64,000 nucleotides of DNA from Acidimicrobiia bacterium (GTDB lineage: Bacteria; Actinomycetota; Acidimicrobiia; Spongiisociales; JAENVV01). Position 1 is the stretch's first letter; every line of letters starts with the position of its first letter. The position numbers were made by a program, and so were the translations under genes. The stretch covers positions 22,549 to 86,548 of the forward strand of contig JBFGJH010000004.1 of the NCBI GenBank assembly GCA_041577335.1, read 5' to 3'. The notes below the pieces were generated by a model. That model worked only from the letters and a program-made list of their open reading frames with translations, was not told the DNA's origin and ran no database searches. Shown one piece after another: positions 1 through 64,000 of the stretch.

Positions 1-2
1 TC

Positions 3-191
3 TACACGGTTGAATTCCGCGTCGCGTGGTCTGACCTGGGTATGACTCCCGAACCGGGAATGGTCCTCGGCTTCAGGGTGTCGGCCAACGACAACGACGT
101 CTTCGAGCTGCGGCAGGAAGTGATGTATTCCAACGTCGCCGAAAGCACCTTGCTCGACGTCACGTCGTGGGGCACACTTGAACTGGGCTGA
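3..191 (+). CDS. 3' end of an upstream gene (partial, start lies outside the window); hypothetical protein C-terminus ...EFRVAWSDLGMTPEPGMVLGFRVSANDNDVFELRQEVMYSNVAESTLLDVTSWGTLELG*
   Basis: Frame 3 is open from the window edge to TGA at 189-191. The amino-acid composition looks protein-like. It is convergent with the next gene. No start codon lies inside the window. Confidence 0.3.
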   Translation, partial: YTVEFRVAWSDLGMTPEPGMVLGFRVSANDNDVFELRQEVMYSNVAESTLLDVTSWGTLELG

Positions 192-197
192 CGAGCC

Positions 198-3100
198 TCA
201 GCCTGGCACGATCACCGCGTGTGGGTGGGCGTAGACCGTATAGGCCAGCCAGGTCGCATCCCCGGCGTCGGCCGCGGCCTGGCGCGCTGCGATCACCGCG
301 TCGGTCATGCTCTTGCGTTTCAACAACTCTTCGTACAACGTCTCCGTGAAGGTCCGTGCCGGCCGGTCGCCGACCGACCAGAGCGACGACACGAACGCGC
401 CCGCCCCTCGATTGATGAATGCCGCTGCGAAGCCACCGATACCGGTGAGCTGATAGCCGGCTCTGCCAACCTGGCAAGCGTTCAAGACAACCAGCGGCCG
501 GTTGCCGTCGTCGCCGGTCAAGCTGGCGAACTCCGAAACCGTCGTAGCGTTGAGGTACTCAGGGATATAGCTGCCACTTTCAACCCGCCCCTGCATCATC
601 AAGCGCGCGTTGGTGACGTCCGATTGCTCGGCCGTACCGTGACCGGCAAAGTGCAACAGGTCGAAAGATCCGGGTTGCGAGAGCAGTTTGCGGACCTCGC
701 GAACCGTTGGCTCTACCGCCTGCGCACCGAACTGCTGCTGCATGTACCCGAGTTCGGCCTCGGCCTCGGGTAGCCGGAAGTTCGTGCCCTCCGGGTAGGA
801 CGGCACCACAGCCCGAACATGTTCGGGTCGAACACGTATCGCGTCGGGCGGCCAACTTCCATGAAGCCAGCGCACCAACCCCTTGGCTCCCAAGAAATGC
901 TCTTCGGCCCCGAGTGACCCACCCGGTTCCTTCAGATGAACGATCTCCCATGGGATGAAGGGCTCAGTGGACAGAACCTGAATGGCCTTGATCTGATCTC
1001 GGTGCTCCCACAGAGCAGCCCGGATCTCAGGAGGTACCAGCTCTTCGAACAGGGACGAGCCATACGCTCGGATGTCTTGCCGGAAATTGTCGGCATCTTG
1101 TCCGCTGCCGGTCCAGCGATCTTCGATCTCCTTGAAGAGGCGCTCCACATAGGTTTCCCGATCGACCTTCAGCGGCTGCGAGTCGGCGCGAATCAGGAGG
1201 CCTAGTTCTTCTGACTCGAAGTCGAACTCATAGACGACCTGTCCGTCGCTGTAGCGCTCGTTGATCCGCAGCTGGTGTAGTGGTGTCACAAGCGGCGCCG
1301 CCGGCGTCGCCACGCCCTCGCCTCGGATGGTGCCCGACTCGCTGACGGCCGTCTCCACAACGGTTGGCTCGAGCGCCAGGGTGAGGATCGGCACAACGCC
1401 CTGCCGAACCACAATGTCGACCTGTCCTGGTCCCACATCGGTGGCGCGAACGTCGAAGTAGAACTCCAATGAGCCCTCACCTGGTGGGAGCGTTTCCACC
1501 CGGCTTGGTCCCGCCGACTCGAAACCGCGCCGGCACATGACCTGCAAAACGAGTGGCGCCCCCAGCTCAACCTCGCCACTCCCGGACACGGTGACATCGC
1601 CGGCGATCTGGTCGGTGCCCACCCGCACCTCGATCGAGGTGACCTCGCCGAGAACGACCGAATCGTCCATCCCGGCTGCAAACGCCATCTCGGTGGTTTC
1701 GGCCGGGGCATCGGCCGGCGGTTCCACCACAATGGGAGCCGCTACCGCACCTCCGCCTCGGCGAGGCGAACTCGGGGGTGCGTTGACCGCCGCGGGCGGC
1801 GCGGCCGCCATTTCGGCGAACAATCCCCACCAGCGGCGCAACGCTTCGGCCGTGTTTGCCTGCTGGAAGTAGTTGGTGTGGAAAACCGTGCCGTTCGTAC
1901 CGAACTCGAACCTGTCCTTCAGGTATCCGGCCTCCATGCCGGTCATCGAGGACGTGTTGACCACGAGATCGTTGGACTCCCGCATCAGCCTGTCCATGAG
2001 CCCATCTTTCAATATGAACTTCATGCGCGAGGGCAGGCTGTCAGTTGACTCGTCGGCATCGAAGTTCGACGTGACGGCGAAGTAGTCGATGTCGGTTGGC
2101 AGAGGCTGATCAGGGTTTTCCGCATTGAGGTCGACCACGAAGGGGCCGTCTGGAAGCATCGCCGCCAGCCCAGGGATCGTGTCTTCGTCGATCAGCTCGG
2201 TCGCCAGGGCCTTCACAGCGGCCCCGATCAGCTTCAGGCCGCCGGCAATGAGCGCCGCAGGAGCGGCTGCTCCGGGAATCACGGCCCCCGCGCCGGTCGC
2301 ACCGGCGACGATGAGGTTGGTGTAGAGGTCGACCAGGCGGTGCCAATGCTCAGGGCTGGCGAGGAGGGTGCCTCGGTGCGTGGAACCCACGAACACAGCC
2401 CGCTCGACGGTGGCCGTCCAGCCTGACGTCGGGATGACCTTCTCGATCACGCTGCGCAGAACCAGACCACCCCGGCTATACCCGAGTGCATCGATGGTGA
2501 TGTCTTCGGCGCCGGGAATCGAACGAAGCACCGCCACGATGTCTCTGGCGTTCTCCAGCGGATCGACGCTGAGCGTTCGATGGTCGACACCAATCACCAG
2601 GTCGTAGCGATCATGCGCACCGGCCAAGAGGTCGCGGCCTTCCGGCGTGACCCACAGCGGCCCGAAGCTGTTGGACGTCGACGAGAAGGTGCCGTGCACA
2701 AACAGCAGCATCCTTCCGCCAGGAGGCATTGACAGGTCTCCGGGTTCGGCGTGCCGCCACGCAGACGGCCCGTCGGCCGACATCACGACGATGCCCTCCT
2801 CGACATCCTCGAAGTGATTGATGGCGGCCCGTCCCAATGGCGGAGCCACGTACCGGAGGACAAACGCCGTCGCCTTCGCGTAGATCAGATCGCTCACAAA
2901 CCCGCGGGTCGGGTCGATGTCGGGAGCAACCGGACTCAGTTCTATCGAGAATGTCCGTAGCCCACCCGCCGAACGGGTAGCCGCCGGCGCGGCGGAATCT
3001 TGGGGAAGGACCCATGAGTACACGCCATCCTGCTCGACCAGCACCACTGCGTCCTGTCCGGGAGGTGCTTCCAGGGAGATCTCAACCGGCTGGCTTCCGG

Positions 3101-3353
3101 CGAGTGCCGGGGCACTGCGCCGCCTGACACCAGACGGGGGCGTCTGTTCCACGGTTGGCGTCAGCACAACGCGGTCTACCACTTCGAAGTCTGCTCCTGC
3201 CAGAGCGACGCCGAGATCTGGGGCGCCACCTACATCGATCGGCACGGGGCCTGTGGGCAGGTCCACAGAGCCCCGGTCAGCCTCCTGCGTACTGACGCGT
3301 ACAGTCTCGGGCGCATCGATGTGAACCCCTGATGGCAAATCGGCACTCGCCAT
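198..3353 (-). CDS. Large multidomain protein (~1051 aa): N-terminal region, alpha/beta-hydrolase (lipase/esterase-like, GxSxG = GYSRGG) and C-terminal CHAT (caspase-like) protease domain
   Basis: Uninterrupted ORF 198..3434. The internal ATG at 3351-3353 is preceded by AAGGGGAG; an alternative GTG sits at 3434. Hydrolase motifs: LLFVHGTF, ALGYSRGGLV, NDLVVN, VFHTNYF. CHAT motifs near the C-terminus: LLHFAGHG (His) and VVLNACQVG (Cys), then LWSVGD. Codon usage has high GC3. Confidence 0.75.
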   Translation of the reverse strand: MASADLPSGVHIDAPETVRVSTQEADRGSVDLPTGPVPIDVGGAPDLGVALAGADFEVVDRVVLTPTVEQTPPSGVRRRSAPALAGSQPVEISLEAPPGQDAVVLVEQDGVYSWVLPQDSAAPAATRSAGGLRTFSIELSPVAPDIDPTRGFVSDLIYAKATAFVLRYVAPPLGRAAINHFEDVEEGIVVMSADGPSAWRHAEPGDLSMPPGGRMLLFVHGTFSSTSNSFGPLWVTPEGRDLLAGAHDRYDLVIGVDHRTLSVDPLENARDIVAVLRSIPGAEDITIDALGYSRGGLVLRSVIEKVIPTSGWTATVERAVFVGSTHRGTLLASPEHWHRLVDLYTNLIVAGATGAGAVIPGAAAPAALIAGGLKLIGAAVKALATELIDEDTIPGLAAMLPDGPFVVDLNAENPDQPLPTDIDYFAVTSNFDADESTDSLPSRMKFILKDGLMDRLMRESNDLVVNTSSMTGMEAGYLKDRFEFGTNGTVFHTNYFQQANTAEALRRWWGLFAEMAAAPPAAVNAPPSSPRRGGGAVAAPIVVEPPADAPAETTEMAFAAGMDDSVVLGEVTSIEVRVGTDQIAGDVTVSGSGEVELGAPLVLQVMCRRGFESAGPSRVETLPPGEGSLEFYFDVRATDVGPGQVDIVVRQGVVPILTLALEPTVVETAVSESGTIRGEGVATPAAPLVTPLHQLRINERYSDGQVVYEFDFESEELGLLIRADSQPLKVDRETYVERLFKEIEDRWTGSGQDADNFRQDIRAYGSSLFEELVPPEIRAALWEHRDQIKAIQVLSTEPFIPWEIVHLKEPGGSLGAEEHFLGAKGLVRWLHGSWPPDAIRVRPEHVRAVVPSYPEGTNFRLPEAEAELGYMQQQFGAQAVEPTVREVRKLLSQPGSFDLLHFAGHGTAEQSDVTNARLMMQGRVESGSYIPEYLNATTVSEFASLTGDDGNRPLVVLNACQVGRAGYQLTGIGGFAAAFINRGAGAFVSSLWSVGDRPARTFTETLYEELLKRKSMTDAVIAARQAAADAGDATWLAYTVYAHPHAVIVPG

Positions 3354-3502
3354 ATGCTCCCCTTTTCGAGTGGTCTTGAACCTACATGGCCATCCGCGCC
3401 GGCGGAGGGCATTGACCCGGTCCCAACCGCCCACTCAGCGCTGCAGGGACGGTCTGTTCAGGGCTATCGTTTGGTCAGATAGTCGCTGAGGGGAAGCTCA
3501 CC

Positions 3503-5233
3503 ATGACGACAACCGTAGGCAGCATCATTCATCCCGAGGGCCGGCACGTCATCGAGCCGACTACCCATGAGCAGATCGATGTCGCCATCGCCGCGCTTCA
3601 GGACAACAAGCAGCGTTGGCTGAATCTATCCATCGAGGACCGCATCTTTCACCTCGAGCAAACGATGGCAAACACCTTGGCAGTCTCCGAGCGATGGGTG
3701 GAAGCAGCTTGCGAAGCCAAGGGCATCGATTTCGATGCTGCGGTGGCCGGTGAGGAGTGGTCATCTGGCCCGTATCTCCTCATTCGCAATGCTCGTTTGC
3801 TGCGCGACTCATTGAGAGCGCTCGCAGATGGCCGCAAACCCGAACTGCCGGCGGTTTCGACGCGGCCGGACGGTCAGGTAGTCGCCAAGGTCTTTCCGAC
3901 CGACCTTTATGACCAGGCCGTCTTGAACGGGTTCGTGGGCGAAGTATGGATGCAGCCCGGTGTCACACCCGGCAATCTCGCCAGCACCCAGGCGGTGGCT
4001 TACGACAGCCTGCCTGAGGCCGCCGTCGGGCTGGTGCTCGGTGCCGGCAACATTTCCTCCATCGCGCCAATGGATGCACTCACGATGCTCTTCACCAAGA
4101 AACACGTGGCGCTCCTGAAACTCAACCCTGTCAATGAGTACCTCGGTCCCTTCATTGCTGAGGCCTTGGCTTCGCTCATCGAGGAAGGCTTCGTGCGGAT
4201 CATCTACGGCGGCGTCGAGGCCGGCCACTATGCCTGTGTCCACGATGGGGTAGATACGATTCACGTCACTGGGGCAGACAAGACCTACTACTCGATCCTA
4301 TTCGGCGACGGGGAGGAAGGCGAGGCTCGCCGTATGCGGGACGAGCCGCTCCTCACCAAGCCCGTGTCTGCCGAGTTGGGCAATGTCACTCCGGTGATCG
4401 TGGTGCCAGGTCCGTGGACCACAGCCGACATCGAGTATCAGGCGAAGAACCTCGCCGGGATGCTGACCCACAACGCCGGCTTCAACTGCATTGCGACGCG
4501 GGTGTTGCTCACTCACGGACACTGGAAGCATCGTGAAGCCCTCCTGTCAGCAATCGGGGACACGCTGACTGCAACTCCAACCCGTCCCGCCTACTACCCC
4601 GGAGCCGAAGAACGACTCGCCAGATTCGTCGAGGCGCATCCCGAAGCGCGCCGCTACGGCAACGGAGTCGCAGCCGACTGGACTTTCATCACCGATCTCG
4701 ACGAGAACGAAGAAGACCTGTGCTTTTCCGTAGAGCCCTTCGCAGGGATCTTCGCCGAAGCTCCTTTGGATGCTCCCCGGTCGGTGCCGGAATTCATCGA
4801 GCAGGCCGTCGAGTTCTGCAACAGCAAGCTGTGGGGAACACTGGCCGCCACCTTGATTGTGCACCCCGAATCGCTGAAGGACCCAGCCATCGCCGACGCC
4901 GTCGAAGATGCCATCGCCGGGCTCCGGTATGGAACGGTCACCGTGAATGCCTGGTCCGGCATCGGGTACCTGTTGGTTTCGACCACCTGGGGGGCATACC
5001 CCGGCCACACCCGATCGGAAATCGGCTCCGGCCTCGGCGTTGTGCACAACACCTATCTGTTCGATCAGGCCCAGAAGTCAGTGGTGCGAGCGCCATTCAA
5101 GTCGTACCCCAAACCGTTGTGGTTCGCCGAAAACAAACAAACTCACAATGTGGCCCGATATCTCACCCAGTTCGAAGCGGATCCGCAGCCTTGGAAGCTG
5201 CTTCCTGTGTTCGGGGCTGCCCTCGCTGGATGA
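3503..5233 (+). CDS. Aldehyde dehydrogenase family protein
   Basis: ATG at 3503 is preceded by GAGGGGAAG. ALDH-like motifs: ELGNVTPVIVVPGPW and NAGFNCIATRVLL (catalytic Cys region). 576 aa. Divergent from the CHAT gene. Confidence 0.75.
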   Translation: MTTTVGSIIHPEGRHVIEPTTHEQIDVAIAALQDNKQRWLNLSIEDRIFHLEQTMANTLAVSERWVEAACEAKGIDFDAAVAGEEWSSGPYLLIRNARLLRDSLRALADGRKPELPAVSTRPDGQVVAKVFPTDLYDQAVLNGFVGEVWMQPGVTPGNLASTQAVAYDSLPEAAVGLVLGAGNISSIAPMDALTMLFTKKHVALLKLNPVNEYLGPFIAEALASLIEEGFVRIIYGGVEAGHYACVHDGVDTIHVTGADKTYYSILFGDGEEGEARRMRDEPLLTKPVSAELGNVTPVIVVPGPWTTADIEYQAKNLAGMLTHNAGFNCIATRVLLTHGHWKHREALLSAIGDTLTATPTRPAYYPGAEERLARFVEAHPEARRYGNGVAADWTFITDLDENEEDLCFSVEPFAGIFAEAPLDAPRSVPEFIEQAVEFCNSKLWGTLAATLIVHPESLKDPAIADAVEDAIAGLRYGTVTVNAWSGIGYLLVSTTWGAYPGHTRSEIGSGLGVVHNTYLFDQAQKSVVRAPFKSYPKPLWFAENKQTHNVARYLTQFEADPQPWKLLPVFGAALAG

Positions 5234-5270
5234 GAACCGGGTCGGCCCGAGGCATCCAACCTCATAGGGG

Positions 5271-6119
5271 ATGACGATGAAACACGGTGTGGTGATCTTC
5301 CCAACCGATAAGGCCATCCAGCCCGTCGAGCTGGCACAGGCCGCCGAGGACCGGGGCTTTGAGTCACTCTGGTTCCCGGAGCACTCGCACATTCCTGCGT
5401 CGCGTCGAACGCCATGGGGTGGCCGTAAGGACGCAGACGACCTGCCAGAAGAGTATTGGCGCTTGCACGACCAGTTCGTCGCCTTGTCTGCGGCCGCTGC
5501 GGTCACGTCCACGATCCGGCTCGGAACTGGCATCACGCTGGTGGTGCAGCGCGACCCATTCTGGTTGGCCAAGCAGGTGGCGTCGTTGGATGTCATCTCC
5601 AACGGCCGGTTCATCTTCGGTGTGGGTTTTGGGTGGAATGTCGAGGAAGCCGAAGACCATGGGATCAACTTCAAGAAACGCCATCGGATCGTTGACGAGA
5701 TGTTGAGCGCCATGAAGCTGATCTGGACAGAGGACGAGCCTGAGTTCCACGGCGAATTCGTGGACTTCGACCGTCTGTGGGCCTGGCCCAAGCCGGTCCA
5801 GCAGCCGCACCCCCCGATCGTGTTTGGGACCGGTACCGGTCCCTTGGGGACCAAAGCGGTGATTGCTCATGCCGATGGCTGGATGCCCCTGCGGTTGTCC
5901 CGCAGCTACGAAGAGGAGATCGCCGCCATGCGCAAGGCATTGGCGGCGGCGGGCCGCGACCCAGAAGAGCTCGAGATCACGATCTTCTACGCCAAGCCTG
6001 ACGAGGATCTGCTCTCCGAATTCCGCAAGCTCGGCGTCGCCAGAGTCATCTTCTCGCTCCCGCCGGCCGGTCGTGAGGTTGTGATCCCCAAGCTCGACGA
6101 GTTGGCCCGGCTCAGCTGA
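5271..6119 (+). CDS. LLM class (luciferase-like) F420-dependent oxidoreductase
   Basis: MKHGVVIFPTDKAIQPVELAQAAEDRGFESLWFPEHSHIP is a typical TIM-barrel LLM N-terminus. 282 aa. RBS TAGGGGATGA before the ATG. Confidence 0.85.
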   Translation: MTMKHGVVIFPTDKAIQPVELAQAAEDRGFESLWFPEHSHIPASRRTPWGGRKDADDLPEEYWRLHDQFVALSAAAAVTSTIRLGTGITLVVQRDPFWLAKQVASLDVISNGRFIFGVGFGWNVEEAEDHGINFKKRHRIVDEMLSAMKLIWTEDEPEFHGEFVDFDRLWAWPKPVQQPHPPIVFGTGTGPLGTKAVIAHADGWMPLRLSRSYEEEIAAMRKALAAAGRDPEELEITIFYAKPDEDLLSEFRKLGVARVIFSLPPAGREVVIPKLDELARLS

Positions 6120-7605
6120 CCGATTCGGTCGCGAATCGAGTAATCAGAGGCGCGAACCGGTCGACGATCGCCGGGCTGAGGGCGGGCGGGGAGATCATCG
6201 CCTCGCTGACGCCCACCTCCACATATCGGCGAAAGTGACCGACCAGATCGTCGACGGTGCCGCCATTGACCTCTTGGGCGAACTCCTCGGCGGTCGTGTT
6301 GGGGGGGCGCAGCTCTTCGAGGAGGGCGCCCAGGTCGTCGCGGTCAGCAGCCGCCAGGGCGGAGCCGAGGTGGGTAAGGGCGATCTCGCCCGGATCCCTC
6401 CCAACTGCTGCACAGTGATTCTCCAATACCTTTCGTTTGGCACTGACTCGGTCGGGGTCCCCCATGAAGTTGGCGGCATCGGCGTGGCGGGCGACCAGGA
6501 GGAGGGTGCGCTGCTCACCGGACCCGCCCACGAGGAGCGGGATCTTCTCTTGGAGCGGGCGCGGATAGTTCATTGCCTCGAGCATCGAGATCGTGGCACC
6601 GTCAAAGGGCTTGCCGCCGGGACCCCACACCAGCGGTAGCGCCTGGAGCGCATCCTCGAGCCCGTCGAGGCGGACCTTGGCTGGGGGGAACTCGTAGCCG
6701 AACGCCTTGGCCTCCTGCTCGAACCATCCGGCCCCGAGCCCGCACCGGGCCCGGCCCCCTGACAGCACGTCGAGGGTGGCGATGATCTTGCCGAGGTAGC
6801 CGATATTGCGAAACCCGACGTTGGTCACCAGCACGCCCAGCTTGATCGTCGTCGTGATCCCGGCCAAGTACGCCAGCGTTGTGTAGCTCTCCAGCAGCGG
6901 GTCCCACGCCCGACCGACCTGGGGGATCTGGCGCAGGTGGTCCATCACCCACAGCGTTGTGAAACCAGCTTGTTCTGCGGCACCCGCAACCTCACCGAGG
7001 CGTACTGCGATCTCCTCGTCGGGCCAGTCGAACCGCGCCACGACGAGACCGAATTCCAACTGGGCGGGGGTGGATGTCTGGCGCTCCGCCGCTTCGGCCG
7101 CAGCCGCCGAGGCGGCCGGGCCACGGGCGACCTCGGAGGGCGCCGTTGCGATTCGATCGAATCCGTCGTCGGGAAGTTCGCCAACCACCTCGCGGTGCCG
7201 TCGGAGCTGCGCATCGAGCACCCGGACGGGTACCGGATCGCGGCGGCGCCGGTTGCGCTCTCGAGACACTTCAGCGGGTGCGTCCAGCACCACGGCCACG
7301 GCCTCCAAACCGGCTTCTTTGGCCAGTTGTGCCCATCGGCGACGGGCACCCCGGTCGAATCCGGTCGTGTCGACGACGGTGGTCAATCCCCGTCCGAGCC
7401 GAAGTACGACAATCCGCTCCAGCAGTTCGAACGCATCCACCGAAGCCTCTTGGTCCCAGTCGCCTCGGCCCACCATGCCGCGCAGAGCGTCGGAGGAGAC
7501 CACCGCCCCGGGGAAATGCGAGTGGGCCCAGGTGGACTTGCCCGACCCGGCCGGGCCCACGAGCACCACCAGCGCCGGGCGTTCGAATCGGAGCGGCTCG
7601 CTCAC
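6112..7605 (-). CDS. Fusion protein: N-terminal AAA_33-type P-loop kinase/ATPase domain plus C-terminal LLM class F420-dependent oxidoreductase domain
   Basis: P-loop LVVLVGPAGSGKST followed by VVSSDALRG (AAA_33-like). C-terminal LLM motifs: TLWVMDHL, DVLSGGRARCGLGAGW. The likely start is GTG at 7605..7603, forming a GTGA overlap with the stop of the upstream SDR gene. A TTG at 7617 is the alternative. Confidence 0.75.
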   Translation of the reverse strand: MSEPLRFERPALVVLVGPAGSGKSTWAHSHFPGAVVSSDALRGMVGRGDWDQEASVDAFELLERIVVLRLGRGLTTVVDTTGFDRGARRRWAQLAKEAGLEAVAVVLDAPAEVSRERNRRRRDPVPVRVLDAQLRRHREVVGELPDDGFDRIATAPSEVARGPAASAAAAEAAERQTSTPAQLEFGLVVARFDWPDEEIAVRLGEVAGAAEQAGFTTLWVMDHLRQIPQVGRAWDPLLESYTTLAYLAGITTTIKLGVLVTNVGFRNIGYLGKIIATLDVLSGGRARCGLGAGWFEQEAKAFGYEFPPAKVRLDGLEDALQALPLVWGPGGKPFDGATISMLEAMNYPRPLQEKIPLLVGGSGEQRTLLLVARHADAANFMGDPDRVSAKRKVLENHCAAVGRDPGEIALTHLGSALAAADRDDLGALLEELRPPNTTAEEFAQEVNGGTVDDLVGHFRRYVEVGVSEAMISPPALSPAIVDRFAPLITRFATESVS

Positions 7606-8366
7606 TGCGCCGTCCAACCCCCGTCCACCGGGAGCACGGTGCCGTTGACCATGCCCGAGCCGGGTGAGGCGAGGTAGACGACGGCGGACGCAACATCGTC
7701 GATGGTGGCCACCCGCCCTGCAGGAATCCGTTCGACCACCGCCTTCAGATAGTCCGGGTCGTCGAGGCGTTCAGCCGTTCCCGGGGTGTAGACAAACGTC
7801 GGGGCGACTGCATTGACCGTGACGCCGTGTGGAGCCCACTCCAGCGCCAGAACCTTGATCATCGCGTTGATGCCCCCCTTCGACGTCGTATAGACAGCGT
7901 GGTCACGGATCCCTACGATGCCGGCCTGGGAGCTCATGACCACGATCCGTCCATATCCGTTGGGCACCATATGGCGGCCGGCCGCCTGACAAGTGAAGAA
8001 GGCGCCTTTGAGATTCACGGCCATCATCCGGTCCCAATCGTCCTCGGTGACCTCCAACGCCGGCTGATTGTCGCCGAGACCGGCGTTGACCACGCAGATA
8101 TCGAGGCCGCCGAGTGAAGCGACGGCCCGGTCGATCGCCCCACCGGTGGCGTCCACGTTGGTCACATCGAAAACCACAGCCACAACCTCGTGTCCGTTCG
8201 CGGCGAGCTCCGCTTCCAGCGATCGAAGGAGGCCCTCGTCGCGCCCGCAGACCGCTACTGAGGCGCCTGCCTCGGCCAGAGCCAGGGCCAGGCCGCGACC
8301 GATACCGCGAGTTGCGCCGGTGACGAGGGCTCGCGAACCCTCTAGCAGTTGAGCAGTTGCCATCAT
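7602..8366 (-). CDS. SDR family NAD(P)-dependent oxidoreductase (short-chain dehydrogenase)
   Basis: TGATRGIGRGLALALAEAGASV (TGxxxGxG) and YTTSKGGINAMIK (YxxxK). 254 aa. Start MM at 8366. Confidence 0.9.
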   Translation of the reverse strand: MMATAQLLEGSRALVTGATRGIGRGLALALAEAGASVAVCGRDEGLLRSLEAELAANGHEVVAVVFDVTNVDATGGAIDRAVASLGGLDICVVNAGLGDNQPALEVTEDDWDRMMAVNLKGAFFTCQAAGRHMVPNGYGRIVVMSSQAGIVGIRDHAVYTTSKGGINAMIKVLALEWAPHGVTVNAVAPTFVYTPGTAERLDDPDYLKAVVERIPAGRVATIDDVASAVVYLASPGSGMVNGTVLPVDGGWTAQ

Positions 8367-8479
8367 TGCAATCTAACTCCCAGGTTCCGGGGCCACCCGT
8401 TGCGAACCCTGAGGTGCTCCGGGGATTGACAGGGAAAGTCCCGATACAAGCTGGTGCCGGTTTGCGAGACGATCAGGCC

Positions 8480-8854
8480 ATGCAAACAGTTACTCAATCC
8501 CAAACAAACCGTCTCGAGCGGCCCGTCAGCGATCGGTTGGTTGCCGGCGTCGCTGCCGGGGTGGCCGACTACTTCTCGATCTCGACACTGGCCGTCAGAA
8601 TCGGATTCATCGCTCTGACACTCGTCGGCGCCGGGATCCCCTTGTACGCCATCGGCTGGCTCTTGCTTCCTTCATCGGACGAAACCCAGTCACCGGCCGA
8701 AGGTCTCCTGGCCCGGGTGGATAGTCGAGGTAAGCAGGCCGCCGCAATCGTCATCGGTTTCTTGGTGCTGGCCGCGGTGGTCGGCTACTCGCCCGTGATT
8801 CTGCTGATGGCGGTGGCGCTCGGCGTCGTCTCGTATCGCCTCTTGGAAAACTGA
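8480..8854 (+). CDS. PspC domain-containing membrane protein
   Basis: RLVAGVAAGVADYFSISTLAVRIGFIALTLVGAGIPLYAIGWLLLP is a typical PspC domain plus transmembrane helix. The ATG at 8480 was chosen inside the longer ORF 8357..8854 to avoid overlap with the SDR gene. Confidence 0.65.
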   Translation: MQTVTQSQTNRLERPVSDRLVAGVAAGVADYFSISTLAVRIGFIALTLVGAGIPLYAIGWLLLPSSDETQSPAEGLLARVDSRGKQAAAIVIGFLVLAAVVGYSPVILLMAVALGVVSYRLLEN

Positions 8855-8867
8855 AGGAGAACTGACC

Positions 8868-9545
8868 ATGCGCGTTCTCAAGATCTTGTCAGCGGTAGCC
8901 GGAATCGGAGCCCTCATCGTCAGCGCGGCATTGGTCGTCGGCGGCGCCACGATCCTGACCGCCACGGGCGATGACGGCTTCACTCAGGTTCCCACGCTCC
9001 ACGTGACCAACCCGGCCGCCGGAGTGGTTGCCGACGACATCGACCTCTACGTCGATGGAAACCGCAACGGGTTCACGATCAGCCCGGGCGAATTCCGAGT
9101 GCTCGCCGACATCGAGTCGAGCAAGGATGTGTTCGTCGGCATCGGCCCGGACCACGAGGTGATGAGCTATCTCGAAGAGGCTGGATACACGCAGACTCGC
9201 TTTCGGGGCGACGAGGTCCGGCTCACGGTCCCCGAAGGGTCGGTGGTCGGAGATCCGAGCGACCAAGATTTCTGGCTGGCCACCAACGCCGATTCGTCCC
9301 TCGACTGGACGGTGACCGAAGGCGACTACGCCTTCGTGATCGTGAACCGGGATGGCTCGGCGGGCCTCGACCTCTCGATCGACGGCGCGGTCAGAGTTCC
9401 ATTCCTTCGCCCGATCGGCGGTGCCCTGCTCGGAATCGGCATCGTGATGGCAGTGGCGGGATTGGCGCTCGTGTACTTCGGACTGCGCCGGGAGGATCCA
9501 CCTCCGCCACCGGAACCCGAAGGTGTGACTCCGCTGCCGGCATAG
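8868..9545 (+). CDS. Hypothetical membrane-anchored protein (N- and C-terminal TM helices, Pro-rich tail)
   Basis: ATG at 8868 with a strong RBS AAGGAGA. N-terminal [22 protein letters not shown]-terminal TM, then PPPPPEPEG. Confidence 0.6.
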
Positions 9546-9565
9546 GCAATTCCTTTTTCCCCTTC

Positions 9566-9594
9566 AGCGGCTGCGCCACGCTCGGGCGCAGCCG
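9566..9594 (+). terminator. GC-rich stem-loop (11-bp perfect inverted repeat GCGGCTGCGCC / GGCGCAGCCGC, 7-nt loop) just after the stop at 9545
   Basis: Seen directly in the sequence. It is preceded by a TTTTTCCCCTT tract. There is no U-tail after the stem, so terminator function is uncertain. Confidence 0.35.
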
Positions 9595-9600
9595 CATCAC

Positions 9601-10119
9601 GTGGGTACCCTTGGAGCTGTGACGGTCCTGCGAATTCAACGAGGCGACATCACCACTCTCAGCGTGGACGCCATCGTGAACGCCGCCAACTCGTCGCTGC
9701 TGGGAGGGGGAGGCGTCGATGGGGCCATCCACCGGGCCGCCGGCCCGGGTTTGCTCGAGGAGTGCCGCCGCTTGGGAGGCTGCCCGACGGGCGAGGCCCG
9801 CATCACCGGCGGATACGACCTGCCCGCCACATTCGTCATCCATACCGTCGGTCCGGCATGGCAGGGAGGAGCAGCAGGAGAGCCCGGTCTGCTCGCCTCT
9901 TGTTATCGCAACAGTCTCAGGCTGGCGGTCGAGAACGGAGCCACAACGATTGCATTCCCTGCCATCAGCTGCGGCGTGTACGGGTACCCGCCCGGCCGAG
10001 CGGCCGTGGTCGCCATCGAAGAGGTGCGGAGGTTTCCCCGACTCGCAGAGCTGGAAACGGTGCTTTTCGTGGTCTTCGGGGACGATGTGGCGGCCGCGTA
10101 TGAGGCCGCACTCAGCTAG
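9601..10119 (+). CDS. Macro domain protein (O-acetyl-ADP-ribose deacetylase / ADP-ribose-binding, YmdB-like)
   Basis: [34 protein letters not shown] is the classic macro-domain motif. GTG start at 9601; an alternative GTG at 9619. Confidence 0.8.
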
Positions 10120-10628
10120 GCCTCTTCGGGCGGTTCGGCAATACGCGCTCCGAGCTCACGGTCCATCAGCAGCAGTGCTGCCCCGTCGTCGCCGATCCGG
10201 CGGAGGTCGTCGACGATCTGCGACACGGTGGCTTCTTCTTCTACCTGCTCGGTTATGAACCAGTTGAGGAGCGGAAGCGACGCAAAGTCCTGCTCGCTCT
10301 GGGCCAGGGCATAGAGGTTGTGTATCGATGCAGTCACGCCACGCTCTTGGCGCAAGGAAGCATCAAATACGTCGACGAGCGACTCGAACGACGTCGCCGG
10401 CGCCGGGAGCGCCTGGATCTCGATGTTCGCCTCGCGTTCGACCATGAAATCGAAGAAGCGCAGACCATGGGAGCGCTCCTCGTCGGCCTGGATCCGCATC
10501 CACGCCGCCATCCCCGGCAGGGACGCATTCTCCAAGAATGCCGCCATTTGTAGGTAGGCGTTCGAAGAAGCCAACTCGAGTGAGATCTGGTCGTTGAAGG
10601 CTCGGACCAGTTTCTCGGGCATCGACAT
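10116..10628 (-). CDS. Ferritin-like (bacterial non-heme ferritin) protein
   Basis: Ferritin four-helix signature: [13 protein letters not shown]...[13 protein letters not shown]...[12 protein letters not shown]...[14 protein letters not shown] at 10626-10628 with GGAGCC upstream. Convergent 4-bp overlap with the macro gene. Confidence 0.85.
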
Positions 10629-10889
10629 AAGAGGCTCCTTGGGTCTGTGAGGTCACCAGAAACGGTACTCCGTGGAAGCGGGTTCGCGTAACCACACCAA
10701 TTGGCGAAGTTGCTGGTCGACATCCTATTCGTTGGCGGGCTGGATTCCATCGTGACTCAGCCGACGCGAGTGCTTGCGACGTGAAGTCAGTCCTCGGCAG
10801 CCCGCGCTGGCTCTCTTTGGGACTATCGGCCCTTTTTGTGTACACGCCTACCCTGGTAGGTTGCTTGCAGTCTGCAAGGAGTTGACCCG

Positions 10890-11513
10890 GTGCGAAATCT
10901 CGCGTTGATCGCATCCATTGTCCTGATCGTCGCGGCCTGTGGCACGGAGGCATCGACTCCAACGGTCGATGCGGCTGCCCAGCAAACCAGTGTGGTCACG
11001 TCCGCTCCCGCGGCCACGACTAGTCAGCCGCCGGCTACCGAAATGACAATGGATAGCACGATGCACGACGACGCGGATCACGAGGAGCCAGCCGACCACG
11101 AAGAGGAACCGGCGAACCACGACGACGAGGCCGATCACGAGGAGAGTCTGGAAACGCCCGATCGTGACATGACGATCATCATGAATGAGTTCGCCTTTGA
11201 GCCCGACTCGATCACGGTCGCTGCCGGCGAAACAGTTCGCTTTGTAGTCAGTAATGAAGGCGCCATCGAGCATGAATTCAGGCTGACGACCAAACATTCC
11301 GCACAAGAGCACATTGAAGCCGGCCACGAGGGCCATGACGACGAGGCCGCCTCGACCGACCACGGCCACAAAGAGGTGCTGCTTCTTGTTGCCGCCGGCG
11401 AAACCGCGGACATAATCGTCACCTTTGACGACGCCGATGAGTTCGACGTCGTTGCCTGCCTTCTGCCCGGTCACTACGAGGCTGGAATGCTCGCCGAGTT
11501 CGCTATCGAATAG
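10890..11513 (+). CDS. Lipoprotein with His/Asp/Glu-rich linker and a C-terminal cupredoxin (type-1 copper) domain
   Basis: GTG start at 10890 after AAGGAG. Lipobox LIVAACGT. Acidic His-rich stretch HDDADHEEPADHEEEPANHDDEADHEE. Blue-copper ligand pattern ...IEHEF... and VACLLPGHYEAGM (Cys-X2-P-X-His-X4-Met). Confidence 0.7.
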   Translation: MRNLALIASIVLIVAACGTEASTPTVDAAAQQTSVVTSAPAATTSQPPATEMTMDSTMHDDADHEEPADHEEEPANHDDEADHEESLETPDRDMTIIMNEFAFEPDSITVAAGETVRFVVSNEGAIEHEFRLTTKHSAQEHIEAGHEGHDDEAASTDHGHKEVLLLVAAGETADIIVTFDDADEFDVVACLLPGHYEAGMLAEFAIE

Positions 11514-11576
11514 GTGACCACACGCGAAAGACGCACGCCAGGAATGCGTGCGTCTTCCTCAGTCGCCTGTGGTCGC

Positions 11577-13337
11577 CTAGTAGGTGACGCTCGCCTCGTT
11601 CGAGCAAACCGTGGTGCCTTCTTCACAGATCTGATACACGTACGTCCCCGAGGGTGGTGTCCGGAATCGATCCAGATACGAGCCATCATTGGACGTCCGT
11701 CGCAACACGACGCCGTCTCGGACCACGTCCACGGCGCGTCCTTCGGCTCCTGACCAGGTCAGGTCGGTAGCGCTGCGGCCACGATCCTCGGTGGCGACCG
11801 CCGTCAGGGTGATGTCACCACCACCGACGACCTCCAGCGTCACCGACACCGTGTCCGATGCCGAATTGCCTGACGAGTCCGTGACTGACGCGGTCACCAC
11901 GTGAGTGCCGTCGGTCAACGCGGCCGTCACCGACCCACCGGTGCCGAGGTCGCCGTCGAGGTCCGAGGACCACGATATGTCGGCCGTGAGATCGCCGTCT
12001 TCGTCATCGTCGGCTGTAGCCACGAACGGCACCGAGTCGCCAGATGTGAAGGTCGAGCCGTTGGCCGGCGACGAGATCGACACGCTGGGGTCGCCGTCGC
12101 CACCGCCGCCAGTTGCTGCGAGCACCGGAACAATCCCGGTCACATCGAGCAGCGGCTCGAGGATTCCGTCGCCCGAGTCGTCGACCCAGTTGAAGTTGCC
12201 GTTGCCGGTGATCTGGCCGTAGAGCGACGCAACGTCGCCGGCATTGTTGGGTTTGTCTGCGCTGGCCAGGAGAGCCAATGCGCCTGCGACGTGAGGGCTC
12301 GCCATCGACGTTCCGCTGATGGTCCCGTACGAGCCCCGCTCGATGGGAAATGTGGACAGAATGCACGACCCGGGGCCGGCGATGTCGACGGCCGAGCCGA
12401 AGTTGGAGTACCACGCGAGCGTGTCGTCTTGATCGACATCGCAGAACGGGCCACCGCCTGCACCGGGAGCGCCGTCGAAGTCGGCAATGGCGCTGACGGT
12501 GAGGACATTGTCGAATGCAGCCGGGCTGTAGTTGGAGGCGTTCTGAGAGTCGTTGCCGGCCGCGACGGCAAAGGCCACGCCTGCGTCGACGGCCCCTTGG
12601 ATGGCGTCGTACTCGGCTTGGTTGAACCCAAAGCCGCTCAGGCTCATGTTGGCAACCTCGATCGTGCCGGCGTTGGCGGCTACCCAGTCAATGCCCGCAA
12701 TGATCCACGAACTGGACCCGGAGCCGCGCCGGTTGAGAACTTTCACCGACCAGATGCGGGCGCCGGGGGCGACCCCGACGACCCCGTCTCCGTTGTCGAT
12801 GGCGCCGATCGTGCCGGCGACATGGGTGCCGTGATAGTGGTCATCGTCGCCGCCGGTCACGCATGAGCCCGACGTGCAGGTGACGCCGCCAACCGCGTTG
12901 AGGTCGGGATGCTCGAGATCGACACCGGTATCGAGGACCGCCACATCGACGTCGACGCGGAAGTCATCAGAACCGTCGATGTCGATGGAGGTGTTGGCAT
13001 CAGCGAACACCCGCTGGATTCCGGTCGGGATGTCCTGGGCGGCGATCGACCGCACCTGGTCGGGAACGACGTACTTGACCCGGGGATTGCGTGCCAGATT
13101 GTCGGCAGCCTGGGCAGTCATGGAGGCAGAGAAGCCCCGGATGGCGTGGCGGTAGACCTGGTCCAGCTCACCTTCATGCGCCCTGGTCAGCTCTTCGGCA
13201 GCGTCGCCGACATCGGTTGCCTCTTCGTTGAGGACAACGATGTAGCCCTGCTGGCTGGTCGGAGCAGCCGCAGTGGCGCCGGCCAAAACACCCAACACCA
13301 TGGCAACGGCGAGCAAGGCCTTCAATGAACGATTCAC
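11577..13337 (-). CDS. Secreted S8 family serine peptidase (subtilisin-like) with C-terminal Ig-like/beta-sandwich extension
   Basis: Catalytic triad motifs AVLDTGVDLEHPDL, HGTHVAGTIGA, GTSMASPHVAGALALL. The preferred start is GTG at 13337, with GGAGGGAAG nine nt upstream and signal peptide VNRSLKALLAVAMVLGVLAGATAAAP. The ORF extends to a TTG at 13400. Confidence 0.9.
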   Translation of the reverse strand: MNRSLKALLAVAMVLGVLAGATAAAPTSQQGYIVVLNEEATDVGDAAEELTRAHEGELDQVYRHAIRGFSASMTAQAADNLARNPRVKYVVPDQVRSIAAQDIPTGIQRVFADANTSIDIDGSDDFRVDVDVAVLDTGVDLEHPDLNAVGGVTCTSGSCVTGGDDDHYHGTHVAGTIGAIDNGDGVVGVAPGARIWSVKVLNRRGSGSSSWIIAGIDWVAANAGTIEVANMSLSGFGFNQAEYDAIQGAVDAGVAFAVAAGNDSQNASNYSPAAFDNVLTVSAIADFDGAPGAGGGPFCDVDQDDTLAWYSNFGSAVDIAGPGSCILSTFPIERGSYGTISGTSMASPHVAGALALLASADKPNNAGDVASLYGQITGNGNFNWVDDSGDGILEPLLDVTGIVPVLAATGGGGDGDPSVSISSPANGSTFTSGDSVPFVATADDDEDGDLTADISWSSDLDGDLGTGGSVTAALTDGTHVVTASVTDSSGNSASDTVSVTLEVVGGGDITLTAVATEDRGRSATDLTWSGAEGRAVDVVRDGVVLRRTSNDGSYLDRFRTPPSGTYVYQICEEGTTVCSNEASVTY

Positions 13338-13449
13338 CGGATTCTTCCCTCCACAAACCACAAAAAGTGAAGCAGTCTGCTCTCTTCGTGATGTTGACAA
13401 CGCCGAACAGTAACGGACACGGCGGCTGCTGGAAAGGGGCGCCGTCGAT

Positions 13450-14019
13450 ATGCGTCAGCATCAACCCGACTGCGACCTCTGCTCAACCAATCGGTCGGGA
13501 TCGCCTTTCAAGGTCGGTACCATCCGCCCTGTGCCAGCATCCGTCATAGGAACCACACTATTTGGACTCGTCTTTTGGTTCGGGGCTCCCCTCGTCGTGC
13601 GCGCCCTTGGTTACACCCCAATCGCTCGGGCTCGCGTGTGGCTGGTGCTGGGCATCGCGGCTGTCGGCGTGTCGTGGTTTCTACCAAGTCCCTTCTTCTC
13701 GAACCACACGGTGACCTTTTCCCAGCACGCCGTGGGAGGTGGCGTGGCATCGGTTTGCGTGGCCTACTACCTCATCAGCCATGTTCCGAACACCACCTTC
13801 TTCCAGCGCGGCCTGGGGGTCTTGGCGGTGACTTCGGTGCTGGGCGTCGGCAACGAGATGCTGGAGCTGGTTCTCGATGAAGTGAGGGGCACGCGGTTGA
13901 CGGCCGATGCAGCGTGGGATCTCTTCGCCAACACCCTGGGGGCGCTGATTGCCTTCTTGGTGGTCGAGTTGGGTCGAACCGTCTTCAGGCGGCCGCCGAC
14001 GCCTGAGCTTCCCGCCTAG
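13450..14019 (+). CDS. VanZ-like family membrane protein (hypothetical)
   Basis: Multiple TM helices. The C-terminal DAAWDLFANTLGALIAFLV resembles the VanZ DxDDxxxNxxG motif. ATG at 13450. Confidence 0.5.
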   Translation: MRQHQPDCDLCSTNRSGSPFKVGTIRPVPASVIGTTLFGLVFWFGAPLVVRALGYTPIARARVWLVLGIAAVGVSWFLPSPFFSNHTVTFSQHAVGGGVASVCVAYYLISHVPNTTFFQRGLGVLAVTSVLGVGNEMLELVLDEVRGTRLTADAAWDLFANTLGALIAFLVVELGRTVFRRPPTPELPA

Positions 14020-14314
14020 CCGCCTCGTCGTCCACCATCCAGGCGAAAAAGCACGAGTCGTTGCGTTCGGCCATCCGTTTCATCCGCCAATCGGCCACTA
14101 CCGATTCTTCGTCGGAGCCTCTTGATTCAGTTGTGATGATTGCAAAACAGCGTTCGTCGAGCCGCGTCTTGGCCAGCCGGTCAGCCAGCAAGTTCAACGT
14201 GGCGGCGCCACGGATCCTTCGCACGCGATGCGACCGGTCGGTCACGACAGCCCAATGCGGGTGACCCCCTGGCTTGCACCCCAGCCACTGTGCGATCCGG
14301 GCGAGATCGCTCAT
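13985..14314 (-). CDS. Small hypothetical protein (~109 aa; MSDLARIAQWLGCKPGGHPHWAVVTD...)
   Basis: ORF 13985..14479 with in-frame ATGs at 14356, 14329 and 14314. Composition is protein-like (D/E/K/F/W/M), unlike the R/P-rich off-frame ORFs around it. It lies in a 490-bp gap between two annotated genes. No homology was recognised. Confidence 0.3.
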   Translation of the reverse strand: MSDLARIAQWLGCKPGGHPHWAVVTDRSHRVRRIRGAATLNLLADRLAKTRLDERCFAIITTESRGSDEESVVADWRMKRMAERNDSCFFAWMVDDEAARREAQASAAA

Positions 14315-14510
14315 ATCCCGACAAGCCATTCCACGAAACTCTCTCTTTGATCTCATGTGCGGCAACGTAGAAGACGGGTGTGACAGAAACGCGTGGACTC
14401 GTCCCAAACAAGCACGACCAGCGTCGGGATCGAATCGCTCCGCTCCCCTCAGACAGCACGCCGGAAGCGCAGTTGGCACGGCGTTTCAGGACGGAAGAAG
14501 GCCAAGCCGC

Positions 14511-16100
14511 TCACGCCTCGGCGAGGTCTCCGAGAACCTGTTGAGCAGCCAGCTTGCCGGGCGCTCCCATGACACACCCACCGGGATGGGTGCCCGAGCC
14601 GCACTGGTAGTAGCTCTCGATGGGCGTCCGGTATTGATTCCAGCCCGGCGCCGGCCGGAAGAAGTACATCTGAGGGGTGAGGAACTCGCCCGCAAAGATA
14701 TTGCCCTCGCTGAGGCCCACCCTGCGTTCGATGTCGAGCGGAGTCACCACCTCCCGGAACATGACCAGGTCGCCGAACCCGGGAAAGAACGACTCGAGCG
14801 TGGCCTGGACTGTGTCGCCGAGATTGTCCCGCTCGGCGTCCCAATCAGTGCCATCGAGCTCGAAGGGCGTGTACTGAACAAAACACGACATGATGTGTTT
14901 GCCAGGCGGGCTCATGTTGGGGTCGAGCATCGACTGCACGCACGCGTCGATGAACGGGCGCTTCGAGAAGGTGCCGTATTTGGCCTCGTCGAAGGCCCGC
15001 TCGAGGTAGTCCATAGAAGGCCCGATGTTGACGAACCCGCGATAGACGTCAGTCCGATCGCCCAAGGCCGGGTAACGGGGCAGGCCCTCGAGGGCGAAGT
15101 TGACTTTCGAGGAGCTCCCCTGGAACTTGTACTCCTCGACGCTCTGGACGAGATCAGTCGGCAGTTGCCGGGGATCCAGGAGCTGGAGGAACGTGCGTCG
15201 CGGATCGAGGGCACTCACCACCGTTGTCGCGTGGATCTCTTCGCCGGACTCGAGAGCGACGCCGACGGCTTGGCCGTTCTTCACGATCACCTCGGCCACC
15301 GACGCTCCAAGGCGGATGTCTGCTCCGAACGCCTGCGCAGCCCGCCCGACGGCCTGGGTGAATCCGCCGTTGCCGCCTTTGTGGAATCCCCACTCGCCGA
15401 AGACACCGTCGATCTCACCGAGCAGGTGATAGAGCAGCACCAACCCAGATCCTTGTGAACGCGGACCCACCCGGCTGCCGATGATGCCGCTCGACGCGAA
15501 GAGACCTTTGAGGATGTCCGACTCGAAGTAGCCGTCGAGAACGTCGGCGGCGCTCCCGGTCAAGAGCCGAACCAGGAGATGCAGCACCTTGGGATCGAGA
15601 CCCCGGAGATGCTGGCCGAGCCGGGCAACGCGGGCCAGCTCCGCCGGATCGGTGCTGACGATGTTGGGCGGAATCTCATCGAGCAGAGGCTTCACCGCAT
15701 GGCCGACTCTTTCCATGAGGTGGGAGTAGTCGCGGTAGGCCTCGGCATCGCGCTTCGAGTGGCGGGCGATCTCGTGATAGTTCTCACCCCCGTCGGGACC
15801 AAGGTGGAGGTAGTCGCCGTTCTCCATTGGAGCGAAGTGGTGTTCGAGCGGGATGACGAGCATGCCGTGCTTCACGAGGTCGAGATCGTGGACGATGTCT
15901 GGCCGCAGCAGGCTGATCGCATACGAGAAGGTCGTGAAATGAAAGCCCGGGTGGAGCTCTTCGGTGATGGCCGCTCCGCCGACCATCTCGTTGCGTTCCA
16001 AGACCAAGGCCTTCAGTCCCGCTTTGGCTAGATAGGCGGCGTTGACCAGCCCGTTGTGGCCGCCGCCCACCACGAGAACGTCATATTCTGTCCTGGTCAT
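14511..16100 (-). CDS. FAD/NAD(P)-dependent oxidoreductase (phytoene-desaturase-like amine oxidase family)
   Basis: YDVLVVGGGHNGLVNAAYLAKAGLKALVLERNEMVGGAA is a Rossmann GxGxxG dinucleotide-binding motif. The start ATG at 16100..16098 overlaps the stop of the upstream GcvT-like gene (ATGA). The long N-terminal extension to 16541 is rejected. Confidence 0.85.
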   Translation of the reverse strand: MTRTEYDVLVVGGGHNGLVNAAYLAKAGLKALVLERNEMVGGAAITEELHPGFHFTTFSYAISLLRPDIVHDLDLVKHGMLVIPLEHHFAPMENGDYLHLGPDGGENYHEIARHSKRDAEAYRDYSHLMERVGHAVKPLLDEIPPNIVSTDPAELARVARLGQHLRGLDPKVLHLLVRLLTGSAADVLDGYFESDILKGLFASSGIIGSRVGPRSQGSGLVLLYHLLGEIDGVFGEWGFHKGGNGGFTQAVGRAAQAFGADIRLGASVAEVIVKNGQAVGVALESGEEIHATTVVSALDPRRTFLQLLDPRQLPTDLVQSVEEYKFQGSSSKVNFALEGLPRYPALGDRTDVYRGFVNIGPSMDYLERAFDEAKYGTFSKRPFIDACVQSMLDPNMSPPGKHIMSCFVQYTPFELDGTDWDAERDNLGDTVQATLESFFPGFGDLVMFREVVTPLDIERRVGLSEGNIFAGEFLTPQMYFFRPAPGWNQYRTPIESYYQCGSGTHPGGCVMGAPGKLAAQQVLGDLAEA

Positions 16101-17326
16101 GACGTCGCCAGTGCGAGCGGAGCGGTCTTGCGGTCGGGGTTGTACATGGGCATCGACGTCACATGGCATTTGACGTAGGCGGGTCGGTGCAGGACCGTCC
16201 GCTCGAGGTAGACCTCCGAGCCGACGTTTGCCCGATCGAGCGGTACCTTGGCGATGCCGATGTGGCGTTTCAGCAGGGGCGAGAACATGAAGCTGGTCAC
16301 GTAGCCAAGGTATTGCCCGCCGGAATCTGCGTTGAAGTCCCGGTCGTACAAGCTCTGAGAAGAATCCACGTACACACCCTGCTTCGGTGCGATCAGGCCC
16401 CGGCTGTTGAACAGCGTCTCGTAGGCACCAGGGTCGGCCTGGATGCCCACCGTCTTCCAGCGAGAAGCGCCGAGCTCCCGTTCTCGAGCAATGGCGGCGG
16501 CTCCCACGTACGGCCGGGAATCGGGATTCTTCATCATCCAACCCAATCCGAGCTCGTCCGGGGTTTCACGCTCGGCGGCGGTCCAGGCATGGCGGGCCGA
16601 CGTGAAGTCGACATCGATGAGCAGCATACCGGCGTCCAGCCGGGCCATGGTCAGTGCCCGTGATCCAATGGGCACGAGGTTGAAGGCCGCGCCGGCACCA
16701 ACAATCGTGTCGAACACCGGAACGGCATCGAGCGCCTCCACCCATATCTCGTAGCCGAGGTCGCCGGTGAAGCCGGTTCGGGAGATCATGACGCTCCTGT
16801 CGGCAAGCGTTGCCGACGTCACGCCGAAATGCGGCAATGCCCAGACATCCGCGCCGGCTGCCGCCAGCACTTCGATCGACAGCGGACCCTGCAACGCCAG
16901 GATCCCGTATCGCTCAGAGACATCGTCGATGACCACATCCTGCCGGCCGGCGACGCGGGTGAGGTAGTCGAGGTTCGGTTTGGCGGTGCTCAGCCAGAAC
17001 TCCACGTCTCCCGTCCGGAGGAGCACGCCGTCTTCGAGCACGAACCCCTGATCGTCACACCACACCGTGTACTGGCCGGCACCGACCGAGCAGCGACCGG
17101 GGTCCCGAGCCATCACGCCGCTCAGAAACCCGACGGCATCTGGGCCGACAATCCGGTATTTGAAGAGAGGAGAGGTATCGAAGATCGCGGCCGAGTTTCG
17201 GACCGCGTAGTACTCGTACGTGCTGGATTGCTGGTACTTCACGGCCGACAGGTACCCCGACCACGCTTCCCACAGGTGGGTTGTATTCAGCGGTTCCAGG
17301 CGGTTGTGAAACGGGGTCTTTTTCAT
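16097..17326 (-). CDS. Aminomethyltransferase (GcvT / glycine-cleavage T-protein) family protein
   Basis: KKTPFHNRLEPLNTTHLWEAWSGYLSAVKYQQSSTYEYYAVRNSAAIFDTSPLFKYRIVGPDA is the GcvT_N folate-binding family. ATG at 17326..17324; the upstream in-frame extension is rejected. Confidence 0.8.
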   Translation of the reverse strand: MKKTPFHNRLEPLNTTHLWEAWSGYLSAVKYQQSSTYEYYAVRNSAAIFDTSPLFKYRIVGPDAVGFLSGVMARDPGRCSVGAGQYTVWCDDQGFVLEDGVLLRTGDVEFWLSTAKPNLDYLTRVAGRQDVVIDDVSERYGILALQGPLSIEVLAAAGADVWALPHFGVTSATLADRSVMISRTGFTGDLGYEIWVEALDAVPVFDTIVGAGAAFNLVPIGSRALTMARLDAGMLLIDVDFTSARHAWTAAERETPDELGLGWMMKNPDSRPYVGAAAIARERELGASRWKTVGIQADPGAYETLFNSRGLIAPKQGVYVDSSQSLYDRDFNADSGGQYLGYVTSFMFSPLLKRHIGIAKVPLDRANVGSEVYLERTVLHRPAYVKCHVTSMPMYNPDRKTAPLALATS

Positions 17327-17527
17327 CGCGGCCGAGCCTACCGGTCGGCGAAGGGAGGATTGGCGCCGCTGAGCAGTGCCTCGCCGCTCCACGTCGGTCG
17401 TGCGGCGACCCGCTACCCGCAGAGGACCGGATCGACGGAAGAACAACTAGTAGGCCGAGAAAGCACTCAACCCTCAATCACACGCGTAACCTGACCGATA
17501 ACCACCGAATCTCAGGATGAGGAACCA

Positions 17528-18286
17528 ATGCAGACGACGTGCATGAACTGTGGAAAGTCATGGGAGCCGGCCGAGAACGAGTTCGAATGCCCCTCCTGCG
17601 GATGGGACCTTCCGGGTGGGCCTCCTCCTCCGCCGGGTGAGATCTCGTCCGAGGGTTCCGACCCGGCGCCTCAGGTCGACCCGTTCGGCGCCCCGTCATC
17701 GGCGCCGGATCCCTACGGCGGGAACCCCTTCCTTGGCGAGGCTCCGCCGACCGCCGACCCGCCCCCCGCATCGGCGACGGCCTATCAGGCGCCACCCAAG
17801 ACAGGGATGTCCACAACGGCCAAGGTGCTCATCGGCGTCGGTGTTGCCGCAGTGGGCCTGATCATCATGGGTGTGTTGGCCGTCGTGTTGTTGTTCAACC
17901 GAGCCGCCGACGTCATCGTAGAGGAAGGCGGAGCGGACCTGTTCGGGGGGACCGCCGCCACCAACCTCCAAGTCGGGGCCTGCTATGACACCGCCCGACC
18001 GGATGTCGAGGTCGACTGCTCGAGCTCCCACACGCACGAGGTTTTCGGGTTGATCGAATGGACCAAGACCAGCAGCTACCCGAGTGAGCTCGACGTATTT
18101 GCCGAGGTGTACTGCGAAGACCTGTTCCAGGCCTACGTAGGCATCGATTACTTCGAATCCGACCTCTGGTACGAAACTGCACGGCCGTCCGAAGCCGCCT
18201 GGGACTCGGGCGACCATGACATTCGTTGTGTTCTCTACCAGCCAGGCACCACGCTCACCGGCTCTGAGTTTGGTTCTGCCCGGTAG
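17528..18286 (+). CDS. Membrane protein with N-terminal zinc-ribbon (CxxC...CxxC), Pro-rich linker, one TM helix and a 4-Cys extracytoplasmic domain
   Basis: MQTTCMNCGKSWEPAENEFECPSCGW; PPPPPGE...; TM KVLIGVGVAAVGLIIMGVLAVVLL; C-terminal GACYD...DCSSSHTHEVFG...YCEDL...IRCVLYQP. Confidence 0.6.
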   Translation: MQTTCMNCGKSWEPAENEFECPSCGWDLPGGPPPPPGEISSEGSDPAPQVDPFGAPSSAPDPYGGNPFLGEAPPTADPPPASATAYQAPPKTGMSTTAKVLIGVGVAAVGLIIMGVLAVVLLFNRAADVIVEEGGADLFGGTAATNLQVGACYDTARPDVEVDCSSSHTHEVFGLIEWTKTSSYPSELDVFAEVYCEDLFQAYVGIDYFESDLWYETARPSEAAWDSGDHDIRCVLYQPGTTLTGSEFGSAR

Positions 18287-18325
18287 GCCAAGACGTCGGC
18301 TGGTGTCGTACGGAAAGCAACGGTG

Positions 18326-19639
18326 TCACCCTCCAAACGACGACAGCACGTCGGCCAGCGTCGGGGAGCCGATCTCCACCAGTGAGTAGCGGGCCCGAGT
18401 TCGCGGGATGTCGCCGAGGTCGATGACCTGCTCGAGGTCGATGGGCGTACCGATGATCACCGCGTCCGGGGCGATGGCCTCGATGGTCGCTTCGAGCTCG
18501 TGGCGCTGCCTGTCGCTGTAGCCCATGGCAGGGAGCACCGGGCCGATGTGTGGATATTTCTCGTAGGTGGCCGCGATCGATCCGATCGCGGCAGGCCGCG
18601 GATCGATCAGCTCGGCGGCGCCATGAGCACGAGCGGCCACCACCCCGGCACCGAACGGCATCTCTCCGTGGGTGACGGTGGGGCCATCCTCGATCACCAG
18701 AACTCGCTTGCCTGCAACGAGCTCCGGTCGATCGAGCGTGACCGGCGAGGCCGCTTCGATCACCGTGGCGTTGGGGGCCAGGGCGGCGACGTTGTGGCGG
18801 ACCAGCTCCAATCCATCTGGGGGCGCGGTGTCGACCTTGTTGATGACGACCACGTGTGCTTGCCGGAGGTTGACCTCTCCCGGCCAATAGCGCAGCTCGT
18901 GTCCGGCCCGATGTGGATCGACAACGCAGATTGCCAAGTCGGCTGCAATGAAAGACAAGTCGTTGTTGCCGCCATCCCATACGATCACGTCAGCTTCGGA
19001 CTCGGCCGCTTCGAGGATGGCGGCGTAGTCGATACCGGCGTGAATCACTGCCCCCTGCTCGATGTACGGCTCGTACTCCTCACGCTCCTCGATGGTGACA
19101 TCCGCATCGAGCAGATCCTGAGGAGAAGCGAATCGCTGTTGCCGTTGCCGAGCCGGATCGCCATACGGCATCGGGTGTCGGATAGCTGCCACCCGCCGGC
19201 CGCGTTCCACCAGGAGGCGCTGCACCTTGCGACTGGTCTGGCTCTTTCCCGTTCCCGTGCGAACCGCCGTTATTGAAATCACCGGCTTGGAAGACCGAAG
19301 CAGAACATCGGAGCCATGGAGATGGAACGACGCGCCGGCCGCCACGGAACGGGCTGCCAAATGCATCACATGTTCATGGGTGACGTCCGAGTACGCGAAA
19401 ACCACTTCATCGACCCCCAGCCGGGCGATCAATCCTTCGAGCTCGTCCTCCTCGAATACCGGTATCCCGCCTTGGTAGAGGGCTCCGGCAAGTTCGGGCG
19501 GATAGACCCTGCCCGCGATATCGGGAATCTGGGTGGCGGTGAACCCGACCACCTCGACCTCAGCAGCATGGCGGTAGCGCACGTTGAAGTTGTGAAAGTC
19601 ACGACCTGCCGCACCCAGGATCAGAACTCGCTTTCGCAT
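18326..19639 (-). CDS. Cyclic 2,3-diphosphoglycerate synthetase-like P-loop protein (tentative)
   Basis: ATG at 19639 with a strong RBS GGAGGAAAT. The N-terminus MRKRVLILGAAGRDFHNFNV... and P-loop ITAVRTGTGKSQTSRKV resemble cpgS-family proteins as I remember them. 437 aa. Confidence 0.55.
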   Translation of the reverse strand: MRKRVLILGAAGRDFHNFNVRYRHAAEVEVVGFTATQIPDIAGRVYPPELAGALYQGGIPVFEEDELEGLIARLGVDEVVFAYSDVTHEHVMHLAARSVAAGASFHLHGSDVLLRSSKPVISITAVRTGTGKSQTSRKVQRLLVERGRRVAAIRHPMPYGDPARQRQQRFASPQDLLDADVTIEEREEYEPYIEQGAVIHAGIDYAAILEAAESEADVIVWDGGNNDLSFIAADLAICVVDPHRAGHELRYWPGEVNLRQAHVVVINKVDTAPPDGLELVRHNVAALAPNATVIEAASPVTLDRPELVAGKRVLVIEDGPTVTHGEMPFGAGVVAARAHGAAELIDPRPAAIGSIAATYEKYPHIGPVLPAMGYSDRQRHELEATIEAIAPDAVIIGTPIDLEQVIDLGDIPRTRARYSLVEIGSPTLADVLSSFGG

Positions 19640-19673
19640 TCGGCCATTTCCTCCGACTTCTGACTCGACCGCT

Positions 19674-20147
19674 TCAGTGGGATTCTTCTATCCGTTCGAG
19701 CCTCGCCTCGAGGTGGAACTGCAGGTCTTGCCCCACTGCGGCCATCTCGAGCACATAATGCAGGACATCGCCGCTCACATCGAGGGATCGGCGCACCGCA
19801 CTGACTTCCTTGGCCGTGAAGCTGTTGCCCACCTCCACAGCAATGAGGTCCACCCGACCCGCGTGGACACGACCCTCGTGGATCTCCGTGACCCCCGTGG
19901 GCTGAGCAATCACCATTTCAAGGCGATCGTCACCCACCGGTCGGAGGTAGCCCGTCTCGGCATGGAGGGGAAGTCCGTCGTCGCCCTTGGTTTTCTGGCT
20001 GTAGTGGAGGAACGGCTTGCCGACGTGGGAGAAGGTCACTTCTTCGCTGTATTCGAACGATTCGATCGTCGGGTAGTCGCCACGACCTCGGCCACGCCAT
20101 GTTCCCAGCAGAAATCCGAGGTGCGAGGTGTCAGGATGGAGGTTCAT
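19674..20147 (-). CDS. Nitrobindin / THAP4-like heme-binding beta-barrel (DUF1794, FABP-like) protein
   Basis: LGFLLGTWRGRGRGDYPTIESFEYSEEVTFSHVGKPFLHYSQKT is the canonical nitrobindin N-terminal signature. ATG at 20147..20145. Confidence 0.7.
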   Translation of the reverse strand: MNLHPDTSHLGFLLGTWRGRGRGDYPTIESFEYSEEVTFSHVGKPFLHYSQKTKGDDGLPLHAETGYLRPVGDDRLEMVIAQPTGVTEIHEGRVHAGRVDLIAVEVGNSFTAKEVSAVRRSLDVSGDVLHYVLEMAAVGQDLQFHLEARLERIEESH

Positions 20148-20240
20148 CTTCGGCAAGCTAGCCGACCCAAACGCTGCCGCTGTCGGAGTCGGCAGATGAT
20201 CCATACACTGAGCGAGTAACACCGAACGCCAAGGAGAACC

Positions 20241-20489
20241 ATGGAGCCACTACTGGGCCAGATCCAAGCTTTTGCGTATGCCAACGGGCGCGATCCGATT
20301 GGTTGGATGGCGTGCGAAGGGCAATTGCTCAACATCAACGACAACACGGCCCTCTTCAGCCTCGTCGGAACGATGTATGGCGGTGATGGCGTCGCCACCT
20401 TCGGAATACCCGACCTCAAAGAGGCCAGCGCCAGGGACAAGGTCATCTATCACATCGCCGTTCAAGGCAACTTCCCGCAGTTCCACTGA
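20241..20489 (+). CDS. Phage tail collar domain protein (microcystin-dependent protein MdpB-like), short 82-aa form
   Basis: Strong RBS AAGGAGAACC then ATG. GWMACEGQLLNINDNTALFSLVGTMYGGDGVATFGIPDL matches the Collar domain consensus (W..C.GQ.L.I..N.ALFSL.GT.YGGDG...F.LPDL). It lacks the usual C-terminal half. Confidence 0.7.
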   Translation: MEPLLGQIQAFAYANGRDPIGWMACEGQLLNINDNTALFSLVGTMYGGDGVATFGIPDLKEASARDKVIYHIAVQGNFPQFH

Positions 20490-20497
20490 CCCACGCC

Positions 20498-21055
20498 TCA
20501 CTCGGCGAATCGCACCGGGCCAAACCGTCCGGGCGATCGGCCGTGCTTGTCGGCATAGAAGGCCGCGATCGTCGCCAGGTCGGCTTCCTCGTAGCCAGTC
20601 AACGCGATGGTCGGCCCGACCCCGGCACGCTTGGTTCGATAGTCGATGAATCCCAGCACAACTGGCACGTGAGCGGCAAGAGCAATCCGATAGAAGCCAG
20701 AGTGCCACGCATCGGTGTAGCTGCGGGTCCCCTCCGGGGCAATGGCGATTGCCATCGTCTCCTTGCGCGCAAACACCTCAACGATCTGATCGACCAGATG
20801 CTTGGCGGCGGAGCGATCGACGGCGATCCCGCCCAGAGCGCGAAAGAACCATCCAGCCGGGCCCCGAAACAGCGAATCCTTGGCGAGAAAGCCGATCTCG
20901 AGGCCCAGAGCCCACTTCACCGCCAAGAGGATGGGAAAGTCCCAATTCGACGTATGAGGCGCCGCCACGGCTACATATTTCGGAGTGGTCGGCCGCTCGC
21001 CGACCACGGTCCAGCCGGTCAGACGAAGATACGTTGTGCCTATCCAGCGAAACAT
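20498..21055 (-). CDS. Lysophospholipid acyltransferase (1-acyl-sn-glycerol-3-phosphate acyltransferase, PlsC family)
   Basis: HTSNWD (HX4D acyltransferase motif) and IAPEGTRSY (second motif). ATG at 21055. Confidence 0.75.
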   Translation of the reverse strand: MFRWIGTTYLRLTGWTVVGERPTTPKYVAVAAPHTSNWDFPILLAVKWALGLEIGFLAKDSLFRGPAGWFFRALGGIAVDRSAAKHLVDQIVEVFARKETMAIAIAPEGTRSYTDAWHSGFYRIALAAHVPVVLGFIDYRTKRAGVGPTIALTGYEEADLATIAAFYADKHGRSPGRFGPVRFAE

Positions 21056-21119
21056 GCGCGCTCGATTGTATGGCGCGTGCCGGCCGGCGCGCGGCGAACA
21101 GCCGCGGTGATGTGATTGC

Positions 21120-21992
21120 CTACAGGCTCGCCAGTCGAGGCACCACGGAGGCGGCTCGCTCAGCGAAGCCGACCGGATCGTCACCGGACGGCATCACCAT
21201 CACCCCCTCGACCCCGACCTTGGCGAAATCCGCCATCTCCTGGACGAACGCATCGGTGTCCCCCCGCGCCAGCGTTTGCCCGACATACAGGAGCGTCTTG
21301 TGGATGGCGTCGTAGTCGGTGCCAAGCCGATCGCAGTGTTGGCGCAGCACACCAAGCTTGTGAGCAACCGCCTCAGGGCTGGGTTCGATCAGATTCGAGG
21401 CGTTGGCGTATTGCGCCACGAGCCGAAGCGTCTTCTTCTCACCTCCGCCTCCGATCATGATCGGCGGATGGGGCTGAGTGACCGCCGGTGGCTGATTGAG
21501 CGTCTCGGCAAGTTGATAGTGCACGCCCTCGAATGAGCCGGTGTTGCCAGACCACATCTGCAGGCAGATCTGGAGCGTTTCCTCGAGTCGCTCGAATCGC
21601 TCAGCGGTCGAGGGAAACGGAACTCCCAAGCCGAGGTGTTCGCGCTCATACCAGCCCGCACCGATACCCAGAATGGCCCGACCACCCGAAAGGACATCGA
21701 GGGTCGTTATCGTCTTGGCCAGTAGACCCGGATAACGGTAGGTCACGCCACCGACCAACAAACCCACCTGAATCTGCGAAGTCACCCCGGCAACGTAGCC
21801 AAGCGTCGTGTAGCCCTCCAGCATCGGCTCCTCCGCAGGAATGTACTGGTCCAACTGGAAGAAATGGTCCATCACGTGCAGGGAGCGCATCCCGCCTTGG
21901 TCGGCCACCCGCGCTACTTCGGCGAGCGTCCCGGCGGTGTCCTGCGGCGTGTTCGGCCAACTGAAATTGGCTACGTGGAGTCCAATATCCAT
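21120..21992 (-). CDS. LLM class F420-dependent oxidoreductase
   Basis: MDIGLHVANFSWPN...SLHVMDHFFQ...TSQIQVGLLVGGVTYRYPGLLAKTITTLDVLSGGRAILGIGAGWYE. ATG at 21992. Confidence 0.85.
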   Translation of the reverse strand: MDIGLHVANFSWPNTPQDTAGTLAEVARVADQGGMRSLHVMDHFFQLDQYIPAEEPMLEGYTTLGYVAGVTSQIQVGLLVGGVTYRYPGLLAKTITTLDVLSGGRAILGIGAGWYEREHLGLGVPFPSTAERFERLEETLQICLQMWSGNTGSFEGVHYQLAETLNQPPAVTQPHPPIMIGGGGEKKTLRLVAQYANASNLIEPSPEAVAHKLGVLRQHCDRLGTDYDAIHKTLLYVGQTLARGDTDAFVQEMADFAKVGVEGVMVMPSGDDPVGFAERAASVVPRLASL

Positions 21993-22041
21993 ACGGGTGC
22001 TCCTGGTGCGGCGGCAGACAAGGGTACCCAGCGTTGCCGAA

Positions 22042-22512
22042 TCAGCGAAGTCCGATCTTGCGGCCGACCTGACGGGGCCGCTTGATGAAGGAATGGGCGG
22101 ACACGACTTCGCTGATCCGCTCACTCACGTCAGAGGGAAAGGGAGCGCTGCGTCGATGCTCGAGGTCCACGTTGATGGATACCAGTTCGTTGGTGGCAAC
22201 GAGCTTGTCGTCGCCCTTGTACATCTGATGGAAATAGTGCATCCGGCGTCCATCAAAGTCCAGCATCATGGTGTCGATGGTGCCGGTATCGCCCTCGAAC
22301 ATCTCCGCCAAATAATCGGTGCGCGAGGCGATGGAGAACACCGACATGTTGCGCTCGGCGATGTAATCCTGTCCCAGCCCCAGCCAGTCGTACATTGGAT
22401 CGGTCGCCTCGAAGTCGAACGCAACGCCGTAGAACCCCATGTTCATGTGGCCGTTGTAGTCCACCCAGTCGGCGGGGACGGTGAACGTCTGCTGTGGGAT
22501 GGGCGCAGGCAT
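22042..22512 (-). CDS. Acyl-CoA thioesterase (hotdog-fold, YbgC/4HBT-like)
   Basis: VPADWVDYNGHMNMGFYGVAFDFEATDPMYDWLGLG is a hotdog thioesterase N-terminal signature. 156 aa. Confidence 0.7.
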   Translation of the reverse strand: MPAPIPQQTFTVPADWVDYNGHMNMGFYGVAFDFEATDPMYDWLGLGQDYIAERNMSVFSIASRTDYLAEMFEGDTGTIDTMMLDFDGRRMHYFHQMYKGDDKLVATNELVSINVDLEHRRSAPFPSDVSERISEVVSAHSFIKRPRQVGRKIGLR

Positions 22513-22604
22513 GCTCGCACCAAGGTAGCGCCGGCCTGCCTCCTGCGCTCAAACGACCGACGTTCCTACAGTGGGTTGGCCGTGGGGACCCAGGAGGAGA
22601 CACC

Positions 22605-23264
22605 ATGACCGACTCGAGACTCAGCCAGACACTCCCAATCGCCGTGGTCATGTTGGCGGCAGCCCTGATCGGGCTCCTCGCCCTTGTAGTCACGCTGAAT
22701 GGGCGGCTGACCGACGTCGAGGCAGAGGCCAACCAGACCCGGGAAGACCTCGAGCGGATCGAGCAGGGGGCAGCGACGGCAGCCCTGCAGGTCACGTTGT
22801 TCACGCAGGCGCTCGCCGAAGAAGGGCCCGCAATCAACGCCGGTCTCGACGAGGCGGTGGCGGGCCTCGACTCGTTCGCAACGTCGACGATCACGGTCGA
22901 CATCGATGTTGACGAGGTGGTACCCATCGAAACCTCCATTGATCTCAATCGCCAGATAGTGGTCCCTATTCGGACCACTATCCCGATCGACGAGACCATC
23001 GAGACGACCATCATCGTGTCGGGGCCTCTCAACACAGAGATCCCTGTCGACGTCACTGTGCCAGTCATGCTCGATTTCCCACTCGAGCTCGATGTGCCCA
23101 TAGTCGTGGATGAGACCATTCCCATCCGAACGCAGGTGCCGATCGCCGTCACCGTTCCGGTTCAGATCCAGGTAGCCGACACCGAGCTGGCCACGATGGC
23201 CACATCTTTGCGCGACGGCCTGGCAGCACTCCAGGACGTGCTCTCAGCTCTGGGCGGCGGCTGA
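22605..23264 (+). CDS. Hypothetical membrane-anchored protein with coiled-coil and VP(I/V)xT-type repeats
   Basis: ATG at 22605 after AGGAGGAGA. TM helix LPIAVVMLAAALIGLLALVVTL. Repetitive VPIETSIDL / VPIRTTIPIDETIETTIIV / VPVDVTVPV / VPIVVDETIPIRTQVPIAVTVPVQIQV. Confidence 0.55.
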   Translation: MTDSRLSQTLPIAVVMLAAALIGLLALVVTLNGRLTDVEAEANQTREDLERIEQGAATAALQVTLFTQALAEEGPAINAGLDEAVAGLDSFATSTITVDIDVDEVVPIETSIDLNRQIVVPIRTTIPIDETIETTIIVSGPLNTEIPVDVTVPVMLDFPLELDVPIVVDETIPIRTQVPIAVTVPVQIQVADTELATMATSLRDGLAALQDVLSALGGG

Positions 23265-23657
23265 CAGGCGGGTCACCCCGTGATCGGGCATTCCGGTGCT
23301 TCCTCCCCCAGCGAGCCAATGCGATCTACCTGCAAGGAGGTCGGCGCCGCCGATACCTGCCGGTGTACCCCTCCCGACGTGCGAACACTTCACGTTGTCC
23401 CCGAATAGGCCTTGCGACCCATTTCGCCCGTCCGGTGGGGCGGATACAGTGCTTGCAGCCGGGAAACCGGTCAAAGGGAAGGGCGGGAGACGTGGTCTGT
23501 TACGACTCGCGGGCATATGGGCCCGATCGAGGCTTCTATACGTTTCGTTGGTTCGCGCCGTTTGAACCATCTTCCGCCGAGGCAGCCATGTCCGTTAAGC
23601 AGAGTTTCAGACTCGTCGCCGACTATGGACATGGTCATCACGAGGGGCTGGGACGCT

Positions 23658-23807
23658 AATGGATCATGAAACGTATCGATTGTTCAGGAAGACGCTCATT
23701 TGGTTGGCGGCGCTCCTCCTCTTCGCACTGATCATCGCCCAGGCATTCCCGGCCGCAGGACAGCAGGAGCTGACCGGCAGCCTCACCACCATCGCCACCA
23801 GCCAGTA
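23658..23807 (+). CDS. Candidate small membrane peptide (49 aa: MDHETYRLFRKTLIWLAALLLFALIIAQAFPAAGQQELTGSLTTIATSQ)
   Basis: Short ORF in an unusually long, AT-richer intergenic region. GAGGGG lies 12 nt upstream. One hydrophobic helix. Purely ab initio. Confidence 0.2.
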
Positions 23808-23991
23808 GACCGCCACCTCGCTCGAGCCAGAAGCCGCACTCGACGCCTCGAGCTTCGCCAAACTGCGCCACCACCCAGAGCGTCACGCAGTGTCTGTCGC
23901 GTGTACGCTCGGTGACGGCCACCGTCGGGCGGGGATAACCGGGTACTGGCGGCGGGTTGGAGGATTGCCGACAATTGGAAGGGGTACCGGC

Positions 23992-25515
23992 ATGTCCCGA
24001 CGTAGGTTCTTGGCGCTTGTCTTCACGGGCGCTCTCTTGATAGCTTCGGTGCCGGGCACGGCAAGCGCAGCCGGGGGCTATCTCACCCCGCAAGCACCAT
24101 TCATAACTCTGGATCCCAGCGTTCCAGCCGGCTCCAACGTGCGAGCCATCATCAACAGCGGCGACACCCTCGGGGACTTCACGTTCCAAGGCATCCCAGA
24201 CGGAATTGGGATCGCGCCAGGCGCACCCGGCACCGCCGAGGTGTACGTGGCGCACGAAGAGACGACGGTGCCGTTCTTTGGATCAGCCGATTTCCAAGCC
24301 GCCTCCGTGTCGAGGCTGACGTTGTCGACGGCGCGAGGGATGCAGGGGGCGGTTTTGTCCGCCGACGTTGCCATATCACCCGACCTCGGATATCTCCGCT
24401 TCTGCTCGGCCTCGATGGCCGGGCCATACGAGGGTTTCGACGACTACGTCTTTTTGACGGGTGAAGAGACCAACGACATCGTCGCAGTTCCAGCCGGTGC
24501 TCCCTATGGTCCCGATCCGTCATTGCGGCCCGACCGCCAAGGCGGCTATGCGGTAGCTCTGAACACGAGCACGGGTGATTCCGCGCCCATCCAGGGAATG
24601 GGCCGACTCAACCACGAGACGGCGCTGGCATTGCCCGGGTATGACGAGATCGCAATGCTGACAACGGACGACACCTTCAGCGGGCCGTCTTCTCAGCTCT
24701 ACATGTATCTAGCCGATGACCAGGACGCGGTGTTCGCCGATACGGGCAGCCTGTGGGCTTTCCAGGTGACGGCCACCGATGCCGGCCGAGTTGACGCGTA
24801 CGACGCCTTCAACGGCGCCAACGACTACCTCGACATACGCCCCGGCGATACGTGGCAAGGTCGGTTCATCAAAGTGCCGAACGACATAGCCGACGGCACG
24901 ACCGGTGTTGCGCCTCAACAGGCGCTCGAGGACTGGTCCAATCAGAACAACGTGTTCCAGTTCATCCGCCTGGAAGACGCTGCCTACGACGTCAACAACC
25001 CGCACATCGTGTGGATTGCCGACACTGGCCGCAGCCGCGTTGTTCCAGATCCCGCTACCGGCCGCCTCGTCAGAGGACCATCGGGAACGGTCGGCTTCGC
25101 CGACAACGGAGCCATCTTCCAGTTCGTGTTCGACGCCAACGACCCGAAAAAGGTCGTGTCCTTCTCAATGGTTGCCCAGGGCGATGACGACTCGATCGGC
25201 GCCTATGTACCGTTTGTGTCGCCCGACAACATGGGCTCGAGCAGGCGTAGCCTGATGGTCCAAGAGGACGCCGATAACGCCAAGATCTGGCGACTTGACC
25301 TCCGCTCCGGCAACTGGAGCGTTGTGGCGACGGTGAATGACCCGGACGGCGAGTCGAGCGGCATCGTGGACGCCTCTGCTTGGTTCGGCCCCGGCTCCTG
25401 GCTGTTGGACGTACAAGGACACGGAGCGAACGTCGCTGAAGAAATCCTGCCTGACGGGACACTCCTGAAGCTGGAGTCTGGCCAGCTGCTGCTCATGAAG
25501 ATCCGAGGAAGCTGA
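23992..25515 (+). CDS. Tat-exported PhoX-like (DUF839) beta-propeller protein, putative secreted phosphatase/esterase
   Basis: GGAAGGGG RBS, ATG at 23992. Twin-arginine signal MSRRRFLALVFTGALLIASVPGTASA. Segments NNVFQFIRLEDAAYDVNNPHIVWIADTG and GAIFQFVFD resemble the PhoX RPED motif and propeller blades. Confidence 0.6.
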   Translation: MSRRRFLALVFTGALLIASVPGTASAAGGYLTPQAPFITLDPSVPAGSNVRAIINSGDTLGDFTFQGIPDGIGIAPGAPGTAEVYVAHEETTVPFFGSADFQAASVSRLTLSTARGMQGAVLSADVAISPDLGYLRFCSASMAGPYEGFDDYVFLTGEETNDIVAVPAGAPYGPDPSLRPDRQGGYAVALNTSTGDSAPIQGMGRLNHETALALPGYDEIAMLTTDDTFSGPSSQLYMYLADDQDAVFADTGSLWAFQVTATDAGRVDAYDAFNGANDYLDIRPGDTWQGRFIKVPNDIADGTTGVAPQQALEDWSNQNNVFQFIRLEDAAYDVNNPHIVWIADTGRSRVVPDPATGRLVRGPSGTVGFADNGAIFQFVFDANDPKKVVSFSMVAQGDDDSIGAYVPFVSPDNMGSSRRSLMVQEDADNAKIWRLDLRSGNWSVVATVNDPDGESSGIVDASAWFGPGSWLLDVQGHGANVAEEILPDGTLLKLESGQLLLMKIRGS

Positions 25516-25640
25516 GCCCAAAAAGTGGTGGCGCACCGCGATATATCCAGCTGTTGCGGGGTTGGGCCGGCCTGCAAAGGGGACGAACCCGGCCCCATCT
25601 TGAACGATCTCTCTCTGAGAAAGGGGTAGCGTTGCGCTCC

Positions 25641-27161
25641 ATGCGTGGGCTTCTATCGGTTCTTGCTGCGTCGGTGGCGCTGTCTTTCGTAGTTGCTCCG
25701 CCCGTCGCAGCCAACGGCACTTTCACCGACGATGACGGGAGTGTCCACGAGTCGGCCATCGAAGCGATCGCGGCCGAGGGCATCACCACCGGGTGCAATC
25801 CACCCGACTTCGACCATTTCTGCCCTGCCGATCCGGTCACCCGCGGGCAAATGGCCGCCTTCCTGGCACGAGCCTTCGACCTGCCAGACGCCCCCGCCAA
25901 AAACACCTTCACTGACGACGACAACTCCGTGTTCGAAGCCGACATCGAAAAACTCGCTGCCGCCGAAATCACCGCCGGATGCAACCCACCCGATCTCGAC
26001 CAGTACTGCCCCGGCGATCCGGTCACCCGCGGGCAAATGGCCGCCTTCCTGGCACGAGCCTTCGACCTGCCAGACGCCCCCGCCAAAAACACCTTCACCG
26101 ACGACGACAACTCCGTGTTCGAAGCCGACATCGAAAAACTCGCTGCCGCCGAAATCACCGCCGGATGCAACCCACCCGATCTCGACCATTTCTGTCCGTC
26201 CGACTCGATAACTCGGGGCCAAATGGCGACGTTCCTGGCGCGGGGGCTGGGTCTGGCGCTCACCCCGGTCCCTCCTGCTGCGGCCTGCGAGATATTCCCG
26301 TCGGACAACATCTGGAACACCAGAGTGGACACCCTTCCGCTCGACCCGCGATCCAACGTATACATCGCGTCGATGGGCAACGGTCAGCTTCATCCGGATT
26401 TTGGATCTGGATTCTGGCCGCCGCTGTCGGACTCCCCGATCGGCATCCCCTTCGTCGAAGTAGGTGCCGGCCAGGAGCTGGTGGACATCGATTTCACGGC
26501 CTACGGCAGCGAGAGCGACCCGGGTCCCTATCCCGTGCCGACCGACGCCCCCGTCGAAGGTGGACCGGATGGGACCGGTGATCGACATGTGATCGTGCTG
26601 GACACCGACGACTGTGTCCTCTATGAGATGTTCAATGCGTTCCCGCAGACGGGGGGATCATGGTCAGCCGACTCCGGGGCGGTATTCGACCTGTCGTCAC
26701 ACGACCTCCGGCCCGAGGGTTGGACGTCGGCTGATGCGTCCGGCCTACCGATCTTCCCCGGGCTCGTTCGTTACGACGAGGTCGCCAACGGAGCCATCGA
26801 GCACGCTATCCGGTTCACGGCCAACCAAACTCAGGAGGCGTATGTATGGCCGGCCCGCCATTTCGCATCGTCCAACACCGACCCGGACATTCCCCCGATG
26901 GGGCAGCGATTCCGGATGAAGGCCGACTTCGACATCTCCGGCTTCCACCCCGATGTGCAGGTCATACTCACGGCCTTCAAGGAATACGGCCTCATCCTTG
27001 CCGACAACGGATCGTCGTGGTTTGTCACAGGAGCACCCGACGACCGGTGGAACAACGCTGTGCTCGATGAACTCAAGACCGTGCCCGGGAGCGCGTTCGA
27101 AGCCGTGGATGTGAGTGGCCTCATGATCGATCCGGACAGCGGCCAAGCCATCCAGCCCTAG
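25641..27161 (+). CDS. Secreted cell-surface protein with three N-terminal SLH-like repeats and a C-terminal domain of unknown function
   Basis: Signal peptide MRGLLSVLAASVALSFVVAPPVAANG. Three copies of FTDDD.SV(H/F)E..IE..AA.(G/E)IT.GCNPPD.D.(F/Y)CP.DPVTRGQMAAFLARAFDLPDA. The pattern matches the SLH consensus (F.D...H...I..L...GI..G....F.P...VTR...A..L.RA) with Cys replacing Tyr/Arg. Confidence 0.7.
   Translation: MRGLLSVLAASVALSFVVAPPVAANGTFTDDDGSVHESAIEAIAAEGITTGCNPPDFDHFCPADPVTRGQMAAFLARAFDLPDAPAKNTFTDDDNSVFEADIEKLAAAEITAGCNPPDLDQYCPGDPVTRGQMAAFLARAFDLPDAPAKNTFTDDDNSVFEADIEKLAAAEITAGCNPPDLDHFCPSDSITRGQMATFLARGLGLALTPVPPAAACEIFPSDNIWNTRVDTLPLDPRSNVYIASMGNGQLHPDFGSGFWPPLSDSPIGIPFVEVGAGQELVDIDFTAYGSESDPGPYPVPTDAPVEGGPDGTGDRHVIVLDTDDCVLYEMFNAFPQTGGSWSADSGAVFDLSSHDLRPEGWTSADASGLPIFPGLVRYDEVANGAIEHAIRFTANQTQEAYVWPARHFASSNTDPDIPPMGQRFRMKADFDISGFHPDVQVILTAFKEYGLILADNGSSWFVTGAPDDRWNNAVLDELKTVPGSAFEAVDVSGLMIDPDSGQAIQP
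25830..26188 (+). repeat. Near-perfect tandem duplication (two 186-bp units; copies 25830..26002 and 26016..26188 identical except one T/C) inside the SLH-like gene
   Basis: Direct comparison of the sequence lines. The period of 186 bp equals 62 codons, so the duplication is in-frame. Confidence 0.85.
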
Positions 27162-27262
27162 CCCAGGGCCAAACGATCGTCACAGTTGGGACCTTCGCTC
27201 CCGGTGCCAGACCTTCTGATTCGATAACCTGCAGTGAACCGATCAAGGAAGGAAGCCTCACC

Positions 27263-28330
27263 ATGGGCGTGTTTTCCTCGGCGGACCTAATAGGGCACAC
27301 CCACGTCCTGTATGGCGCCGACGATGCCTCGGGCCTGCGGGCCATTATCGCCATCCACTCGACGGCGCTCGGCCCTGCGCTCGGCGGCACCCGTTTCTAC
27401 CCGTATGAATCGGACGAAGAGGCGCTGAGCGATGTCCTCCGGCTCTCGAGAGGGATGACGCTGAAGAACGCCGTCGCCGGTCTCGATCTCGGCGGAGGCA
27501 AGGCCGTCATCATCGGGGACCCTCGTCAGATCAAGACGGAGCGACTCCTTCGGGCGTACGGGCGGATCATCGACTCGCTGGGCGGCCTTTTTGTGACCGC
27601 TGAAGATGTCGGAACCACCACAACCGATATGGCCATCATCAGGCGGGAGACCAAATGGGTGGCTGGACAAGCCGCTATCGAGGGGGGTTCCGGCGACCCG
27701 TCACCCTTGACCGCTCTCGGTTTGTTCTCGTCCTTGCAGGCCGTCGCCGAACACCTATGGGGAAAGCCCGAGCTCCGAGACAAGTCCGTAGCGGTTCAAG
27801 GCGTCGGAAAAGTGGGGTATCACTATGTGAAGCTGCTCACCGAAGCCGGCGCACGTGTCTTGGTGACAGACGTATGGCAGCCGGCGGTCGACCGCGTCGT
27901 TGCTGAATTCGGAGTTGTGGCCGTCCCAGGCGATGAGCTGCTCACCCTGGAAGTCGATATCCTCTCGCCGTGCGCTCTCGGAGCAGTCCTCGATGAGGAA
28001 ACGATCCCGCAATTGAACTGCAAGGCGATCGTCGGCTCCGCCAACAACCAGCTTGCTTCCGACAAGGACGCAGAACGGCTCGACGATCGTGGCATCCTGT
28101 ACGCACCCGATTTCGTCGTCAACGCGGGTGGTGTCATCAACGTGGCAGAGGAGTTGCGGGGATATCAAGGCGAACGAGCCGAAGCGCGCGTCCGGGAACT
28201 GCAAAGCCGCACGAAAGAGATCCTGGCGGTGGCGGCAGAGCGCCAGGTAACGCCGCATGACGCCGCCGTCGAGCTCGCTAATCAGCGCATCCAGGAAATC
28301 GGTGGACTTGGCGTCATCCGTCGTCCGTGA
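27263..28330 (+). CDS. Glu/Leu/Phe/Val dehydrogenase family (leucine/valine dehydrogenase-like)
   Basis: AAGGAAGG RBS. LDLGGGKAVIIGDPRQ (GGGK motif) and Rossmann VAVQGVGKVGYHYVKLLTEAGARVLVTD. Confidence 0.85.
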   Translation: MGVFSSADLIGHTHVLYGADDASGLRAIIAIHSTALGPALGGTRFYPYESDEEALSDVLRLSRGMTLKNAVAGLDLGGGKAVIIGDPRQIKTERLLRAYGRIIDSLGGLFVTAEDVGTTTTDMAIIRRETKWVAGQAAIEGGSGDPSPLTALGLFSSLQAVAEHLWGKPELRDKSVAVQGVGKVGYHYVKLLTEAGARVLVTDVWQPAVDRVVAEFGVVAVPGDELLTLEVDILSPCALGAVLDEETIPQLNCKAIVGSANNQLASDKDAERLDDRGILYAPDFVVNAGGVINVAEELRGYQGERAEARVRELQSRTKEILAVAAERQVTPHDAAVELANQRIQEIGGLGVIRRP

Positions 28331-28339
28331 ATTTGGGGC

Positions 28340-28882
28340 CTAGTTTCTCAGTTCCACGAGGCCGACAGCTGATTCGAGAGAGATCTGATCCCGTGAGGCG
28401 ACGATGGCGATTTGGCGGATGTCGGGCCAGCTGAAACCTGTTGCCACCTGAAATTCCCGGATCTCCACCACTGAGAAGCCGGTGCTCTCCGCGATACGCG
28501 CTGCCTGATCCGCGCCGCTGCGCGAGTTGCCGTCCCGATCGTTCCTCGATCGATCGCCGACGCGATCATCGTCGTCGGACCCAACGGCTTCCGAGCGGCT
28601 GACGATGTCCTCGCGGATACGCTCGAGCGCCTCATCGACCGAGATCCCTTCAGCGGCCACGATGTCGGCCGCTTGGCGGATGAGCGACCACGCCACCCCC
28701 CGCTCTCGTAAGTCGCGGATCTCTGCTTCTGACAGGCCGATCAGCTCAGCCGCCCTGACCGCGTCATCTCGCTGATCGGTCGCCTGGGCGGCCGAAATCT
28801 GTCCCGACAAAGCCTGGGCGCCGATCCCAACGACAGCCAGGGAAACGCCGACCACCACGGTGAGAAAAATCTGCTTCCACAT
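28340..28882 (-). CDS. Hypothetical secreted/membrane-anchored protein (N-terminal TM, acidic Asp/Arg-rich middle)
   Basis: ATG at 28882..28880. MWKQIFLTVVVGVSLAVVGIGAQA signal/anchor. Repeated helix-hairpin-like segments EAEIRDLRERGVAWSLIRQ / VVEIREFQVATGFSWPDIRQ. Confidence 0.5.
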   Translation of the reverse strand: MWKQIFLTVVVGVSLAVVGIGAQALSGQISAAQATDQRDDAVRAAELIGLSEAEIRDLRERGVAWSLIRQAADIVAAEGISVDEALERIREDIVSRSEAVGSDDDDRVGDRSRNDRDGNSRSGADQAARIAESTGFSVVEIREFQVATGFSWPDIRQIAIVASRDQISLESAVGLVELRN

Positions 28883-28985
28883 CCCGGCCGAAGTCTCTCA
28901 CGCAGCGTGACCAGCGTCAAAGACAGACACGGGCCTCGCGGATCCCCGGCCGGGGCACAACCCGCCATGTGGCTACGATCGGTTC

Positions 28986-29978
28986 ATGGGAAGTCGGCGG
29001 ACCAACCTCGGCCTGATGGCTTTGTTGCCACTGGCGGCTGCCACGGGATTCATTGCCATGGGAGTCGGCACCCGCTGGGCGCTGCCGGCGGCATTCATTC
29101 ATGGCGCCACCGGCCTCGGCCTGGTGGTCCTGAGCCCTTGGAAGCAGGTGATCGTTCGGCGAGGTTGGCAGCGCGGGCCATCGGCGCGGTTGTCTTCGAC
29201 ATCCCTCACGATTCTGTCGATCGCGGCAGTGGCGAGCGGAGCAGCTCACGCAGCCGGTGCCTCGACCATCGGGCCCATGACCATCATGCAAGTCCACGTC
29301 ACATCCGGCCTCGGGGCTCTGGCCGCCGGGATAGTGCACTACCGCCGGCATGCGCTGCGCCCCCGAGCGACCGACTTCGGTCGGCGAAGCCTCCTCCTCG
29401 GGGCCAGTACAGCTGCCGCCGCCGGCCTGACATGGTTGGCCTGGGAAGGCGTGCTCGATGCAGCCGGCTGGCGTGGTTCAGAGCGGCGATTCACGGGATC
29501 CCACGAAGTGGCCTCGGGATCTCCCGATCTCATGCCGGTGACCGCATGGTTCAACGATCGTGTGCCAGAGGTCGATTCAAACACCTGGACCGTCACCATC
29601 GCCGGAAGAGCATGGTCCGTGGCGGAGTTGACTGCCTTGCCACAACACTCGGTGCGCGCGACGCTCGATTGCACGGGCGGGTGGTACTCGACTCAGGACT
29701 GGCTAGGCGTGCCGCTGAGCGGCCTTCTGCCCGAGGGCGATTGGCGCAGCGTGGTGGTCACGTCGAGCACCCGATACCGTCGCCGCCTCCCCCGCCGGGA
29801 CACGGAGGATGCGCTACTGGCGCTCGCGGTTGGAGACCAGCCCCTCACCGCAGGACACGGCGCGCCCGCCCGTTTGATCGTTCCGGGCCGCCGAGGATTC
29901 TGGTGGGTGAAATGGGTCACCACCGTCGAGGTTTCTTCACGACCGTGGTGGGCTCAATTGCCCTTCCCGGTCACCTGA
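28986..29978 (+). CDS. Membrane-anchored molybdopterin-dependent oxidoreductase (sulfite-oxidase / YedY-MsrP family)
   Basis: Four to five N-terminal TM helices, then ...TWTVTIAGRAWSVAELTALPQHSVRATLDCTGGWYSTQDWLGVPLSGLL (Mo-cofactor domain with a conserved Cys). Confidence 0.7.
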   Translation: MGSRRTNLGLMALLPLAAATGFIAMGVGTRWALPAAFIHGATGLGLVVLSPWKQVIVRRGWQRGPSARLSSTSLTILSIAAVASGAAHAAGASTIGPMTIMQVHVTSGLGALAAGIVHYRRHALRPRATDFGRRSLLLGASTAAAAGLTWLAWEGVLDAAGWRGSERRFTGSHEVASGSPDLMPVTAWFNDRVPEVDSNTWTVTIAGRAWSVAELTALPQHSVRATLDCTGGWYSTQDWLGVPLSGLLPEGDWRSVVVTSSTRYRRRLPRRDTEDALLALAVGDQPLTAGHGAPARLIVPGRRGFWWVKWVTTVEVSSRPWWAQLPFPVT

Positions 29979-30088
29979 CAACGCCGGGGCTGAGACAGCC
30001 AAGATTGGAGCTTCCGCTTGCGAGGCTCGTGAGACGACCGGCATGTCGCCGCCTGCACTGCGGCGTTGGCACTTGGTGACACCAACCA

Positions 30089-30910
30089 TTGGTTAGCCTC
30101 TCACCGATGCAGGCGATCTTTGTAGGAGGCACCGGACGGTCGGGGACCACAGTCATCGGCCAGTTCCTCGGGCAGCATCCAACAGTGGTGGCAACCCTCC
30201 CGAAAGAGGTTCGATTCATCACCGACCCGGGCGGTCTCATCGAGCTCGTCGAAGAACCAGATCCAGCGAGTCTCGAACGGTTTCTGGCGTTGTTGCGTGG
30301 AAGATGGTGGAGCCGGGCCGGACCCGACGGTGGGGCGCGGGGCCTCCATCGCGGCATCGACATCGAAACCCTCGAGGCAGCTGCAACCCGGTTCGAGCAA
30401 GCCTTCAGTGGCGACCCTCGCGATGCCGCCGAGCAACTGATCCGGGACCTCATCGACCCCCTAGGGCGGGGAGGCAACGCCTGGGTAGAGACGACGCCTG
30501 ACAACGTCACCGCCGCATCGTCGCTGCGCAAGCTGATCCCATCGATGAAGCTGATCTGGATTCGTCGAGACGGCCGTGACACGGTTGCGTCGGTGCTCTC
30601 GCAACCGTGGGGACCCTCGACCGTTGCCGAGGCGATCCAATGGTGGAAGCAGCGGAATGACCTCGCCGAAGCCGAGACCGCCCAGGTGCCTGCCGAGCAG
30701 TTTCTGGCGCTCTCTTTGGAAGCGCTGGTCCGCGATCAGCGGGACGACACCTACCATCGATTACTGGCATTCGTAGGCGTCGAGGACCACCCGGCAGTCC
30801 GTCGGTTCTTTGACGAGGAGATGACGCCGAGTGCGGCGGGGATCGGGCGGTGGGAAGCGCTCGAGCGTCGCGACCGGGCAGCACTGGTGCACTTCTTCGG
30901 CCCAGACTGA
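30089..30910 (+). CDS. Sulfotransferase family protein (P-loop PAPS-binding)
   Basis: IFVGGTGRSGTTVIGQ (5'-PSB loop) and WIRRDGRDTVAS (3'-PB). TTG at 30089 or ATG at 30107. Confidence 0.65.
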   Translation: MVSLSPMQAIFVGGTGRSGTTVIGQFLGQHPTVVATLPKEVRFITDPGGLIELVEEPDPASLERFLALLRGRWWSRAGPDGGARGLHRGIDIETLEAAATRFEQAFSGDPRDAAEQLIRDLIDPLGRGGNAWVETTPDNVTAASSLRKLIPSMKLIWIRRDGRDTVASVLSQPWGPSTVAEAIQWWKQRNDLAEAETAQVPAEQFLALSLEALVRDQRDDTYHRLLAFVGVEDHPAVRRFFDEEMTPSAAGIGRWEALERRDRAALVHFFGPD

Positions 30911-31038
30911 CCAGATCGACGGCGTCAACGCTATTCGTATGGCCCCTTGGAAAGAATCCCCTTGATCGACGGACACTCAGCTGATCGCGGCGTAGGGTCG
31001 GATGGTCGAGTCGTACATCCAACCAAAGGAGGTTGCGC

Positions 31039-31911
31039 ATGCAAGACGACACCAGTACCCGGAAGAGGTCGCTCTGGATTCGCTATGGATTCATCGCGCT
31101 GGCCACGGCTCTCATGTTGGCGCCTGCGGCCGCCTACGCCTCACATACCTTCACCGACGTGCCCGACACCAATATCTTCCATAACGACATCCAATGGATG
31201 GCCGATAACGACATCACGGCGGGTTGCGGAGGCGGAGGCACGCTCTACTGTCCGACGGACAACGTGACCAGGCAACAGATGTCGGCCTTCATGAGGCGGC
31301 TGGCAGAAAACCAGGTAGTTGACGCGGCGACAGCCTTGGAAGCCGATAATGCCACCACGGCGGATGATGCTGACACGCTCGACGGTTTGGACTCGGCAGG
31401 ATTCGTGCAGAAGGGCGAAGCGAACTCGGTCGACTCGTCAATGATCGTCGACGAGCCGTCGGTCGCCCAGCAGGTCGAAGCATCAGGGTTCGCGCTCAGC
31501 GGGCCGACCGAGGACGTCGCCTCGGTGACCATCGAGGCACCCGCGGCCGGGACCGTTATCGTCTGGGGGTCCGCGGAGTTCGTGTTGAGTCACACGACAG
31601 GTACGTCGACATTGGCGATTCCGGCAATCAGCGACACCTCGGCTACAGCTCCAGGCGGTGGGTTCGTTGCCGGAATAGGTGTTCCATCCGGTGCCGCAAC
31701 CGGTTCCTACTTCCAGATATTCTCGAGCCAGCGCGCCTTCCCGGTTGCGGCAGGCTCTCACACGTTCTATCTGGTGGCGAGCGAGTCGTCGGGTAGCGTT
31801 TCGGTGGACGACACGGTTCTGACCGCACTATTCGTCTCCACCACGGGAGGAACAGTAGACACCGCGGGCGCCCCAACTGGTATCGGTGAGGATGCCACCG
31901 ACGGCTCCTAG
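31039..31911 (+). CDS. Secreted protein with one N-terminal SLH-like repeat and a Thr/Gly/Ser-rich beta-rich C-terminal region
   Basis: AAAGGAGG six nt before the ATG at 31039. Signal peptide. FTDVPDTNIFHNDIQWMADNDITAGCGGGGTLYCPTDNVTRQQMSAFMRRLAE is an SLH-like repeat with the same Cys pair. Confidence 0.6.
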   Translation: MQDDTSTRKRSLWIRYGFIALATALMLAPAAAYASHTFTDVPDTNIFHNDIQWMADNDITAGCGGGGTLYCPTDNVTRQQMSAFMRRLAENQVVDAATALEADNATTADDADTLDGLDSAGFVQKGEANSVDSSMIVDEPSVAQQVEASGFALSGPTEDVASVTIEAPAAGTVIVWGSAEFVLSHTTGTSTLAIPAISDTSATAPGGGFVAGIGVPSGAATGSYFQIFSSQRAFPVAAGSHTFYLVASESSGSVSVDDTVLTALFVSTTGGTVDTAGAPTGIGEDATDGS

Positions 31912-31950
31912 TAGGGCGTCGCAGTAGCTGAGTAGGAACCAACATCAGAA

Positions 31951-31984
31951 GCTGAGGGTCCCGGCGCTGGCCGGGACCCTCAGC
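31951..31984. terminator. Strong hairpin: 15-bp perfect inverted repeat GCTGAGGGTCCCGGC / GCCGGGACCCTCAGC with 4-nt loop, between convergent genes
   Basis: Seen directly in the sequence. It lies between the stop of 31039..31911 (+) and the stop of 32139..32801 (-). It is a candidate bidirectional terminator, but no U-tract follows. Confidence 0.45.
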
Positions 31985-32138
31985 CACCGGGCGTAGGGCT
32001 GATCGCTACCCACCATCTAACCGTGGTAGGGACCGCCGCTATCGTCGGGTTGGAGGCCCCAGCCAATAGGTCGCTGTAGAAGCGCCTGACATCGTCTGCC
32101 GCTGAGGGTGCCGAGGCCCCGTGCTCTAGCCGCCAGCG

Positions 32139-32801
32139 TCACCGCACCCGGCGACCAACCAAGAGACCTTCCCTGATCGAAAGGAGTGCCGTCTCATAGT
32201 CGGGATCCTCGGCGGCCATCCGGTTCGCCTCGTCGATGGCGCGAACGCCAGGCGAGGACAGGTCGTCGATCCAGGTCGAGCCGGTTCCGAGGGCGTTGTC
32301 AATGAGAATCAGCCCTCCCACCCGAACCATCGAACGGAGTGCTCGCCAGTAGGCCGGGTAGCCATCCTTGTCGGCATCCACGAAGACCAGGTCGAGCGAG
32401 TCGTCGCCGAGCTCTCCTTGAAGAGCGGCAACGATGTCATGGCCGTCGCCCCGGCGAACCTCAATGCGATCGGCCAGGCCGGCCTTCTCAAATTGCGCTT
32501 CGGCAAAGTCGGCGTGCCGATCTTCGTATTCGACCGTGATGAGACGGCCATCGGGCGCCATGCCCCTGGCCAGCCAGATCGTCGAGTATCCCCCGAGTGT
32601 TCCGATTTCGAGAATGTCCCGAGCATCCGCCATCGACGCCAGCAACTGCAAGAACCGACCTTGGCCCGAGCTCACCTCGATGGCAGGAAGACCCGCCGCC
32701 CGCGCCTCGACTCGTAACTCCTCCAATATCGAATCCTCTTGACCAAACAAGGCGTCGATGTAGCGATTGGTGGCGTCCCACCGGTCCGATGACATCGTCA
32801 T
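32139..32801 (-). CDS. Class I SAM-dependent O-methyltransferase (caffeoyl-CoA OMT-like, family 3)
   Basis: ILEIGTLGGYSTIWLARG (SAM motif I) and LVFVDADKDGYPAYW (DADK motif). 220 aa. Confidence 0.85.
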   Translation of the reverse strand: MTMSSDRWDATNRYIDALFGQEDSILEELRVEARAAGLPAIEVSSGQGRFLQLLASMADARDILEIGTLGGYSTIWLARGMAPDGRLITVEYEDRHADFAEAQFEKAGLADRIEVRRGDGHDIVAALQGELGDDSLDLVFVDADKDGYPAYWRALRSMVRVGGLILIDNALGTGSTWIDDLSSPGVRAIDEANRMAAEDPDYETALLSIREGLLVGRRVR

Positions 32802-32833
32802 TCAGCCACGCTCTTTCGGGCTGGGCGGCCTCA

Positions 32834-33259
32834 TCAGCGCACGGTGCCGTAGAACGAACTCGGTTCCAGTCGAAGCACGAGACGCTGTTCCGCAACCATC
32901 GCCGCGTAGAACTCGTCAGGGTCCGGATGCGGATTCGAAGCGATGGCGTTGTAGACATCGAGCAGCTCTCGCCCAACCGGGTCGCCGGCCTCCGTTGTCA
33001 CCGACGACACCTGCACGGTCCCGTCGACGACCACGTACTGCCAGAAATCGTCGCTGGACACGTGGAGAGCGGCCCGTGGATCGCGGCGAAGGTTGGCTGT
33101 CTTGGCACGAGACTCGGTTACCGAGATGAGCGCAGCTTCGCCGTTCCAGTGATAGACGACATTCGAGGACTGTGGCCGCCCATCCGAGCGGAGAGTCACG
33201 AGCACTGCCTTGGTGTGCGCGCCGAGAAATGGAGAAGCCTTCGCGATATTCACGGTCAC
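32834..33259 (-). CDS. PPOX class F420-dependent enzyme / pyridoxamine 5'-phosphate oxidase family
   Basis: HTKAVLVTLRSDGRPQSSNVVYHWNGEAALISVTESRAKTANLRRDPRAALHV is a split-barrel PNPOx-like signature. GTG start at 33259. Confidence 0.7.
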   Translation of the reverse strand: MTVNIAKASPFLGAHTKAVLVTLRSDGRPQSSNVVYHWNGEAALISVTESRAKTANLRRDPRAALHVSSDDFWQYVVVDGTVQVSSVTTEAGDPVGRELLDVYNAIASNPHPDPDEFYAAMVAEQRLVLRLEPSSFYGTVR

Positions 33260-33767
33260 AAACTAGCCACACCGCTGCGGTACACGGATCACGCGCGTTG
33301 TATCACGACCCACACCACGATCGCAGTTACCGCGAGCATCATTGCCGGCATCAGCATCCGGTTGAGAGCCACGTCGAGCGTGGCGCCAAGAGCCCCAACT
33401 GGTCGGCCCCGCTCTAGCTGAAGGCGACCCGCTGCCTGCAGCGCGACCCACACGGCGGCAACCCGCCATGTGACGCGCTGCTCGACAATTTCCCTGGCAT
33501 CAAATCGCTCCACCCTTCTCTATCGGAGTTCTTGGCCCTCGATCTTGAGTCGAACTCAGGATTGAGGATGACGACCCGCCTACGACGGCAGCGACCGAAC
33601 GTCGCTCACGGCCGGCCCTCGGTAGGCTGGCGGCCGATGATTACAGAGCCTCCCAACGCTCTCCGACGGGACGAGATGCCAACCGCCGGGATGGTCCTAT
33701 TGGCATTGTCGACAGCAATCAGCCCGACATTCCCACGCCGGCCGCCTCGTCCGATGGGGACCGACTC

Positions 33768-34292
33768 GTGACCCTGAAGGCCGGCTACGACGTCACCGAG
33801 GACGACATCCGGGGGTGGATCCGATTCGCTTTGGCTCAACGGGGTGAGGTGCAACGGTCTGTGCGGATGGCCATGGTCCTACTCCCCATCATCGCGACAC
33901 TGCTCGGATGGCTCATCGAGGGCGCGCTCGGTGCCGCGGTGGGCCTGGCTCTCGGTCTCATCGTTGGACTGCTCGTCTTTCCGCAACTGATGAAGCGCAC
34001 GATCGACGGACGAATCGAAACGGCGATCGAGCAATTGCCCGATGGCATCGTGGGCCCGCACTCGTTGGAGGTGCTGGACGATCGGATCGTGTGGACGACG
34101 ACGGCAGTGCACAGCACATGGAAGAGGTCGGCGATCAGGCGCGTCGCCAAGACCGCCGACCACGCGTTCGTGATGCTGGGAGCAGAGAACGCCATCGTCG
34201 TGCCGCTCCGCAACGATGCGGCCGGTCAAGTCAGCGCCGTCGTGGGCGCCATCGAAGGGGCCCCACCACCGATTCTGCCGCGGCCCGGCTAG
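33768..34292 (+). CDS. Hypothetical membrane protein (YcxB-like)
   Basis: GTG at 33768. Two central TM helices: MAMVLLPIIATLLGWLIEGALGAAVGLALGLIVGLLVF. Confidence 0.45.
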   Translation: MTLKAGYDVTEDDIRGWIRFALAQRGEVQRSVRMAMVLLPIIATLLGWLIEGALGAAVGLALGLIVGLLVFPQLMKRTIDGRIETAIEQLPDGIVGPHSLEVLDDRIVWTTTAVHSTWKRSAIRRVAKTADHAFVMLGAENAIVVPLRNDAAGQVSAVVGAIEGAPPPILPRPG

Positions 34293-34681
34293 CGCCGGCG
34301 CCCTGGGCCTTCAGGTCGGCTTGCCCTCGCCACCTCCAATCGAAGCAGCCGCGCCGCGAGGTATCGCTGAGTGCCCCAAAAGGCGAATACGCCGACTGCG
34401 GCGATCCAAACGAAGCTGGGCAGCAGCCCCAACGTCACGAGCGCAACATTGAGCCCGATCGAGCCTGCAACACCCAGCATCAGGCGAGCTGTGAACGCCT
34501 TCGGCTGTTCGAGGTCGAGGATCACAAAGCCGGGCACCGTCAATACGAAGACGATCGAGAGAGACGGCTGGAGTGGCGGGCCGGCATCCGCCCACACACT
34601 GGCTGTTTGTCCGATGGCGACGATGACCACCCACATCTGACCGGCTCCCGGTCTCCATCCTCGGCCGATGAACTTCCTCAT
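34289..34681 (-). CDS. Small integral membrane protein (3-4 TM), translationally coupled to the upstream large membrane protein
   Basis: ATG 34681..34679 overlaps the TGA of the upstream gene (ATGA). Hydrophobic throughout. Confidence 0.5.
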   Translation of the reverse strand: MRKFIGRGWRPGAGQMWVVIVAIGQTASVWADAGPPLQPSLSIVFVLTVPGFVILDLEQPKAFTARLMLGVAGSIGLNVALVTLGLLPSFVWIAAVGVFAFWGTQRYLAARLLRLEVARASRPEGPGRRR

Positions 34682-36609
34682 TGCTGACCTGCCGGCGCAA
34701 AGACTCGGGCGTCACGGTCCTCAAACACGAGTTCGAACTCGTCCGATTCGAGCAACGACTGCTCGACGCGGTCCAAAGTCGGAGACAGCAGCGTCCCCAG
34801 GGCAGTGACCGATTCGCGCTGCGATCGAGTGATGATCACAAAACCACCGCTGTACCGTTCGGTATCGCTCATCCAACCGGCGATCCGAGTGGCAGGATCT
34901 TGGAGTAGGCCCTCGAGCGTCTCCGGCGTCGACCGGTCAAGCGGCAGATATTGGAAGAGCTCGTAGTTGCGGTGCTGGCGCGGGTAGTCGCGGCTGCCCT
35001 CGACGATGAGCGCTCCCGCCCGAGCGTTCTCGAAAAGGAACTCGGCCGCGGCCACCTCGGCGTCACTGAACACCTGCCGATTGTCGGCTCCAAAGCCGGC
35101 GATGAGCAGGGTCGCGGTCAAACCTACGAGCACAACGCCCATGGCGACGATGCCGAGGCGGGTTGACACGGTCTGGCTGCGCGGAAACCACAGCGACGCG
35201 GCGAGGAATGCTGCGAACGGCAGGGCAAACAAATAGGCGCGAAACAGAACCTCGCCGCCGTACGAGCTGAGTAGGACGAGTAGGACAGGAGCACCGGCCG
35301 CAACGACAACCCATTTGGTGGGAAGTCGATGGCGCCTTCGCCGCCACAACCCAAGGCCGGCGAAGGCCGCGATCAACGCGCTGAGCAGGCGGGACATCTG
35401 AGAGATTCGGAGCTGAGTCTCGTTGAAGAATTCGGCGGCGACGAGGTTGTTCTCCAGATTCGATTCGACGCCGCCTATCTCAGTGACCACGCCTCGGATA
35501 TTGTCGACCACAAAATCCCTGGCCGGCCCAAACATCCAAGCGAGGGAAAACACCACGATCGCCACGACCGGCCATGTCACTTTCATGACCCGGGCCAGTC
35601 GCAGCGCGGCAAGAACAACGATCGTGGCGATGGGCGTGATCTGATGAGTGCTTGCGATGGTCATCAGTGCAAGTGTCAGTACGACGCCAACGGCCAAGGA
35701 GGGCAGGGTTCCTGGCTCGATTGCATCGTCCAGGGGGTCACTCGATCCATGAATCCCGCTCGCGTCGGTGGCGTACCAGCGCAACACGATGGCGAGGACC
35801 ATGAGATACATGAAATAGGCAAGCGCCTGAGGTGCGAAATAGTCTTGACCCACCCAGTTGCCGAGCGTGAAGAAGAGAATGCCGGTCCACAGAAGCCTGG
35901 GGTCCGAGGTCACGCCGCGGAACAACACAAACAGCGCACCAACGAAGAGCAGCTCGAATAGCACCGGCGCCCACGAGGCATAGGAAAGCGCCGAGTCGAG
36001 ATTGCTTGCTTCGGTGATCCATGCGTTGATGCCAAAGAACCCCGGCCAGCTCTGATACACCGGATGAACCGGCACCGAAGGGTCGACACCACCCGTTCGC
36101 TGGATGAACTCCACAACTCCAACGTGCTTCCACGCCCACGAGAATCGCAGATGGTCGTAGACGAACGCCGGGACGCCGTGCACCATCACCGTGATCACAG
36201 TGACATAGGTGCCCAGAACGGGACCTCGTTCGGCTCGTCCCGCCGCGACGGCGTATCCAACCAACGCGCCCATCAGAGCTACGAACGCCGTGATGGGCAG
36301 GATGGTCACCAGCCCGTAACCTCCCATCGCGGACTCGTCGGTTTGCGCCAGAGACCATGCCCAGAGGAGGACCATGGCAGCGACGAACATGAAGTGACGG
36401 CGTGCCGAGGGTCCGCGAGAAGGATGGAGAAGAGCCTGGCGCAAGTCTTCGGGAGACTCTCCCTGAGTCGTTGGCTCGGCTTTCGTTACGCGATCGATGG
36501 CCACGGAGGCTTTCCGCGACAACTGGCGTACCGAACTCAGCGGTGCGACGGCCGTCGCTTGCTTGTTGCTATCGGATGAAAGGCGCGCCTGGCACGCAGA
36601 ACCCCCCAA
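34678..36609 (-). CDS. Large polytopic membrane protein, putative GT-C-fold glycosyltransferase / polysaccharide polymerase-like (start uncertain: TTG 36609 or ATG 36390)
   Basis: More than ten predicted TM helices. A large loop HVGVVEFIQRTGGVDPSVPVHPVYQSWPGFFGINAWITEASN is typical of lipid-linked-sugar GT-C enzymes. Last gene but one of the envelope operon. Confidence 0.55.
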   Translation of the reverse strand: MGGSACQARLSSDSNKQATAVAPLSSVRQLSRKASVAIDRVTKAEPTTQGESPEDLRQALLHPSRGPSARRHFMFVAAMVLLWAWSLAQTDESAMGGYGLVTILPITAFVALMGALVGYAVAAGRAERGPVLGTYVTVITVMVHGVPAFVYDHLRFSWAWKHVGVVEFIQRTGGVDPSVPVHPVYQSWPGFFGINAWITEASNLDSALSYASWAPVLFELLFVGALFVLFRGVTSDPRLLWTGILFFTLGNWVGQDYFAPQALAYFMYLMVLAIVLRWYATDASGIHGSSDPLDDAIEPGTLPSLAVGVVLTLALMTIASTHQITPIATIVVLAALRLARVMKVTWPVVAIVVFSLAWMFGPARDFVVDNIRGVVTEIGGVESNLENNLVAAEFFNETQLRISQMSRLLSALIAAFAGLGLWRRRRHRLPTKWVVVAAGAPVLLVLLSSYGGEVLFRAYLFALPFAAFLAASLWFPRSQTVSTRLGIVAMGVVLVGLTATLLIAGFGADNRQVFSDAEVAAAEFLFENARAGALIVEGSRDYPRQHRNYELFQYLPLDRSTPETLEGLLQDPATRIAGWMSDTERYSGGFVIITRSQRESVTALGTLLSPTLDRVEQSLLESDEFELVFEDRDARVFAPAGQQ

Positions 36610-36735
36610 TACTGATGTCTCTGACCGCGTATGCCGGCCAGAATGTCGTCAATGTAAACAGGCGCTGCCCCTGCGGACAACTGATCGGTCACCTCCGACG
36701 TTCGCCCCTCGACCGCTGGGATGCGAGCCGGGCCT

Positions 36736-39042
36736 TCACAGCCGGTGCAGCACCGCCTCGAAGTTACGAACGTACCAGGGCGAGCCCGGCCGATAGCGCT
36801 CAGAAACCTCGAGGTTCAAGGCAGCACTATGCCACCACAACGCGATGATGGCGGTGACACCAGCCGCCCATTGCAGGTCGTGGGCAGCTTCAAGCAGCTG
36901 CCGTTCCCGCTCGTCCCATCGCTCGTCGGCTTCGATGAGCTCGAGCACGACCTGCCCCGTTTCGCGACCTTCTAATGCCACCCTTGTCGTCACGAGAAGA
37001 GATACGAGGTCGAAGTCCACGGGTCCGGCGACGTCGGATGCATCCCAGTCGATGACACCGACCAAATGGCCGTCAGCTTCGTCGACGAGGAGATTTCCGA
37101 GCCAGAAGTCGCCGTGGATCATGGCGCTCGGAACGGGTGTCAGTTGCTGTCCGAGCCGGTCAGCCATCGCTCGAGCAGCGTCGATCGTGGCATCGGCTGC
37201 TCCTCCGGCTCGCAGCTGATCGAGGATGATGGCGGTCCTCCGATTCAGCCAATCGACTGGGCTGACGCCTGGATCGACGGTGCGACGGGTCAGCGTCGCC
37301 GCCCAGTCCGCTGCTTCGCCAATCGTGGTTTCGAGAACCCCGGGCTTGGCGAGGAGCCGGGTCGCCGGAAGCCCACCGAGATGGCGTTCCATCACGAAGA
37401 CTCGACCGTCCAGGTATCCATGTCCGAGTACGGGCGGGATCGTTGATCGAAGGGGGTCCAGCCGGCCATTCTCGCTCGCCCGTTCCAGAGCGGTCGTCGA
37501 ACGCTGGATAGACGTTTCTCCTTTGCCAGAGCGCCCCGTCTTGATGATCGCGCCGGGCCGACCGCCAGGATCACCCACGGTCACTGCCCGCACATCCGTG
37601 AGGCTCGACAGGCTCCGCAGCGGAACCCAGGAAGGGTGGCCAAGTGTGTCGGCGAGGCTGTCGAGCACGGCTCGCGCGTAGGCGCGATCCGATCGGTGGC
37701 CACGCAGCTGCATGGCTCGATCGCGCAGTGCACCGAGCGACTCGATGAAGCGAGGACTCAGGTTGGCCAGCAGCAGCGACCGCAAGCCCGTAACGAGAAG
37801 TACTGCCGCCACCACCGACTGGCCGACGAGCCAGGCAACACCAACGCCGGTGATCCCCATCGTGCCGAGGAGGAACCACGACAGGCCGAGCACTACCACC
37901 GCCAGGACCGACATGAGCACCACGAGCCGCTTCATGCGACGTTCGGCGCGGAGCAACGCCGTGTAGATGGTTGTCACCACCGTCGGAAGCGACGCAATGG
38001 CGAGTAGTCGAAGGAGTGACGCGCCCTCAGTCGAGTACTCCTGCCCGAACAGGCGCAAGACCAACGGCGCGGCGATCACCAACACGGCGACCGCCGGGAT
38101 CATGAGGAGCGTTGTCTGGCGCAGCGTCCGGTACGTGAGAACGGCGGCGGCGCTGGGATCGGCAGTCGTTTCGGTGAGCATTGACATACCGAAGTTGCGC
38201 CCTATGAGGTACAGGACGTACGCAACGCTCCACGCCAGGTAGAAATAGGCCGTCTCCGCCGCACTCGTTCGTTCCAGCACGATTACCGGAAGCAGGCTGA
38301 CAGTGCCAGTCCATACCAGGGAAGCTGCATAGTCACCGGCCACGAAGGCCCGCAGGATGCGGCCGGTCACATGCTCAGGATCGTCGCGCGTGGCACGTAC
38401 GTGTTTGGGAACGAGCCGTAGAAACATCAGCGCATTCACCACGACCACGACCGGCACCACCGGGACCGTCCACGCCACGAAGACACCCGAATCTGTCAGG
38501 GCATCAGCGACGAAAATCAGCACAGCTATCTTGGCGATCGCGAAGATGAGGTTCTCCACAGTTACCCAGTGAGCAGCCCGCAGGCCGGTGAGGGCGCCAT
38601 CCTGCAGCACGAAGATTGTCCAGGCCCCTACCGCAACCGGGAACCAGACGATCATCCCGGCGGACTCGCGTACGAAGCCAAGGGTTGGCGCCCAGATATC
38701 CACGCCGGCGACAAACAGTGCGCCCGCTGCCAAACCCGCTGATCCGGCAACCAGGTACGACCCAACGATGATCCGCGGCGTGGCATGACCGCCGCGCGGC
38801 ACGAAACGGTTCAGACCATTGAAGAGATTGAACGACGACAGATTGGCAAGGAACACCATCGTCGCGATCGCCGCGGATCCGACACCGATTTCGGCAGGCT
38901 CGAATAGCGCAGTCGCCAGAGTCCAAAATGCGAGGCCGAGCACCGACGACAGAACAGAGCTGGCTGCCAGAAAGTACCCGTTGCGATAGAGCGGATCGGA
39001 CCAGTGCCCCGCCAGCTTGGTCCGCCAGGTCACGCCGGCCAT
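36736..39042 (-). CDS. Fusion: MOP-superfamily polysaccharide flippase/exporter (Wzx-like, ~12-14 TM) plus C-terminal aminoglycoside-phosphotransferase-like (APH/ChoK) kinase domain
   Basis: The N-terminal ~430 aa are hydrophobic with Wzx-like topology. C-terminal MIHGDFWLGNLLVDEADGHLVGVIDWDASDVAGPVDFDL matches Brenner's motif HGDxxxxN plus the DWD activation loop. ATG at 39042 avoids overlap with the GH16 gene; the ORF extends to 39153. Confidence 0.75.
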   Translation of the reverse strand: MAGVTWRTKLAGHWSDPLYRNGYFLAASSVLSSVLGLAFWTLATALFEPAEIGVGSAAIATMVFLANLSSFNLFNGLNRFVPRGGHATPRIIVGSYLVAGSAGLAAGALFVAGVDIWAPTLGFVRESAGMIVWFPVAVGAWTIFVLQDGALTGLRAAHWVTVENLIFAIAKIAVLIFVADALTDSGVFVAWTVPVVPVVVVVNALMFLRLVPKHVRATRDDPEHVTGRILRAFVAGDYAASLVWTGTVSLLPVIVLERTSAAETAYFYLAWSVAYVLYLIGRNFGMSMLTETTADPSAAAVLTYRTLRQTTLLMIPAVAVLVIAAPLVLRLFGQEYSTEGASLLRLLAIASLPTVVTTIYTALLRAERRMKRLVVLMSVLAVVVLGLSWFLLGTMGITGVGVAWLVGQSVVAAVLLVTGLRSLLLANLSPRFIESLGALRDRAMQLRGHRSDRAYARAVLDSLADTLGHPSWVPLRSLSSLTDVRAVTVGDPGGRPGAIIKTGRSGKGETSIQRSTTALERASENGRLDPLRSTIPPVLGHGYLDGRVFVMERHLGGLPATRLLAKPGVLETTIGEAADWAATLTRRTVDPGVSPVDWLNRRTAIILDQLRAGGAADATIDAARAMADRLGQQLTPVPSAMIHGDFWLGNLLVDEADGHLVGVIDWDASDVAGPVDFDLVSLLVTTRVALEGRETGQVVLELIEADERWDERERQLLEAAHDLQWAAGVTAIIALWWHSAALNLEVSERYRPGSPWYVRNFEAVLHRL

Positions 39043-39058
39043 GGGTGGGGTCGGGCGG

Positions 39059-39955
39059 TCAGCCACTCGGCGTTGCTTCCTGCCACACCCTGATGTAATC
39101 GACCGCGAACTCGGCGGGGAAGTCGGTGCCATCGGTAGGCCCCGCATATTCACCGCCGACCGCCAGATTGGCGATCAGGTACATGGGCTCTGCGGGTAGG
39201 TGATCGGCCTCGTGAAAGCTCCACACTTGGCGACCATCGACGAACCAGATCACTGCGTCCTCAGACCATTCGACGGCGAAGGTGTGCCATCCGTCGGCGA
39301 AGTTAGGGCCCGGCCAGCGATTGCCCTCGCTGCGGCTCTCTCCGGTCTCGTTGCGCCAATGAATGTGCGATCGGAATAGATGGGGATCCTGGCCCAGGAA
39401 TTCGAGGATGTCGATCTCCGGCTTGGAGTCGTGAGTTATCGGTAGCAGCCAGAACGCCGGCCAGAGCCCGGCACCGGCCGGGATGCGTGCGCGCATCTCC
39501 ACGTAGCCGAATTGGAATGCATAGCCAGGATCAGGTTCCTTGTCGTTCGTCGGGCGACCACTGCTGACCATCCCGCTGACGTACGGGAAGACTGCGTCGT
39601 CGAACCCCACGACGGGGCCGTGATCAGCAGTCAGGTGGAGGACCCCTTCGCTGACGGTGACTTGTTCGGGGACGTACCATTGCTGCTCATTGGTGGACAG
39701 GTTCGTGCACCCGTTGTCATCCCACCAGAAACAGGTTGCCCACACTTCTCGGTCGAGAATCTCTCCATCGAATTCGTCGCTGAACCGTAGGTCCCAGCGC
39801 AGCGCGTCTTGGCCCAAAGGCACAACGGGCTTCTCGCCACGGCGCAGCTCAAACGTCGGCCAGCCGAAGTTCTTCTCTGGGTATCTCAGTGGGAGCAACG
39901 CCAGCCCGAGCAGGAACAAGGCGGTGAGGGTGACCGCCACCGCCAACCTATGCAT
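39059..39955 (-). CDS. Secreted glycoside hydrolase family 16 (beta-glucanase/laminarinase-like)
   Basis: Signal peptide MHRLAVAVTLTALFLLGLALLP. GH16 catalytic motif EIDILEF (ExDxxE) and GLWPAFWLL. ATG at 39955. Confidence 0.8.
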   Translation of the reverse strand: MHRLAVAVTLTALFLLGLALLPLRYPEKNFGWPTFELRRGEKPVVPLGQDALRWDLRFSDEFDGEILDREVWATCFWWDDNGCTNLSTNEQQWYVPEQVTVSEGVLHLTADHGPVVGFDDAVFPYVSGMVSSGRPTNDKEPDPGYAFQFGYVEMRARIPAGAGLWPAFWLLPITHDSKPEIDILEFLGQDPHLFRSHIHWRNETGESRSEGNRWPGPNFADGWHTFAVEWSEDAVIWFVDGRQVWSFHEADHLPAEPMYLIANLAVGGEYAGPTDGTDFPAEFAVDYIRVWQEATPSG

Positions 39956-40970
39956 CACGGAACCCAATGAGCTTCTTCACGGCGGTCCGGGCAGCCGTGT
40001 CGACGCGCGTCACCGGCAGTCGCTCGAGTCGGTACTCGGCGTAGGGAATCGAGTGGGCGCCGAGGCGCTCTTTGAATTCGGCCAATCCTCGAGACGACCC
40101 GCTCTCTCCCATGTGGTAGGCAGCACACCCGGCGCGACAGGCGTCCTCGATCGCCCGTACCTGCAGCAGATACGATGCCTCCGTGCGACCCGACAACTCC
40201 TCGTCGACGACGCCCCGCGTGTAGTGGGCGTTGGCGCCCTGGGTCACGATGATGGCTGCCGCAGGTCGACCGTCGACCGACGCTATCCACAGTCGAAACG
40301 CTTCACCGAGTGCCTCGGCCATCCTCTGGAACTTGGCGAGCGGATCCCGCCTCCGTCCTCGCCACAGGGCCATGGCTCTGGGCTCGTTCTGCCGCCGTGC
40401 CCACCGCTCCAGAGACTGCTGGAACAGGGCGTAGAACACTTCGAGACCCTCGCCGTTCGTCGATCGACTCACCTCGACGCCGAGCCGGTCTGCTCGGTTG
40501 GCTCGCTTGCGAGCTCCTCGACTCATTCGATCGTTCCAGACCTCCTCGAACCCACCTCGGAGATCGATGACATGTGCACGGCGCTCGATCTCGAGTGCGA
40601 GATCGGCGGCTGCCTTCCAGGCGTCGGCATTCAGCGGGTTGGGACGCACCGAGAAGGCCAGGTTCCCGGCGCGCGAAACATCGCGAAGGACCGATTGCAC
40701 CAGCCCTCGGGTGAGGGGCTCGGAGCTGATCAGACCCCCCATGCCCCACGCCGGTGGCATCGACCACACACGGGTCATCGGACCCCTCGCCACCCCGACG
40801 GCCGGCAGAACAGCCGTTGTTCCAGAGGGAAATACATAAGCCCGGCTGGCATCGAAATACCGTCCCATCGCCGTGATGGCATCCACCCAGGCAGGGCTTT
40901 GGGACTCCAGATGGGCACGGTCGGCCGCCAGCACTTCTTGCCAGATTCCTCGCGGAGCGGGCGTGATCAC
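39948..40970 (-). CDS. FemAB-like / GNAT-fold acyltransferase (Acetyltransf_6 family; peptidyl or glycan N-acyl/aminoacyl transferase)
   Basis: The proposed start is GTG at 40970..40968, forming GTGA with the deacetylase stop. The C-terminal region AIIVTQGANAHYTRGVVDEE...YLLQVRAIEDACRAGCAAYHMGESGSSRGLAEFKERLGA is a typical FemAB/BioF2-like GNAT core. Confidence 0.6.
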   Translation of the reverse strand: MITPAPRGIWQEVLAADRAHLESQSPAWVDAITAMGRYFDASRAYVFPSGTTAVLPAVGVARGPMTRVWSMPPAWGMGGLISSEPLTRGLVQSVLRDVSRAGNLAFSVRPNPLNADAWKAAADLALEIERRAHVIDLRGGFEEVWNDRMSRGARKRANRADRLGVEVSRSTNGEGLEVFYALFQQSLERWARRQNEPRAMALWRGRRRDPLAKFQRMAEALGEAFRLWIASVDGRPAAAIIVTQGANAHYTRGVVDEELSGRTEASYLLQVRAIEDACRAGCAAYHMGESGSSRGLAEFKERLGAHSIPYAEYRLERLPVTRVDTAARTAVKKLIGFRDA

Positions 40971-41791
40971 CTCCACGATGAGCCTCCAGCCAGGCTCGCC
41001 GACATCTTCCGGTGCGCCGGCCTCTGGAGCGAACGCCCGAGTCGCCAGAGGTTCTCCTGGGCTCGACGGCCCCATTTGGGTCGCAGACCTCGGCCGCCGA
41101 TGGTGGCGATGAGGTCCTCGGCGCTGTAGTCGCCCTCCACGATCACACGCGGGATCTCGAGGCCCTCCGATAGGCCATCGCTCAGCGAATGATGGACCGA
41201 CACCGCCGATTCGAAGCCCGCTTCAACAACCGCACTGCGCACGGACCGATTGGAATAGCCATGGGGATAGGCGAAGCTGCGCACTGCTTGGCCGCTCGCC
41301 TCGCGGAGAACCGTACGTGGTGCCTGCACCTCGGATCCCAGTTGGCCCGGACGGAGCAAGTCGAGCATGGCGTGGCTGTGGCTGTGCGCACCGACTTCCA
41401 CGCCGCGATCGGCAAGCTGGGAGAGGTCATTCAGATCCAACATCGGAATTGTCCCTGCAGCACTGGACGCAAGCCAGCGGCTGGTTGAGCCGAGGTAGCC
41501 GGTAGTTATGTACAGCGTGACCGGGAATCCGCGCTTCTCGAGGGCTGGGAGGGCGTTGGCACCGAAGTCGGCAAAGCCGTCGTCGACCGTGATGATCACA
41601 GCCCGTGGTGGGAGCTTCCCGTGGGAGCGAACTCGATCGACAGCATCCGAGATCGTCAGGCCCTGGTAGCCCGCCGATACCAGCGCATCCAGGTGTGAGG
41701 CAAACACAGCCGGTGCAACGGTCCAACGCCGAAAACTCTCCGGCCCGCTGGACGCAACGCTGTGATACATCAGAACCGGCACGGCAACCAT
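40967..41791 (-). CDS. Polysaccharide deacetylase (CE4 / NodB family)
   Basis: PVLMYHSV and VIITVDDGFADF (NodB TFDDG-like). ATG at 41791. Confidence 0.8.
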   Translation of the reverse strand: MVAVPVLMYHSVASSGPESFRRWTVAPAVFASHLDALVSAGYQGLTISDAVDRVRSHGKLPPRAVIITVDDGFADFGANALPALEKRGFPVTLYITTGYLGSTSRWLASSAAGTIPMLDLNDLSQLADRGVEVGAHSHSHAMLDLLRPGQLGSEVQAPRTVLREASGQAVRSFAYPHGYSNRSVRSAVVEAGFESAVSVHHSLSDGLSEGLEIPRVIVEGDYSAEDLIATIGGRGLRPKWGRRAQENLWRLGRSLQRPAHRKMSASLAGGSSWR

Positions 41792-41802
41792 TCCCACAAC
41801 GG

Positions 41803-43041
41803 TCAACTCTCGGAGTCGCGATGGAGTGCTCGGCGTCCGCGAAGATAGGCGACCGGCCCAGCAACGAGACCGGCTAGCCGCGGTCCCATCGGCACGCCCA
41901 CGCGCGATTCCATGCCCGCCCCGTTGATCTGCGCCAGATGGCGAAGACCCGCCGGGATGCCCATGATCATCCTTGGCAGCAGCTCCGGGTGATCCACGGC
42001 GCATCGAGTCAGATAGGCACCAAGGCCGGTGCCGTATTGTCGTACCTGTCGCCGGAACCGATCCTTGTCCGGATCGTGATGGTGCCGCACCAATGCTGCC
42101 GGCTCATAGATCAGCGCGTGCCCTGCCAAGATCACGTCGAAGAACGCAGCCAGGTCGTCCCCACCCCGACCAGGACTTCCAGTCCCGAGGGCCCCATCGA
42201 AGCCACCGACGGCCCGCAGCGCTTGGGTTCGGAACGCCATATTGGCTCCTGATCCACATGCCCCGACCGCGTAGGGAAACAAGCCCGACTTCGGCCGGTT
42301 CTCAGCCAGGTCAAAGACCCGGCGCTCAAAGGCCTTGCCCAACCCGAGATGTTCGACGAGATACTGTGCTTCATGGTCGAGGCTGGCGGGATATATGAGG
42401 CCAGTGACGCACGCTGCATTGGGAAACTCAGCGAATGTTCGGGCTATGGCAGATAGCCAACCGACGTCCGGCACCACGTCGTCGTCGGTGAAGGCGACGA
42501 TGGGCGCTTCAACATATGGCAGCGCAGCATTGTGAGCGTTGGCCAGTCCCGGCGTGGTCTCGTGAACATATCGAACGGAACGACCCTTCACCGACGCCGA
42601 CTCCACCGTGCTGCGAGCAGATGGAGAGGCTGGATCGTTGTCGACAACGATCACCTCGAAATCACTGTGATCCTGGCGATCGAGCGCTGCCAGGCACGCC
42701 CCGAGTTGCTCGAGCCGGTCTCTCGTGGCGATGACCACTACGGCCGGCATCGGATCACCCTCGATTGCGGGGGCGGCCGATCTTGGCCCACCAGGTACTC
42801 GGTTTCGCACCTGGTCCACTGCGTCCTCTACCTGATCCCCGCTCAGCCCTTCCGGGGGCAGGTCCAGCGCAACCTGACCGAGCGGGCCCCGATCGTCGAA
42901 CACCAGTATCTGGACCCTCCCATACTGGCGACCGTCCGGGGTGCTGGCGGGTGTCACGGGCACTGCCGGCTTCGAGATGGCTCGATCCACGAGCAACACG
43001 GGGCGGTATTCGCCGCTGTCGTTCTCCTGCTTGCTGCTCAT
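41803..43041 (-). CDS. Glycosyltransferase family 2
   Basis: VVVIATRDRLEQLGACLAALDRQDHSDFEVIVVDNDP and FTDDDVVPD (DxD). ATG at 43041 after a GGAG-containing leader. First gene of the envelope polysaccharide operon. Confidence 0.8.
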   Translation of the reverse strand: MSSKQENDSGEYRPVLLVDRAISKPAVPVTPASTPDGRQYGRVQILVFDDRGPLGQVALDLPPEGLSGDQVEDAVDQVRNRVPGGPRSAAPAIEGDPMPAVVVIATRDRLEQLGACLAALDRQDHSDFEVIVVDNDPASPSARSTVESASVKGRSVRYVHETTPGLANAHNAALPYVEAPIVAFTDDDVVPDVGWLSAIARTFAEFPNAACVTGLIYPASLDHEAQYLVEHLGLGKAFERRVFDLAENRPKSGLFPYAVGACGSGANMAFRTQALRAVGGFDGALGTGSPGRGGDDLAAFFDVILAGHALIYEPAALVRHHHDPDKDRFRRQVRQYGTGLGAYLTRCAVDHPELLPRMIMGIPAGLRHLAQINGAGMESRVGVPMGPRLAGLVAGPVAYLRGRRALHRDSES

Positions 43042-43251
43042 GCGATGGCGAATCCAGATTGCTGTGAACGGGCAATCCGAAAACCATGTTGGATTGACCG
43101 CGTGACGATGCGCCCCCGAGCATCCATTATCCCACCCTGTCTCCCTGTCAGATGGCAGCAGATTGGCTACCGATGCGCCTCCACTGCACATCTTCGTCGC
43201 CCAGTCGGGCGATCGTCAACTGCTCGACGGCGGGAAGATTCGGCGCGGGAC

Positions 43252-43689
43252 CTACTCGCCGATGTCCTCGCTCCACAATTCAGGGTGGGTCGCCATGAAG
43301 TCGACCATCAAATCGACGCAGTCGATCCGATCTAAGACCTCGAGGTGGACGCCGCGTTCCGCGAGGTAGGCCTCGGGGCCTCGGAATGAGCGGTTCTCGC
43401 CCACGAAGACGGTAGGAATCCCGTAGAGGAGAATCGCGCCCGAGCACATGTCGCATGGGGAGAGAGTCGTGTAGAGCTGCGACCTGCGGTAGGCCTCACC
43501 CGACAGCCGTCCGGCGTTTTGCAGTGCGTCCATCTCGGCGTGAAGGATGACGCTTCCTTGCTGAACTCGCCGGTTGTGGCCGCGACCGATCAGTTCGCCG
43601 TCGAGCACGAGAACCGAGCCTATGGGGATGCCGCCCTCGGACAGCCCAAGTCGAGCTTCCTCGACAGCCACGTCCATCGGATCGAACAT
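43252..43689 (-). CDS. Nucleoside deaminase (cytidine/deoxycytidylate deaminase family; TadA/guanine-deaminase-like)
   Basis: Zinc-binding HAEMDALQNAG (H-A-E) and SPCDMCSGA (PCxxC). Confidence 0.8.
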   Translation of the reverse strand: MFDPMDVAVEEARLGLSEGGIPIGSVLVLDGELIGRGHNRRVQQGSVILHAEMDALQNAGRLSGEAYRRSQLYTTLSPCDMCSGAILLYGIPTVFVGENRSFRGPEAYLAERGVHLEVLDRIDCVDLMVDFMATHPELWSEDIGE

Positions 43690-43832
43690 GCGGGCCGCTC
43701 CTCGTCTCGCGGGCTGCTGTCGTCAGTGCCAACCTACTCCCCTTTGGTCGGCCTCGGGTGGTGAGAGCACAGTCCTTGATGCCAGCGTTGATTTGAACCC
43801 AAACCGGCAGATTCCGGGCGCAAGAGTCGCAG

Positions 43833-45401
43833 CTAGCCCGCCAAAAGCATGTCGGCACCTTTTTCGGCGATCATGATCGTGGGAGCGTTGGTGTTCCCCC
43901 GGACAACGGATCTCATCACCGAGGCATCTGCTACTCGGAGGCCCTCGGTGCCGAACACGCGGAGCTGCGGATCAACCACAGCATCATCGGGGCCGGCACC
44001 CATTCGAGCTGTGCATGACGGGTGGTAGAGCAACTCGGCGCGATCCCGCAAGAACTGGACGACTTCTTCTTCGCTTTCGGCCGTCGATGCACCGGGGATC
44101 TGCTCTTTCCCCCAGTAGGTCGCCAATGCATCTTGGCTGACGATCTCTCTGGCCATGCGGAAGCCGGCAACGAGAGACGCCACGTCGTCCGGGTGTTCGA
44201 GCGCTCTCGTTTCGATGTCGGGATGGGTCGTCGGGTCGGCATTGCGAAGCTTGATCGACCCGCGGCTCTTCGGCGCGACCAAGGTAGGCCCAAACGACAT
44301 CCCATCTCCTTCGATCGTCTCGAAGCCGTGCCGGATGAAGACGCCAGGAGCAAAATGAAACTGGATGTCGGGTGCGGCAAGATCGTCTCGTGTCTTCACG
44401 AACAGCCCGGCCTCGCCGACATTCGACGAGAGCATCCCCTTCTTCCTCGACAGATACTCGACCAGCTTGGCCGGCTCCTCGGCGTGGGCAAGCGAAACTG
44501 GTTGTGTCACAGAATGGATCTGCAGGATGACGGGGTGATCCTGCAGATGGCGGCCCACATTGGCGTTGTCGACTCGAACGTCGATGCCTTTCTGGCGCAG
44601 GTGCTCGCCATCACCGACGCCCGACAGCATCAGCAGCTGCGGCGTGTTCACAGCCCCACCCGCCAAGACGACCTCGGATGCGAGCGCCTTTTCGATGTTG
44701 CGTCCAATGGAGTACTCCACGCCGATGGCAGTGGTCCCGTCGAACAACACTCGGTGGACGAGGGCATCCGTGAGCACGGTCAAATTCTCCCGTCCCATCG
44801 CCGGTTGGAGGAACGCCTTCCACGTCGACCATCGTGCGGCCTTCTTCTGCGTGACCTGATACAGGCCGGCCCCTTCCTGATTCGCGCCGTTGAAGTCGGG
44901 GTTGCGACGGATGCCCGCTTGCACGGCAGCCTCAACGAAAGCCAGAGAAAGCTCGTTGGGGCTGGTCAGATCGGCGACGTTGAGCGGTCCGTCTGCGCCG
45001 TGATAGTCGTCGCTACCGCGCTCGTTGGCTTCGGACTTTTTGAAATATGGAAGCACATCGTCGTACGCCCAGCCGGAGGCTCCCTCGGCCGCCCACCCGT
45101 CGTAGTCGGCTCGGTGGCCCCTGATGTAGATCATGGCGTTCATGGACGATGAACCACCCAACATCTTCCCTCGGGGGATATAGAGCTGACGATTGCTACA
45201 GCATCCCTCCGGCATGGTGAAGTAGTTCCAATCCCGTTTGGTTTGGAACAACTTCGAAAACGCCACCGGCGTGTCGACATTGAGATGCTTGGCCGATCCA
45301 CCGGCCTCGAGGACGAGGACTTTTACGGACGGGTCGAGGCTGAGACGGTTGGCGAGAACGGATCCTGCGGATCCCGCCCCCACGATGATGAAGTCGTACA
45401 T
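43833..45401 (-). CDS. GMC family oxidoreductase (choline-dehydrogenase-like flavoprotein)
   Basis: MYDFIIVGAGSAGSVLANRLSLDPSVKVLVLEAGG is the N-terminal FAD-binding signature. ATG at 45401. Confidence 0.85.
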   Translation of the reverse strand: MYDFIIVGAGSAGSVLANRLSLDPSVKVLVLEAGGSAKHLNVDTPVAFSKLFQTKRDWNYFTMPEGCCSNRQLYIPRGKMLGGSSSMNAMIYIRGHRADYDGWAAEGASGWAYDDVLPYFKKSEANERGSDDYHGADGPLNVADLTSPNELSLAFVEAAVQAGIRRNPDFNGANQEGAGLYQVTQKKAARWSTWKAFLQPAMGRENLTVLTDALVHRVLFDGTTAIGVEYSIGRNIEKALASEVVLAGGAVNTPQLLMLSGVGDGEHLRQKGIDVRVDNANVGRHLQDHPVILQIHSVTQPVSLAHAEEPAKLVEYLSRKKGMLSSNVGEAGLFVKTRDDLAAPDIQFHFAPGVFIRHGFETIEGDGMSFGPTLVAPKSRGSIKLRNADPTTHPDIETRALEHPDDVASLVAGFRMAREIVSQDALATYWGKEQIPGASTAESEEEVVQFLRDRAELLYHPSCTARMGAGPDDAVVDPQLRVFGTEGLRVADASVMRSVVRGNTNAPTIMIAEKGADMLLAG

Positions 45402-45457
45402 ACGACGAGCATACGTCGCTGTAGTGGGCCCAGGTCGGCCTCTGACCCAAGTCGTTG

Positions 45458-47017
45458 TCAGGCTTCGACGACGACCGAGATCGTATGCCAGCCAGTCGCC
45501 CCATCGGGCCGGGGTGGCGCCAGTGCGTCTGTCTGGGTTTCTCCAGTGCCGTCGGTGGCCCGGACGGCAACGAGGTGACGGCCCTCGGTTGCCTGCCACG
45601 CAAGGCTCCATTGCCGCCATGAGTCGTCCGAAATGGACTCGGCGAGATCGGCTTCCATCCACGGGCCGTCATCGATGGATACTTCGACTTTGCTGATCCC
45701 GCGATTGGGAGCCCAAGCCACTCCGGCAATCGTTTCCATACCGGCTTGAATCCGCCGGTTGTGCAAAGGCCGGTCGATCCGCGACTGGGTCTTGATCGGG
45801 CCTTGCTTGGACCAACCGCGCGGCACCCAATACGCATCGAAGGCGTCCCAGGTGGTCAACTCGATTTCCGAGAGCCATTTTGTCGCCGATACGTAGCCAT
45901 ACAGCCCGGCGACGACCAGTCGCGCCGGGTATCCGTGGTCGACCGGGAGCGGCTCGCCGTTCATGCCCACTGCTATGAGCGCTTCCCGCCCATCAAATGC
46001 CACCTCGGTGGGGAAGCCAACCGTGAAATCATCGACGGAGCGCCCAACGATCTGGGTGGCACCTTCCTGGACCCGGGCCAGGTCGAGCACGTGGCTGAGA
46101 GGAACTCCCGTCCACTTTGCATTGCCGACCAATCCGCCACCGACCCGGTTCGACACGCAGGAGAGGGTCACATAGCGCTCGACCATGGGCAGCTCGAGCA
46201 GCTGGTCGTACGTCATCTCGAAGGGACGATCCACCATTCCGGAAATCTTGAGGGACCAGTTGTCGGGGTTGACGAGCGGCGAGGTCACCGCAGTGTCGAT
46301 CTTGTAGAACTCATCGTTGGGTGTGATCAGGTCCACTGCTCCGACCACTTGGGCGCCTGGGGGCGCAGCCGTTACCCGCTCAGCGGCGTCCACGACGGGC
46401 AGAACGGAAGCATCCCTCCGCACGGCGGTTGCCATGCGAGCGATCGCCCACCGTCCTGTGATCGCTGACGCCAATGCCAGCGCCGTCACTGCCCCGGCGG
46501 ACCGGAGGAACGTGCGACGAGCGGCGTCGGGCTCTCGATCCTTGGTCCCGGTGAGAAAGAACAAGGCCATCGACAGAAGGCCGACAACCACGGCTACCAA
46601 CGAAGCAACCGCAGCAGAGCTGAGGTCGGCGAGTGGATCCTGTGATGCAGCCACAAACGCGACGGCACCGAAGGCGATGAAAGCCGCCACGGCGACAAGG
46701 AAAGTCTTGCGGGTGGCCAATCCCACGATCGCACCGATGAGCAGCGCCACCGCAACGATCGAAACGATCAACGCCACCTTGTCGTAGGTGCCGAACAAGT
46801 CGATGGCCCACTTCGCCATCGAGGATGGGACGGTATCGATGACCCACGCTCCGAGAGCGCCGATCAGCGATTGGTCGCCACCGGAAAGGCCGGTCGCCAG
46901 TTCGGAGACGCCGAGTGCCACGGCAACCGACACGATCCCGAACAGTGCTGCCAGCCACCCACTGATACGACGGGGTGCCGATTCCTCAGTGCCTGTGATC
47001 ACGACATCCTCTTCCAT
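45458..47017 (-). CDS. Membrane-anchored molybdopterin-dependent oxidoreductase (sulfite-oxidase family with dimerisation domain)
   Basis: N-terminal TM helices, then YVTLSCVSNRVGGGLVGNAKWTGVPLSHVL (Mo-domain Cys motif) and a C-terminal Ig-like dimerisation region. ATG at 47017. Confidence 0.75.
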   Translation of the reverse strand: MEEDVVITGTEESAPRRISGWLAALFGIVSVAVALGVSELATGLSGGDQSLIGALGAWVIDTVPSSMAKWAIDLFGTYDKVALIVSIVAVALLIGAIVGLATRKTFLVAVAAFIAFGAVAFVAASQDPLADLSSAAVASLVAVVVGLLSMALFFLTGTKDREPDAARRTFLRSAGAVTALALASAITGRWAIARMATAVRRDASVLPVVDAAERVTAAPPGAQVVGAVDLITPNDEFYKIDTAVTSPLVNPDNWSLKISGMVDRPFEMTYDQLLELPMVERYVTLSCVSNRVGGGLVGNAKWTGVPLSHVLDLARVQEGATQIVGRSVDDFTVGFPTEVAFDGREALIAVGMNGEPLPVDHGYPARLVVAGLYGYVSATKWLSEIELTTWDAFDAYWVPRGWSKQGPIKTQSRIDRPLHNRRIQAGMETIAGVAWAPNRGISKVEVSIDDGPWMEADLAESISDDSWRQWSLAWQATEGRHLVAVRATDGTGETQTDALAPPRPDGATGWHTISVVVEA

Positions 47018-47140
47018 ATGCACAAGATTCGGAGACACTCCCTCGGAAATCAAGTTCAACGCAAGGAGTTTCGGAACTGTTCATGTATCTGGAACGCGTT
47101 CCGCAGGGGCTTGTGAGGGTCTCGAATTGGGTTACACGGT

Positions 47141-48427
47141 TCAGGGTGACTCGTTGACCCGCTCCTCCGCCGGGGCTTGCTCGCTCTCGAGGGTCTTCTG
47201 AACACGACTGGCGATCAAGAACGACGTAACAACGGCAAAGCCTGCCGGTGCAGTCTCCACGGGCCCAAGTCCGACGGATAGCGCTGCGAGTGCCACGGCA
47301 GCAAACGGTGCTTCGAGTTTCGCTCCCGGGACTGCGACGAGCATCGCCGAGAGCGAGACACCCAACGGAAGGCCGGGGAACAGCTGATTGATGGCAAGGC
47401 CGGCCATCCCCCCTATGGCCAAGAGAGGCATGACCGGCCCACCGACAAAGCCCGTAGCCAAGCTGGTAGCCATCGTAAACACTTTGGCAACCACGGCCAC
47501 GATGAGAACGCCCCCACCGATGGCCACGGCGCCGCTCACCGCATCCGTGAGCTGGTCTTTCCCGGAGAACATCGCCAGCGGAGAGATAGCGCCGACGATT
47601 CCTATGAGCGCTCCGCCAATCGTCGCCTTTGCCACTGGATGGAGCGAAGCAGTAAGCCGGGTCATGATCCGAAGGGTCACTCCGACCATGATGGCCAGGG
47701 CCGCGCCGATAACGCCGAGACCGATCGCGGCCAGGAAATGCCACGCCTTCACCTCGTATGGCGGGGCGTCGAACACATTGAGAAACGGCTGGCCGACCGT
47801 GAAATAGAACACGAAGAACCCGGTCGTTGCCGAAACGAGGCTGGGCACCAACAACCGGTAGTAGCGATCGCCACTCGGCTTCAGGATCTCGAGAATCAGC
47901 AGTGGTGCGATGAGCGGTGATGCCATGAGAGCACCAATGCCACCGCTGGTTCCGCTCACGGCATTCAAGGCACGCTCCTCTTCGGGAAGCTTGCGCCACT
48001 TCGAGAACCACTCACCAATAGCCCCACCCGACCGAGCTCCGGCGTCGAACGGACCGAGACTCGAACCGCTGATCAACGAAACCGCCGAAACGAGCACGAG
48101 ATGTGGCGCGGTCCGGTAGTCGATACGTGAGCTCCGGACGGCGTCGAACGTTCCCGCCGGATCCTTTGGTACCGCCGGCCACGCACGCAGCAATCCGACA
48201 ATCAGACCTCCAAGTGTCGTCACGAAAATCCACCATGGTTCCCCGCTGCCCAAGGCATAATCAACATCCCCTGAAAACCAGAGGTCGGTTCCCCACCCAA
48301 CCACGGCCACGAAGATCAACGCCGCCAACCCGGCAGCGACACCGATGATCGCGGCGTGCCCGGTCAATCTGAGGAACCGGGGTGGAGGAGACTCGGGAAT
48401 CGTGGTCGACCGGTCGCCATCAGTCAT
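47141..48427 (-). CDS. ClC family voltage-gated chloride channel / H+/Cl- antiporter
   Basis: Selectivity-filter-like motifs GSSLGPF (GKEGP equivalent) and GFVGGPVMP (GxFxP). About 10-12 TM helices. ATG at 48427. Confidence 0.75.
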   Translation of the reverse strand: MTDGDRSTTIPESPPPRFLRLTGHAAIIGVAAGLAALIFVAVVGWGTDLWFSGDVDYALGSGEPWWIFVTTLGGLIVGLLRAWPAVPKDPAGTFDAVRSSRIDYRTAPHLVLVSAVSLISGSSLGPFDAGARSGGAIGEWFSKWRKLPEEERALNAVSGTSGGIGALMASPLIAPLLILEILKPSGDRYYRLLVPSLVSATTGFFVFYFTVGQPFLNVFDAPPYEVKAWHFLAAIGLGVIGAALAIMVGVTLRIMTRLTASLHPVAKATIGGALIGIVGAISPLAMFSGKDQLTDAVSGAVAIGGGVLIVAVVAKVFTMATSLATGFVGGPVMPLLAIGGMAGLAINQLFPGLPLGVSLSAMLVAVPGAKLEAPFAAVALAALSVGLGPVETAPAGFAVVTSFLIASRVQKTLESEQAPAEERVNESP

Positions 48428-48598
48428 TCGAAGGACAGCTCCCCTGCGGGTTCGGTTCTCTGAACAATTGGGTCTCGGTTCGTATGCGCCGATCTTCAAG
48501 ATAGGCGCGCCGATACCACGGTCCATGGACCGCTGACCTCTTGCGGAAGGACCGGCGCTGAGGCACCCACGGCTTGGCTACGCCGATAGGCTTCGGGC

Positions 48599-49339
48599 AT
48601 GTCAGTTCGCGTCGAAACCTCCGGTCCCGTCACCACCGTCGTTCTCTCGCGCCCCGAGGTCCGGAACGCCGTCAATGCTGCGACGGCCGCGAGGCTGCGA
48701 GATGCTTTCGACGATTTTGTGGCCGACGAGAATCAGCTCGTCGCCGTGCTGTGGGGTGAGGGAGGAACCTTCTGCTCCGGCTACGACCTCAGAGAGGCGA
48801 TGGATGGACGACTCCGCTACGACCCGACCGGCCACGGCCCGATGGGCCCCACCCGCCGGATCATCGACAAACCCGTGATAGCGGCCGTCGAGGGATATGC
48901 CGTTGCCGGTGGTTTGGAGTTGGCACTTTGGTGCGACATGCGGGTGATTGCCGACGATGCGTCGTTCGGGGTGTTCTGTCGACGATGGGGGGTACCGCTG
49001 GTCGACGGAGGCACGGTGCGGCTCCCCAGGCTGATCGGTCAGGGTCGCGCGCTCGACATGATCCTGACGGGCCGAGAGGTACCTGCCGCAGAAGCGTTGA
49101 GCTGGGGCCTAGCCGATCGAGTGGTCCCATCGGGCACAACCCGGGAGGCAGCCGAGGCTCTTGCGGCCGAGATTGCCCAGTTTCCTCAGCTCTGCATGAG
49201 GGCAGATCGATATTCGTCGCTGAAGCAGTGGGGCAAGGACATCACGGGCTCGCTCGCCGCGGAGGCGGCCGGAGGCGTCGCTCCGTTGGAAACGATTCGT
49301 GATCAGATCGCACCCTTTTTTGAGGAGAAGAGCCGATGA
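48599..49339 (+). CDS. Enoyl-CoA hydratase/isomerase (crotonase) family protein
   Basis: VVLSRPEVRNAVNAATAARLRDAF...GEGGTFCSGYDLRE and IAAVEGYAVAGGLELALWCDMRV. Confidence 0.85.
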   Translation: MSVRVETSGPVTTVVLSRPEVRNAVNAATAARLRDAFDDFVADENQLVAVLWGEGGTFCSGYDLREAMDGRLRYDPTGHGPMGPTRRIIDKPVIAAVEGYAVAGGLELALWCDMRVIADDASFGVFCRRWGVPLVDGGTVRLPRLIGQGRALDMILTGREVPAAEALSWGLADRVVPSGTTREAAEALAAEIAQFPQLCMRADRYSSLKQWGKDITGSLAAEAAGGVAPLETIRDQIAPFFEEKSR

Positions 49340-49992
49340 TGGAGTTGACCCGGCACGGCTCTGTGTTTGTGCTCGCCATGAACTCCGACGACAACCGATT
49401 CAACGTTGAATCGATGAAGGCAATCCACGCAGGACTCGACGAAGTCGAGGCGGCGGCTGTCCCGTCTGCCCTGGTTGTCACCGGTGTCGGCAAGTTCTTC
49501 TCGAATGGTCTCGATCTTGCCGCGGTGGAGACCGGCGAATCCGACCTCATGACGCTGGCGAGAGGGTCGCAGGAGCTGATGGCCAGGACGCTGGTGTTTC
49601 CACGGCCCACCGTTGCCGCCATAAACGGTCATTGCTTCGCGGCAGGTGCCATGTGGTCGTTGTCGTTCGATCACCGCATCATGCGTGTGGACCAAGGCTT
49701 CTGGTCGTTGCCCGAAGTCGACCTCGGCATCCCGTTCACCAAAGGCATGAACGATCTCATCATGGCCCGCCTCACACCGCAAGCAGCGACGGTCGCGATG
49801 ACGACCGGCAACCGATACGGCGGAGACGCCGCAGCCATGGCGGGAATCGTTGACCGGGCCGTGGCTCAGGAGGCGGTGGTTCCGGACGCCATCGAGCTGG
49901 CCGAGGCGCTCTCGGCGAAATCATCCGAAGCGCTGGGGACCATCAAGAGGATGATGCATCAGGGCGTGGTGGAAAGCTTGCGATCGGGATGA
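49336..49992 (+). CDS. Enoyl-CoA hydratase/isomerase (crotonase) family protein, second paralog
   Basis: ATGA overlap with the previous gene. VVTGVGKFFSNGLDL, AAINGHCFAAGAMWSLSFDHRIM. Confidence 0.8.
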   Translation: MMELTRHGSVFVLAMNSDDNRFNVESMKAIHAGLDEVEAAAVPSALVVTGVGKFFSNGLDLAAVETGESDLMTLARGSQELMARTLVFPRPTVAAINGHCFAAGAMWSLSFDHRIMRVDQGFWSLPEVDLGIPFTKGMNDLIMARLTPQAATVAMTTGNRYGGDAAAMAGIVDRAVAQEAVVPDAIELAEALSAKSSEALGTIKRMMHQGVVESLRSG

Positions 49993-50831
49993 TCTTCCTC
50001 GAAGTCGATCGGCTTCCGCCGGATCATGACAACGGCCCACGCCACGAAGGCAGCCGCTACGAGGCCGACCAGCAACGGCCGATCACCGATGAAGCCGGTC
50101 ACCGATGCCGAGGCTTCATCCACCCATCGGACGATACTTGAGCTCCCGAGGCTGGCGGCTCCGGAACTGAGCACGGTCAGCCAGTACCAAACAATGAAGA
50201 CGCCGGCGCCGATCAAGACGAAACCCGAGATCTTGGTGACGTATCGCGAAAGCCATCGCATTTTGGTGATGATCGAGTCCCGCCCAAGCGCAATGGCCAC
50301 GGTGACGGCCATGAGAACGACGGACATGCCCAGCCCGTACGCCAGAAAGGCGGCCAGGCCGGCTCCGAAGGATGCCTGAGTAAACGTGCCGGCTACCAGC
50401 GCCAAAAAGATCGGAAGTGTGCAAGATAAGGACGCCAGCGCATACGAGACGCCGAAGACGATGATCGAGCGAGCGGACGACGTCTTCTGCACGGTCCCCG
50501 AGCCAAGACGAACGTTGAGGTAGCCGCCACGAAGCGTGTAGATACCCAAACCAACCAGGAAGACGCCGACGACGACCGCCACCCAAGGGATGTACACGGC
50601 CGCCGAACGGACGCCGGCAGCCAGGATGGCTCCGGCTATGCCGAACACGGCGATGAATCCCAACGACACCAAGCCGCCCACCCGTAGAGCCGACCGTAAC
50701 GCCCCAGGTCGGCCCTGGGACTCGTCGGAGCCCATGAAGTAGCCGAGGTACGCAGGCAACATCGCAAAGCCGCATGGGTTCACCGTGCTCACCAAACCCG
50801 CCGAGAACGCCGAAGCGAGCAGCGGGATCAT
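49959..50831 (-). CDS. ccdA: Cytochrome c-type biogenesis protein CcdA (DsbD-like thiol-disulfide transporter)
   Basis: STVNPCGFAMLPAYLGYF (NPC motif). Six TM helices. ATGA overlap with the upstream TlpA gene. Confidence 0.8.
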   Translation of the reverse strand: MIPLLASAFSAGLVSTVNPCGFAMLPAYLGYFMGSDESQGRPGALRSALRVGGLVSLGFIAVFGIAGAILAAGVRSAAVYIPWVAVVVGVFLVGLGIYTLRGGYLNVRLGSGTVQKTSSARSIIVFGVSYALASLSCTLPIFLALVAGTFTQASFGAGLAAFLAYGLGMSVVLMAVTVAIALGRDSIITKMRWLSRYVTKISGFVLIGAGVFIVWYWLTVLSSGAASLGSSSIVRWVDEASASVTGFIGDRPLLVGLVAAAFVAWAVVMIRRKPIDFEEDHPDRKLSTTP

Positions 50832-51352
50832 GCGCCGAGCAGGAGCGTTTCGACTCGCTCTGCCAGGTCGGCGGCGAAGAGCGCTCCTGCATGCGTGTCC
50901 ACGATGCGGCCCTGGGCATCGATGAAGACTGTGGTTGGCATCGCCAAGCCGCCGAACTGGGAGTAGACCGCGCCAATGGGATCATCCACGAGCTGGTACG
51001 AAACACCCGTTTCCTCCACGAGTTGCAGAGCGGCGTCTCGCGAGATGTCCTGCATGTCGACGCCGATGAATGTCACGTCGTCTCCCAATGCCTGGTGTAC
51101 CTGCTCGAAGTCGGGCATCTCGGCGGCGCAGGCTGGGCACCACGACGCCCAGAAGTTGAGTACGACCGGCTTTCCCTCGAAGTCAGAAAGGGCGACCGTC
51201 TCGCCCTCAAACGTCTCGAACTCGACGCTCGGTGTTGCGATGAGGCCCTGAGCGCCCTCGCCGTCAGATGAGGCTGACAACGTAACGAATATGGCAGAAG
51301 CGATCGCGCCGACGAGAACGATCGCAAAGATTCTGTTCGTGAAGAGGCTCAT
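50828..51352 (-). CDS. TlpA/ResA family thiol-disulfide oxidoreductase (thioredoxin-like, secreted/anchored)
   Basis: VVLNFWASWCPACAAEMPDF (WCPAC). Confidence 0.85.
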   Translation of the reverse strand: MSLFTNRIFAIVLVGAIASAIFVTLSASSDGEGAQGLIATPSVEFETFEGETVALSDFEGKPVVLNFWASWCPACAAEMPDFEQVHQALGDDVTFIGVDMQDISRDAALQLVEETGVSYQLVDDPIGAVYSQFGGLAMPTTVFIDAQGRIVDTHAGALFAADLAERVETLLLGA

Positions 51353-51409
51353 ATCAGACCCAACCGATCATCTCGATGTTCGTTGCCCACAATGTCAGGT
51401 CGCCGACGT

Positions 51410-51793
51410 TCACGCTGTCTCGGTTTGGGCGACTGGCCGCGAGCCGACGAGCAGGAGGCCGATGACCGCCCCGATCGCCGCGCCGACCGCGCCCTCGAGT
51501 GCGGCGCCGCCGAAAGGCAGAAGTGACGGACCCAACAGCCCTCCGGCAGCAGCAAGCACTCCGGTGGCTGCCAGCGCTATTCCCGCGCTAGCAATCGTGA
51601 GAATGACGAACGAGGCCCGATCGAGTCCCACCGAGTCGTCGAAACGAGCGAAGAATCCAGGTACCGCCGCGACCAGCAGCGGGGCCAGGTGATAGGTCAC
51701 GGTCGACCGCACGATGGCGAGCACCGCCCATAACACTGCGAGGCCGAGCGCGAACCCAAGGACTTTGACGATGGACCGGCCTCGTTCACTCAT
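51410..51793 (-). CDS. Hypothetical small membrane protein
   Basis: ATG at 51793 (ORF extends to a GTG at 51850). Hydrophobic Ala/Gly/Leu-rich helices. Confidence 0.4.
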   Translation of the reverse strand: MSERGRSIVKVLGFALGLAVLWAVLAIVRSTVTYHLAPLLVAAVPGFFARFDDSVGLDRASFVILTIASAGIALAATGVLAAAGGLLGPSLLPFGGAALEGAVGAAIGAVIGLLLVGSRPVAQTETA

Positions 51794-51861
51794 AGCATCG
51801 ACAACGTGCGGGGCATGCGTTTCGGCCGTCGAGTGTCGCTCGTCGGACACTGTTCGCTCGC

Positions 51862-52212
51862 TCAGGGAGAGCCGGCTTGATCCTGAAGGTCTTCGAGCAG
51901 CTGCTGCGCCTTCTCGGAGGTAGCGGTGATCGTGTCGAGGTTGTCTTCGATCAGCGAGCGCATGTCATCTGGAGAGCACCCGAGGTCCTCGGCACGATTG
52001 ATGGCCCCTTGCAGATCAATGTCAGGAAGTTCTACGTCGACCTGATCCGTGATGGTGGTGAGCTGAATCTCTATCTGGCGGGTGAGCTGCTCGGCGAAGT
52101 TTTCGCAGGTTGCCGCGATGATGCCATCCATGTCGACCGAGACGTTGTCTGAGATCGTGCTGCAGCCGACCAGCAGGAAACCTGTCGATAGAAGAGCAAT
52201 AATTCGTCGCAT
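51862..52212 (-). CDS. Hypothetical lipoprotein
   Basis: MRRIIALLSTGFLLVGCSTI is a lipobox LVGC. Acidic helical mature region. Confidence 0.55.
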   Translation of the reverse strand: MRRIIALLSTGFLLVGCSTISDNVSVDMDGIIAATCENFAEQLTRQIEIQLTTITDQVDVELPDIDLQGAINRAEDLGCSPDDMRSLIEDNLDTITATSEKAQQLLEDLQDQAGSP

Positions 52213-52214
52213 CC

Positions 52215-52910
52215 CTACAGCCTATCGGCGACCAGCGTCCTTCCGGCGATCGATTCGAGAACACGACGATCGGTGACGCGGATCAAGCGATAGCCCGTCG
52301 TAATCCCGCCTCGGTCGCGGAGCTCGCCAAGTGCCTCATTGACGGTCTGGCGGCTCGCTCCGAGAAGACCTGCAACGCTCGACTGCGAGAGGTGCACTTC
52401 CCCACGGGCGTCTGCCTCGTCGAGCATCAACTCGGCGACTTGCTCTTTGACGGTTCGATGCATGAGCCCGAGCACCCGGCGCTGGGTCGATTCCAGCTGG
52501 GAAAGGCCCGCCACCAACCACCGCAGCGTGATCACGGGCCGCTGTACGAGCACGGGGAGAAGCTTGTCGCGTTCGAACTCGAACGCCGTCACCCGGTCAA
52601 TTGCCCGGGCCGATGACATATACGGCTCAGCCCGGAACATCGCGATATCGCCGAGAACGTTGCCCTCGCCGGCCCGGCCAACCACGCGCCGCCCATTCTT
52701 CGGACCTCGGTAGAGCTCTACCTGTCCGCTCACGATCAGATAGGCGTGCGTCGATGGGGATCCCTCTTTGAAGAGGTGTGTTCCCGGGTACTTCTCGACG
52801 ATCGAACCGGTTCGACTAAGAGCGTCGAGGTCGGATGGCCTGAGCGGGAGATAGTCGGTGCGCCCGAACGTCTTGGCGAGCCAGGCGAAGTGTTTCTGAT
52901 CTTGGTCCAT
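52215..52910 (-). CDS. Crp/Fnr family transcriptional regulator
   Basis: cNMP-binding fold (GTHLFKEGSPSTHAYLIVSGQVELY) and C-terminal HTH (VHLSQSSVAGLLGASRQTVNEALGELRDRGGI). ATG at 52910; the upstream extension to 53699 is rejected. Confidence 0.8.
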   Translation of the reverse strand: MDQDQKHFAWLAKTFGRTDYLPLRPSDLDALSRTGSIVEKYPGTHLFKEGSPSTHAYLIVSGQVELYRGPKNGRRVVGRAGEGNVLGDIAMFRAEPYMSSARAIDRVTAFEFERDKLLPVLVQRPVITLRWLVAGLSQLESTQRRVLGLMHRTVKEQVAELMLDEADARGEVHLSQSSVAGLLGASRQTVNEALGELRDRGGITTGYRLIRVTDRRVLESIAGRTLVADRL

Positions 52911-53272
52911 CAAATTGCCTTCCTGCCGACAATCAACACAGCGGACCGGGATTGTGTTCCCTGCCTCAGCGCCTGACCCGCCCGAGAGGGAACGACGGCG
53001 GTCAGCGCATTGGGCGGTTTCCGCTCGCGCGCCGGCTGACCGGCCCACTGCCCAGCATCGACGCCAGCGATCGCTGGATCGCGCTGGCGACGCTCGCTTG
53101 CGGGTGGAACGCTGTCGTGGCGAGTTCGAGCTGTGAACAGGGAGCCTGCGACTGGTTGTGACAGTCACGGTTGCCATTCCTGACCGCCCAGAGGGGTCGT
53201 CCTCGGGCCGAAGGCCTCTGGGCGGAGACCGCGAAGCGGGAGATGCTGGGCGATGGTCAATGACCGGAGTGG
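52911..53272. promoter_or_regulatory. Divergent intergenic region between the Crp/Fnr regulator and the alpha/beta-hydrolase gene, containing palindromes (AACACA-N14-TGTGTT at 52935..52959; GTGACAGTCAC at 53158..53168)
   Basis: Inverted repeats seen directly. A TGTGA half-site is also present at 53132. Spacing does not match canonical CRP (TGTGA-N6-TCACA) or FNR (TTGAT-N4-ATCAA) sites. Confidence 0.3.
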
Positions 53273-54322
53273 GTGATGCGGGCGCATTGGTCCGAAAAAG
53301 TAGTGGCTTCGCTCGATGAACGAGCGACCGTGATCCAAACCCGCCATGGCGAGGTGCAACTGGCGAGGATCGGCGCGGGCCCGCCCGTGCTCGTGTCTCA
53401 CGGCGGACCGGGAGGGTTCGACCTCGGGCTGGCATGGAGCCAACACCTCCGCCTCGGTGGATGCGAAGTGCTTGCCGTGTCTCGCCCCGGGTACCTTCGG
53501 ACGCCTCTTGCCTCCGGCCGAAGCCCGGCGAGCCAGGCCGACCTCTTTGCGGCTCTTCTCGAAGAGCTTCACATCGAACGGGCAGCCGTATTCGGGTTCT
53601 CATCGGGTGGACCGGCTGCGATTCACTTCGCCGCTCGCTACCCCGATCGCGCGACCGCCCTGTTCCTCGATACGGCGATTCTGGCGCCGTTTGAGCCACC
53701 GATAGGTGCGCTCAGGCGAGCCACCTACGAATCCAGCTTCGCGGTGTGGCTTGCCTATCAGGTGGCGACGCGGAATCCGTCCTTGGCGACGAGACTGATG
53801 GTTGATGGCGTGTCGCAAGGCCTCGACAAGGAGCAGCTAGGCCTAGCGGTCGACTGGATCACTTCCGACCCAGCCCGGATCCAGAGCGTGCAACAACAAT
53901 GGACCTCCATTGCCCCGCAGAGGTACCGCCAGCCAGGATGGACCAACGACAAGGCCAACGAGCGCAGCCTCGAACCACTGCCCTTCGCCGATGTCGCGGC
54001 ACCGACAGTGATCGCCTTTGGCACCAACGACGCCATCGTCCCCGAGGAACACGGGGTCAACGCCGCCAACAAGATCGCAGGTGCTGAGCTGATGTTCGTC
54101 GAAGGAGGCCACCACCTGTTGTCTGTAAGCCGCAATTATGGCCCCGTTGCGCAGCGTCAGCTGGAGCTCCTTCGGGGCGAGCGACGAGCCATAACATCGT
54201 CCTGGCGCACTCCGGCACCATCTCCGGCTGCGCACCCACCACCTACGGGCCCGCAGACCACGTCACCGGAGCCCAGTTGGCCGCCTTCCTCCATCTTGCC
54301 GTCGACTGAGTCTGAAGAGTGA
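53273..54322 (+). CDS. Alpha/beta hydrolase fold protein
   Basis: VLVSHGGPGGF (oxyanion HGG) and FGFSSGGPAA (GxSxG nucleophile elbow). C-terminal Pro/Ser-rich tail. Confidence 0.75.
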   Translation: MMRAHWSEKVVASLDERATVIQTRHGEVQLARIGAGPPVLVSHGGPGGFDLGLAWSQHLRLGGCEVLAVSRPGYLRTPLASGRSPASQADLFAALLEELHIERAAVFGFSSGGPAAIHFAARYPDRATALFLDTAILAPFEPPIGALRRATYESSFAVWLAYQVATRNPSLATRLMVDGVSQGLDKEQLGLAVDWITSDPARIQSVQQQWTSIAPQRYRQPGWTNDKANERSLEPLPFADVAAPTVIAFGTNDAIVPEEHGVNAANKIAGAELMFVEGGHHLLSVSRNYGPVAQRQLELLRGERRAITSSWRTPAPSPAAHPPPTGPQTTSPEPSWPPSSILPSTESEE

Positions 54323-54348
54323 GCGAGATCGCCTTGGCGTGAGATCGG

Positions 54349-55569
54349 ATGGTGAGCGAACCTGACGTTGACGGTATGTACACGCGGTGCGGGTTCGATA
54401 ATGTCGCCAGTCGGACAATCCAGCTGGAATTCAAAGGTTCGGATGGTTGCCAACAGGCAGTGCGGGTTCTGCCTTCAACGATCGAGACTCGGCGCCGGGC
54501 GTTGGCCTGGACATTGCCACTCGCTGTCACGATGGCTTGGGCAGGGTGGGTGCTGACGCACAGCCACTGGGACCGCGTCGTCGGACATTGGGAAGCCGCA
54601 ATCACCATGGTGTTCGGCTCCTTCGTCGCCGGGGCTACCCCGCAGGGCGGCGGTGCGGTTGCATTCCCTGTCTTCACCAAAGTGCTCAACGTCTCAGCCC
54701 CACTGGCTCGGACATTCTCACTCAGCATCCAAGCAATCGGAATGGGGATCGCGTCGCTCATCATCCTGTTGACACGCCGGCCGATCTCGGGCCGGGCGGT
54801 CTTGGTGGGCGGCAGCGCCGGTGCAGCTGGATTCCTGTTCGGGTTGTATGTCCTTTCCGACCCGGCCACCACCTATTGGTCGTCGTACATGCCCGGCCCC
54901 TACGTAAAGGTCACGTTCACGTTGGTACTCGCCGCGATGTCGTGGATCGTGATGAAGTCGATACGCGACAAGGATCGCGGCACTATGAGCTTGCCCAAGA
55001 ACCGTCGAGTGATGGTGGGCATGGTCGTCGCCGGGTTCGTGGGTGGTGTCGCCTCGGCACTCACCGGCTCAGGCGTCGATGTAGCGGTGTTCCTCTTCGT
55101 GGTGGTGCTGTGCGGCCTTCATCCTCGGGTTGCCGTGCCCACCTCAATCCTGGCAATGGCGTTCGTTTCCACGATCGGGTTCGTGATACTCGGCATCATC
55201 GGAGGCCAGCTCTCCGTGTACCTCGACGCAGCCGGAGCCGTAACAGGCATGGGAACCTCGGACATGGCGGCACTGCCTCCTGGCCAATTCGATCTCTACG
55301 GTTTGTGGCTAGCTGCAGTGCCCATCGTGGTGTGGGGGGCGCCCCTCGGGACCTGGGTGGCACACGTGCTCCACGAGACCGGCCTCATCGTGATGGTCGC
55401 AATCATGGCCGCGGCCGAGGTTCTCTCTACCGCACTGTTTCTCGATGAGCTTCGGACCGACACCGCCCTCCTCACGTTTGCGGTTGGCGGCCTGGTTGTC
55501 GCGATTGCCCTCGTCTCTTGGCTGGGCGACAAGCGCAGCTTCTTCGTGACGCCGGCCTATTCCCACTAA
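54349..55569 (+). CDS. TauE/SafE (DUF81) family sulfite/anion exporter-like membrane protein (start uncertain)
   Basis: Two internal repeats with VFGSFVAGATPQGGGAVAFPVF and VVAGFVGGVASALTGSGVDVAVFLF. About 8-10 TM helices. Confidence 0.65.
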   Translation: MVSEPDVDGMYTRCGFDNVASRTIQLEFKGSDGCQQAVRVLPSTIETRRRALAWTLPLAVTMAWAGWVLTHSHWDRVVGHWEAAITMVFGSFVAGATPQGGGAVAFPVFTKVLNVSAPLARTFSLSIQAIGMGIASLIILLTRRPISGRAVLVGGSAGAAGFLFGLYVLSDPATTYWSSYMPGPYVKVTFTLVLAAMSWIVMKSIRDKDRGTMSLPKNRRVMVGMVVAGFVGGVASALTGSGVDVAVFLFVVVLCGLHPRVAVPTSILAMAFVSTIGFVILGIIGGQLSVYLDAAGAVTGMGTSDMAALPPGQFDLYGLWLAAVPIVVWGAPLGTWVAHVLHETGLIVMVAIMAAAEVLSTALFLDELRTDTALLTFAVGGLVVAIALVSWLGDKRSFFVTPAYSH

Positions 55570-55581
55570 TACAGTTCGGGC

Positions 55582-56067
55582 ATGGAACCCATTGAGCAAA
55601 GGGTCATCGACGCACTCGACGCCCTTGACGCTGACTACACCGTCATGCCGTGCGATCCGGAGCTGGCAGACACCGCAGCGTTTTGTGAGCACTACAGCGT
55701 GGCGTTGGAGGATTCTGCCAACGCCATTCTCGTGGCCTCGAAGAAACCGGCCGGCCAGCTCGCATTGTGCCTCGTTCTGGCTACCCAGCGCCTCGACGTG
55801 AACCGGCGCGTACGCGACGCCATGGCGGTCAAAAAGCTGAGTTTCGCATCGCCCGAGATGACGGCTGAGGCGACCGGCATGGTCATCGGCGGTGTTACAC
55901 CGTTCGGTCTCGACGGCATCACGACATTGGTGGATCGGGCCGTTGTTGCTCGGCAGCGGGTGATCATCGGAGGTGGCAGCCGGTCGATGAAGATCGAACT
56001 CGATCCTGAGGTCTTCGGTCGTGCCCCCGGGATCGAAGTCACCGACATCGCGCAGCCCCCAGCGTGA
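55582..56067 (+). CDS. YbaK/EbsC-type aminoacyl-tRNA deacylase (Cys-tRNA(Pro) editing domain protein)
   Basis: AILVASKKPAGQLALCLVLATQRLDVNRRVRDAMAVKKLSFASPEMTAEATGMVIGGVTPFG is the YbaK fold signature. Confidence 0.8.
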   Translation: MEPIEQRVIDALDALDADYTVMPCDPELADTAAFCEHYSVALEDSANAILVASKKPAGQLALCLVLATQRLDVNRRVRDAMAVKKLSFASPEMTAEATGMVIGGVTPFGLDGITTLVDRAVVARQRVIIGGGSRSMKIELDPEVFGRAPGIEVTDIAQPPA

Positions 56068-56109
56068 GCATCTTCTGACCAAGCCCCGACCGGGACTACC
56101 ATCGCTCCG

Positions 56110-56622
56110 ATGCCTGCCCTGACAGGACCATTCACAGTCTCGATCTTGCTGCTCTTGCTCGCCGGCGCGTTCAAGATCTGGCAGCCGACTGCTACGTCCA
56201 ATGCGATGTCTGCGACAGGGCTTCCTGGCAACGACGGCTTCACCCGTCTCCTCGGAGCGGCAGAGATCGCCATCGGATTGGCTGCGCTGCTGGTCGGCGG
56301 CTTGATGCCGGCGCTTCTCATGGGCGGGGCGTACGTCGGGTTCACCGCGTTCGTGGCGGTCGCCCTCCGGCGAGAATTGGCGATCCAGTCGTGCGGGTGT
56401 TTCGGAAAGGCTGACACTCCACCATCGTGGGCACACGTTGCCGTGAACGCGAGTGCCGCCGCGGTAGCACTCATCTTCGGACTCACTGCCACCGAGCCGG
56501 TCGGCGTCTATCTCACCCAAGCCGATGCCGGCACACTGGTGCTCGCCATCCTCGTAGCCACCTACCTCGTCTACGTGCTTCTCGCCGTGTTGCCTGCCGC
56601 CCCGACCGCGAGGCGCGCATGA
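56110..56622 (+). CDS. MauE-like (methylamine utilisation protein MauE / DoxX-related) membrane protein
   Basis: Four TM helices and the diagnostic CGCFG motif (ELAIQSCGCFGKAD). Confidence 0.7.
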   Translation: MPALTGPFTVSILLLLLAGAFKIWQPTATSNAMSATGLPGNDGFTRLLGAAEIAIGLAALLVGGLMPALLMGGAYVGFTAFVAVALRRELAIQSCGCFGKADTPPSWAHVAVNASAAAVALIFGLTATEPVGVYLTQADAGTLVLAILVATYLVYVLLAVLPAAPTARRA

Positions 56623-57997
56623 GCACGTGGCTGGTGGAGCGGTCGAGCCGCTTCCTCGAGAAGCGGGTGAGTCGACGCGGGTTCCTCGAGCGGGTGGCAC
56701 TGGCGGGATCCGCCCTCGTAACGGCGCCGCTGACGTTTGCCCTCAAGCCCATATCGGCTTTCCAAGCCGTGTGCAGCTGTTCCGGACAGTCGTGTACGTG
56801 CAGCTCTTTGTGCTGCGATGGATATACCGAATTCTGCTGCACCATCTACGGAACCAACACGTGCCCGCCGGGCTCGAGAGCAGCCGGATGGTGGAAGGTC
56901 GACGGCTCTGGCTTCTGCGGAGGCAAGAACCGCTACTACCTCGATTGCAACGCCTCGTGCAACGGCTGCGGTTCGGGAGCAGCGGTCTCTGCTCCAACTC
57001 CTGCGCCGACTGCAACTGCGGCTGTGCACAAGGCTCGTGCGGAAACCGCAAAGCATGCTGCACCAGTTTCCGCTACGGGCAATGTGGCAACGACGTCGCC
57101 TGCCTCGGTCCCATCATCTGCCGGGTCGTCACTTGCACCGCTCCCTGGGTGTTCGACGCGACCTGTACCACCACCAGCGCTACGGATAACAACACCCGCT
57201 ACCACGATCGTCCCTGCCTGCACGAGAAGACTGCCTATCCCGAGTTCCCGGCCGTGTTCGTCCCTGACGAGCGCCGCTGGTACCTAGCCGACAGCCTGGA
57301 TAGCCCAACGATCAGCTCCTTCGACTACGGGACCGTCGGAGAAACACCGGTCACTGGTGACTGGGATGGCGACGGCACACGAACCACCGGCGTTGTGAGG
57401 AACAGCCGGTTTGGACGATTCGGCGATGGAACCATGTGGTGGAGGCTCCGGAATAGCGTTGGTGAGGGCGAGCCGAGCATGATCTTCTCATACGGGGAGC
57501 CTGGTGACATTCCCATAACCGGAGATTGGAACGGTGACGGCGAAGACACCATCGGAGTCATTTCAGGCAATGTATGGAAGCTGCGCCTTGCCAACAGCGG
57601 CGGAGACCCTGACATCGAATTCACGTTCGGCGAGCCCGGCGACGTGTTCGTCACCGGCGACTGGAACGGCGACGGCGTCGACACACCTGGGTACATCCGC
57701 GGCAACCGGTTGTTTCTCCGCAACTCGAATTCGTCGGGAAGCGCGGACATCGAGTTTGACTACGGCAGCGGAACGAGCGTCGGCCGCTACGTCATGGGCG
57801 ATTGGAACGGCGACGGCACCGACACACCGGCATTCGTCGACGGCACCACATGGTCGATCCGCAACACGAACGCCGCCGGAATCGCCGACGTGACACTTGC
57901 AATGCCGACCACCGGCGTTCCTCTGGCCTGGAGCCCTGGCTCGGTCTCCGTTGGTCCGACCTTGCCGGCACCCGACGGAAGCGCTCGGCTGGCGTGA
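56619..57997 (+). CDS. Tat-signal, hyper-Cys-rich secreted protein with four C-terminal FG-GAP-like repeats; reading frame shifts by -1 near 56975-56995 (frameshift, sequencing error or pseudogene)
   Basis: ATG 56619 overlaps the MauE stop (ATGA). Tat leader MSTWLVERSSRFLEKRVSRRGFLERVALAGSALVTAPLTFA. Cys-rich segment CSCSGQSCTCSSLCCDGYTEFCCTIYGTNTCPPGS...DCNASCNGCG in frame 0. It continues CSNSCADCNCGCAQGSCGNRKACC...ICRVVTCTAPW in frame -1, where GC3 stays high while frame 0 loses GC3 bias. Four repeats follow, of type F(D/T)YGE.GD.P.TGDWNGDG.DT.G. The stop at 57997 overlaps the next gene's start. Confidence 0.6.
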
Positions 57998-58746
57998 CGG
58001 CGCTGGTCGTGACCCTCATTCTGATCGTCTTCCTGCTTGGCGTGCTCGTGGCCGGTGTTCTTCGCAGCCATGCAGAGATCATGCGCACGCTCCACGACAT
58101 GGGCATGCGCGAAGACGGCACATTCGCCGAGCAGCCCCGCAACGCACCGCTCACGCAGCCGGGTGTCTCCCCTCCCCGAACGTCGGATGCACCCGGCGCC
58201 GACATCACCGGGACGAAACCGGACGGATCGCCCCGCCAAATAAGTGTGGTCGGGACCGATCACACGACGTTGCTGGCTTTTCTCTCCACGGGCTGTTCAA
58301 CCTGCAAGGTGTTCTGGCAAGAATTCGGGAGACGACGCGATCTCCACCTGCCCGGCACCGACACTCGCATGGTCATCGTCACGAAGAGCGCCAATGCCGA
58401 ATCGGCATCCCAACTCGCCTCGCTCGCGCCCGCCCACTGGCCGCTGGTGATGTCGACTGAAGCGTGGGATCACTACGGCGTACCCGTCTCGCCATACTTC
58501 ATCCTCGTTGACGGGCCCAATGGGCAGATTGTTGGTGAAGGAGCCGGCACCAACTGGAAACAGGTTCATTCTTTGCTCGGACAAGCCGTCGCTGACGCAG
58601 GGCTCTTTACGGGTGCCGGACGGAACGCAGGCACCGCTACCGGCGCCGAGCGGGAGGCCCGGGCCGATCAAGAGCTGCGAGCTGCCGGCATAGAGCCGGG
58701 CGATCCCAGCCTCTACACCACCGAAGCACCGGAGTCGGGGCAGTGA
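57994..58746 (+). CDS. MauD/TlpA-like membrane-anchored thioredoxin-fold thiol-disulfide oxidoreductase
   Basis: GTG 57994 overlaps TGA 57995-57997 (GTGA). N-terminal TM VTALVVTLILIVFLLGVLVAGVL. Redox motif LAFLSTGCSTCKVFW (CxxC). Gly/Ala-rich C-terminal tail. Confidence 0.75.
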   Translation: MTALVVTLILIVFLLGVLVAGVLRSHAEIMRTLHDMGMREDGTFAEQPRNAPLTQPGVSPPRTSDAPGADITGTKPDGSPRQISVVGTDHTTLLAFLSTGCSTCKVFWQEFGRRRDLHLPGTDTRMVIVTKSANAESASQLASLAPAHWPLVMSTEAWDHYGVPVSPYFILVDGPNGQIVGEGAGTNWKQVHSLLGQAVADAGLFTGAGRNAGTATGAEREARADQELRAAGIEPGDPSLYTTEAPESGQ

Positions 58747-58823
58747 CCTTGCCGTTCATCGTCGGGCTCACCGTCGGGATCAGCGCGGCCATCCGGTCGA
58801 GCTGGTCCCCTTGAGGAGAATCG

Positions 58824-59432
58824 ATGCTTTCGAGCATCACCCCGCTCGGCGAGCGGGGACGGCACAACCGATGGAGCATCACCGCTGCGTGGTACTTGGC
58901 CGGATCAATAGCTGGTGGAATCACCTTCGGGTTGGTGATGGGGGCGCTCGGTGAGGCTTTGGCAACTGTGGCAGAGCCGATGCCGACCGAGGCGGTGAGC
59001 GTGTTTGTGGCGAGCGCGCTGGCTCTGGCCTTGTTGTTCGACACTGGTGTCCTTGGCGAGCGAGTGCCATCGATCCACCGACAGGTGAACGAAGACTGGC
59101 TGGACCTCTATCGCAACTGGGTATACGGCGGGGGCTTTGGATGGCAACTCGGTTTGGGTGTCATCACGATCGTGCCGACGGCCGGCACGTACGTCACGTG
59201 GCTCATGGCCCTTGCGACGGGGCAACTCTGGATGGGGGCTGTCATCGGTGGCGTTTTTGGACTGGCCAGAGGGCTGCCGATTCTGGCGGTCGCCTCTGCC
59301 ACCGATCCACACCGGCTCCGCCGGTTCCACCGAAGGATGGCCTCTGCCGCTCCTGCGGCTCATCGGGCCGTCATTGCGGTCACGGCCGTCGCCCTCGCAG
59401 GATCGTTCGCGGTCATGATCGGCGGCGGGTGA
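58824..59432 (+). CDS. Hypothetical polytopic membrane protein (5-6 TM, no Cys)
   Basis: ATG at 58824. Hydrophobic helices WSITAAWYLAGSIAGGITFGLVMGALG, VSVFVASALALALLF, etc. Confidence 0.5.
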   Translation: MLSSITPLGERGRHNRWSITAAWYLAGSIAGGITFGLVMGALGEALATVAEPMPTEAVSVFVASALALALLFDTGVLGERVPSIHRQVNEDWLDLYRNWVYGGGFGWQLGLGVITIVPTAGTYVTWLMALATGQLWMGAVIGGVFGLARGLPILAVASATDPHRLRRFHRRMASAAPAAHRAVIAVTAVALAGSFAVMIGGG

Positions 59433-59902
59433 TGGCTCAGCTCACCGACCAGGGGATCACCGTGGAGGTTCCGAACGGGTGGGAGGTCGATTTCTACCGA
59501 AGGACGCCCGACGCCATCGCGCTGTCGAACACCAAGCCCGAGAGCACCTACACCGTCGTTCACCTCGCCAACTGGCCGCTTCCTGCCGAGAGGGGCGATT
59601 TCGGCGGCGGGGCAGTGGAATTGATGCGGCGGTCTGATCTCTTGATCATCCTGTTTGAATATGGCCCCGAGCATGTCGGTTCTGCCCTTTTTGCTTCCGA
59701 GGGTGTCCCGTGGCCCCTCGATCCCGATGCATTTGCGGCAAACCAGATGCAGCGTCCGCTCCCCGGCCAGGGTGGCCTTCAACAGTTCTTCACGGTCAGC
59801 CGGCGTCCGTTTTGTCTCTACGTGGTGCTCGGCAGTCTCAGTGATGCCGATTCGCTCGTAGCGGAGGCGAACGAAGTTCTGGCAGGAGTCAGCATCGCAT
59901 GA
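59432..59902 (+). CDS. Hypothetical cytoplasmic protein (156 aa)
   Basis: ATG 59432 overlaps the previous TGA by 1 nt. There is no signal peptide. A degenerate paralogous fragment of its C-terminus lies at ~61990-62060. Confidence 0.5.
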   Translation: MAQLTDQGITVEVPNGWEVDFYRRTPDAIALSNTKPESTYTVVHLANWPLPAERGDFGGGAVELMRRSDLLIILFEYGPEHVGSALFASEGVPWPLDPDAFAANQMQRPLPGQGGLQQFFTVSRRPFCLYVVLGSLSDADSLVAEANEVLAGVSIA

Positions 59903-60897
59903 GGCGCCGCATTGCCTTGATGGTTGCGCTCGTCGCGGCTATGACGATCGCAGCCCCCGCCGGATCAGCGCAGAGCTGGCCGCTCGATGCGTTCATCGAT
60001 GACGACAACAGCGTTCACGAATCGGCAATCGATGTGATCGCCAACCTCGGAATAACGAGCGGCTGCAATCCGCCCGACTTCGACGAATTCTGTCCCGGAG
60101 ACAGCGTCACTCGCGGGCAAATGGCCGCCTTCCTGCGGCGAAGCATCGGTTTGCCGACCAGCAGTACCGACGCCTTCACTGACGACAACTCGTCAGTTTT
60201 CGAAGCAGACATCAACGCCATCGCCGCCGCCGGAATCACGACCGGATGCAACGCGGCAGGTACCGAGTTCTGTCCGGGTGGGACGGTGACGAGAGGTCAG
60301 ATGGCCGCCTTCCTACGGAGAGCAGCCGGAGTGCCGTCGAGCGCAACCGACTTCTTCACCGACGACGACTCGTCCATATTCGAAGCAGACATCAACGCCA
60401 TCGCCGCCGCCGGGATCACGACCGGCTGCGACGCAGCAGACAGCGAATTCTGCCCGAGCGAGGAGGTGACTCGGGCTCAGATGGCCACATTCCTGGTCAG
60501 AGCTTTTGACCTCGTCGCCGGTCCGCCCGAACCCGCCCTCGACTTCGTCCTGGCCTTCACTGGAATCTGCAACGACGACCAGCTGGTCTGCGAAGACGAG
60601 ATCTACTTTCCCGCCGACACTCCGTGGCAATTCGAGGAGGGTTGGTTCTATGTTCTTCCCTTCGAGCCCGGAGACCAGGAAGATTTCGAGTCGGTGGGCA
60701 CGAGCTTCCGTGTGTGGCTCGATGGGGCGTCCATCCCGATGAGTCCCCAGGCCACCGAGACGGTGGGCGGAGAGTCGATTCGCCGGTTCACGGGGACACT
60801 GCCTCGCCTGCAGCCCGGCACTCACTCACTCGTCGGCGAATGGTGGTGGGCAGGAGAACCGCTATATCGAAGCGAGCTCACCGTCTACGTTCCCTAG
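59899..60897 (+). CDS. Secreted cell-surface protein with three SLH-like repeats plus a C-terminal domain (paralog of 25641..27161)
   Basis: ATGA overlap with the previous gene. Signal peptide MRRRIALMVALVAAMTIAAPAGSAQS. Three repeats F(I/T)DD(D/N)(N/S)SV(H/F)E(S/A)(A/D)I..IA..GIT.GC(N/D)....(E/D)FCPG.(S/T)VTRGQMAAFLRR. Confidence 0.7.
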   Translation: MRRRIALMVALVAAMTIAAPAGSAQSWPLDAFIDDDNSVHESAIDVIANLGITSGCNPPDFDEFCPGDSVTRGQMAAFLRRSIGLPTSSTDAFTDDNSSVFEADINAIAAAGITTGCNAAGTEFCPGGTVTRGQMAAFLRRAAGVPSSATDFFTDDDSSIFEADINAIAAAGITTGCDAADSEFCPSEEVTRAQMATFLVRAFDLVAGPPEPALDFVLAFTGICNDDQLVCEDEIYFPADTPWQFEEGWFYVLPFEPGDQEDFESVGTSFRVWLDGASIPMSPQATETVGGESIRRFTGTLPRLQPGTHSLVGEWWWAGEPLYRSELTVYVP

Positions 60898-61156
60898 CCG
60901 CCAGGGCCACGTGGCTAGAAGCCAGCGTGGTGACGGGCCACGAAAGCGTGTCCAGCAATCAACGGTGTATTGCCGCCATGTTCCGCCCATGGGCCAGGGC
61001 CCAAACCATGATGTCCGCTGAGCACAGCTGCGAGAGCCGGAAGGTTCATTCCGTCATTCTGGTGGGGGTCCGAACCTGGTCCAGCGTTCTAGGCATGGAC
61101 GCCTCGCCCTCACCCGGTGCTCATGTTGACCGGATGAGGGTCGCCGGCGAGGAGAC

Positions 61157-61729
61157 CTACTCGTACAGCGGAATCCAGCTGCTCCCGACGTTGGTGGGAT
61201 CGTCGCCCACGAACACACCCTCGGTGTTCACGAGGACGTCACCCGTGAAGACAATCCTCATGTGGGGGGAGTGCATGTCGGGCACCCTGCACGGAATAAT
61301 GTCTCCGAGGTGCAGTCGGATTGTATCGGGGTTGGGGCACGTGTAGAACTTCGCCAGAGCTGCGTAGCCCCTGGCAGGGTCGATGAGCAATTCGTCATCG
61401 CAGCCACCGTACACACCGTCGTCCCAGCCGGTCTCGAGGTTCCATCCGAACGGGAACCCATCATCATCGATGCTTGCAACCTCGACGCCTTGGAAGAAGA
61501 TCTTGAAGTGGGCTTGGCGACCACCGTCGTTCAATCGCACGATGACCTCATCGTTGCTGACGTTCCGGATGACATTGACGCCCGGCGCCGCAGTATCGCC
61601 AGATACATCGTCGATAGGGGTCATGGCCATCGGCGCCGGCTGGGCAGCCACCGCCGGTAATGCCGCCAACATCGTCAACGCGCTGGTGACGACGACGAGA
61701 GGAACCAGGAATCGGGCCTTGCTGAACAT
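61157..61729 (-). CDS. Hypothetical secreted protein (190 aa, 4 Cys)
   Basis: ATG at 61729 with GGAGGCAA upstream. Signal peptide MFSKARFLVPLVVVTSALTMLAALPAVAAQPAPMA. No recognised domain. Confidence 0.6.
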   Translation of the reverse strand: MFSKARFLVPLVVVTSALTMLAALPAVAAQPAPMAMTPIDDVSGDTAAPGVNVIRNVSNDEVIVRLNDGGRQAHFKIFFQGVEVASIDDDGFPFGWNLETGWDDGVYGGCDDELLIDPARGYAALAKFYTCPNPDTIRLHLGDIIPCRVPDMHSPHMRIVFTGDVLVNTEGVFVGDDPTNVGSSWIPLYE

Positions 61730-61872
61730 GTTGCCTCCGATCGGCTCTTCAGAGCCAGCCATACCCCGGTGAAATCAAACGTAGCACACGCGGCTACGGG
61801 GCGTCCGGCCGATCCGGCGGCTTCCAGCCGCAAAAACTGCACTCAGGATCTGCTCCGCCCCGCAGGACGCCG

Positions 61873-61927
61873 GGCAAGGTCACAAAGGTCGCCAGGCAAG
61901 GTCAAAAAGGTCGCCGGGCAAGCAAGG
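61873..61927. promoter_or_regulatory. Tandem direct repeat: GGCAAGGTCA(C/A)AAAGGTCGCC(A/G) x2 followed by a partial third unit GGCAAGCAAGG, 145-200 bp upstream of the secreted-protein gene start (61729)
   Basis: Seen directly in the sequence. Each unit carries two AGGTC(A/G) half-sites 11 bp apart, one helical turn, which suggests a response-regulator or direct-repeat-binding site. Confidence 0.3.
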
Positions 61928-61989
61928 CCTCAACCCTTTTTGCGGCTCGAGGAGCACCATGGCCACTGCATCCGGCGGACTTCCCAGCC

Positions 61990-62165
61990 AACCTGAGGCG
62001 ACGCCTCTTCGTCGTTCTCGGGAGCCTTGCCTACGTGAATGCGCTGCTCGCCGAGGCGAACGACGTTCTCTTCACAGGCGCCGACAAACCGTGTCCATGA
62101 TTTGGCGATTGATGTGATCGCCAGACTCGACATCACGATCGGGTGCAATCCATGGGACAAAGTCC
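61990..62165 (+). pseudogene. Degenerate remnant of a paralogous copy of the hypothetical/SLH gene pair (59432..60897): ...FVVLGSLAYVNALLAEANDVLFTGADKPCP* then, out of frame, an SLH-like fragment HDLAIDVIARLDITIGCNPWDKV
   Basis: Nucleotide and protein similarity to 59840..59902 (LYVVLGSLSDADSLVAEANEVLAGVSIA) and to 60015..60080 (VHESAIDVIANLGITSGCNPPDF). The region has no intact ORF or start. Confidence 0.4.
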
Positions 62166-62180
62166 CCGAGTGGCGCACCG

Positions 62181-62861
62181 CTACGAGAGGGTGTCGGCCA
62201 GCCAGCGATGTAATGGCGCCATCTTGCGCCAATGTGCCATCGCCCAACCAACGATGGCCGCTGAGCGCAGCTCCGGCGGGTGGCGGTAGTCCTCTCCGAC
62301 CCAGAGGGCGTTGTATCTGATGAAGCGCTCCGGCATGGCTCCCTCCACGTCGTACCCGCGCGGCGTTGTCTTGTAATGCTCGCCCTTGACCTCGTACCCG
62401 GCTTTCTCGACCTTCTTCACGGCCGCCACCAACGGTTTCATTGTCGCCGGATCGGCTACGGCATCCCGATACAACACCCGGCGGTCCTCATCAAAACGAT
62501 GGGCACCGACCCCGATCCCTGTCTTCGTGGCAGTCACACGCAGGTAGAACCCGGAAACAGCAGCCTTCCGCTCGCCCTCCCAGAACCAGAAATCCAGATG
62601 ATTTTTGTATGGCGATTTGTCTTGCGAGAAACGGATATCTCGATTCACGCGGAAGATCGAGCCGTTCACCTTGGGCTGATATTCGACCGGCGCCACCTTC
62701 TGGAGCGCCTCGCCTGCGGCAATCACGAACTCCCTGGCGGGGGCCAGCCAATAGCTTTCGTAGTCGGCGCGATTCGCATCGAACCACTCCTTGGAGTTGT
62801 ACCTGGAGAGGTTCTTGAGGAAGGTGGTGGTCTTGGTGGGGAACCCAGCGAACTCTGACAT
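62181..62861 (-). CDS. DUF2461 (TIGR02453) family protein
   Basis: AAGGAG eight nt before ATG 62861. FLKNLSRYNSKEWFDANRADYESYWLAPAREFV and SIFRVNRDIRFSQDKSPYKNHLDFWF are the family hallmark. Confidence 0.8.
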   Translation of the reverse strand: MSEFAGFPTKTTTFLKNLSRYNSKEWFDANRADYESYWLAPAREFVIAAGEALQKVAPVEYQPKVNGSIFRVNRDIRFSQDKSPYKNHLDFWFWEGERKAAVSGFYLRVTATKTGIGVGAHRFDEDRRVLYRDAVADPATMKPLVAAVKKVEKAGYEVKGEHYKTTPRGYDVEGAMPERFIRYNALWVGEDYRHPPELRSAAIVGWAMAHWRKMAPLHRWLADTLS

Positions 62862-62973
62862 GGCTATCGCTCCTTGTGGCGGCGAGTGTTGCGTGGCGAC
62901 CCCTCCCAGCGACCGTACCAGGAGCGAAGGACGGTTATAAGTGGGTCGATTCAGCGGCCGCTACGCTCCGGCC

Positions 62974-64000
62974 ATGCAGTTTCCAGAAGAGTTTGTGTGG
63001 GGAGCGGCAACCTCTGCGTATCAGATAGAAGGCGGCCGACACGAGGGGGGCAAGGGCGAATCGATCTGGGATCGATTCGCGGACCTGGGCCGCATCGAAG
63101 TCTCAGGCGACACTGCATGTGATCACTTCCACCGGTACGCCGAAGACGTGGACCTCATGGCCGATCTCGGCATTGACGCATACCGGTTCTCGATCGCGTG
63201 GACGAGGGTGCTGCCTGATGGGGTTGGTCGCGTGAACCAAGAAGGACTCGATTTCTACAAGCGCCTCGTCGACTTGCTCCTCGAGAAAGACATCACTCCG
63301 TTTGCGACGTTGTACCACTGGGACCTGCCCCAAAGCTTGGAGGACGCCGGCGGCTGGCCGGCCCGAGCAACGGTTGACGCATTCGTTGAGTATGTCGATG
63401 TAACGACGGCCGCCCTCGGAGATCGCATCAAATACTGGACCACCCACAACGAGCCATGGGTATCGGCGTACATGGGCCACCTGGAAGGCGAGTTTGCTCC
63501 CGGCAGGAGCGACTGGGCAGAAGCCGTGGCAGCCAGCCACCACCTCTTGCTGTCCCACGGCCGCGCCCTCCCGGCGATTAGGTCCAACGTAGTAGGCGGT
63601 TCGGCAGGGATCGTGCTCGATTGCCGCCATTCCTATCCGGCGTCTGATCGGCCCGAGGATGTTGCCGCCAACCTCCACTTCGACGGGTTTCGCAACCGTT
63701 GGTTCTTCGATCCGGTCTTCGGCCAGGGCTATCCCGTAGACATGTGGGCCGCGTTTGACGAGCAGGGTCGAATCCGCCCGGGACTTGTGCAACCGGGCGA
63801 TCTGGAAGAGATCGCAACCCCCATCGACTTCTTGGGCCTCAACTTCTATACGTCGCTTCCCATCTCGGCAGGCACCGAGGAAACCGAGGACAGCGGAGTC
63901 CCTCGCGGCGCCAACCCCCCACCGGGTTACACCGAAATGGGTTGGCCGATCGTGCCGCAGGCTTTGACAGAATTCTTGGTACGGCTCCAGGAGGATTACG
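62974..64000 (+). CDS. Glycoside hydrolase family 1 beta-glucosidase (3'-truncated at window end)
   Basis: FPEEFVWGAATSAYQIEGG, acid/base motif TTHNEPW, RFSIAWTRVLPDG. The ORF is open to the window edge. Confidence 0.85.
   Translation, partial: MQFPEEFVWGAATSAYQIEGGRHEGGKGESIWDRFADLGRIEVSGDTACDHFHRYAEDVDLMADLGIDAYRFSIAWTRVLPDGVGRVNQEGLDFYKRLVDLLLEKDITPFATLYHWDLPQSLEDAGGWPARATVDAFVEYVDVTTAALGDRIKYWTTHNEPWVSAYMGHLEGEFAPGRSDWAEAVAASHHLLLSHGRALPAIRSNVVGGSAGIVLDCRHSYPASDRPEDVAANLHFDGFRNRWFFDPVFGQGYPVDMWAAFDEQGRIRPGLVQPGDLEEIATPIDFLGLNFYTSLPISAGTEETEDSGVPRGANPPPGYTEMGWPIVPQALTEFLVRLQEDY

Follow-up and report, generated by a model that had tools for sequence, protein, structure and literature searches.

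A lipase-like hydrolase fused to a CHAT protease in an Acidimicrobiia bacterium, a possible module of a caspase-type proteolytic relay

The 64,000-nt stretch of an Acidimicrobiia bacterium contig analysed here (the window) encodes at its left edge a single polypeptide in which a serine hydrolase of lipase-like type and a CHAT protease are fused. This is a genuine gene. It occupies positions 198..3353 on the minus strand, from an ATG at 3351-3353, preceded by an SD-like AAGGGGAG, to a stop codon at 198-200, and its 1051-aa product equals the homologue P0001 in length. The fusion of about 1050 aa that a sequence-only reading had proposed is confirmed by the open reading frame, by four Pfam domains above gathering score, and by an AlphaFold model (pLDDT 83) that, together with fold searches, supports a hydrolase resembling lipases and a CHAT fold resembling those of Csx29 and separase. 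In order, the domains are DUF7362 (51.7 bits against a cutoff of 27.6), DUF7379 (201.9 against 33), DUF7363 (59.7 against 28.3) and CHAT (80.6 against 24), while NCBIfam profiles gave no meaningful match to the protein. We tentatively propose, at a little under an even chance, that this protein is the dual-enzyme module of a proteolytic relay of caspase type, in which another protease of caspase fold also takes part. A divergent intergenic region (3354..3502) separates the gene from an aldehyde dehydrogenase gene (3503..5233, plus strand); a simple promoter and terminator scan of 1..3600 detected nothing, including no sigma-70 consensus in this region.

The hydrolase half has a lipase-like alpha/beta-hydrolase fold at aa ~185-510 (1824..2801; this and all further features of the gene lie on the minus strand), within which Pfam places the DUF7379 core at aa 216-410 (2124-2708). 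Conservation was counted in an alignment of 121 homologues from many phyla, among which both catalytic sets are near-invariant. In the oxyanion-hole motif H220-G-T-F-S224 (2682..2696), the G, T, F and S are invariant and the His is present in 120/121. The predicted nucleophile Ser293 (GYSRGG; 2475..2477) is likewise a Ser in 120/121 and is followed by an invariant R-G, and the predicted triad residues Asp462 (N-D-L-V; 1968..1970) and His492 (1878..1880) are found in all 121. Ser293 is modelled between strand 286-292 and helix 295-310, and a nucleophile at such a strand-turn-helix elbow, with acid and His in canonical order, is what characterises alpha/beta-hydrolases. A helical insertion at aa 334-410 (2124..2354) forms a putative lid: two long, amphipathic helices rich in Ala/Gly, modelled at 334-358 and 363-384, where hydropathy reaches its maximum for the protein yet stays under the TM threshold. 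The hydrolase profile match that had been anticipated came in part: DUF7379 matches, but DUF676, PGAP1 and Lipase_2 remain below threshold, as do the other curated Pfam lipase families considered (LCAT and Palm_thioest), with Palm_thioest the only one to appear at all (19.4 bits against a cutoff of 26.8). JGI annotates one of the homologues as an EstA-type lipase. Fold, nucleophile elbow, Ser-Asp-His order, HG-type oxyanion motif and helical lid are shared with lipase, PPT and PGAP1/LCAT-type hydrolases (BlEst2, 6WPX; a Streptomyces lipase, 5H6G; PPT1/2; PlaB, 6ZTH), at only 14-22% identity.

Structural neighbours of the hydrolase include Tle4, a T6SS phospholipase, and two Legionella effectors, PlaB and RavL, which would suit a secreted or injected lipase-protease toxin directed against competitors or hosts. 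Such a toxin is very unlikely, since the 1051-aa protein has neither a signal peptide nor a TM segment, and no secretion-system, Rhs/PAAR or immunity-gene neighbours recur around the gene. A different role is suggested by the D14/KAI2 receptors, which bind and turn over their ligand, and by the lipase-like EDS1 family, which works in plant immunity. The hydrolase could accordingly be a ligand sensor that binds and turns over a small ester or lipid signal and, by the change of conformation that follows, switches on the CHAT protease as the output. Its N-terminal place is that of a sensor, the non-CHAT domain does the sensing in characterised CHAT systems (TPR in Csx29, SAVED in SAVED-CHAT), the model shows a large helical lid over the active site, and partner caspase-fold proteases could be downstream substrates, as in the SAVED-CHAT to PCaspase cascade. 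The strict invariance of triad and oxyanion hole nevertheless argues for real turnover, which fits hydrolytic receptors and effector enzymes alike, and enzymes that would make a signal (cyclase, TIR, CD-NTase) do not recur in the neighbourhood; we consider a sensor role rather unlikely.

The CHAT region (clan CD, caspase fold) covers aa ~730-1051 (201..1166), and the expected match to PF12770 was obtained at E=1.8e-22 over aa 849-1029 (267-809). Foldseek aligns the region with Csx29 TPR-CHAT, separase, DdvA and SAVED-CHAT, and a PDB profile match was found to 8rot (E=2e-7). The predicted catalytic His905 (H-F-A-G-H-G; 639..641) and Cys960 (L-N-A-C-Q; 474..476) are present in 121/121 homologues, as is His901, and the loop after Cys960 (962-971) is modelled with low confidence. 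Membership of clan CD follows from the CHAT HMM, the caspase-hemoglobinase fold and the His-Gly...Cys dyad. Both catalytic signatures noticed earlier in the sequence, the GxSxG with Asp/His and the CHAT His/Cys, are thereby upheld by conservation, and catalytic activity is predicted for each of the two halves.

The remaining domains are built of beta strands. An N-terminal all-beta domain, DUF7362 (aa 46-168; 2850..3218; Pfam E=1.5e-13, beta strands in the model), precedes the hydrolase, and a beta-sandwich domain, DUF7363 (aa 560-661; 1371..1676; Pfam E=5e-16, model strands 553-666), precedes the CHAT region. Between the hydrolase and DUF7363 runs a disordered Pro/Ala-rich linker (aa 514-548; 1710..1814; pLDDT < 50), and 113-115/121 homologues carry residues where the alignment leaves this protein gapped, after aa 539 and 552. 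The linker stands where most relatives have TCAD7 (PF19973), a domain of about 150-200 aa. Because TCAD7 gave no Pfam match in the window protein at E<=1, the alignment leaves a ~200-aa gap here, and 17/120 homologues listed also lack the domain, the protein is assigned to a TCAD7-less subclade. Two short candidates for stand-alone TCAD7 proteins, from a TCAD7-only search, were rejected: their context (L095) shows them to be fragments of a frameshifted family gene, and they are therefore no evidence for independent TCAD7 proteins.

The view that this architecture had not been described was overstated. The family is DUF7362-DUF7379-DUF7363-CHAT (Pfam PF24062/PF24096/PF24063/PF12770), its homologues show the same four-domain set, three Pfam DUF models are built on it, NCBI names it 'DUF7379 domain-containing protein', and at least 571 loci occur among GTDB species representatives of many phyla. 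It is widespread, database-listed and uncharacterised, and the architecture is not unique to the window; a literature search for DUF7379, DUF7363, DUF7362 and TCAD7 returned no papers. The distribution is very patchy, these at least 571 loci amounting to about 0.3% of ~186,000 species genomes. A hydrolase-domain search of 1.84 billion representatives gave 425 clusters (50% identity, E<=1e-30), and many matches of 500-700 aa stop right after the hydrolase and may be genuine short forms or truncated metagenomic ORFs. Viral contigs held no relatives, and plasmids a single distant CHAT match.

The candidate partner is encoded tail-to-tail with the hydrolase-CHAT gene, the two stops lying 6 bp apart. 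Positions 3..191 (plus strand) hold the 3' end (last 62 codons and stop) of a gene that comparison with L001 and L090 identifies as encoding a 767-aa CHAT-TM-CBM9 membrane protein. The product of 3..191 is 67% identical to the C-terminus of the L001 partner and identical to that of P0254 on contig L090; sequence beyond the window edge was taken from this contig, which is 99.98% identical, and from syntenic relatives. In the partner the HYIGHGG/LNSCEG dyad is intact, and a single TM helix is accompanied by an ectodomain of CBM9-like type. Its CHAT domain shares 22% identity over 127 aa with that of the fusion, and the two are therefore not recent paralogues. Members of the partner family keep a constant CHAT module and vary greatly at the C-terminus (SIR2, TIR+FHA and FGE-sulfatase among others), and these variable ends may be likened to conflict-system components. 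The pairing also occurs unfused in L091, where a CHAT-CBM9 homologue sits after an ECF sigma-factor gene and is convergent with a stand-alone LCAT/PGAP1-like hydrolase. When five CHAT-CBM9 homologues were sampled for hydrolase neighbours, these were seen in the same-genome L090, in L091 (LCAT-like) and in L094 (a Patatin three genes off), and none in L092 and L093 (2/5); the association is suggestive, but the sample is too small.

Adjacency to a second caspase-fold protease extends across the family. Among the 65 assessable loci, namely those with at least 3 kb on both flanks, 29 encode a CHAT or Peptidase_C14 protein with an intact dyad within 6 kb, mostly less than 100 bp away, and about half have no such neighbour. 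The adjacency takes at least four gene orders in several phyla, and no neighbour family apart from CHAT and Peptidase_C14 recurs from one lineage to another. STAND/NACHT, TPR, gasdermin or immunity partners had been expected beyond the edge, which would make the protein an effector serving a system of STAND/NLR-like, gasdermin or CRISPR-linked type, with sensor and immunity genes just outside the window. CHAT proteases do serve such systems, as the Csx29 and SAVED-CHAT fold matches and the weak PADLOC matches recall, but in L090 and the syntenic relatives the edge is followed by the CHAT-TM-CBM9 gene and then housekeeping YchF, with no STAND, TPR, NACHT, gasdermin or cas genes, and no family of these kinds recurs in 86 loci. 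Context thus largely refutes this proposal, to which only a slight probability can be given.

In this lineage the gene pair lies in conserved synteny, with aldehyde dehydrogenase on one side and YchF on the other, and this metabolic neighbourhood is kept at 67-86% protein identity. No defence enrichment was found by Pfam and PADLOC among 135 neighbour proteins of 45 diverse loci, where matches are mostly metabolic or housekeeping and PADLOC matches isolated, although the test is coarse because a crude GC3-based gene caller missed some genes. Both observations favour a housekeeping or physiological role, in which a processing or quality-control enzyme would deacylate and cleave envelope-associated or acylated proteins (a PPT-like thioesterase plus protease), working together with the membrane CHAT protein in envelope signalling, e.g., in ECF-sigma control. 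The ECF sigma-factor gene before the CHAT-CBM9 homologue of L091 fits this role, and DdvA is a CHAT-containing anti-sigma factor (PMC11506125). Such a role is nonetheless rather unlikely, given the very patchy spread of the at least 571 loci, flanking genes that differ among lineages, a Nitrospira locus beside transposases, an integrase and a Tc-toxin gene, and the effector-like variable domains (SIR2, TIR) of the partner family. The sequence-only reading had named a conserved housekeeping gene in a syntenic core-genome context as the finding that would undo it. Since the metabolic neighbourhood is conserved and defence enrichment is absent over the 45 diverse loci, half of that description applies, synteny being conserved in close relatives, but the patchy phyla and the frequent second caspase-fold protease do not conform to it.

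The relay remains our preferred, if tentative, reading, and from it we infer a conflict or cell-death role. On this reading the protein is a cytoplasmic two-enzyme molecule in which a Ser293-Asp462-His492 hydrolase with a helical lid is tethered, through a flexible linker and beta-sandwich domains, to a His905-Cys960 CHAT protease. It may be a fused, NTPase-independent counterpart of the hydrolase and caspase pairing of MoxR-vWA conflict systems, and it would take part in the relay together with another protease of caspase fold, here the convergent CHAT-TM-CBM9. The extracytoplasmic CBM9-like domain could sense an envelope or glycan signal. Once the CHAT domains are activated, the lipase-like domain would be set free or moved to its substrate, a lipid or acyl compound, perhaps by a cut in the exposed linker, and the outcome would be damage to the membrane, death of the cell or a stress response. 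A protease-gated or autoprocessed lipolytic effector, as first suggested from the sequence, is possible. In favour of the relay we count the domains and folds, the near-invariant residues, the wide and patchy family, the caspase-fold adjacency, the partner's features, the unfused pairing in L091 and literature precedents; against it, the missing defence-island signal, the conserved synteny, the roughly half of loci without a caspase-fold neighbour, the 22% identity of the CHAT domains, the near-absence from viral contigs and plasmids, the weak PADLOC matches, and the convergent orientation, which gives no operon evidence. A bolder and improbable extension is a previously undescribed, NTPase-free transmembrane 'initiator/executioner' caspase relay. 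Here the glycan-binding ectodomain would detect an attack on the envelope by phage or epibiont, or damage to the wall, and the cytoplasmic CHAT domain of CHAT-TM-CBM9 would activate hydrolase-CHAT, which would cut itself or its targets and free a lipase that kills or remodels the cell; in other lineages a C14 caspase, CHAT-SIR2 or other CHAT-X fusions would connect to this hub.

In bacterial immunity and regulated cell death, proteases of caspase fold are coming to be seen as central switches, as in Craspase, SAVED-CHAT with PCaspase, gasdermin proteases, type IV Thoeris and Borvo. The present family is notable for two strictly conserved catalytic centres and a frequent caspase-fold neighbour, and it has no NTPase, cyclase or CRISPR input. 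Its characterisation could clarify the coupling between a hydrolase of lipids or acyl groups and a protease of caspase type, could show whether CHAT proteins that are anchored in the membrane and bear extracellular binding domains serve as receptors, and would test a hydrolase-caspase partnership predicted in 2020. Should the family prove to be housekeeping, it would caution against taking all CHAT proteins for defence genes.

Among known systems, a close parallel is found in the MoxR-vWA (VMAP) ternary conflict systems, for which an obligatory pairing of an alpha/beta-hydrolase with a caspase was described computationally (Kaur, Burroughs, Iyer, Aravind 2020, eLife e52696, PMC7159879). The window protein likewise combines a caspase peptidase with an alpha/beta-hydrolase, here as a fusion in one polypeptide. 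Most family members, though not the window protein, carry the PF19973 'Ternary complex associated domain 7'. The companion genes of these systems are absent from every hydrolase-CHAT locus examined: no MoxR AAA+, vWA, VMAP (or iSTAND) genes were found in the window, the syntenic loci or other look-ups, and MoxR, vWA and VMAP are not among the families recurring in the 45-locus neighbour scan and clustering. The suggested conflict-system link is supported by TCAD7 in most homologues, by the 2020 pairing and by the weak PADLOC matches (BovA, SAVED_CHAT), but not by defence enrichment. The same study describes two-gene EACC1-caspase systems, in which the caspase-fold module at the N-terminus stays constant, the C-terminal domains are hypervariable, TM helices are common and a gene for EACC1, with a single TM segment, lies upstream (Kaur et al. 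2020, PMC7159879). The partner gene alone was compared with them as a candidate: it shows a constant CHAT module, variable C-termini and a TM helix, and no small TM gene is annotated upstream of it in L001, L002 or L090.

Like SAVED-CHAT, which drives PCaspase in a proteolytic cascade of type III-B CRISPR (Steens et al., bioRxiv 10.1101/2023.06.23.546230; PDB 8TL0), the window gene encodes a CHAT protease beside a second caspase-fold protease, and 8TL0 matches its CHAT domain in fold and sequence (PADLOC SAVED_CHAT E=1.7e-6, CHAT core only). Unlike SAVED-CHAT, it has no SAVED domain, CRISPR-Cas genes or cyclic-oligoadenylate source, its N-terminal module is a hydrolase, and the protease encoded beside it is a CHAT protein of the membrane, not a C14 caspase. 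The best structural matches over the C-terminal ~400-500 residues, Csx29 TPR-CHAT (7zoq_A, E=7.7e-9) and separase (5fby_A, 1.1e-7), have the same His/Cys dyad at only 10-14% identity, but the window protein lacks a TPR/helical regulatory domain and a gRAMP or securin-type partner. Borvo (BovA), a single-gene CHAT-protease anti-phage system, is similarly a stand-alone CHAT protein without an NTPase; it has no hydrolase domain, and the PADLOC BovA match (E=1.1e-6) is restricted to the catalytic core, profile positions 546-667 of 711, and falls short of full length. Lastly, DdvA, a transmembrane anti-sigma factor with a CHAT domain (PDB 8ROT/8RW5; PMC11506125), is the best PDB sequence match of the window protein (E=2e-7, 18-19% identity). 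DdvA is itself membrane-bound and lacks a hydrolase, and sigma/anti-sigma genes do not adjoin the window gene, yet it offers a precedent for CHAT in transmembrane signalling of the kind proposed for the CHAT-TM-CBM9 partner.

Counted from its first GTG, the reading frame of the main gene spans 198..3434 on the minus strand; a start at the ATG, 3353, yields a product of 1051 aa. Because AAGGGGAG stands ~5 nt upstream of this ATG and P0001, the homologue nearest to the protein (86% identity), has the same length of 1051 aa, 198..3353 was taken as the gene. The single ORF of ~1050 aa proposed in the sequence-only reading is borne out, and the motifs quoted there are all found in the translation: ALGYSRGGLV (Ser293), LLHFAGHG (His901/His905) and VVLNACQVG (Cys960). 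A Pfam search places four domains in the protein, all well over their gathering scores: DUF7362 (aa 46-168, E=1.5e-13), DUF7379 (aa 216-410, E=1.3e-59, over the entire profile length), DUF7363 (aa 560-661, E=5e-16) and CHAT (aa 849-1029, E=1.8e-22). The expected CHAT protease is recovered at profile level, and the expected hydrolase is recovered as DUF7379. Palm_thioest gives a sub-threshold match at the nucleophile elbow. Peptidase_C25 matches weakly, an NCBIfam scan gave no useful match, and PADLOC matches are weak and cover the catalytic core only (BovA, 1e-6; SAVED_CHAT, 1.7e-6).

A full-length AlphaFold2 model, computed with 58 homologues as input (mean pLDDT 83.4), features an N-terminal beta domain, an alpha/beta-hydrolase (aa ~185-510) with a two-helix insertion (aa 334-410), a disordered Pro/Ala linker (aa 514-548), a beta-sandwich (aa 553-666) with more strands after it, a helical segment (aa 732-783) and an alpha/beta CHAT fold (aa 791-1050) in which the loop right behind Cys960 is of low confidence. 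In the model, a lid is predicted to cover the hydrolase and the linker appears exposed. In a Foldseek search of the PDB, the C-terminal ~400-500 residues match Csx29 TPR-CHAT (7zoq_A, E=7.7e-9), the separase protease domain (5fby_A, 1.1e-7), DdvA (8rw5/8rot) and SAVED-CHAT (8tl0), while the hydrolase region matches a Pelosinus lipase, PKS/NRPS thioesterase domains and the phospholipase PlaB. Both anticipated folds are present in the model, and the Pfam domains and fold matches together confirm the fusion of a lipase-like alpha/beta hydrolase to a C-terminal CHAT domain. Neither a signal peptide nor a TM segment was found in the protein, which is thus cytoplasmic; that it acts as a secreted toxin is very improbable.

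Conservation was read from 121 aligned sequences (39-93% identity). In the oxyanion motif H220-G-T-F-S224, G, T, F and S are invariant and the His is present in 120/121; Ser293 is likewise found in 120/121 and is followed by an invariant R-G, and N461-D462-L-V and His492 occur in all 121. The first Gly of GxSxG varies across the family (G/S/A/T/C). Within the CHAT region, D898, H901, H905, N958-A-C960 and the P801-W-E motif are invariant. The alignment thus shows clear purifying selection on the active sites of hydrolase and CHAT alike, which argues that both enzymes are probably functional.

The sequence-only reading did not recognise this architecture as described; it proves to be a common and catalogued family, yet an uncharacterised one. 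There are at least 604 matches at E<=1e-5, with the same Pfam set in essentially all of the best 120 homologues, and at least 571 loci among 185,579 species-representative genomes. Members occur in Acidimicrobiia, Intrasporangiaceae, Bradyrhizobium, Nitrospira, Planctomycetota, Acidobacteriota, Verrucomicrobiota, Chloroflexota, Myxococcota, Cyanobacteria, Bacteroidota, Pseudomonas and Halomonas. When only the hydrolase domain was searched against 1.84 billion representatives, 425 clusters (50% identity) were retrieved at E<=1e-30. No relatives were found on IMG/VR viral contigs, and essentially none on plasmids. In databases the members go under "CHAT domain-containing protein" or "DUF7379 domain-containing protein", and a literature search found no paper naming DUF7362, DUF7379, DUF7363 or TCAD7 (PF19973, "Ternary complex associated domain 7"). 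This last domain lies between the hydrolase and DUF7363 in ~86% of the homologues listed; the window protein and its clade are without it and have the disordered linker at the same place. Proteins listed as "stand-alone TCAD7" are only apparent, and are explained by a member split into at least five ORFs (L095, 8973..14603; two DUF7379 fragments, TCAD7, DUF7363 and CHAT), itself a pseudogene or else an artefact of frameshift errors made in assembling a long-read metagenome.

The window begins inside a second CHAT gene, P0254, whose last 62 codons occupy 3..191 on the plus strand. A contig of another assembly (L090, GCA_041564755.1) matches window 1-6191 at 99.98% identity and therefore represents effectively the same genome. 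There, P0254 and the main gene are convergent. P0254 is a 767-aa protein with an N-terminal, cytoplasmic CHAT domain (within aa 1-370), a Pro/Thr/Ala-rich linker, one TM helix and a C-terminal CBM9_1-like domain, and its CHAT dyad is intact (HYIGHGG/LNSCEG). The two stops are 6 bp apart and no terminator-like structure was found at the junction; the transcripts may therefore overlap. This membrane CHAT partner was previously unremarked. The tail-to-tail pair is retained in three relatives (L001, 86%; L002, 69%; L010, 67%), with aldehyde dehydrogenase and luciferase-like monooxygenase (LLM) genes next to it at one end and YchF at the opposite end. Beyond the window edge, where STAND, TPR, gasdermin or immunity genes had been suspected, the CHAT-TM-CBM9 gene is followed by YchF, and none of STAND, TPR, NACHT, gasdermin, cas or immunity genes was found in L090, L001, L002 or L010. 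The earlier interpretation thus holds for the hydrolase-CHAT fusion but not for its partners, and a STAND- or gasdermin-type system is highly unlikely.

Other features of the window were recorded as well. At 6112..7617 (minus strand) a 501-aa protein, annotated via the syntenic L001 and L002, joins an AAA_33-type kinase/P-loop domain to an LLM. Beside its gene lie another LLM gene (5271..6119) and an SDR (7602..8366). The translation of 11577..13400 (minus strand) reads as a 607-aa subtilisin-like secreted protease with S8-type motifs and, towards its C-terminus, repeated Asp/Gly/Ser/Thr-rich beta-type modules. AT skew is markedly positive (0.13-0.21) in 34001..40000 and 46001..52000, compared with ~-0.11 to +0.09 elsewhere, and these stretches coincide with long minus-strand ORFs (34678..36609, 36736..39153, 45458..47059 and 47141..48526).

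When the flanking ORFs of 86 loci were clustered, only two neighbour families recurred across lineages, a Peptidase_C14 caspase and the P0254-like family (CHAT-X). The caspase (~280 aa) is found in 23 loci with His and Cys intact in every one. In the Intrasporangiaceae-type clade it directly follows the hydrolase-CHAT gene on the same strand, and in L003 and L011 it precedes that gene, again co-directionally; a Nitrospira locus (L004) has it divergent, and one Chlorobi locus also contains it. CHAT-X accompanies 11 loci. It is convergent in Acidimicrobiia and one Verrucomicrobium; in Bradyrhizobium, L076 and L086 it lies upstream on the same strand. An 8-TM protein lies between the two genes in Bradyrhizobium. 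In one such locus (L069, 7084..13357) a soluble 410-aa CHAT, a 532-aa ~8-TM protein without a Pfam match and the hydrolase-CHAT gene are co-directional, with a two-component system downstream; the same trio occurs in L053, L061 and L068. In one Vicinamibacterales genome (L067, 6101..11349), the CHAT-X member is a CHAT-SIR2_2 fusion, which lies 22 bp downstream of the hydrolase-CHAT gene and is followed by a 1080-aa ORF. The Nitrospira pair (L004, CP092079.1, 1..9604) adjoins the HTH_Tnp_1 and rve genes of an IS element as well as a Tc-toxin-like gene (SpvB/TcdB/RHS), and related short contigs (L005) carry integrase genes; this region is mobile or variable, unlike the window context.

Both flanks extend for 3 kb or more in 65 loci; in 29 of these a C14 or CHAT-X partner lies within 6 kb, and the others have none. 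In genomic terms, the family is frequently coupled to a second caspase-fold protease with an intact dyad, predicted to be active. A coarse scan with a simple gene caller of the two nearest genes per side in 45 diverse loci gave 135 heterogeneous proteins, mostly of metabolic families, among which MoxR, vWA and STAND were not recurrent and no defence enrichment was seen. Since a defence-island context is lacking and synteny is stable in the window lineage, a physiological role outside immunity, in housekeeping or envelope signalling, stays under consideration, although we regard it as unlikely.

Seen from the partner side, P0254-like proteins form a very large family (>2,668 matches) in which the N-terminal CHAT module is 55-60% identical and the C-termini are hypervariable (CBM9, FGE-sulfatase, TPR, WD40, PEGA, SH3, PD40, TIR+FHA). 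In layout alone, this resembles the EACC1-caspase systems, which combine a constant caspase with a variable domain, often with a TM helix (Kaur et al., 2020; PMC7159879). Adjacency to a hydrolase-CHAT gene is not universal among the five CHAT-CBM9 homologues sampled, one of which (L090) is the window genome itself. In another Acidimicrobiia member (L091, 4926..9814), an ECF sigma factor (Sigma70_r2), a 149-aa protein and CHAT-CBM9 are co-directional, and a stand-alone 455-aa LCAT/PGAP1-like alpha/beta-hydrolase, whose relationship to DUF7379 is only remote, is convergent with the last. This is an unfused version of the hydrolase and CHAT pairing, possibly linked to sigma-factor signalling. In L094 (8434..13256), CHAT-CBM9 is convergent with an operon of a metallo-beta-lactamase-fold protein, a 902-aa protein without a Pfam match and, at its end, a Patatin-like phospholipase. 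Nothing comparable lies beside the remaining two.

The main protein thus carries two conserved, predicted catalytic centres, and its partner in the window genome is a membrane-anchored protease with an extracytoplasmic CBM9-like domain. We tentatively favour, at somewhat below even chances, a conflict-type proteolytic relay. The two proteases would form the relay, its activation would be proximity-induced or proteolytic and driven by an envelope-sensed signal, and its output would be the lipase-like domain, which would attack membrane lipids or acylated substrates, perhaps once the linker has been cleaved. Enzymes of the caspase fold are usually activated by dimerisation. Alternatively, the hydrolase domain could be the input, a sensor that hydrolyses a ligand, which seems doubtful.

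Several known systems invite comparison with the hydrolase-CHAT protein. The adjacency of CHAT and C14 genes parallels SAVED-CHAT, which cuts and activates a C14 PCaspase (bioRxiv 10.1101/2023.06.23.546230). Borvo is a single-gene CHAT defence, and DdvA is a transmembrane anti-sigma factor containing CHAT (PMC11506125). The main gene lacks the defining features of these three and of gasdermin-linked and STAND-linked systems. Another precedent is the hydrolase-caspase pair described with the MoxR-vWA-VMAP ternary systems (Kaur et al., 2020). In both cases a hydrolase is coupled to a caspase, and most members of the present family contain a TCAD domain; unlike those systems, the family is fused and is without the MoxR-vWA-VMAP core. 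This suggests that it would, by analogy, work like that pairing yet outside the ternary systems, of whose hydrolase-caspase pair it is the fused form. Ultimately, the hydrolase-CHAT protein is a moderately interesting experimental target and not a categorically new kind of system; it varies the known theme of hydrolase and caspase in being fused, NTPase-free and, in this case, devoid of TCAD7.

Follow-up and report, generated by a model that had tools for sequence, protein, structure and literature searches.

A polynucleotide-kinase-type P-loop domain fused to a predicted F420-dependent luciferase-like oxidoreductase in Actinomycetota

Gene structure and start site

One gene of the window (the whole stretch of DNA that was analysed, 64,000 nucleotides) joins a P-loop kinase to a luciferase-like (LLM) oxidoreductase, directly downstream of an SDR gene. 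This raises the question of whether the two domains work as one enzyme, on what kind of substrate, and whether the SDR belongs to the same pathway. ORF analysis placed both domains in a single uninterrupted minus-strand ORF and found no stop codon or frameshift between them, so the in-frame fusion read by the initial annotation stands. The features at this end of the locus are:

6112..7605, minus strand: fusion CDS, GTG start, 497 aa; stop codon at 6112-6114
7617, minus strand: alternative start at the first TTG, giving ORF 6112..7617 of 501 aa (4 aa more)
7602..8366, minus strand: classical SDR, 254 aa (adh_short_C2, E 1.1e-63)
7602..7605, minus strand: GTGA, fusion start over SDR stop

The GTG start and the length of 497 aa agree with the gene calls made for the identical protein in public collections, and the N-termini of homologues align to the GTG. 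On the minus strand the SDR gene ends in ...GGT TGG ACG GCG CAG TGA. Since this TGA occupies 7604-7602 and the fusion GTG 7605-7603, the GTGA overlap described in the initial annotation is exact; the same 4-nt overlap was also found at a related locus, L081. The GC3 of the fusion gene was 0.80, similar to that of the genes around it. Full-length homologues with both domains in this arrangement number at least 120, which indicates a real gene rather than a chance ORF. Promoter and terminator scans at the locus gave nothing informative.

The kinase domain

The assignment of an AAA_33 kinase followed by a complete LLM barrel proved right for both halves. Pfam AAA_33 (PF13671) matched aa 16-142 (TTG numbering) with 98.4 bits against a cut-off of 27 (E 5.7e-28), and the kinase module of TIGR04075 was matched at E 4e-35, so that HMM support for a kinase family is strong. 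The TIGR04075 match covered model positions 6-154 of 851 and scored 117-121 bits, the cut-off being 750, a level that takes kinase, metallophosphoesterase and ligase-like domains together; with its full-length score below that cut-off the fusion protein is not a Pnkp. By its sequence, the N-terminal 160 aa are assigned to the polynucleotide 5'-kinase clade of P-loop kinases. The label 'zeta-toxin-like' had to be given up, as Zeta_toxin (PF06414) scored 16.9 bits, below its cut-off of 22.3, and the domain is of the Pnkp/T4-Pnk 5'-OH kinase type. The predicted elements of this half are:

7126..7605, minus strand: kinase domain, aa 1-160, polynucleotide 5'-kinase clade
7531..7557, minus strand: Walker A / P-loop GPAGSGKST, aa 17-25, which satisfies the pattern GxxGxGK[ST]
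7480..7497, minus strand: phosphoacceptor motif SSDALR, aa 37-42, from the alignment to 4gp6
7243..7263, minus strand: lid segment RERNRRR, aa 115-121, in which Arg116 and Arg120 of Clostridium thermocellum Pnk (CthPnk) have their counterparts in R117 and R121

The best PDB match of the family profile was CthPnk (3.4e-38), followed by T4 Pnk (3.9e-7) and mammalian PNKP (5e-6). Among the nearest non-fusion relatives are true Pnkp proteins that carry a metallophosphatase domain, at 41-46% identity, and a stand-alone kinase relative of 175 aa (P0242) also exists. No sugar kinase model matched the domain; the matches were to polynucleotide and tRNA-linked kinases only.

Residue conservation was counted in an alignment of 121 sequences. 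The P-loop residues G17, G22 and the catalytic Lys, K23, were invariant (121/121), and the Mg-binding position 24 was Ser or Thr in 121/121. D39 and R42, which align with Asp38 and Arg41 of CthPnk, were each present in 121/121, as were F59 and D79. In the lid, R117 was kept in 120/121, N118 in 121/121 and R121 in 119/121. All three of the essential CthPnk residues Lys21, Asp38 and Arg41 thus have aligned counterparts in the fusion kinase. In CthPnk, Asp38 is the general base, Arg116 stacks on the NTP base and Arg120 serves the gamma-phosphate (PMC3902929). The CthPnk contacts to nucleotides 2-4 were only partly kept: Gln83 is replaced by Asp or Asn, the Tyr128 position is variable, and the place of Arg123, which in CthPnk also counts among the lid arginines that touch the NTP, is taken by Pro in 77 sequences, by Arg in 32 and by other residues in 12. 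This pattern therefore does not clearly favour a long polyanionic strand as the acceptor. Thr or Ser was found at position 80 in 119/121 sequences, but aligned one position before the CthPnk T80 that anchors the first phosphodiester; the D-T spacing resembles that of T4 Pnk. The T4 Pnk counterparts are D35/R38 for the acceptor motif and T86 for the phosphodiester anchor.

The LLM domain and its cofactor

The C-terminal 300 aa are read as a TIM barrel of LLM type and assigned to the TIGR03560 (Rv1855c) family. Bac_luciferase (PF00296) matched aa 206-437 (TTG numbering) with 122.9 bits against 27.9 (E 2.3e-35). TIGR03560 scored 233.4 against its curated cut-off of 231.4, a marginal pass by about 2 bits, and RefSeq gives the homologues TIGR03560 F420-enzyme names. 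The F420 assignment of the family rests on phylogenetic profiling. The predicted elements are:

6115..7020, minus strand: LLM TIM-barrel domain, aa 196-497, TIGR03560 family
6904..6948, minus strand: family signature VMDHLRQIPQVGRAW, aa 220-234, with D222, H223, Q226 and W234 invariant
6226..6333, minus strand: part of aa 425-460, with about 29 additional residues that the window's stand-alone TIGR03560 paralogue lacks (BLASTP)

The stand-alone paralogue (21120..22124) is 37% identical to the fusion LLM and scores 295.9, and the extra stretch is kept among the fusions, as seen in their consensus.

The LLM fold is common to F420 and FMN enzymes and does not separate the two, and a usable F420-versus-FMN sequence signature was sought in PMC6279831, with none found there. 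That the domain is an FMN-dependent monooxygenase or oxidoreductase and not an F420 enzyme is nevertheless unlikely, given a score above the TIGR03560 cut-off, a distribution almost confined to Actinomycetota plus Dormibacterota, top Foldseek matches to F420-bound Mer structures, and a window dense in predicted F420 enzymes, three others of which scored above their cut-offs. The use of F420 rather than flavin is plausible as a prediction. Among the 54 genes of the 64-kb window that were scanned against Pfam, no F420 biosynthesis gene (fbiC/cofGH, cofD, cofE or cofC) was found. Taxa that carry the fusion are known to make F420.

Linker and whole-protein model

Between the two domains lies a short region that is predicted to be ordered:

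7021..7125, minus strand: linker between the domains, aa 161-195, structured, containing a helix (167-178) and a conserved RQ(x3)P(x2)L(x)F motif

Q176 of the linker was found in 114/121 sequences, and the AF2 pLDDT exceeded 90 throughout the linker. The AF2 model of the whole fusion was one rigid body (mean pLDDT 95.5, pTM 0.91), in which the interdomain arrangement of the two domains, as a single unit, is predicted with high confidence.

Distribution of the fusion

Whether the domains are also joined in orthologues was a check proposed in the initial annotation. They were fused in all of the best 120 protein matches, each carrying PF13671 and PF00296 (51-97% identity, 482-553 aa), and in all of the best 80 genome loci, where the relatives were full length. 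In contigs with one genome per species, 590 of 600 pattern matches encode relatives, so that at least 590 species genomes, mainly of Acidimicrobiia, Kribbella and Pseudonocardiaceae, carry the fusion. The fusion is an old, self-contained unit and evolves as such.

Two apparent exceptions were looked at. In locus L063, one of the best 80, an in-frame stop replaces a conserved Trp inside the first LLM strand; the stop is not between the domains, and the case was rejected as a natural split in favour of a pseudogene or a sequence error. An apparent kinase-SGL fusion, P0172, comes from a 1.8-kb contig and passes from the start of an LLM into the middle of an SGL domain, which makes it likely to be an assembly chimera. 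The two other SGL neighbours were too few to support a link to SGL/lactonases.

Gene neighbourhood

On the other side of the fusion gene lies a second LLM gene:

5271..6119, plus strand: convergent TIGR03619 F420-type LLM, 263 bits against a cut-off of 166.9; its 3' end overlaps the fusion 3' end by 8 nt (6112-6119)

Synteny of this gene was found only in the close relatives L081 and L001. An aldehyde-dehydrogenase-like gene and the second LLM adjoin the fusion locus.

The initial annotation had cast the SDR as a third step after the kinase and the oxidoreductase. The window and L081 (80% identity) were the only loci with a same-strand SDR gene immediately upstream. L001 (64% identity) has the SDR cut down to a 3' remnant of its last 42 or so codons, and the fusion is intact with the 4-nt overlap kept. 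Any SDR relative within 8 kb of the fusion was seen in 4 of the 80 loci, and no NCBIfam model reached its cut-off with the SDR of the window. The proposal of a third step was thus not borne out: the upstream SDR is an operon neighbour peculiar to one lineage and is not conserved as a partner. Only in the lineage of the window is it probably co-transcribed with the fusion, and possibly translationally coupled to it.

No conserved operon partner was found beyond single lineages, either by tblastn of the window neighbours against the 80 loci or by de novo clustering of the four flanking genes per side in 74 loci, where the largest neighbour cluster (11/74) was Kribbella-specific. The Pfam-annotated contexts of Microlunatus, Tenggerimyces, a Dormibacterota MAG and one further MAG were heterogeneous and shared no neighbours. 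The RNA-related neighbours, a LigT-type 2H phosphoesterase (six Kribbella loci) and RNase J (one Acidimicrobiia lineage), are lineage-specific and could be due to chance. No biosynthetic-cluster genes were found near the fusion in the window. Membership of a defence system was rejected, as PADLOC gave a weak generic oxidoreductase match only. Instead of a small tailoring pathway, as had been suggested, the locus holds a solitary, widespread, housekeeping-style gene outside any biosynthetic cluster.

Proposed function

We propose, with moderate confidence, that the fusion is one rigid bifunctional enzyme whose predicted kinase and F420 redox steps act on one nucleoside-containing substrate. The kinase would use the gamma-phosphate of an NTP to phosphorylate an acceptor of the nucleoside-3'-phosphate type at its 5'-OH. 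This acceptor may be the 5' end of a nucleic acid or a short molecule resembling a nucleotide. The LLM domain would carry out an F420/F420H2-dependent hydride transfer. Since the domains are always fused and were modelled as one body, the two reactions are probably sequential on the same substrate, an arrangement suggested by the fusion alone. A role as lactate kinase (CofB) or FO kinase was dropped, because the acceptor site is of nucleotide type and bacterial F420 synthesis uses PEP.

A three-step tailoring of one small metabolite by phosphorylation, F420 or flavin redox and the SDR would account for the 4-nt SDR/fusion overlap, kept in L081, and for the adjoining second LLM and aldehyde-dehydrogenase-like genes. 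It is very unlikely in view of L001, where the SDR is truncated and the fusion intact, the rarity of SDR relatives within 8 kb, the confinement of the largest neighbour cluster to Kribbella, the lack of anything in common among the four annotated neighbourhoods of distant lineages and the absence of biosynthetic-cluster genes nearby. The kinase might instead phosphorylate a sugar or small metabolite and feed it to an FGD-like dehydrogenase, which would oxidise it to yield F420H2. Known F420 LLM dehydrogenases act on sugar 6-phosphates (PMC6279831), the many invariant Arg and Lys residues of the LLM domain (R266, K273, R285, R312, R349, K390, R403) could hold a phosphate, and His40 of FGD1 is kept as H223 in the hhalign alignment. 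In that same alignment, however, Ile227 stands at the place of FGD1 Trp44 and an invariant Trp294 at that of Glu109; TIGR03557 gave 46.1 bits against a cut-off of 210.4, the FGD equivalog model was absent from the match list, and the kinase resembles polynucleotide and tRNA-linked kinases instead of any sugar kinase. We regard this route as quite improbable.

The two domains may also have no substrate in common, with the kinase-like domain acting as an NTP-sensing or regulatory module, or with the fusion serving co-expression only. The absence of a conserved partner or pathway context and the existence of stand-alone relatives of both halves (P0242 and the stand-alone TIGR03560 LLMs) fit such a view. 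Its probability is nonetheless low, because conservation extends beyond NTP-binding residues to the acceptor-side D39 and R42, the interdomain arrangement was modelled with a pTM of 0.91, and the fusion is retained throughout the best 80 loci, the stop of L063 not being at the junction.

A narrower form of the bifunctional enzyme is speculative, and we give it a very small chance: a redox-coupled nucleic-acid end-healing enzyme, in which the F420H2-dependent LLM would mend a 5' terminus that is oxidised or modified in another way (a 5'-aldehyde end from C5' hydrogen abstraction, for instance, would be reduced to a 5'-OH), and the kinase would then make a ligatable 5'-phosphate. It draws on the kinase clade, the invariant acceptor residues, the obligate rigid fusion and the RNA-processing neighbours of two lineages. 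If true, it would be the first link of coenzyme F420 to RNA or DNA repair.

For the bifunctional enzyme in general, a rigid union of a Pnk-type kinase and a predicted F420 enzyme with no operon partner implies a defined two-step chemistry, which would lie off the current map of F420 biology and of end-healing enzymes. The protein is a tractable target, being a single soluble polypeptide with a confident model and culturable hosts (Kribbella, Antrihabitans), and its substrate, once found, would show what a large, so far uncharacterised branch of F420 LLMs does.

Comparison with known systems

Both halves come from well-known superfamilies. The fusion protein, present across hundreds of actinobacterial species, is already listed in public annotation, which names the LLM half only and ignores the kinase half. 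Our literature search found no paper on the fusion or on a TIGR03560 (Rv1855c) protein, nor any characterised member of that family.

Compared with the stand-alone TIGR03560 proteins, the fusion LLM has the additional stretch of about 29 residues and the N-terminal kinase, and scores lower (233.4 vs 295.9). It is 17-25% identical to Mer, FGD1, Adf, fHMAD/FGD2 and KvPepI, none of which has a fused kinase, and it does not conserve the catalytic Glu109 and the Trp44 of FGD1. The fusion kinase belongs to the clade of the T4 Pnk and mammalian PNKP kinases; it has their Asp-x-x-Arg acceptor motif and, after strand 3, a D-T pair resembling theirs. The closest known kinase system is the bacterial Pnkp kinase module (CthPnk; PDB 4gp6, 4jst, 4mde), whose Gln83, Tyr128 and Arg123 are not conserved in the fusion. 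No Hen1 or ligase partner of the fusion was found. Unlike bacterial Pnkp, the fusion has no metallophosphoesterase and ligase-like domains, and its kinase is joined to a redox enzyme instead.

Reading frame and start of the fusion gene

The gene for the kinase-LLM (luciferase-like) fusion was read on the minus strand from a TTG at 7617 or a GTG at 7605 to a stop at 6112-6114. Public gene calls on a 106-kb contig give an identical protein of 497 aa that starts at the GTG, and the aligned N-termini of homologues agree with this start; residues are numbered from this GTG unless stated otherwise. The junction in the frame of the upstream SDR gene is GGT TGG ACG GCG CAG TGA, and therefore the SDR stop lies at 7604-7602, the fusion GTG at 7605-7603 and the GTGA overlap at 7602-7605, exactly as the initial annotation had proposed. 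The fusion proposed there was also confirmed, as a single uninterrupted ORF. Both Pfam domains fell in one frame (numbered from the TTG: AAA_33, aa 16-142, E 5.7e-28; Bac_luciferase, aa 206-437, E 2.3e-35), and neither a stop nor a frameshift was present between them. The codon-position GC of 0.75/0.50/0.80 was similar to that of the adjacent genes.

6112..7605, minus strand, fusion with Walker A GPAGSGKST at aa 17-25
7602..8366, minus strand, SDR

At its 3' end the fusion overlaps the 3' end of a convergent TIGR03619 LLM gene by 8 nt (6112-6119), so that there is no space for a terminator between them. In L081 this overlap is likewise 8 nt, and in L001 it is 4 nt; the fusions of these two loci are 80% and 64% identical, respectively, to that of the window.

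Conservation and predicted structure

The two domains are obligately fused elsewhere as well: both were found in 120 of the 120 best protein matches (51-97% identity, 482-553 aa), and all of the best 80 of at least 590 loci covered the full length. Relatives were encoded by 590 of the 600 pattern matches listed from a collection that has a single genome for each species, the true number being higher. The distribution was wide. By label, 37 of the best 80 loci were of the class Acidimicrobiia and nine were Kribbella, while others included Pseudonocardia, Actinophytocola, Antrihabitans, Solirubrobacterales, Nitriliruptorales, Streptosporangiaceae and Dormiibacter; a few bins bore other labels. 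The sole interrupted copy among these 80 (7009-8481 of L063, an Acidimicrobiaceae MAG) has an in-frame stop that takes the place of the conserved 'FDW' Trp where the LLM barrel begins, away from the domain junction, and is either a pseudogene or an assembly error.

An AlphaFold2 model built with a 121-sequence alignment had a mean pLDDT of 95.5 and a pTM of 0.91, and the 35-residue linker was ordered, with a helix (167-178) bearing a conserved RQ motif; a single rigid body made of both domains is thus predicted. Foldseek found no solved structure that spans both halves (query-normalised TM-score at most 0.54).

A metagenome contig of 1.8 kb also encodes a 311-aa 'kinase-SGL' protein (P0172, locus L088). 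Its sequence passes from the first LLM strand into the interior of an SMP-30/gluconolactonase domain; being probably an assembly chimera, it was rejected as a genuine fusion.

The kinase half

The AAA_33 assignment was supported by the Pfam match, while the label "zeta-toxin-like" had to be given up, since the Zeta_toxin match was below threshold (16.9 vs 22.3 bits) and the matches favoured the polynucleotide 5'-kinase clade. Against NCBIfam, the kinase domain alone matched the kinase module of TIGR04075, the bacterial polynucleotide kinase-phosphatase (Pnkp), at model positions 6-153 of 851 (121 bits, E 4e-35); the runners-up were PSTK (34 bits) and eukaryotic PNK-3'-phosphatase (28 bits). 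The best relative among PDB sequences was the kinase domain of Clostridium thermocellum Pnk (CthPnk; 4gp6/4jst/4mde), with an E value of 1.8e-22 when the single protein was the query and 3.4e-38 when the family profile was, exceeding every PDB match of the LLM half. T4 Pnk (3.9e-7) and mammalian PNKP (5e-6) matched more weakly. A search of 1.84 billion representatives with the kinase domain only returned 49 proteins at E <= 1e-30 and 1243 at E <= 1e-10. The nearest relatives, fusions and fragments excluded, included genuine Pnkp that bear the metallophosphatase motif (41-46% identity) and, in at least one case, a true stand-alone kinase of 175 aa. These matches point to the polynucleotide 5'-kinase clade.

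CthPnk residues, with roles established in PMC3902929, were mapped onto the fusion by alignment and counted across 121 homologues.

Conservation of CthPnk residues in the fusion family (CthPnk residue and role; fusion residue; count)
Lys21, P-loop catalytic Lys; K23; 121/121
Ser22, Mg-binding; S/T24; 121/121
Asp38, general base; D39; 121/121
Arg41, essential, acceptor site; R42; 121/121
Phe58, stacks on second base; F59; 121/121
Asp78; D79; 121/121
Arg116, stacks on NTP base; R117; 120/121
Arg120, contacts gamma-phosphate; R121; 119/121
Gln51, first-base pocket; Q52; 82/121
Val129, first-base pocket; V129; 85/121
His133, first-base pocket; Q133, conserved substitution; 117/121

This conservation indicates an intact kinase with a predicted nucleotide-type acceptor site. 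Unlike in CthPnk, Gln83 is replaced by Asp/Asn and Arg123 mostly by Pro, and the equivalent of Tyr128 varies. As contacts to the second phosphodiester and beyond were unconserved, a short nucleotide-like acceptor would be as compatible as a long strand.

The LLM half and F420

The LLM half matched TIGR03560 (the Rv1855c family, predicted to be F420-dependent) at 233.4 bits vs a cut-off of 231.4. It was 37% identical to the stand-alone TIGR03560 protein in the window, which lacks about 29 of the residues within aa 425-460. In a profile alignment with M. tuberculosis FGD1 (sequence checked against 3b4y; one residue differs), His40 was kept as H223, whereas Ile227 takes the position of Trp44, and an invariant Trp294 that of the catalytic Glu109. 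An FGD-type dehydrogenase was therefore rejected.

Other predicted F420 enzymes in the window, all above their NCBIfam cut-offs
5271..6119, plus strand, TIGR03619 LLM, 263 bits
21120..22124, minus strand, stand-alone TIGR03560 LLM, 295.9 bits
32834..33259, minus strand, TIGR03618 PPOX-class protein, 119 bits

From the marginal TIGR03560 membership, the taxonomic range and these three enzymes, we infer that the fusion uses F420. FMN as the cofactor, a question separate from the alternatives weighed below, appears unlikely. A Pfam scan of 54 genes of the window revealed no gene for F420 biosynthesis.

Gene neighbourhood

The SDR-fusion pair, including the 4-nt overlap, was kept in L081, together with the Macro, PspC, convergent LLM, ALDH-like and CHAT genes. 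L001 retains the Macro, convergent LLM, ALDH-like and CHAT genes, but its SDR is reduced to a 3' remnant (7879-8003) of the last ~42 codons, ending in IPAGRVATIDDVAGAMVYLASPAAGKVTGAVLPGDGGWTAQ and the stop and 80% identical to the window SDR. This remnant adjoins an intact fusion, with the GTGA overlap still in place at its end; in this lineage the SDR was deleted and the junction preserved. Any SDR relative within 8 kb was found in only 4 of 80 loci. When four genes per side were clustered in 74 loci, the largest cluster held 11, all of one Kribbella lineage; four Pfam-annotated neighbourhoods of distant members had no shared genes, and flanking genes, upstream or downstream, were on the same strand in less than half of the loci. 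The fusion thus has no conserved partner, and by this comparative evidence the SDR is not part of its system. Of the coupling proposed initially, the local operon organisation stands, the GTGA overlap allowing translational coupling; the shared pathway, with the SDR as a third step, does not.

In six Kribbella loci (L055, L057, L071, L073, L075, L079) the fusion has a divergent LigT-type 2H phosphoesterase (RNA 2',3'-cyclic phosphodiesterase family) as its immediate upstream neighbour, and RNase J lay near the fusion in seven loci of one Acidimicrobiia lineage. Each represents a single evolutionary event and so gives only a hint. The phosphoesterase and a Pnk-type kinase would together supply both end-healing activities, in one lineage only.

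Other genes of the window were as follows.

198-3434, minus strand, 1078-aa CHAT protein: DUF7362, DUF7379, DUF7363 and a C-terminal CHAT protease domain; weak PADLOC matches to SAVED_CHAT and BovA; syntenic in L081 and L001
3503-5233, plus strand, ALDH-like, atypically long (576 aa): weak partial Aldedh match (38 bits, aa 216-341); separated by 37 nt from the TIGR03619 LLM downstream of it; kept in L081 and L001
9601-10119, plus strand, stand-alone Macro protein (E 6.5e-47), three genes from the fusion: syntenic in L081 and L001, not conserved more widely; a possible link to ADP-ribose or RNA metabolism
36736-39153, minus strand, 805-aa protein: APH phosphotransferase domain only at aa 522-751; no Pfam match in the N-terminal 520 aa

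Possible reaction and comparison with known systems

In the reading we favour, which stands at about an even chance, the kinase would use an NTP to phosphorylate a nucleoside-3'-phosphate-type acceptor at its 5'-OH and the LLM domain would perform F420-dependent hydride transfer, both on a single nucleoside-containing substrate. Domains that are uncoupled or regulatory are unlikely, given the rigid model and the invariance of the acceptor-site residues. Slightly less likely still is a sugar kinase whose product goes to an FGD-like dehydrogenase, the loss of Glu109 and Trp44 and the kinase clade both weighing against it. Despite the overlapping junction, an SDR-coupled tailoring pathway is improbable. 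A role in the F420-linked healing of damaged 5' ends of nucleic acids, such as a 5'-aldehyde reduced to 5'-OH and then phosphorylated, would be a very long shot.

The family is catalogued, with RefSeq and JGI names reflecting the LLM half only, and full-text literature searches found no paper that deals with the fusion or with TIGR03560, or with what Rv1855c does. Specialists of either field, F420 enzymology or RNA/DNA end healing, would find the architecture unexpected, and it is easily testable; so far it does not decide any long-standing question. Compared with bacterial Pnkp, the fusion is without the phosphatase and ligase-like domains and is far under the TIGR04075 equivalog cut-off of 750 bits, which by sequence makes it not a Pnkp. 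It combines two known kinds of domain, and the window copy is an ordinary member of an uncharacterised family.

Follow-up and report, generated by a model that had tools for sequence, protein, structure and literature searches.

Three genes in the window (the whole stretch of DNA analysed, 64 kb in length) encode small proteins that begin like exported ones and continue with one to three short repeats, each carrying two cysteines, and the first of these genes contains two nearly identical stretches of DNA. What the repeats are, what the cysteines could be doing and whether the array has grown recently are the questions raised by this locus. Our data indicate, as the likely explanation, that the three proteins of this uncultured Acidimicrobiia bacterium (Actinomycetota) are S-layer homology (SLH) wall anchors in which every repeat would be closed by its own disulfide, and that the near-identical stretches are gene-converted tracts inside an ancestral array of three repeats. 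The SLH wall anchor itself is known; what appears to be new, as far as the sequences can tell, is the lineage-specific form with a Cys pair. The three genes and their parts are as follows.

25641..27161, forward strand: gene 1, an ORF of 506 aa, product predicted to be secreted; SLH trimer and C-terminal domain
25641..25715, forward strand: signal-peptide-like N-terminus of gene 1, aa 1-25, ending in VAA before NG (read off the sequence)
25716..26255, forward strand: three SLH repeats of gene 1, aa 26-205, with one Cys pair apiece
26277..27158, forward strand: C-terminal domain of gene 1, aa 213-506, with the invariant Cys pair C216/C325
31039..31911, forward strand: gene 2, predicted secreted protein with one Cys-pair SLH repeat (about 31150..31305) and an Ala/Thr/Ser/Gly-rich C-terminal part
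59899..60897, forward strand: gene 3, product predicted to be secreted; SLH trimer at 59989..60510, C-terminal domain of ~125 aa

When read by eye, all three proteins display a charged n-region, a hydrophobic h-region and an Ala-x-Ala-like site, and they are predicted to be Sec-exported. The ORF translation of gene 1 starts with MRGLLSVLAASVALSFVVAPPVAANG, which is signal-peptide-like, and pLDDT is <50 at residues 1-24 (AF2). Three copies of a repeat of ~62 aa are followed by the C-terminal domain of ~290 aa. An HMM built from these repeats finds three of them in 25641..27161, three in 59899..60897 (84-87 bits per repeat) and one in 31039..31911 (47.2 bits, E 7.5e-14), and besides the three genes it picks up two decayed repeat fragments. 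This bears out the proposal of the earlier note that three genes combine a signal peptide with one to three repeats. The assignment to SLH, also proposed there, holds directly for genes 1 and 3, which score 38.4 and 35 bits with the Pfam SLH model PF00395 (cut-off 20.8 bits; PROSITE counterpart PS51272), gene 3 matching in three stretches, but not for gene 2, which taken alone stays below the cut-off with 16.3 bits. Despite this Pfam score the repeat of gene 2 clearly belongs to the Cys-repeat family, judging from its HMM match. Pfam gives an SLH match at E<=1e-5 in 82 of 93 family representatives, and an ortholog profile matches SbsB and Sap with E~1e-10. The fold predicted for the three tandem repeats is the pseudo-threefold spindle of three-helix bundles. 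The SLH trimers of genes 1 and 3 are homologous to SLH domains and have the predicted fold of this family.

The product of gene 1 is identical to NCBI protein P0393 (106-kb contig). It has at least 8000 homologs among the matches listed, and full-length orthologs with 62-69% identity bear Acidimicrobiia MAG names; for some orthologs "S-layer homology domain-containing protein" is the existing NCBI name. SLH in a high-GC Gram-positive organism had been considered notable in itself. That view of SLH as unusual in Actinobacteria is rejected on these names and on published Pfam counts, as SLH matches are already broadly spread in the phylum, with 33 species tallied in 2018 (PMC6081394, PMC6030368). 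The literature search found no paper combining Acidimicrobiia with S-layer homology, and for SLH domains, disulfide and Actinobacteria together it yielded general reviews only, as far as the available parts of those texts go.

The residues by which SLH domains contact their ligand have been defined as Gly29 of GIIxG, Arg43 of TRAE and Trp13, which stacks on the sugar and is conserved in the SLH profile (PMC6081394). Among 294 repeats from 101 ORFs of other genomes, the equivalent of Gly29 is Gly in 293 and that of Arg43 is Arg in 292. In 115 gene 1 orthologs the Arg43 equivalent is invariant in repeats 1-3, and the Gly29 equivalent shows no variation in repeats 2 and 3 and is conserved to at least 90% in repeat 1. 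At the position of Trp13 the same 294 repeats do not have the stacking Trp; an aromatic or imidazole side chain is retained (Phe in 218, His in 67 and Tyr in 5, together 290 of 294). Since the canonical Trp is replaced by Phe or His, ligand specificity may differ here. The SLH trimers of genes 1 and 3 would form the usual "three-pronged spindle", in which the GITxG loop and TRGQ motif, the equivalents of GIIxG and TRAE, line the grooves. The most likely ligand of these grooves is a secondary cell-wall polymer that is anionic and probably pyruvylated and would be bound non-covalently.

We know of no wall polymer that has been studied in this actinobacterial host class. Alternatively, the SLH fold could serve a different ligand, such as another anionic wall glycopolymer or a modified peptidoglycan, as in the cadaverine-dependent binding of OmpM in Negativicutes. 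The exchange of the stacking Trp for Phe or His speaks for such a ligand, and so does the result of the csaB search proposed in the earlier note: no csaB-type gene lies within the 64-kb window, no pyruvyl transferase was detected in the window with E. coli WcaK, the enzyme of genome L025 and a 121-sequence profile as queries, and none was detected in the relative L001. Moreover, Actinobacteria produce varied anionic wall polymers (PMC6801904), SLH ligand switching is known (bioRxiv 10.1101/2021.05.31.446380), and a pyruvyl transferase adjoins only 2 of 80 related loci. On the other hand, the pyruvate-contacting Arg and Gly are nearly invariant, and in two genomes a PF04230 gene does lie directly upstream of Cys-SLH genes. 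It is a gene in which GT2 is fused to PS_pyruv_trans (PF04230, 60.8 bits); in L025 it immediately precedes two Cys-SLH genes, and in L011 it again lies directly upstream of Cys-SLH genes. This fusion is WcaK-like and is not a demonstrated CsaB ortholog; ~50 of its close homologs carry Acidimicrobiia or Actinomycetota MAG names, and about 250 detectable homologs of this type of pyruvyl transferase stand against thousands of Cys-SLH proteins. A different ligand is thus worth keeping in mind but on the whole unlikely, and a pyruvylated wall polymer is the preferred candidate.

Every repeat has the pattern G-C-x(5-8)-C-P followed by TR(G/A/Q)Q, and in gene 1 the pairs are C52/C61, C114/C123 and C176/C185. 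The Cys pair had been called invariant on the basis of this DNA alone, and it is indeed present in all three repeats of all 115 gene 1 orthologs. Each ortholog inspected (15/15) has 8 Cys, and all 8 positions of gene 1 are invariant in the 115-ortholog alignment. Both Cys are found in 291 of the 294 repeats from other genomes, the exceptions being two repeats cut by a contig end and one minus both Cys. They are likewise found in 495 of 505 repeats of 148 cluster representatives, where eight register-shifted pairs, one garbled repeat and one repeat minus both Cys make up the remainder. Across the family the loop between them is 5-10 residues long and the Cys positions are fixed. The first Cys, right after the ligand-binding glycine (SLH position 30), and the second, just before the conserved proline, seem to be a lineage-specific feature, and the most likely arrangement is a disulfide between the two, within the repeat, by which the loop lining the groove would be stapled. 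One such disulfide per repeat is probable; the conservation of the Cys and the pattern of their loss agree with an intradomain bond as suggested earlier. The proposed disulfide is also in keeping with the way in which Actinobacteria generally employ such bonds in their exported proteins, whose Cys counts are biased to even numbers, while Firmicutes exclude Cys (PMC2823432).

The Cys pairs could instead be ligands of a metal or cofactor or act as reactive thiols, and six Cys per trimer are compatible in principle with metal sites. The spacing of the two Cys is variable, and the repeat offers no conserved His, Asp or further Cys as a partner. In each of the two observed losses a single repeat was without both its Cys and the remaining repeats were unaffected, and gene 2, a single-repeat protein, retains one pair only. 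These are exported proteins, and their phylum makes use of disulfides (PMC2823432). All this makes metal binding or thiol chemistry quite improbable, and a disulfide within each repeat is the reading preferred here.

The near-identical stretches of gene 1 had been described as two 186-bp units one base apart. Tandem Repeats Finder gives a period of 186, 2.2 copies and 94% matches over 25782..26194. The segments 25830..26002 and 26016..26188, 173 nt each, differ by one base, the sole difference being T at 25913 and C at 26099, a synonymous change at a third position. At its maximal extent the tract measures 174 nt with this one mismatch.

25829..26002, forward strand: conversion tract copy A, covering helix 2 of repeat 1, the linker, and helix 1 with the Cys1 loop of repeat 2
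26015..26188, forward strand: conversion tract copy B, covering helix 2 of repeat 2, the linker, and helix 1 with the Cys1 loop of repeat 3

The single difference was therefore described correctly, but whole units were not, since the near-identical part covers 174 nt within the 186-nt period. The explanation offered at first was a very recent in-frame tandem duplication that added a 186-bp unit to a freshly expanded array, and in its favour is the 174-nt tract, which recurs 186 nt further on with a single mismatch. Against it, the repeat number is exactly three in 115 of 115 gene 1 orthologs, which are 60-94% identical and similar in length, and the tract runs from mid-repeat to mid-repeat and does not cover a whole unit. 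In addition, L001, with 88.9% DNA identity to gene 1 in the window, carries the same near-identical tract. The copies are 1 nt apart within each genome and 10 nt apart between the window and L001, and at 9 of these 10 positions the difference is mirrored in the other copy. Substitutions that are specific to a lineage yet shared by its two copies mean that homogenisation took place after the two lineages had split. Similar tracts (at least 100 nt, at most 1 mismatch, offset 183 or 186 nt) exist in ~10% of Cys-SLH genes of other genomes, also in three-repeat proteins. A fresh duplication, to which we give hardly any credence, is ruled out by the ancestral three-repeat count together with the mirrored substitutions in L001.

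An assembly collapse or expansion had also been feared, as a tandem repeat of this kind can be mis-resolved: the tract exceeds typical k-mers and comes near short-read length, and the window is from a metagenome-type contig. Yet the same in-frame three-repeat structure is found in two assemblies, the window and ENA ERZ25039499 contig_22213, each of which retains its own distinguishing mismatch and its own lineage-specific bases, and the copy number agrees with all 115 orthologs. An artefact of either the near-identity or the copy number is extremely improbable and is rejected, as the relative L001 has the same structure. The 174-nt tracts are the product of gene conversion within an ancestral three-repeat array, a case of concerted evolution. 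Recurrent intragenic conversion between neighbouring repeats would keep the tracts alike with no gain in copy number. For genome scanning it follows that near-identical tandem tracts in SLH arrays reflect concerted evolution and not new duplications.

Gene 3 stands in a neighbourhood the gene order of which is conserved in four other genomes, and which includes the following features.

57802..58746, forward strand: membrane-anchored CxxC protein (STGCSTC), head of the conserved gene 3 cluster
58824..59432, forward strand: DsbD_2-family membrane protein (PF13386, 29.4 bits, cut-off 24.9)
59432..59902, forward strand: 156-aa ORF with no family match, in a 4-nt overlap (ATGA) with the start of gene 3
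62087..62155, forward strand: decayed Cys-SLH repeat relic (NRVHDLAIDVIARLDITIGCNPW), repeat HMM E 9e-5

The CxxC protein is conserved upstream of gene 3 orthologs in L008, L009 and L055, and the DsbD_2 gene in these three and L020; the 156-aa ORF and the C-terminal domain of gene 3 are conserved in L008, L009, L020, L055 and L081. The stop of the DsbD_2 gene overlaps the start of the following ORF (TGATG), and the two are translationally coupled. The CxxC protein has no Pfam match, so that Pfam does not confirm the suspected thioredoxin fold, and in NCBIfam it gives a faint match to TIGR02661 (MauD) with E 0.022, far under the cut-off; it is possibly thioredoxin/MauD-like. The relic is 54% identical to residues 37-73 of gene 3 (tblastn) and is preceded by a decayed paralog of the 156-aa ORF (61726..62097, E 6e-7). 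A connection of the repeats with nearby thiol-disulfide genes, as had been supposed, is thus seen for gene 3, which is coupled to a DsbD_2-family gene in a conserved order, but not for gene 1: the CcdA and TlpA-like thioredoxin genes at 49959..51352 have no visible link to it. It could be imagined that the Cys pair beside the ligand glycine works as a redox switch, the loop disulfide being made or reduced by a relay of the CxxC protein, the DsbD_2 protein and the small ORF linked to gene 3, and that wall-polymer binding would be turned on and off in this way. If true, a dedicated extracytoplasmic relay would control attachment and release of Acidimicrobiia surface proteins, but we consider such a switch very doubtful.

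Acidimicrobiia are abundant in soil, water and sludge and have barely been cultured, and to our knowledge their envelope biology is essentially unstudied. The Cys-SLH module occurs in 5,589 50%-identity clusters at E<=1e-30, and the loci confirmed in species-representative genomes number at least 546; the 80 best of those loci all come from MAGs of Acidimicrobiia or Actinomycetota, and a genome has several paralogs. The module is N-terminal or C-terminal, and its passengers include VanY and M15 peptidases, subtilase, trypsin, beta-helix, GSDH and SpoIID domains. Divergent repeat variants with GTECGEGLFCP were also met with, for which cluster look-ups yielded almost no further taxonomy. By its predicted properties, the Cys-SLH module would serve uncultured Acidimicrobiia as a general wall anchor. 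The data suggest SLH surface display on a large scale in this class, of peptidases, wall-active enzymes and redox proteins, in a lineage-wide form that appears to staple each repeat by a disulfide beside the sugar-binding glycine. This offers a testable case of a wall anchor first studied in Cys-poor Firmicutes and adapted in a phylum with oxidative folding. Two uncharacterised items come to attention, the GT2-pyruvyl-transferase fusion beside Cys-SLH genes and the C-terminal domain of gene 1. The latter has no family model and represents a widely distributed family with ~60% identity across bacterial phyla and one archaeal MAG. Its invariant acidic residues are D253, E291, D293, D314, E329, D365 and D455.

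When compared with known systems, this C-terminal domain has a weak resemblance to the double-psi beta-barrel of wall-active proteins such as MltA lytic transglycosylases, expansins, GH45 and cerato-platanins, and it could be a wall enzyme that binds or cleaves glycans. Gene 2 is similar to single-SLH proteins of the OmpM/SlpA type in having one SLH repeat after the signal peptide. Those proteins build the SLH trimer by homotrimerisation, and gene 2 with its single repeat would need to oligomerise for such a module, but gene 2 showed neither a porin nor a clear coiled coil, and Actinobacteria, hence Acidimicrobiia, are treated as monoderm (bioRxiv 10.1101/2021.05.31.446380). Its syntenic ortholog, L001:15367-16218, is 51% identical overall and nearly identical in the N-terminal 110 aa, while the C-terminal part is fast-evolving. 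The best match over all three repeats of gene 1 is SbsB of Geobacillus stearothermophilus (PDB 4AQ1), with E 8e-8 for the single sequence and E 1.2e-10 with a profile. SbsB is a true S-layer lattice protein without the Cys pair, whereas gene 1 carries a small domain of enzyme-like character and nothing in it points to lattice formation. Genes 1-3 are all small (290-506 aa), with enzyme-like or other domains, and from their predicted make-up they should not be termed S-layer proteins. The reference SLH trimers are those of Bacillus anthracis Sap (PDB 3PYW, 6BT4) and Paenibacillus alvei SpaA (6CWC and related entries). Compared to these, the repeats of Acidimicrobiia, with their putative wall binding, have Phe or His in place of SLH-Trp13, a loop ~3 residues longer (NPPxND), and an invariant Cys at SLH-30 together with a second Cys before the conserved Pro.

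The repeats of gene 1 belong to the SLH family, in a variant that is found lineage-wide. The features of the window to which the text refers are as follows.

25641..27161, + strand: gene 1, a 506-aa ORF
31039..31911, + strand: gene 2
59899..60897, + strand: gene 3
58824..59432, + strand: DsbD_2-family gene, with a 1-nt overlap (TGATG) with the next ORF
56110..56622, + strand: MauE-family gene
198..3434, - strand: 1078-aa protein with DUF7362, DUF7379, DUF7363 and a C-terminal CHAT (caspase-like) domain, unrelated to the SLH genes

In the gene 1 product, three ~62-aa repeats (R1 to R3) lie between a signal-peptide-like N-terminus and a C-terminal domain of ~290 aa. Tandem Repeats Finder placed the array at 25782..26194 (period 186 nt, 2.2 copies, 94% matches). 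A repeat-built HMM found three repeats in gene 1, one in gene 2 and three in gene 3, as the earlier note had claimed for three genes with one to three repeats of ~60 aa, plus two decayed fragments in the window. Against Pfam SLH (PF00395, cut-off 20.8 bits) the proposed family held for gene 1 (38.4 bits) and gene 3 (35 bits); the lone repeat of gene 2 fell below the cut-off (16.3 bits) but scored 47 bits against the Cys-repeat HMM. An NCBI protein from a 106-kb contig matches the gene 1 product exactly. Gene 1 is flanked by genes for an uncharacterised secreted protein and an amino-acid dehydrogenase. With ~63% GC and mixed metabolic genes, the window is ordinary chromosomal DNA.

Two stretches of gene 1, 25829..26002 and 26015..26188 (copies A and B, maximal length 174 nt), each reach from helix 2 of a repeat into the Cys1 loop of the following repeat. 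It was confirmed that they are identical except for one base, 25913 T and 26099 C, a synonymous third-position difference. It had been suggested that this reflects a fresh tandem duplication or an assembly problem. Repeat number is three in all 115 aligned orthologs of gene 1, therefore the copy number is ancestral. The gene in L001, the syntenic relative of the window (ENA ERZ25039499 contig_22213), shows 88.9% DNA identity to gene 1, with 169 differences. Copies A and B are 1 nt apart inside the window genome and 1 nt apart inside L001, and the two genomes differ by 10 nt per copy, nine of the ten positions having changed alike in both copies. These shared changes are mostly at third-codon positions, thus protein-level selection cannot account for the tract identity. 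A new 186-bp duplication is rejected by the ancestral three-repeat count and the concerted changes; the tract identity results from concerted evolution, in which gene conversion acted after the split of the window and L001 lineages. An assembly artefact, which the near-identity had brought to mind, is unlikely because two separate assemblies agree on the in-frame structure and each retains its own distinguishing base.

Homogenisation of repeats is a recurrent property of the Cys-SLH family, that is, of SLH modules bearing the Cys pair. Mean R2-R3 protein identity among orthologs is 0.63, and a few lineages (the window and the database proteins P0001, P0036 and P0066) reach values of 0.83-0.94. 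Of 86 three-repeat genes from other genomes, ~10% contain tracts of at least 100 nt that recur 183 or 186 nt away with no more than 1 mismatch, the longest being 323 nt. Those of 203-323 nt are in the following loci.

L052:1888-3540
L062:255-2879
L043:1513-3543
L080:1660-3516
L036:1738-3546

Cys1 comes immediately after SLH-Gly29 and Cys2 just before a conserved Pro. The six SLH Cys are invariant across the 115 gene 1 orthologs, as is the pair C216/C325 of the C-terminal domain; eight Cys are therefore always present, and the invariance first noticed in the window extends to all repeats of these orthologs. Both Cys were present in 291 of 294 repeats from other genomes (101 Cys-SLH ORFs, 80 loci), the exceptions being two repeats truncated by a contig end and one without either Cys (GNNPP...FGP). 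Representatives of 50%-identity clusters (n = 148) had both in 495/505 repeats. The remaining 10 were eight register-shifted pairs (GTECGEGLFCP), one garbled repeat and one that had lost both Cys (GSADGRYHP), a loop that resembles the canonical SLH loop. Loss of one Cys alone was not seen among the intact repeats of the two surveys (294 + 505 repeats). The Cys1-Cys2 loop is an indel hot spot of 5 to 10 residues, with the Cys positions fixed. Since pair loss in one repeat leaves the pairs of that protein's other repeats in place, and a single-repeat protein has exactly one pair, the Cys partners lie within one repeat. Exported actinobacterial proteins have even-biased Cys counts, indicative of disulfides, and Firmicutes exclude Cys (PMC2823432). 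The proteins studied here are exported too, and both points fit an intra-repeat disulfide, which, judging from sequence, would probably staple the groove-lining loop. Each repeat of the lineage-wide variant has thus probably gained a disulfide. The shifted subtype (GTECGEGLFCP), which is divergent and has its first Cys displaced, was observed in very large fn3-containing proteins.

The proposed link to nearby thiol-disulfide proteins is supported for gene 3 only. For CcdA and a TlpA-like thioredoxin (49959..51352), proteins typical of the reducing pathway, no link to gene 1 was seen. After the DsbD_2 gene comes a 156-aa ORF whose end shares 4 nt (ATGA) with the start of gene 3. The gene order (CxxC membrane protein, then DsbD_2, then the small ORF, then a Cys-SLH protein of gene-3 type) is conserved in four loci of other genomes (L008, L009, L055 and L020, the CxxC gene not being detected in the L020 version) and kept in part in L081. 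The CxxC membrane protein gave only a faint MauD-like match.

Other observations concern the same region and gene 2. The gap between 61157..61762(-) and 62181..62861(-) holds, at 61726..62190(+), a decayed copy of the segment in which the 156-aa ORF meets the first Cys-SLH repeat of a gene-3-like gene; its second Cys is gone, it has stop codons within, and it is probably what remains of a duplicated module. An SLH-like fragment, LAHSGTISGCAP-TTYGPADHVTGAQLAAFLHLAV (~54202..54303(+), HMM E 1.5e-5), lacks the second Cys and the Arg. It does not share the reading frame of the 3' end of the alpha/beta-hydrolase ORF 53273..54322 and might represent a relic or a fusion with a frameshift. After the MauE-family gene, a Tat-signal, very Cys-rich protein starts near 56619 (MSTWLVER...RRGFLERV...CCDGYTEFCCTIYG) and seemingly carries on in another frame as ORF 56627..57997, ending in FG-GAP-like repeats; a frameshift, a misassembly or a gene overlap might explain this change of frame within 56110..57997. 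Gene 2 and its syntenic ortholog L001:15367-16218 are nearly identical over the N-terminal 110 aa, which hold the signal peptide, the SLH repeat and the ADDADTLDGLDS motif; the C-terminal ~170 aa are strongly diverged, which makes them a fast-evolving surface-exposed part.

Three SLH residues bind 4,6-pyruvyl-ManNAc, as defined by Blackler et al. (PMC6081394). Among the 294 repeats of other genomes, Gly occupies the SLH-Gly29 position in 293 and Arg the SLH-Arg43 position in 292; in place of SLH-Trp13 there is Phe (218), His (67) or Tyr (5). A search for csaB found no pyruvyl transferase gene in the 64-kb window or in L001. E. coli WcaK, used as query against loci of other genomes, matched an ORF of L025 that immediately precedes two Cys-SLH genes; Pfam identifies it as a fusion of a GT2 glycosyltransferase with PS_pyruv_trans (PF04230, 60.8 bits, cut-off 25.3). 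Such fusions were located in two Acidimicrobiia/Actinomycetota MAGs.

L025:113-2791: GT2 + PF04230 fusion, directly upstream of the Cys-SLH gene pair (SLH+GSDH and M15 peptidase+SLH)
L011:224-2821: GT2 + PF04230 fusion, likewise directly upstream of a Cys-SLH gene pair

Only about 250 homologs of the fusion were detected in total; the names of ~50 close ones point to MAGs of Acidimicrobiia or Actinomycetota. 'A few examples within Actinobacteria' of SLH/CsaB co-occurrence have been described (bioRxiv 10.1101/2021.05.31.446380), and pyruvylated wall polymers are known from several actinobacterial genera (PMC6801904). Together with the PF04230 gene beside Cys-SLH genes, these reports make a pyruvylated polymer the most likely, though for this genome putative, ligand.

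Homologs of gene 1 number at least 8000. Full-length orthologs (~500 aa, 62-69% identity) are, where named, from Acidimicrobiia MAGs, some annotated 'S-layer homology domain-containing protein'. An SLH-trimer-only profile matched 5,589 cluster representatives at E<=1e-30, 34,140 at 1e-10 and 97,503 at 1e-3, the last figure presumably also including canonical SLH domains. When each species was represented by a single genome, a scan confirmed at least 546 Cys-SLH loci; the best 80 all come from MAGs of uncultured Acidimicrobiia or Actinomycetota, and one genome contributes up to five of these 80. In these 80 the module is borne by 101 ORFs, 93 of them with three repeats, at the N- or C-terminus, and such genes are frequently neighbours. 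Some representatives, including P0121-P0125 and P0234, have two or three trimers per chain (6 or 9 repeats). Uncultured Acidimicrobiia make large-scale use of the Cys-SLH variant. Its passengers include VanY, M15 peptidases, beta-helix, subtilase, trypsin, glucose/sorbosone dehydrogenase, cupredoxin, SpoIID, GDSL lipase and PGA_cap. Homologs of the gene 1 C-terminal domain are mostly stand-alone proteins (290-350 aa, ~58-68% identity) from Acidobacteriia, Anaerolineae, Meiothermus, Hyphomicrobiales, Actinobacteria and one Methanomicrobiales MAG; those named are all 'hypothetical', and one protein has three tandem copies. A reasonable but tentative guess is that gene 1 encodes a putative wall-anchored glycan-active enzyme.

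The pyruvyl-transferase fusion, the DsbD_2 operon and the uncharacterised C-domain family are three testable side leads. The SLH family itself is already known, and no description of its Cys-pair variant was found in the searchable literature. The three-repeat region of gene 1 aligns end to end with the SLH trimers of SbsB (4aq1, E 8e-8) and Sap, and a profile from the 115 orthologs matched each at E~1e-10. SLH trimers usually serve as a general wall-display anchor, and the Cys-SLH architectures match this role.
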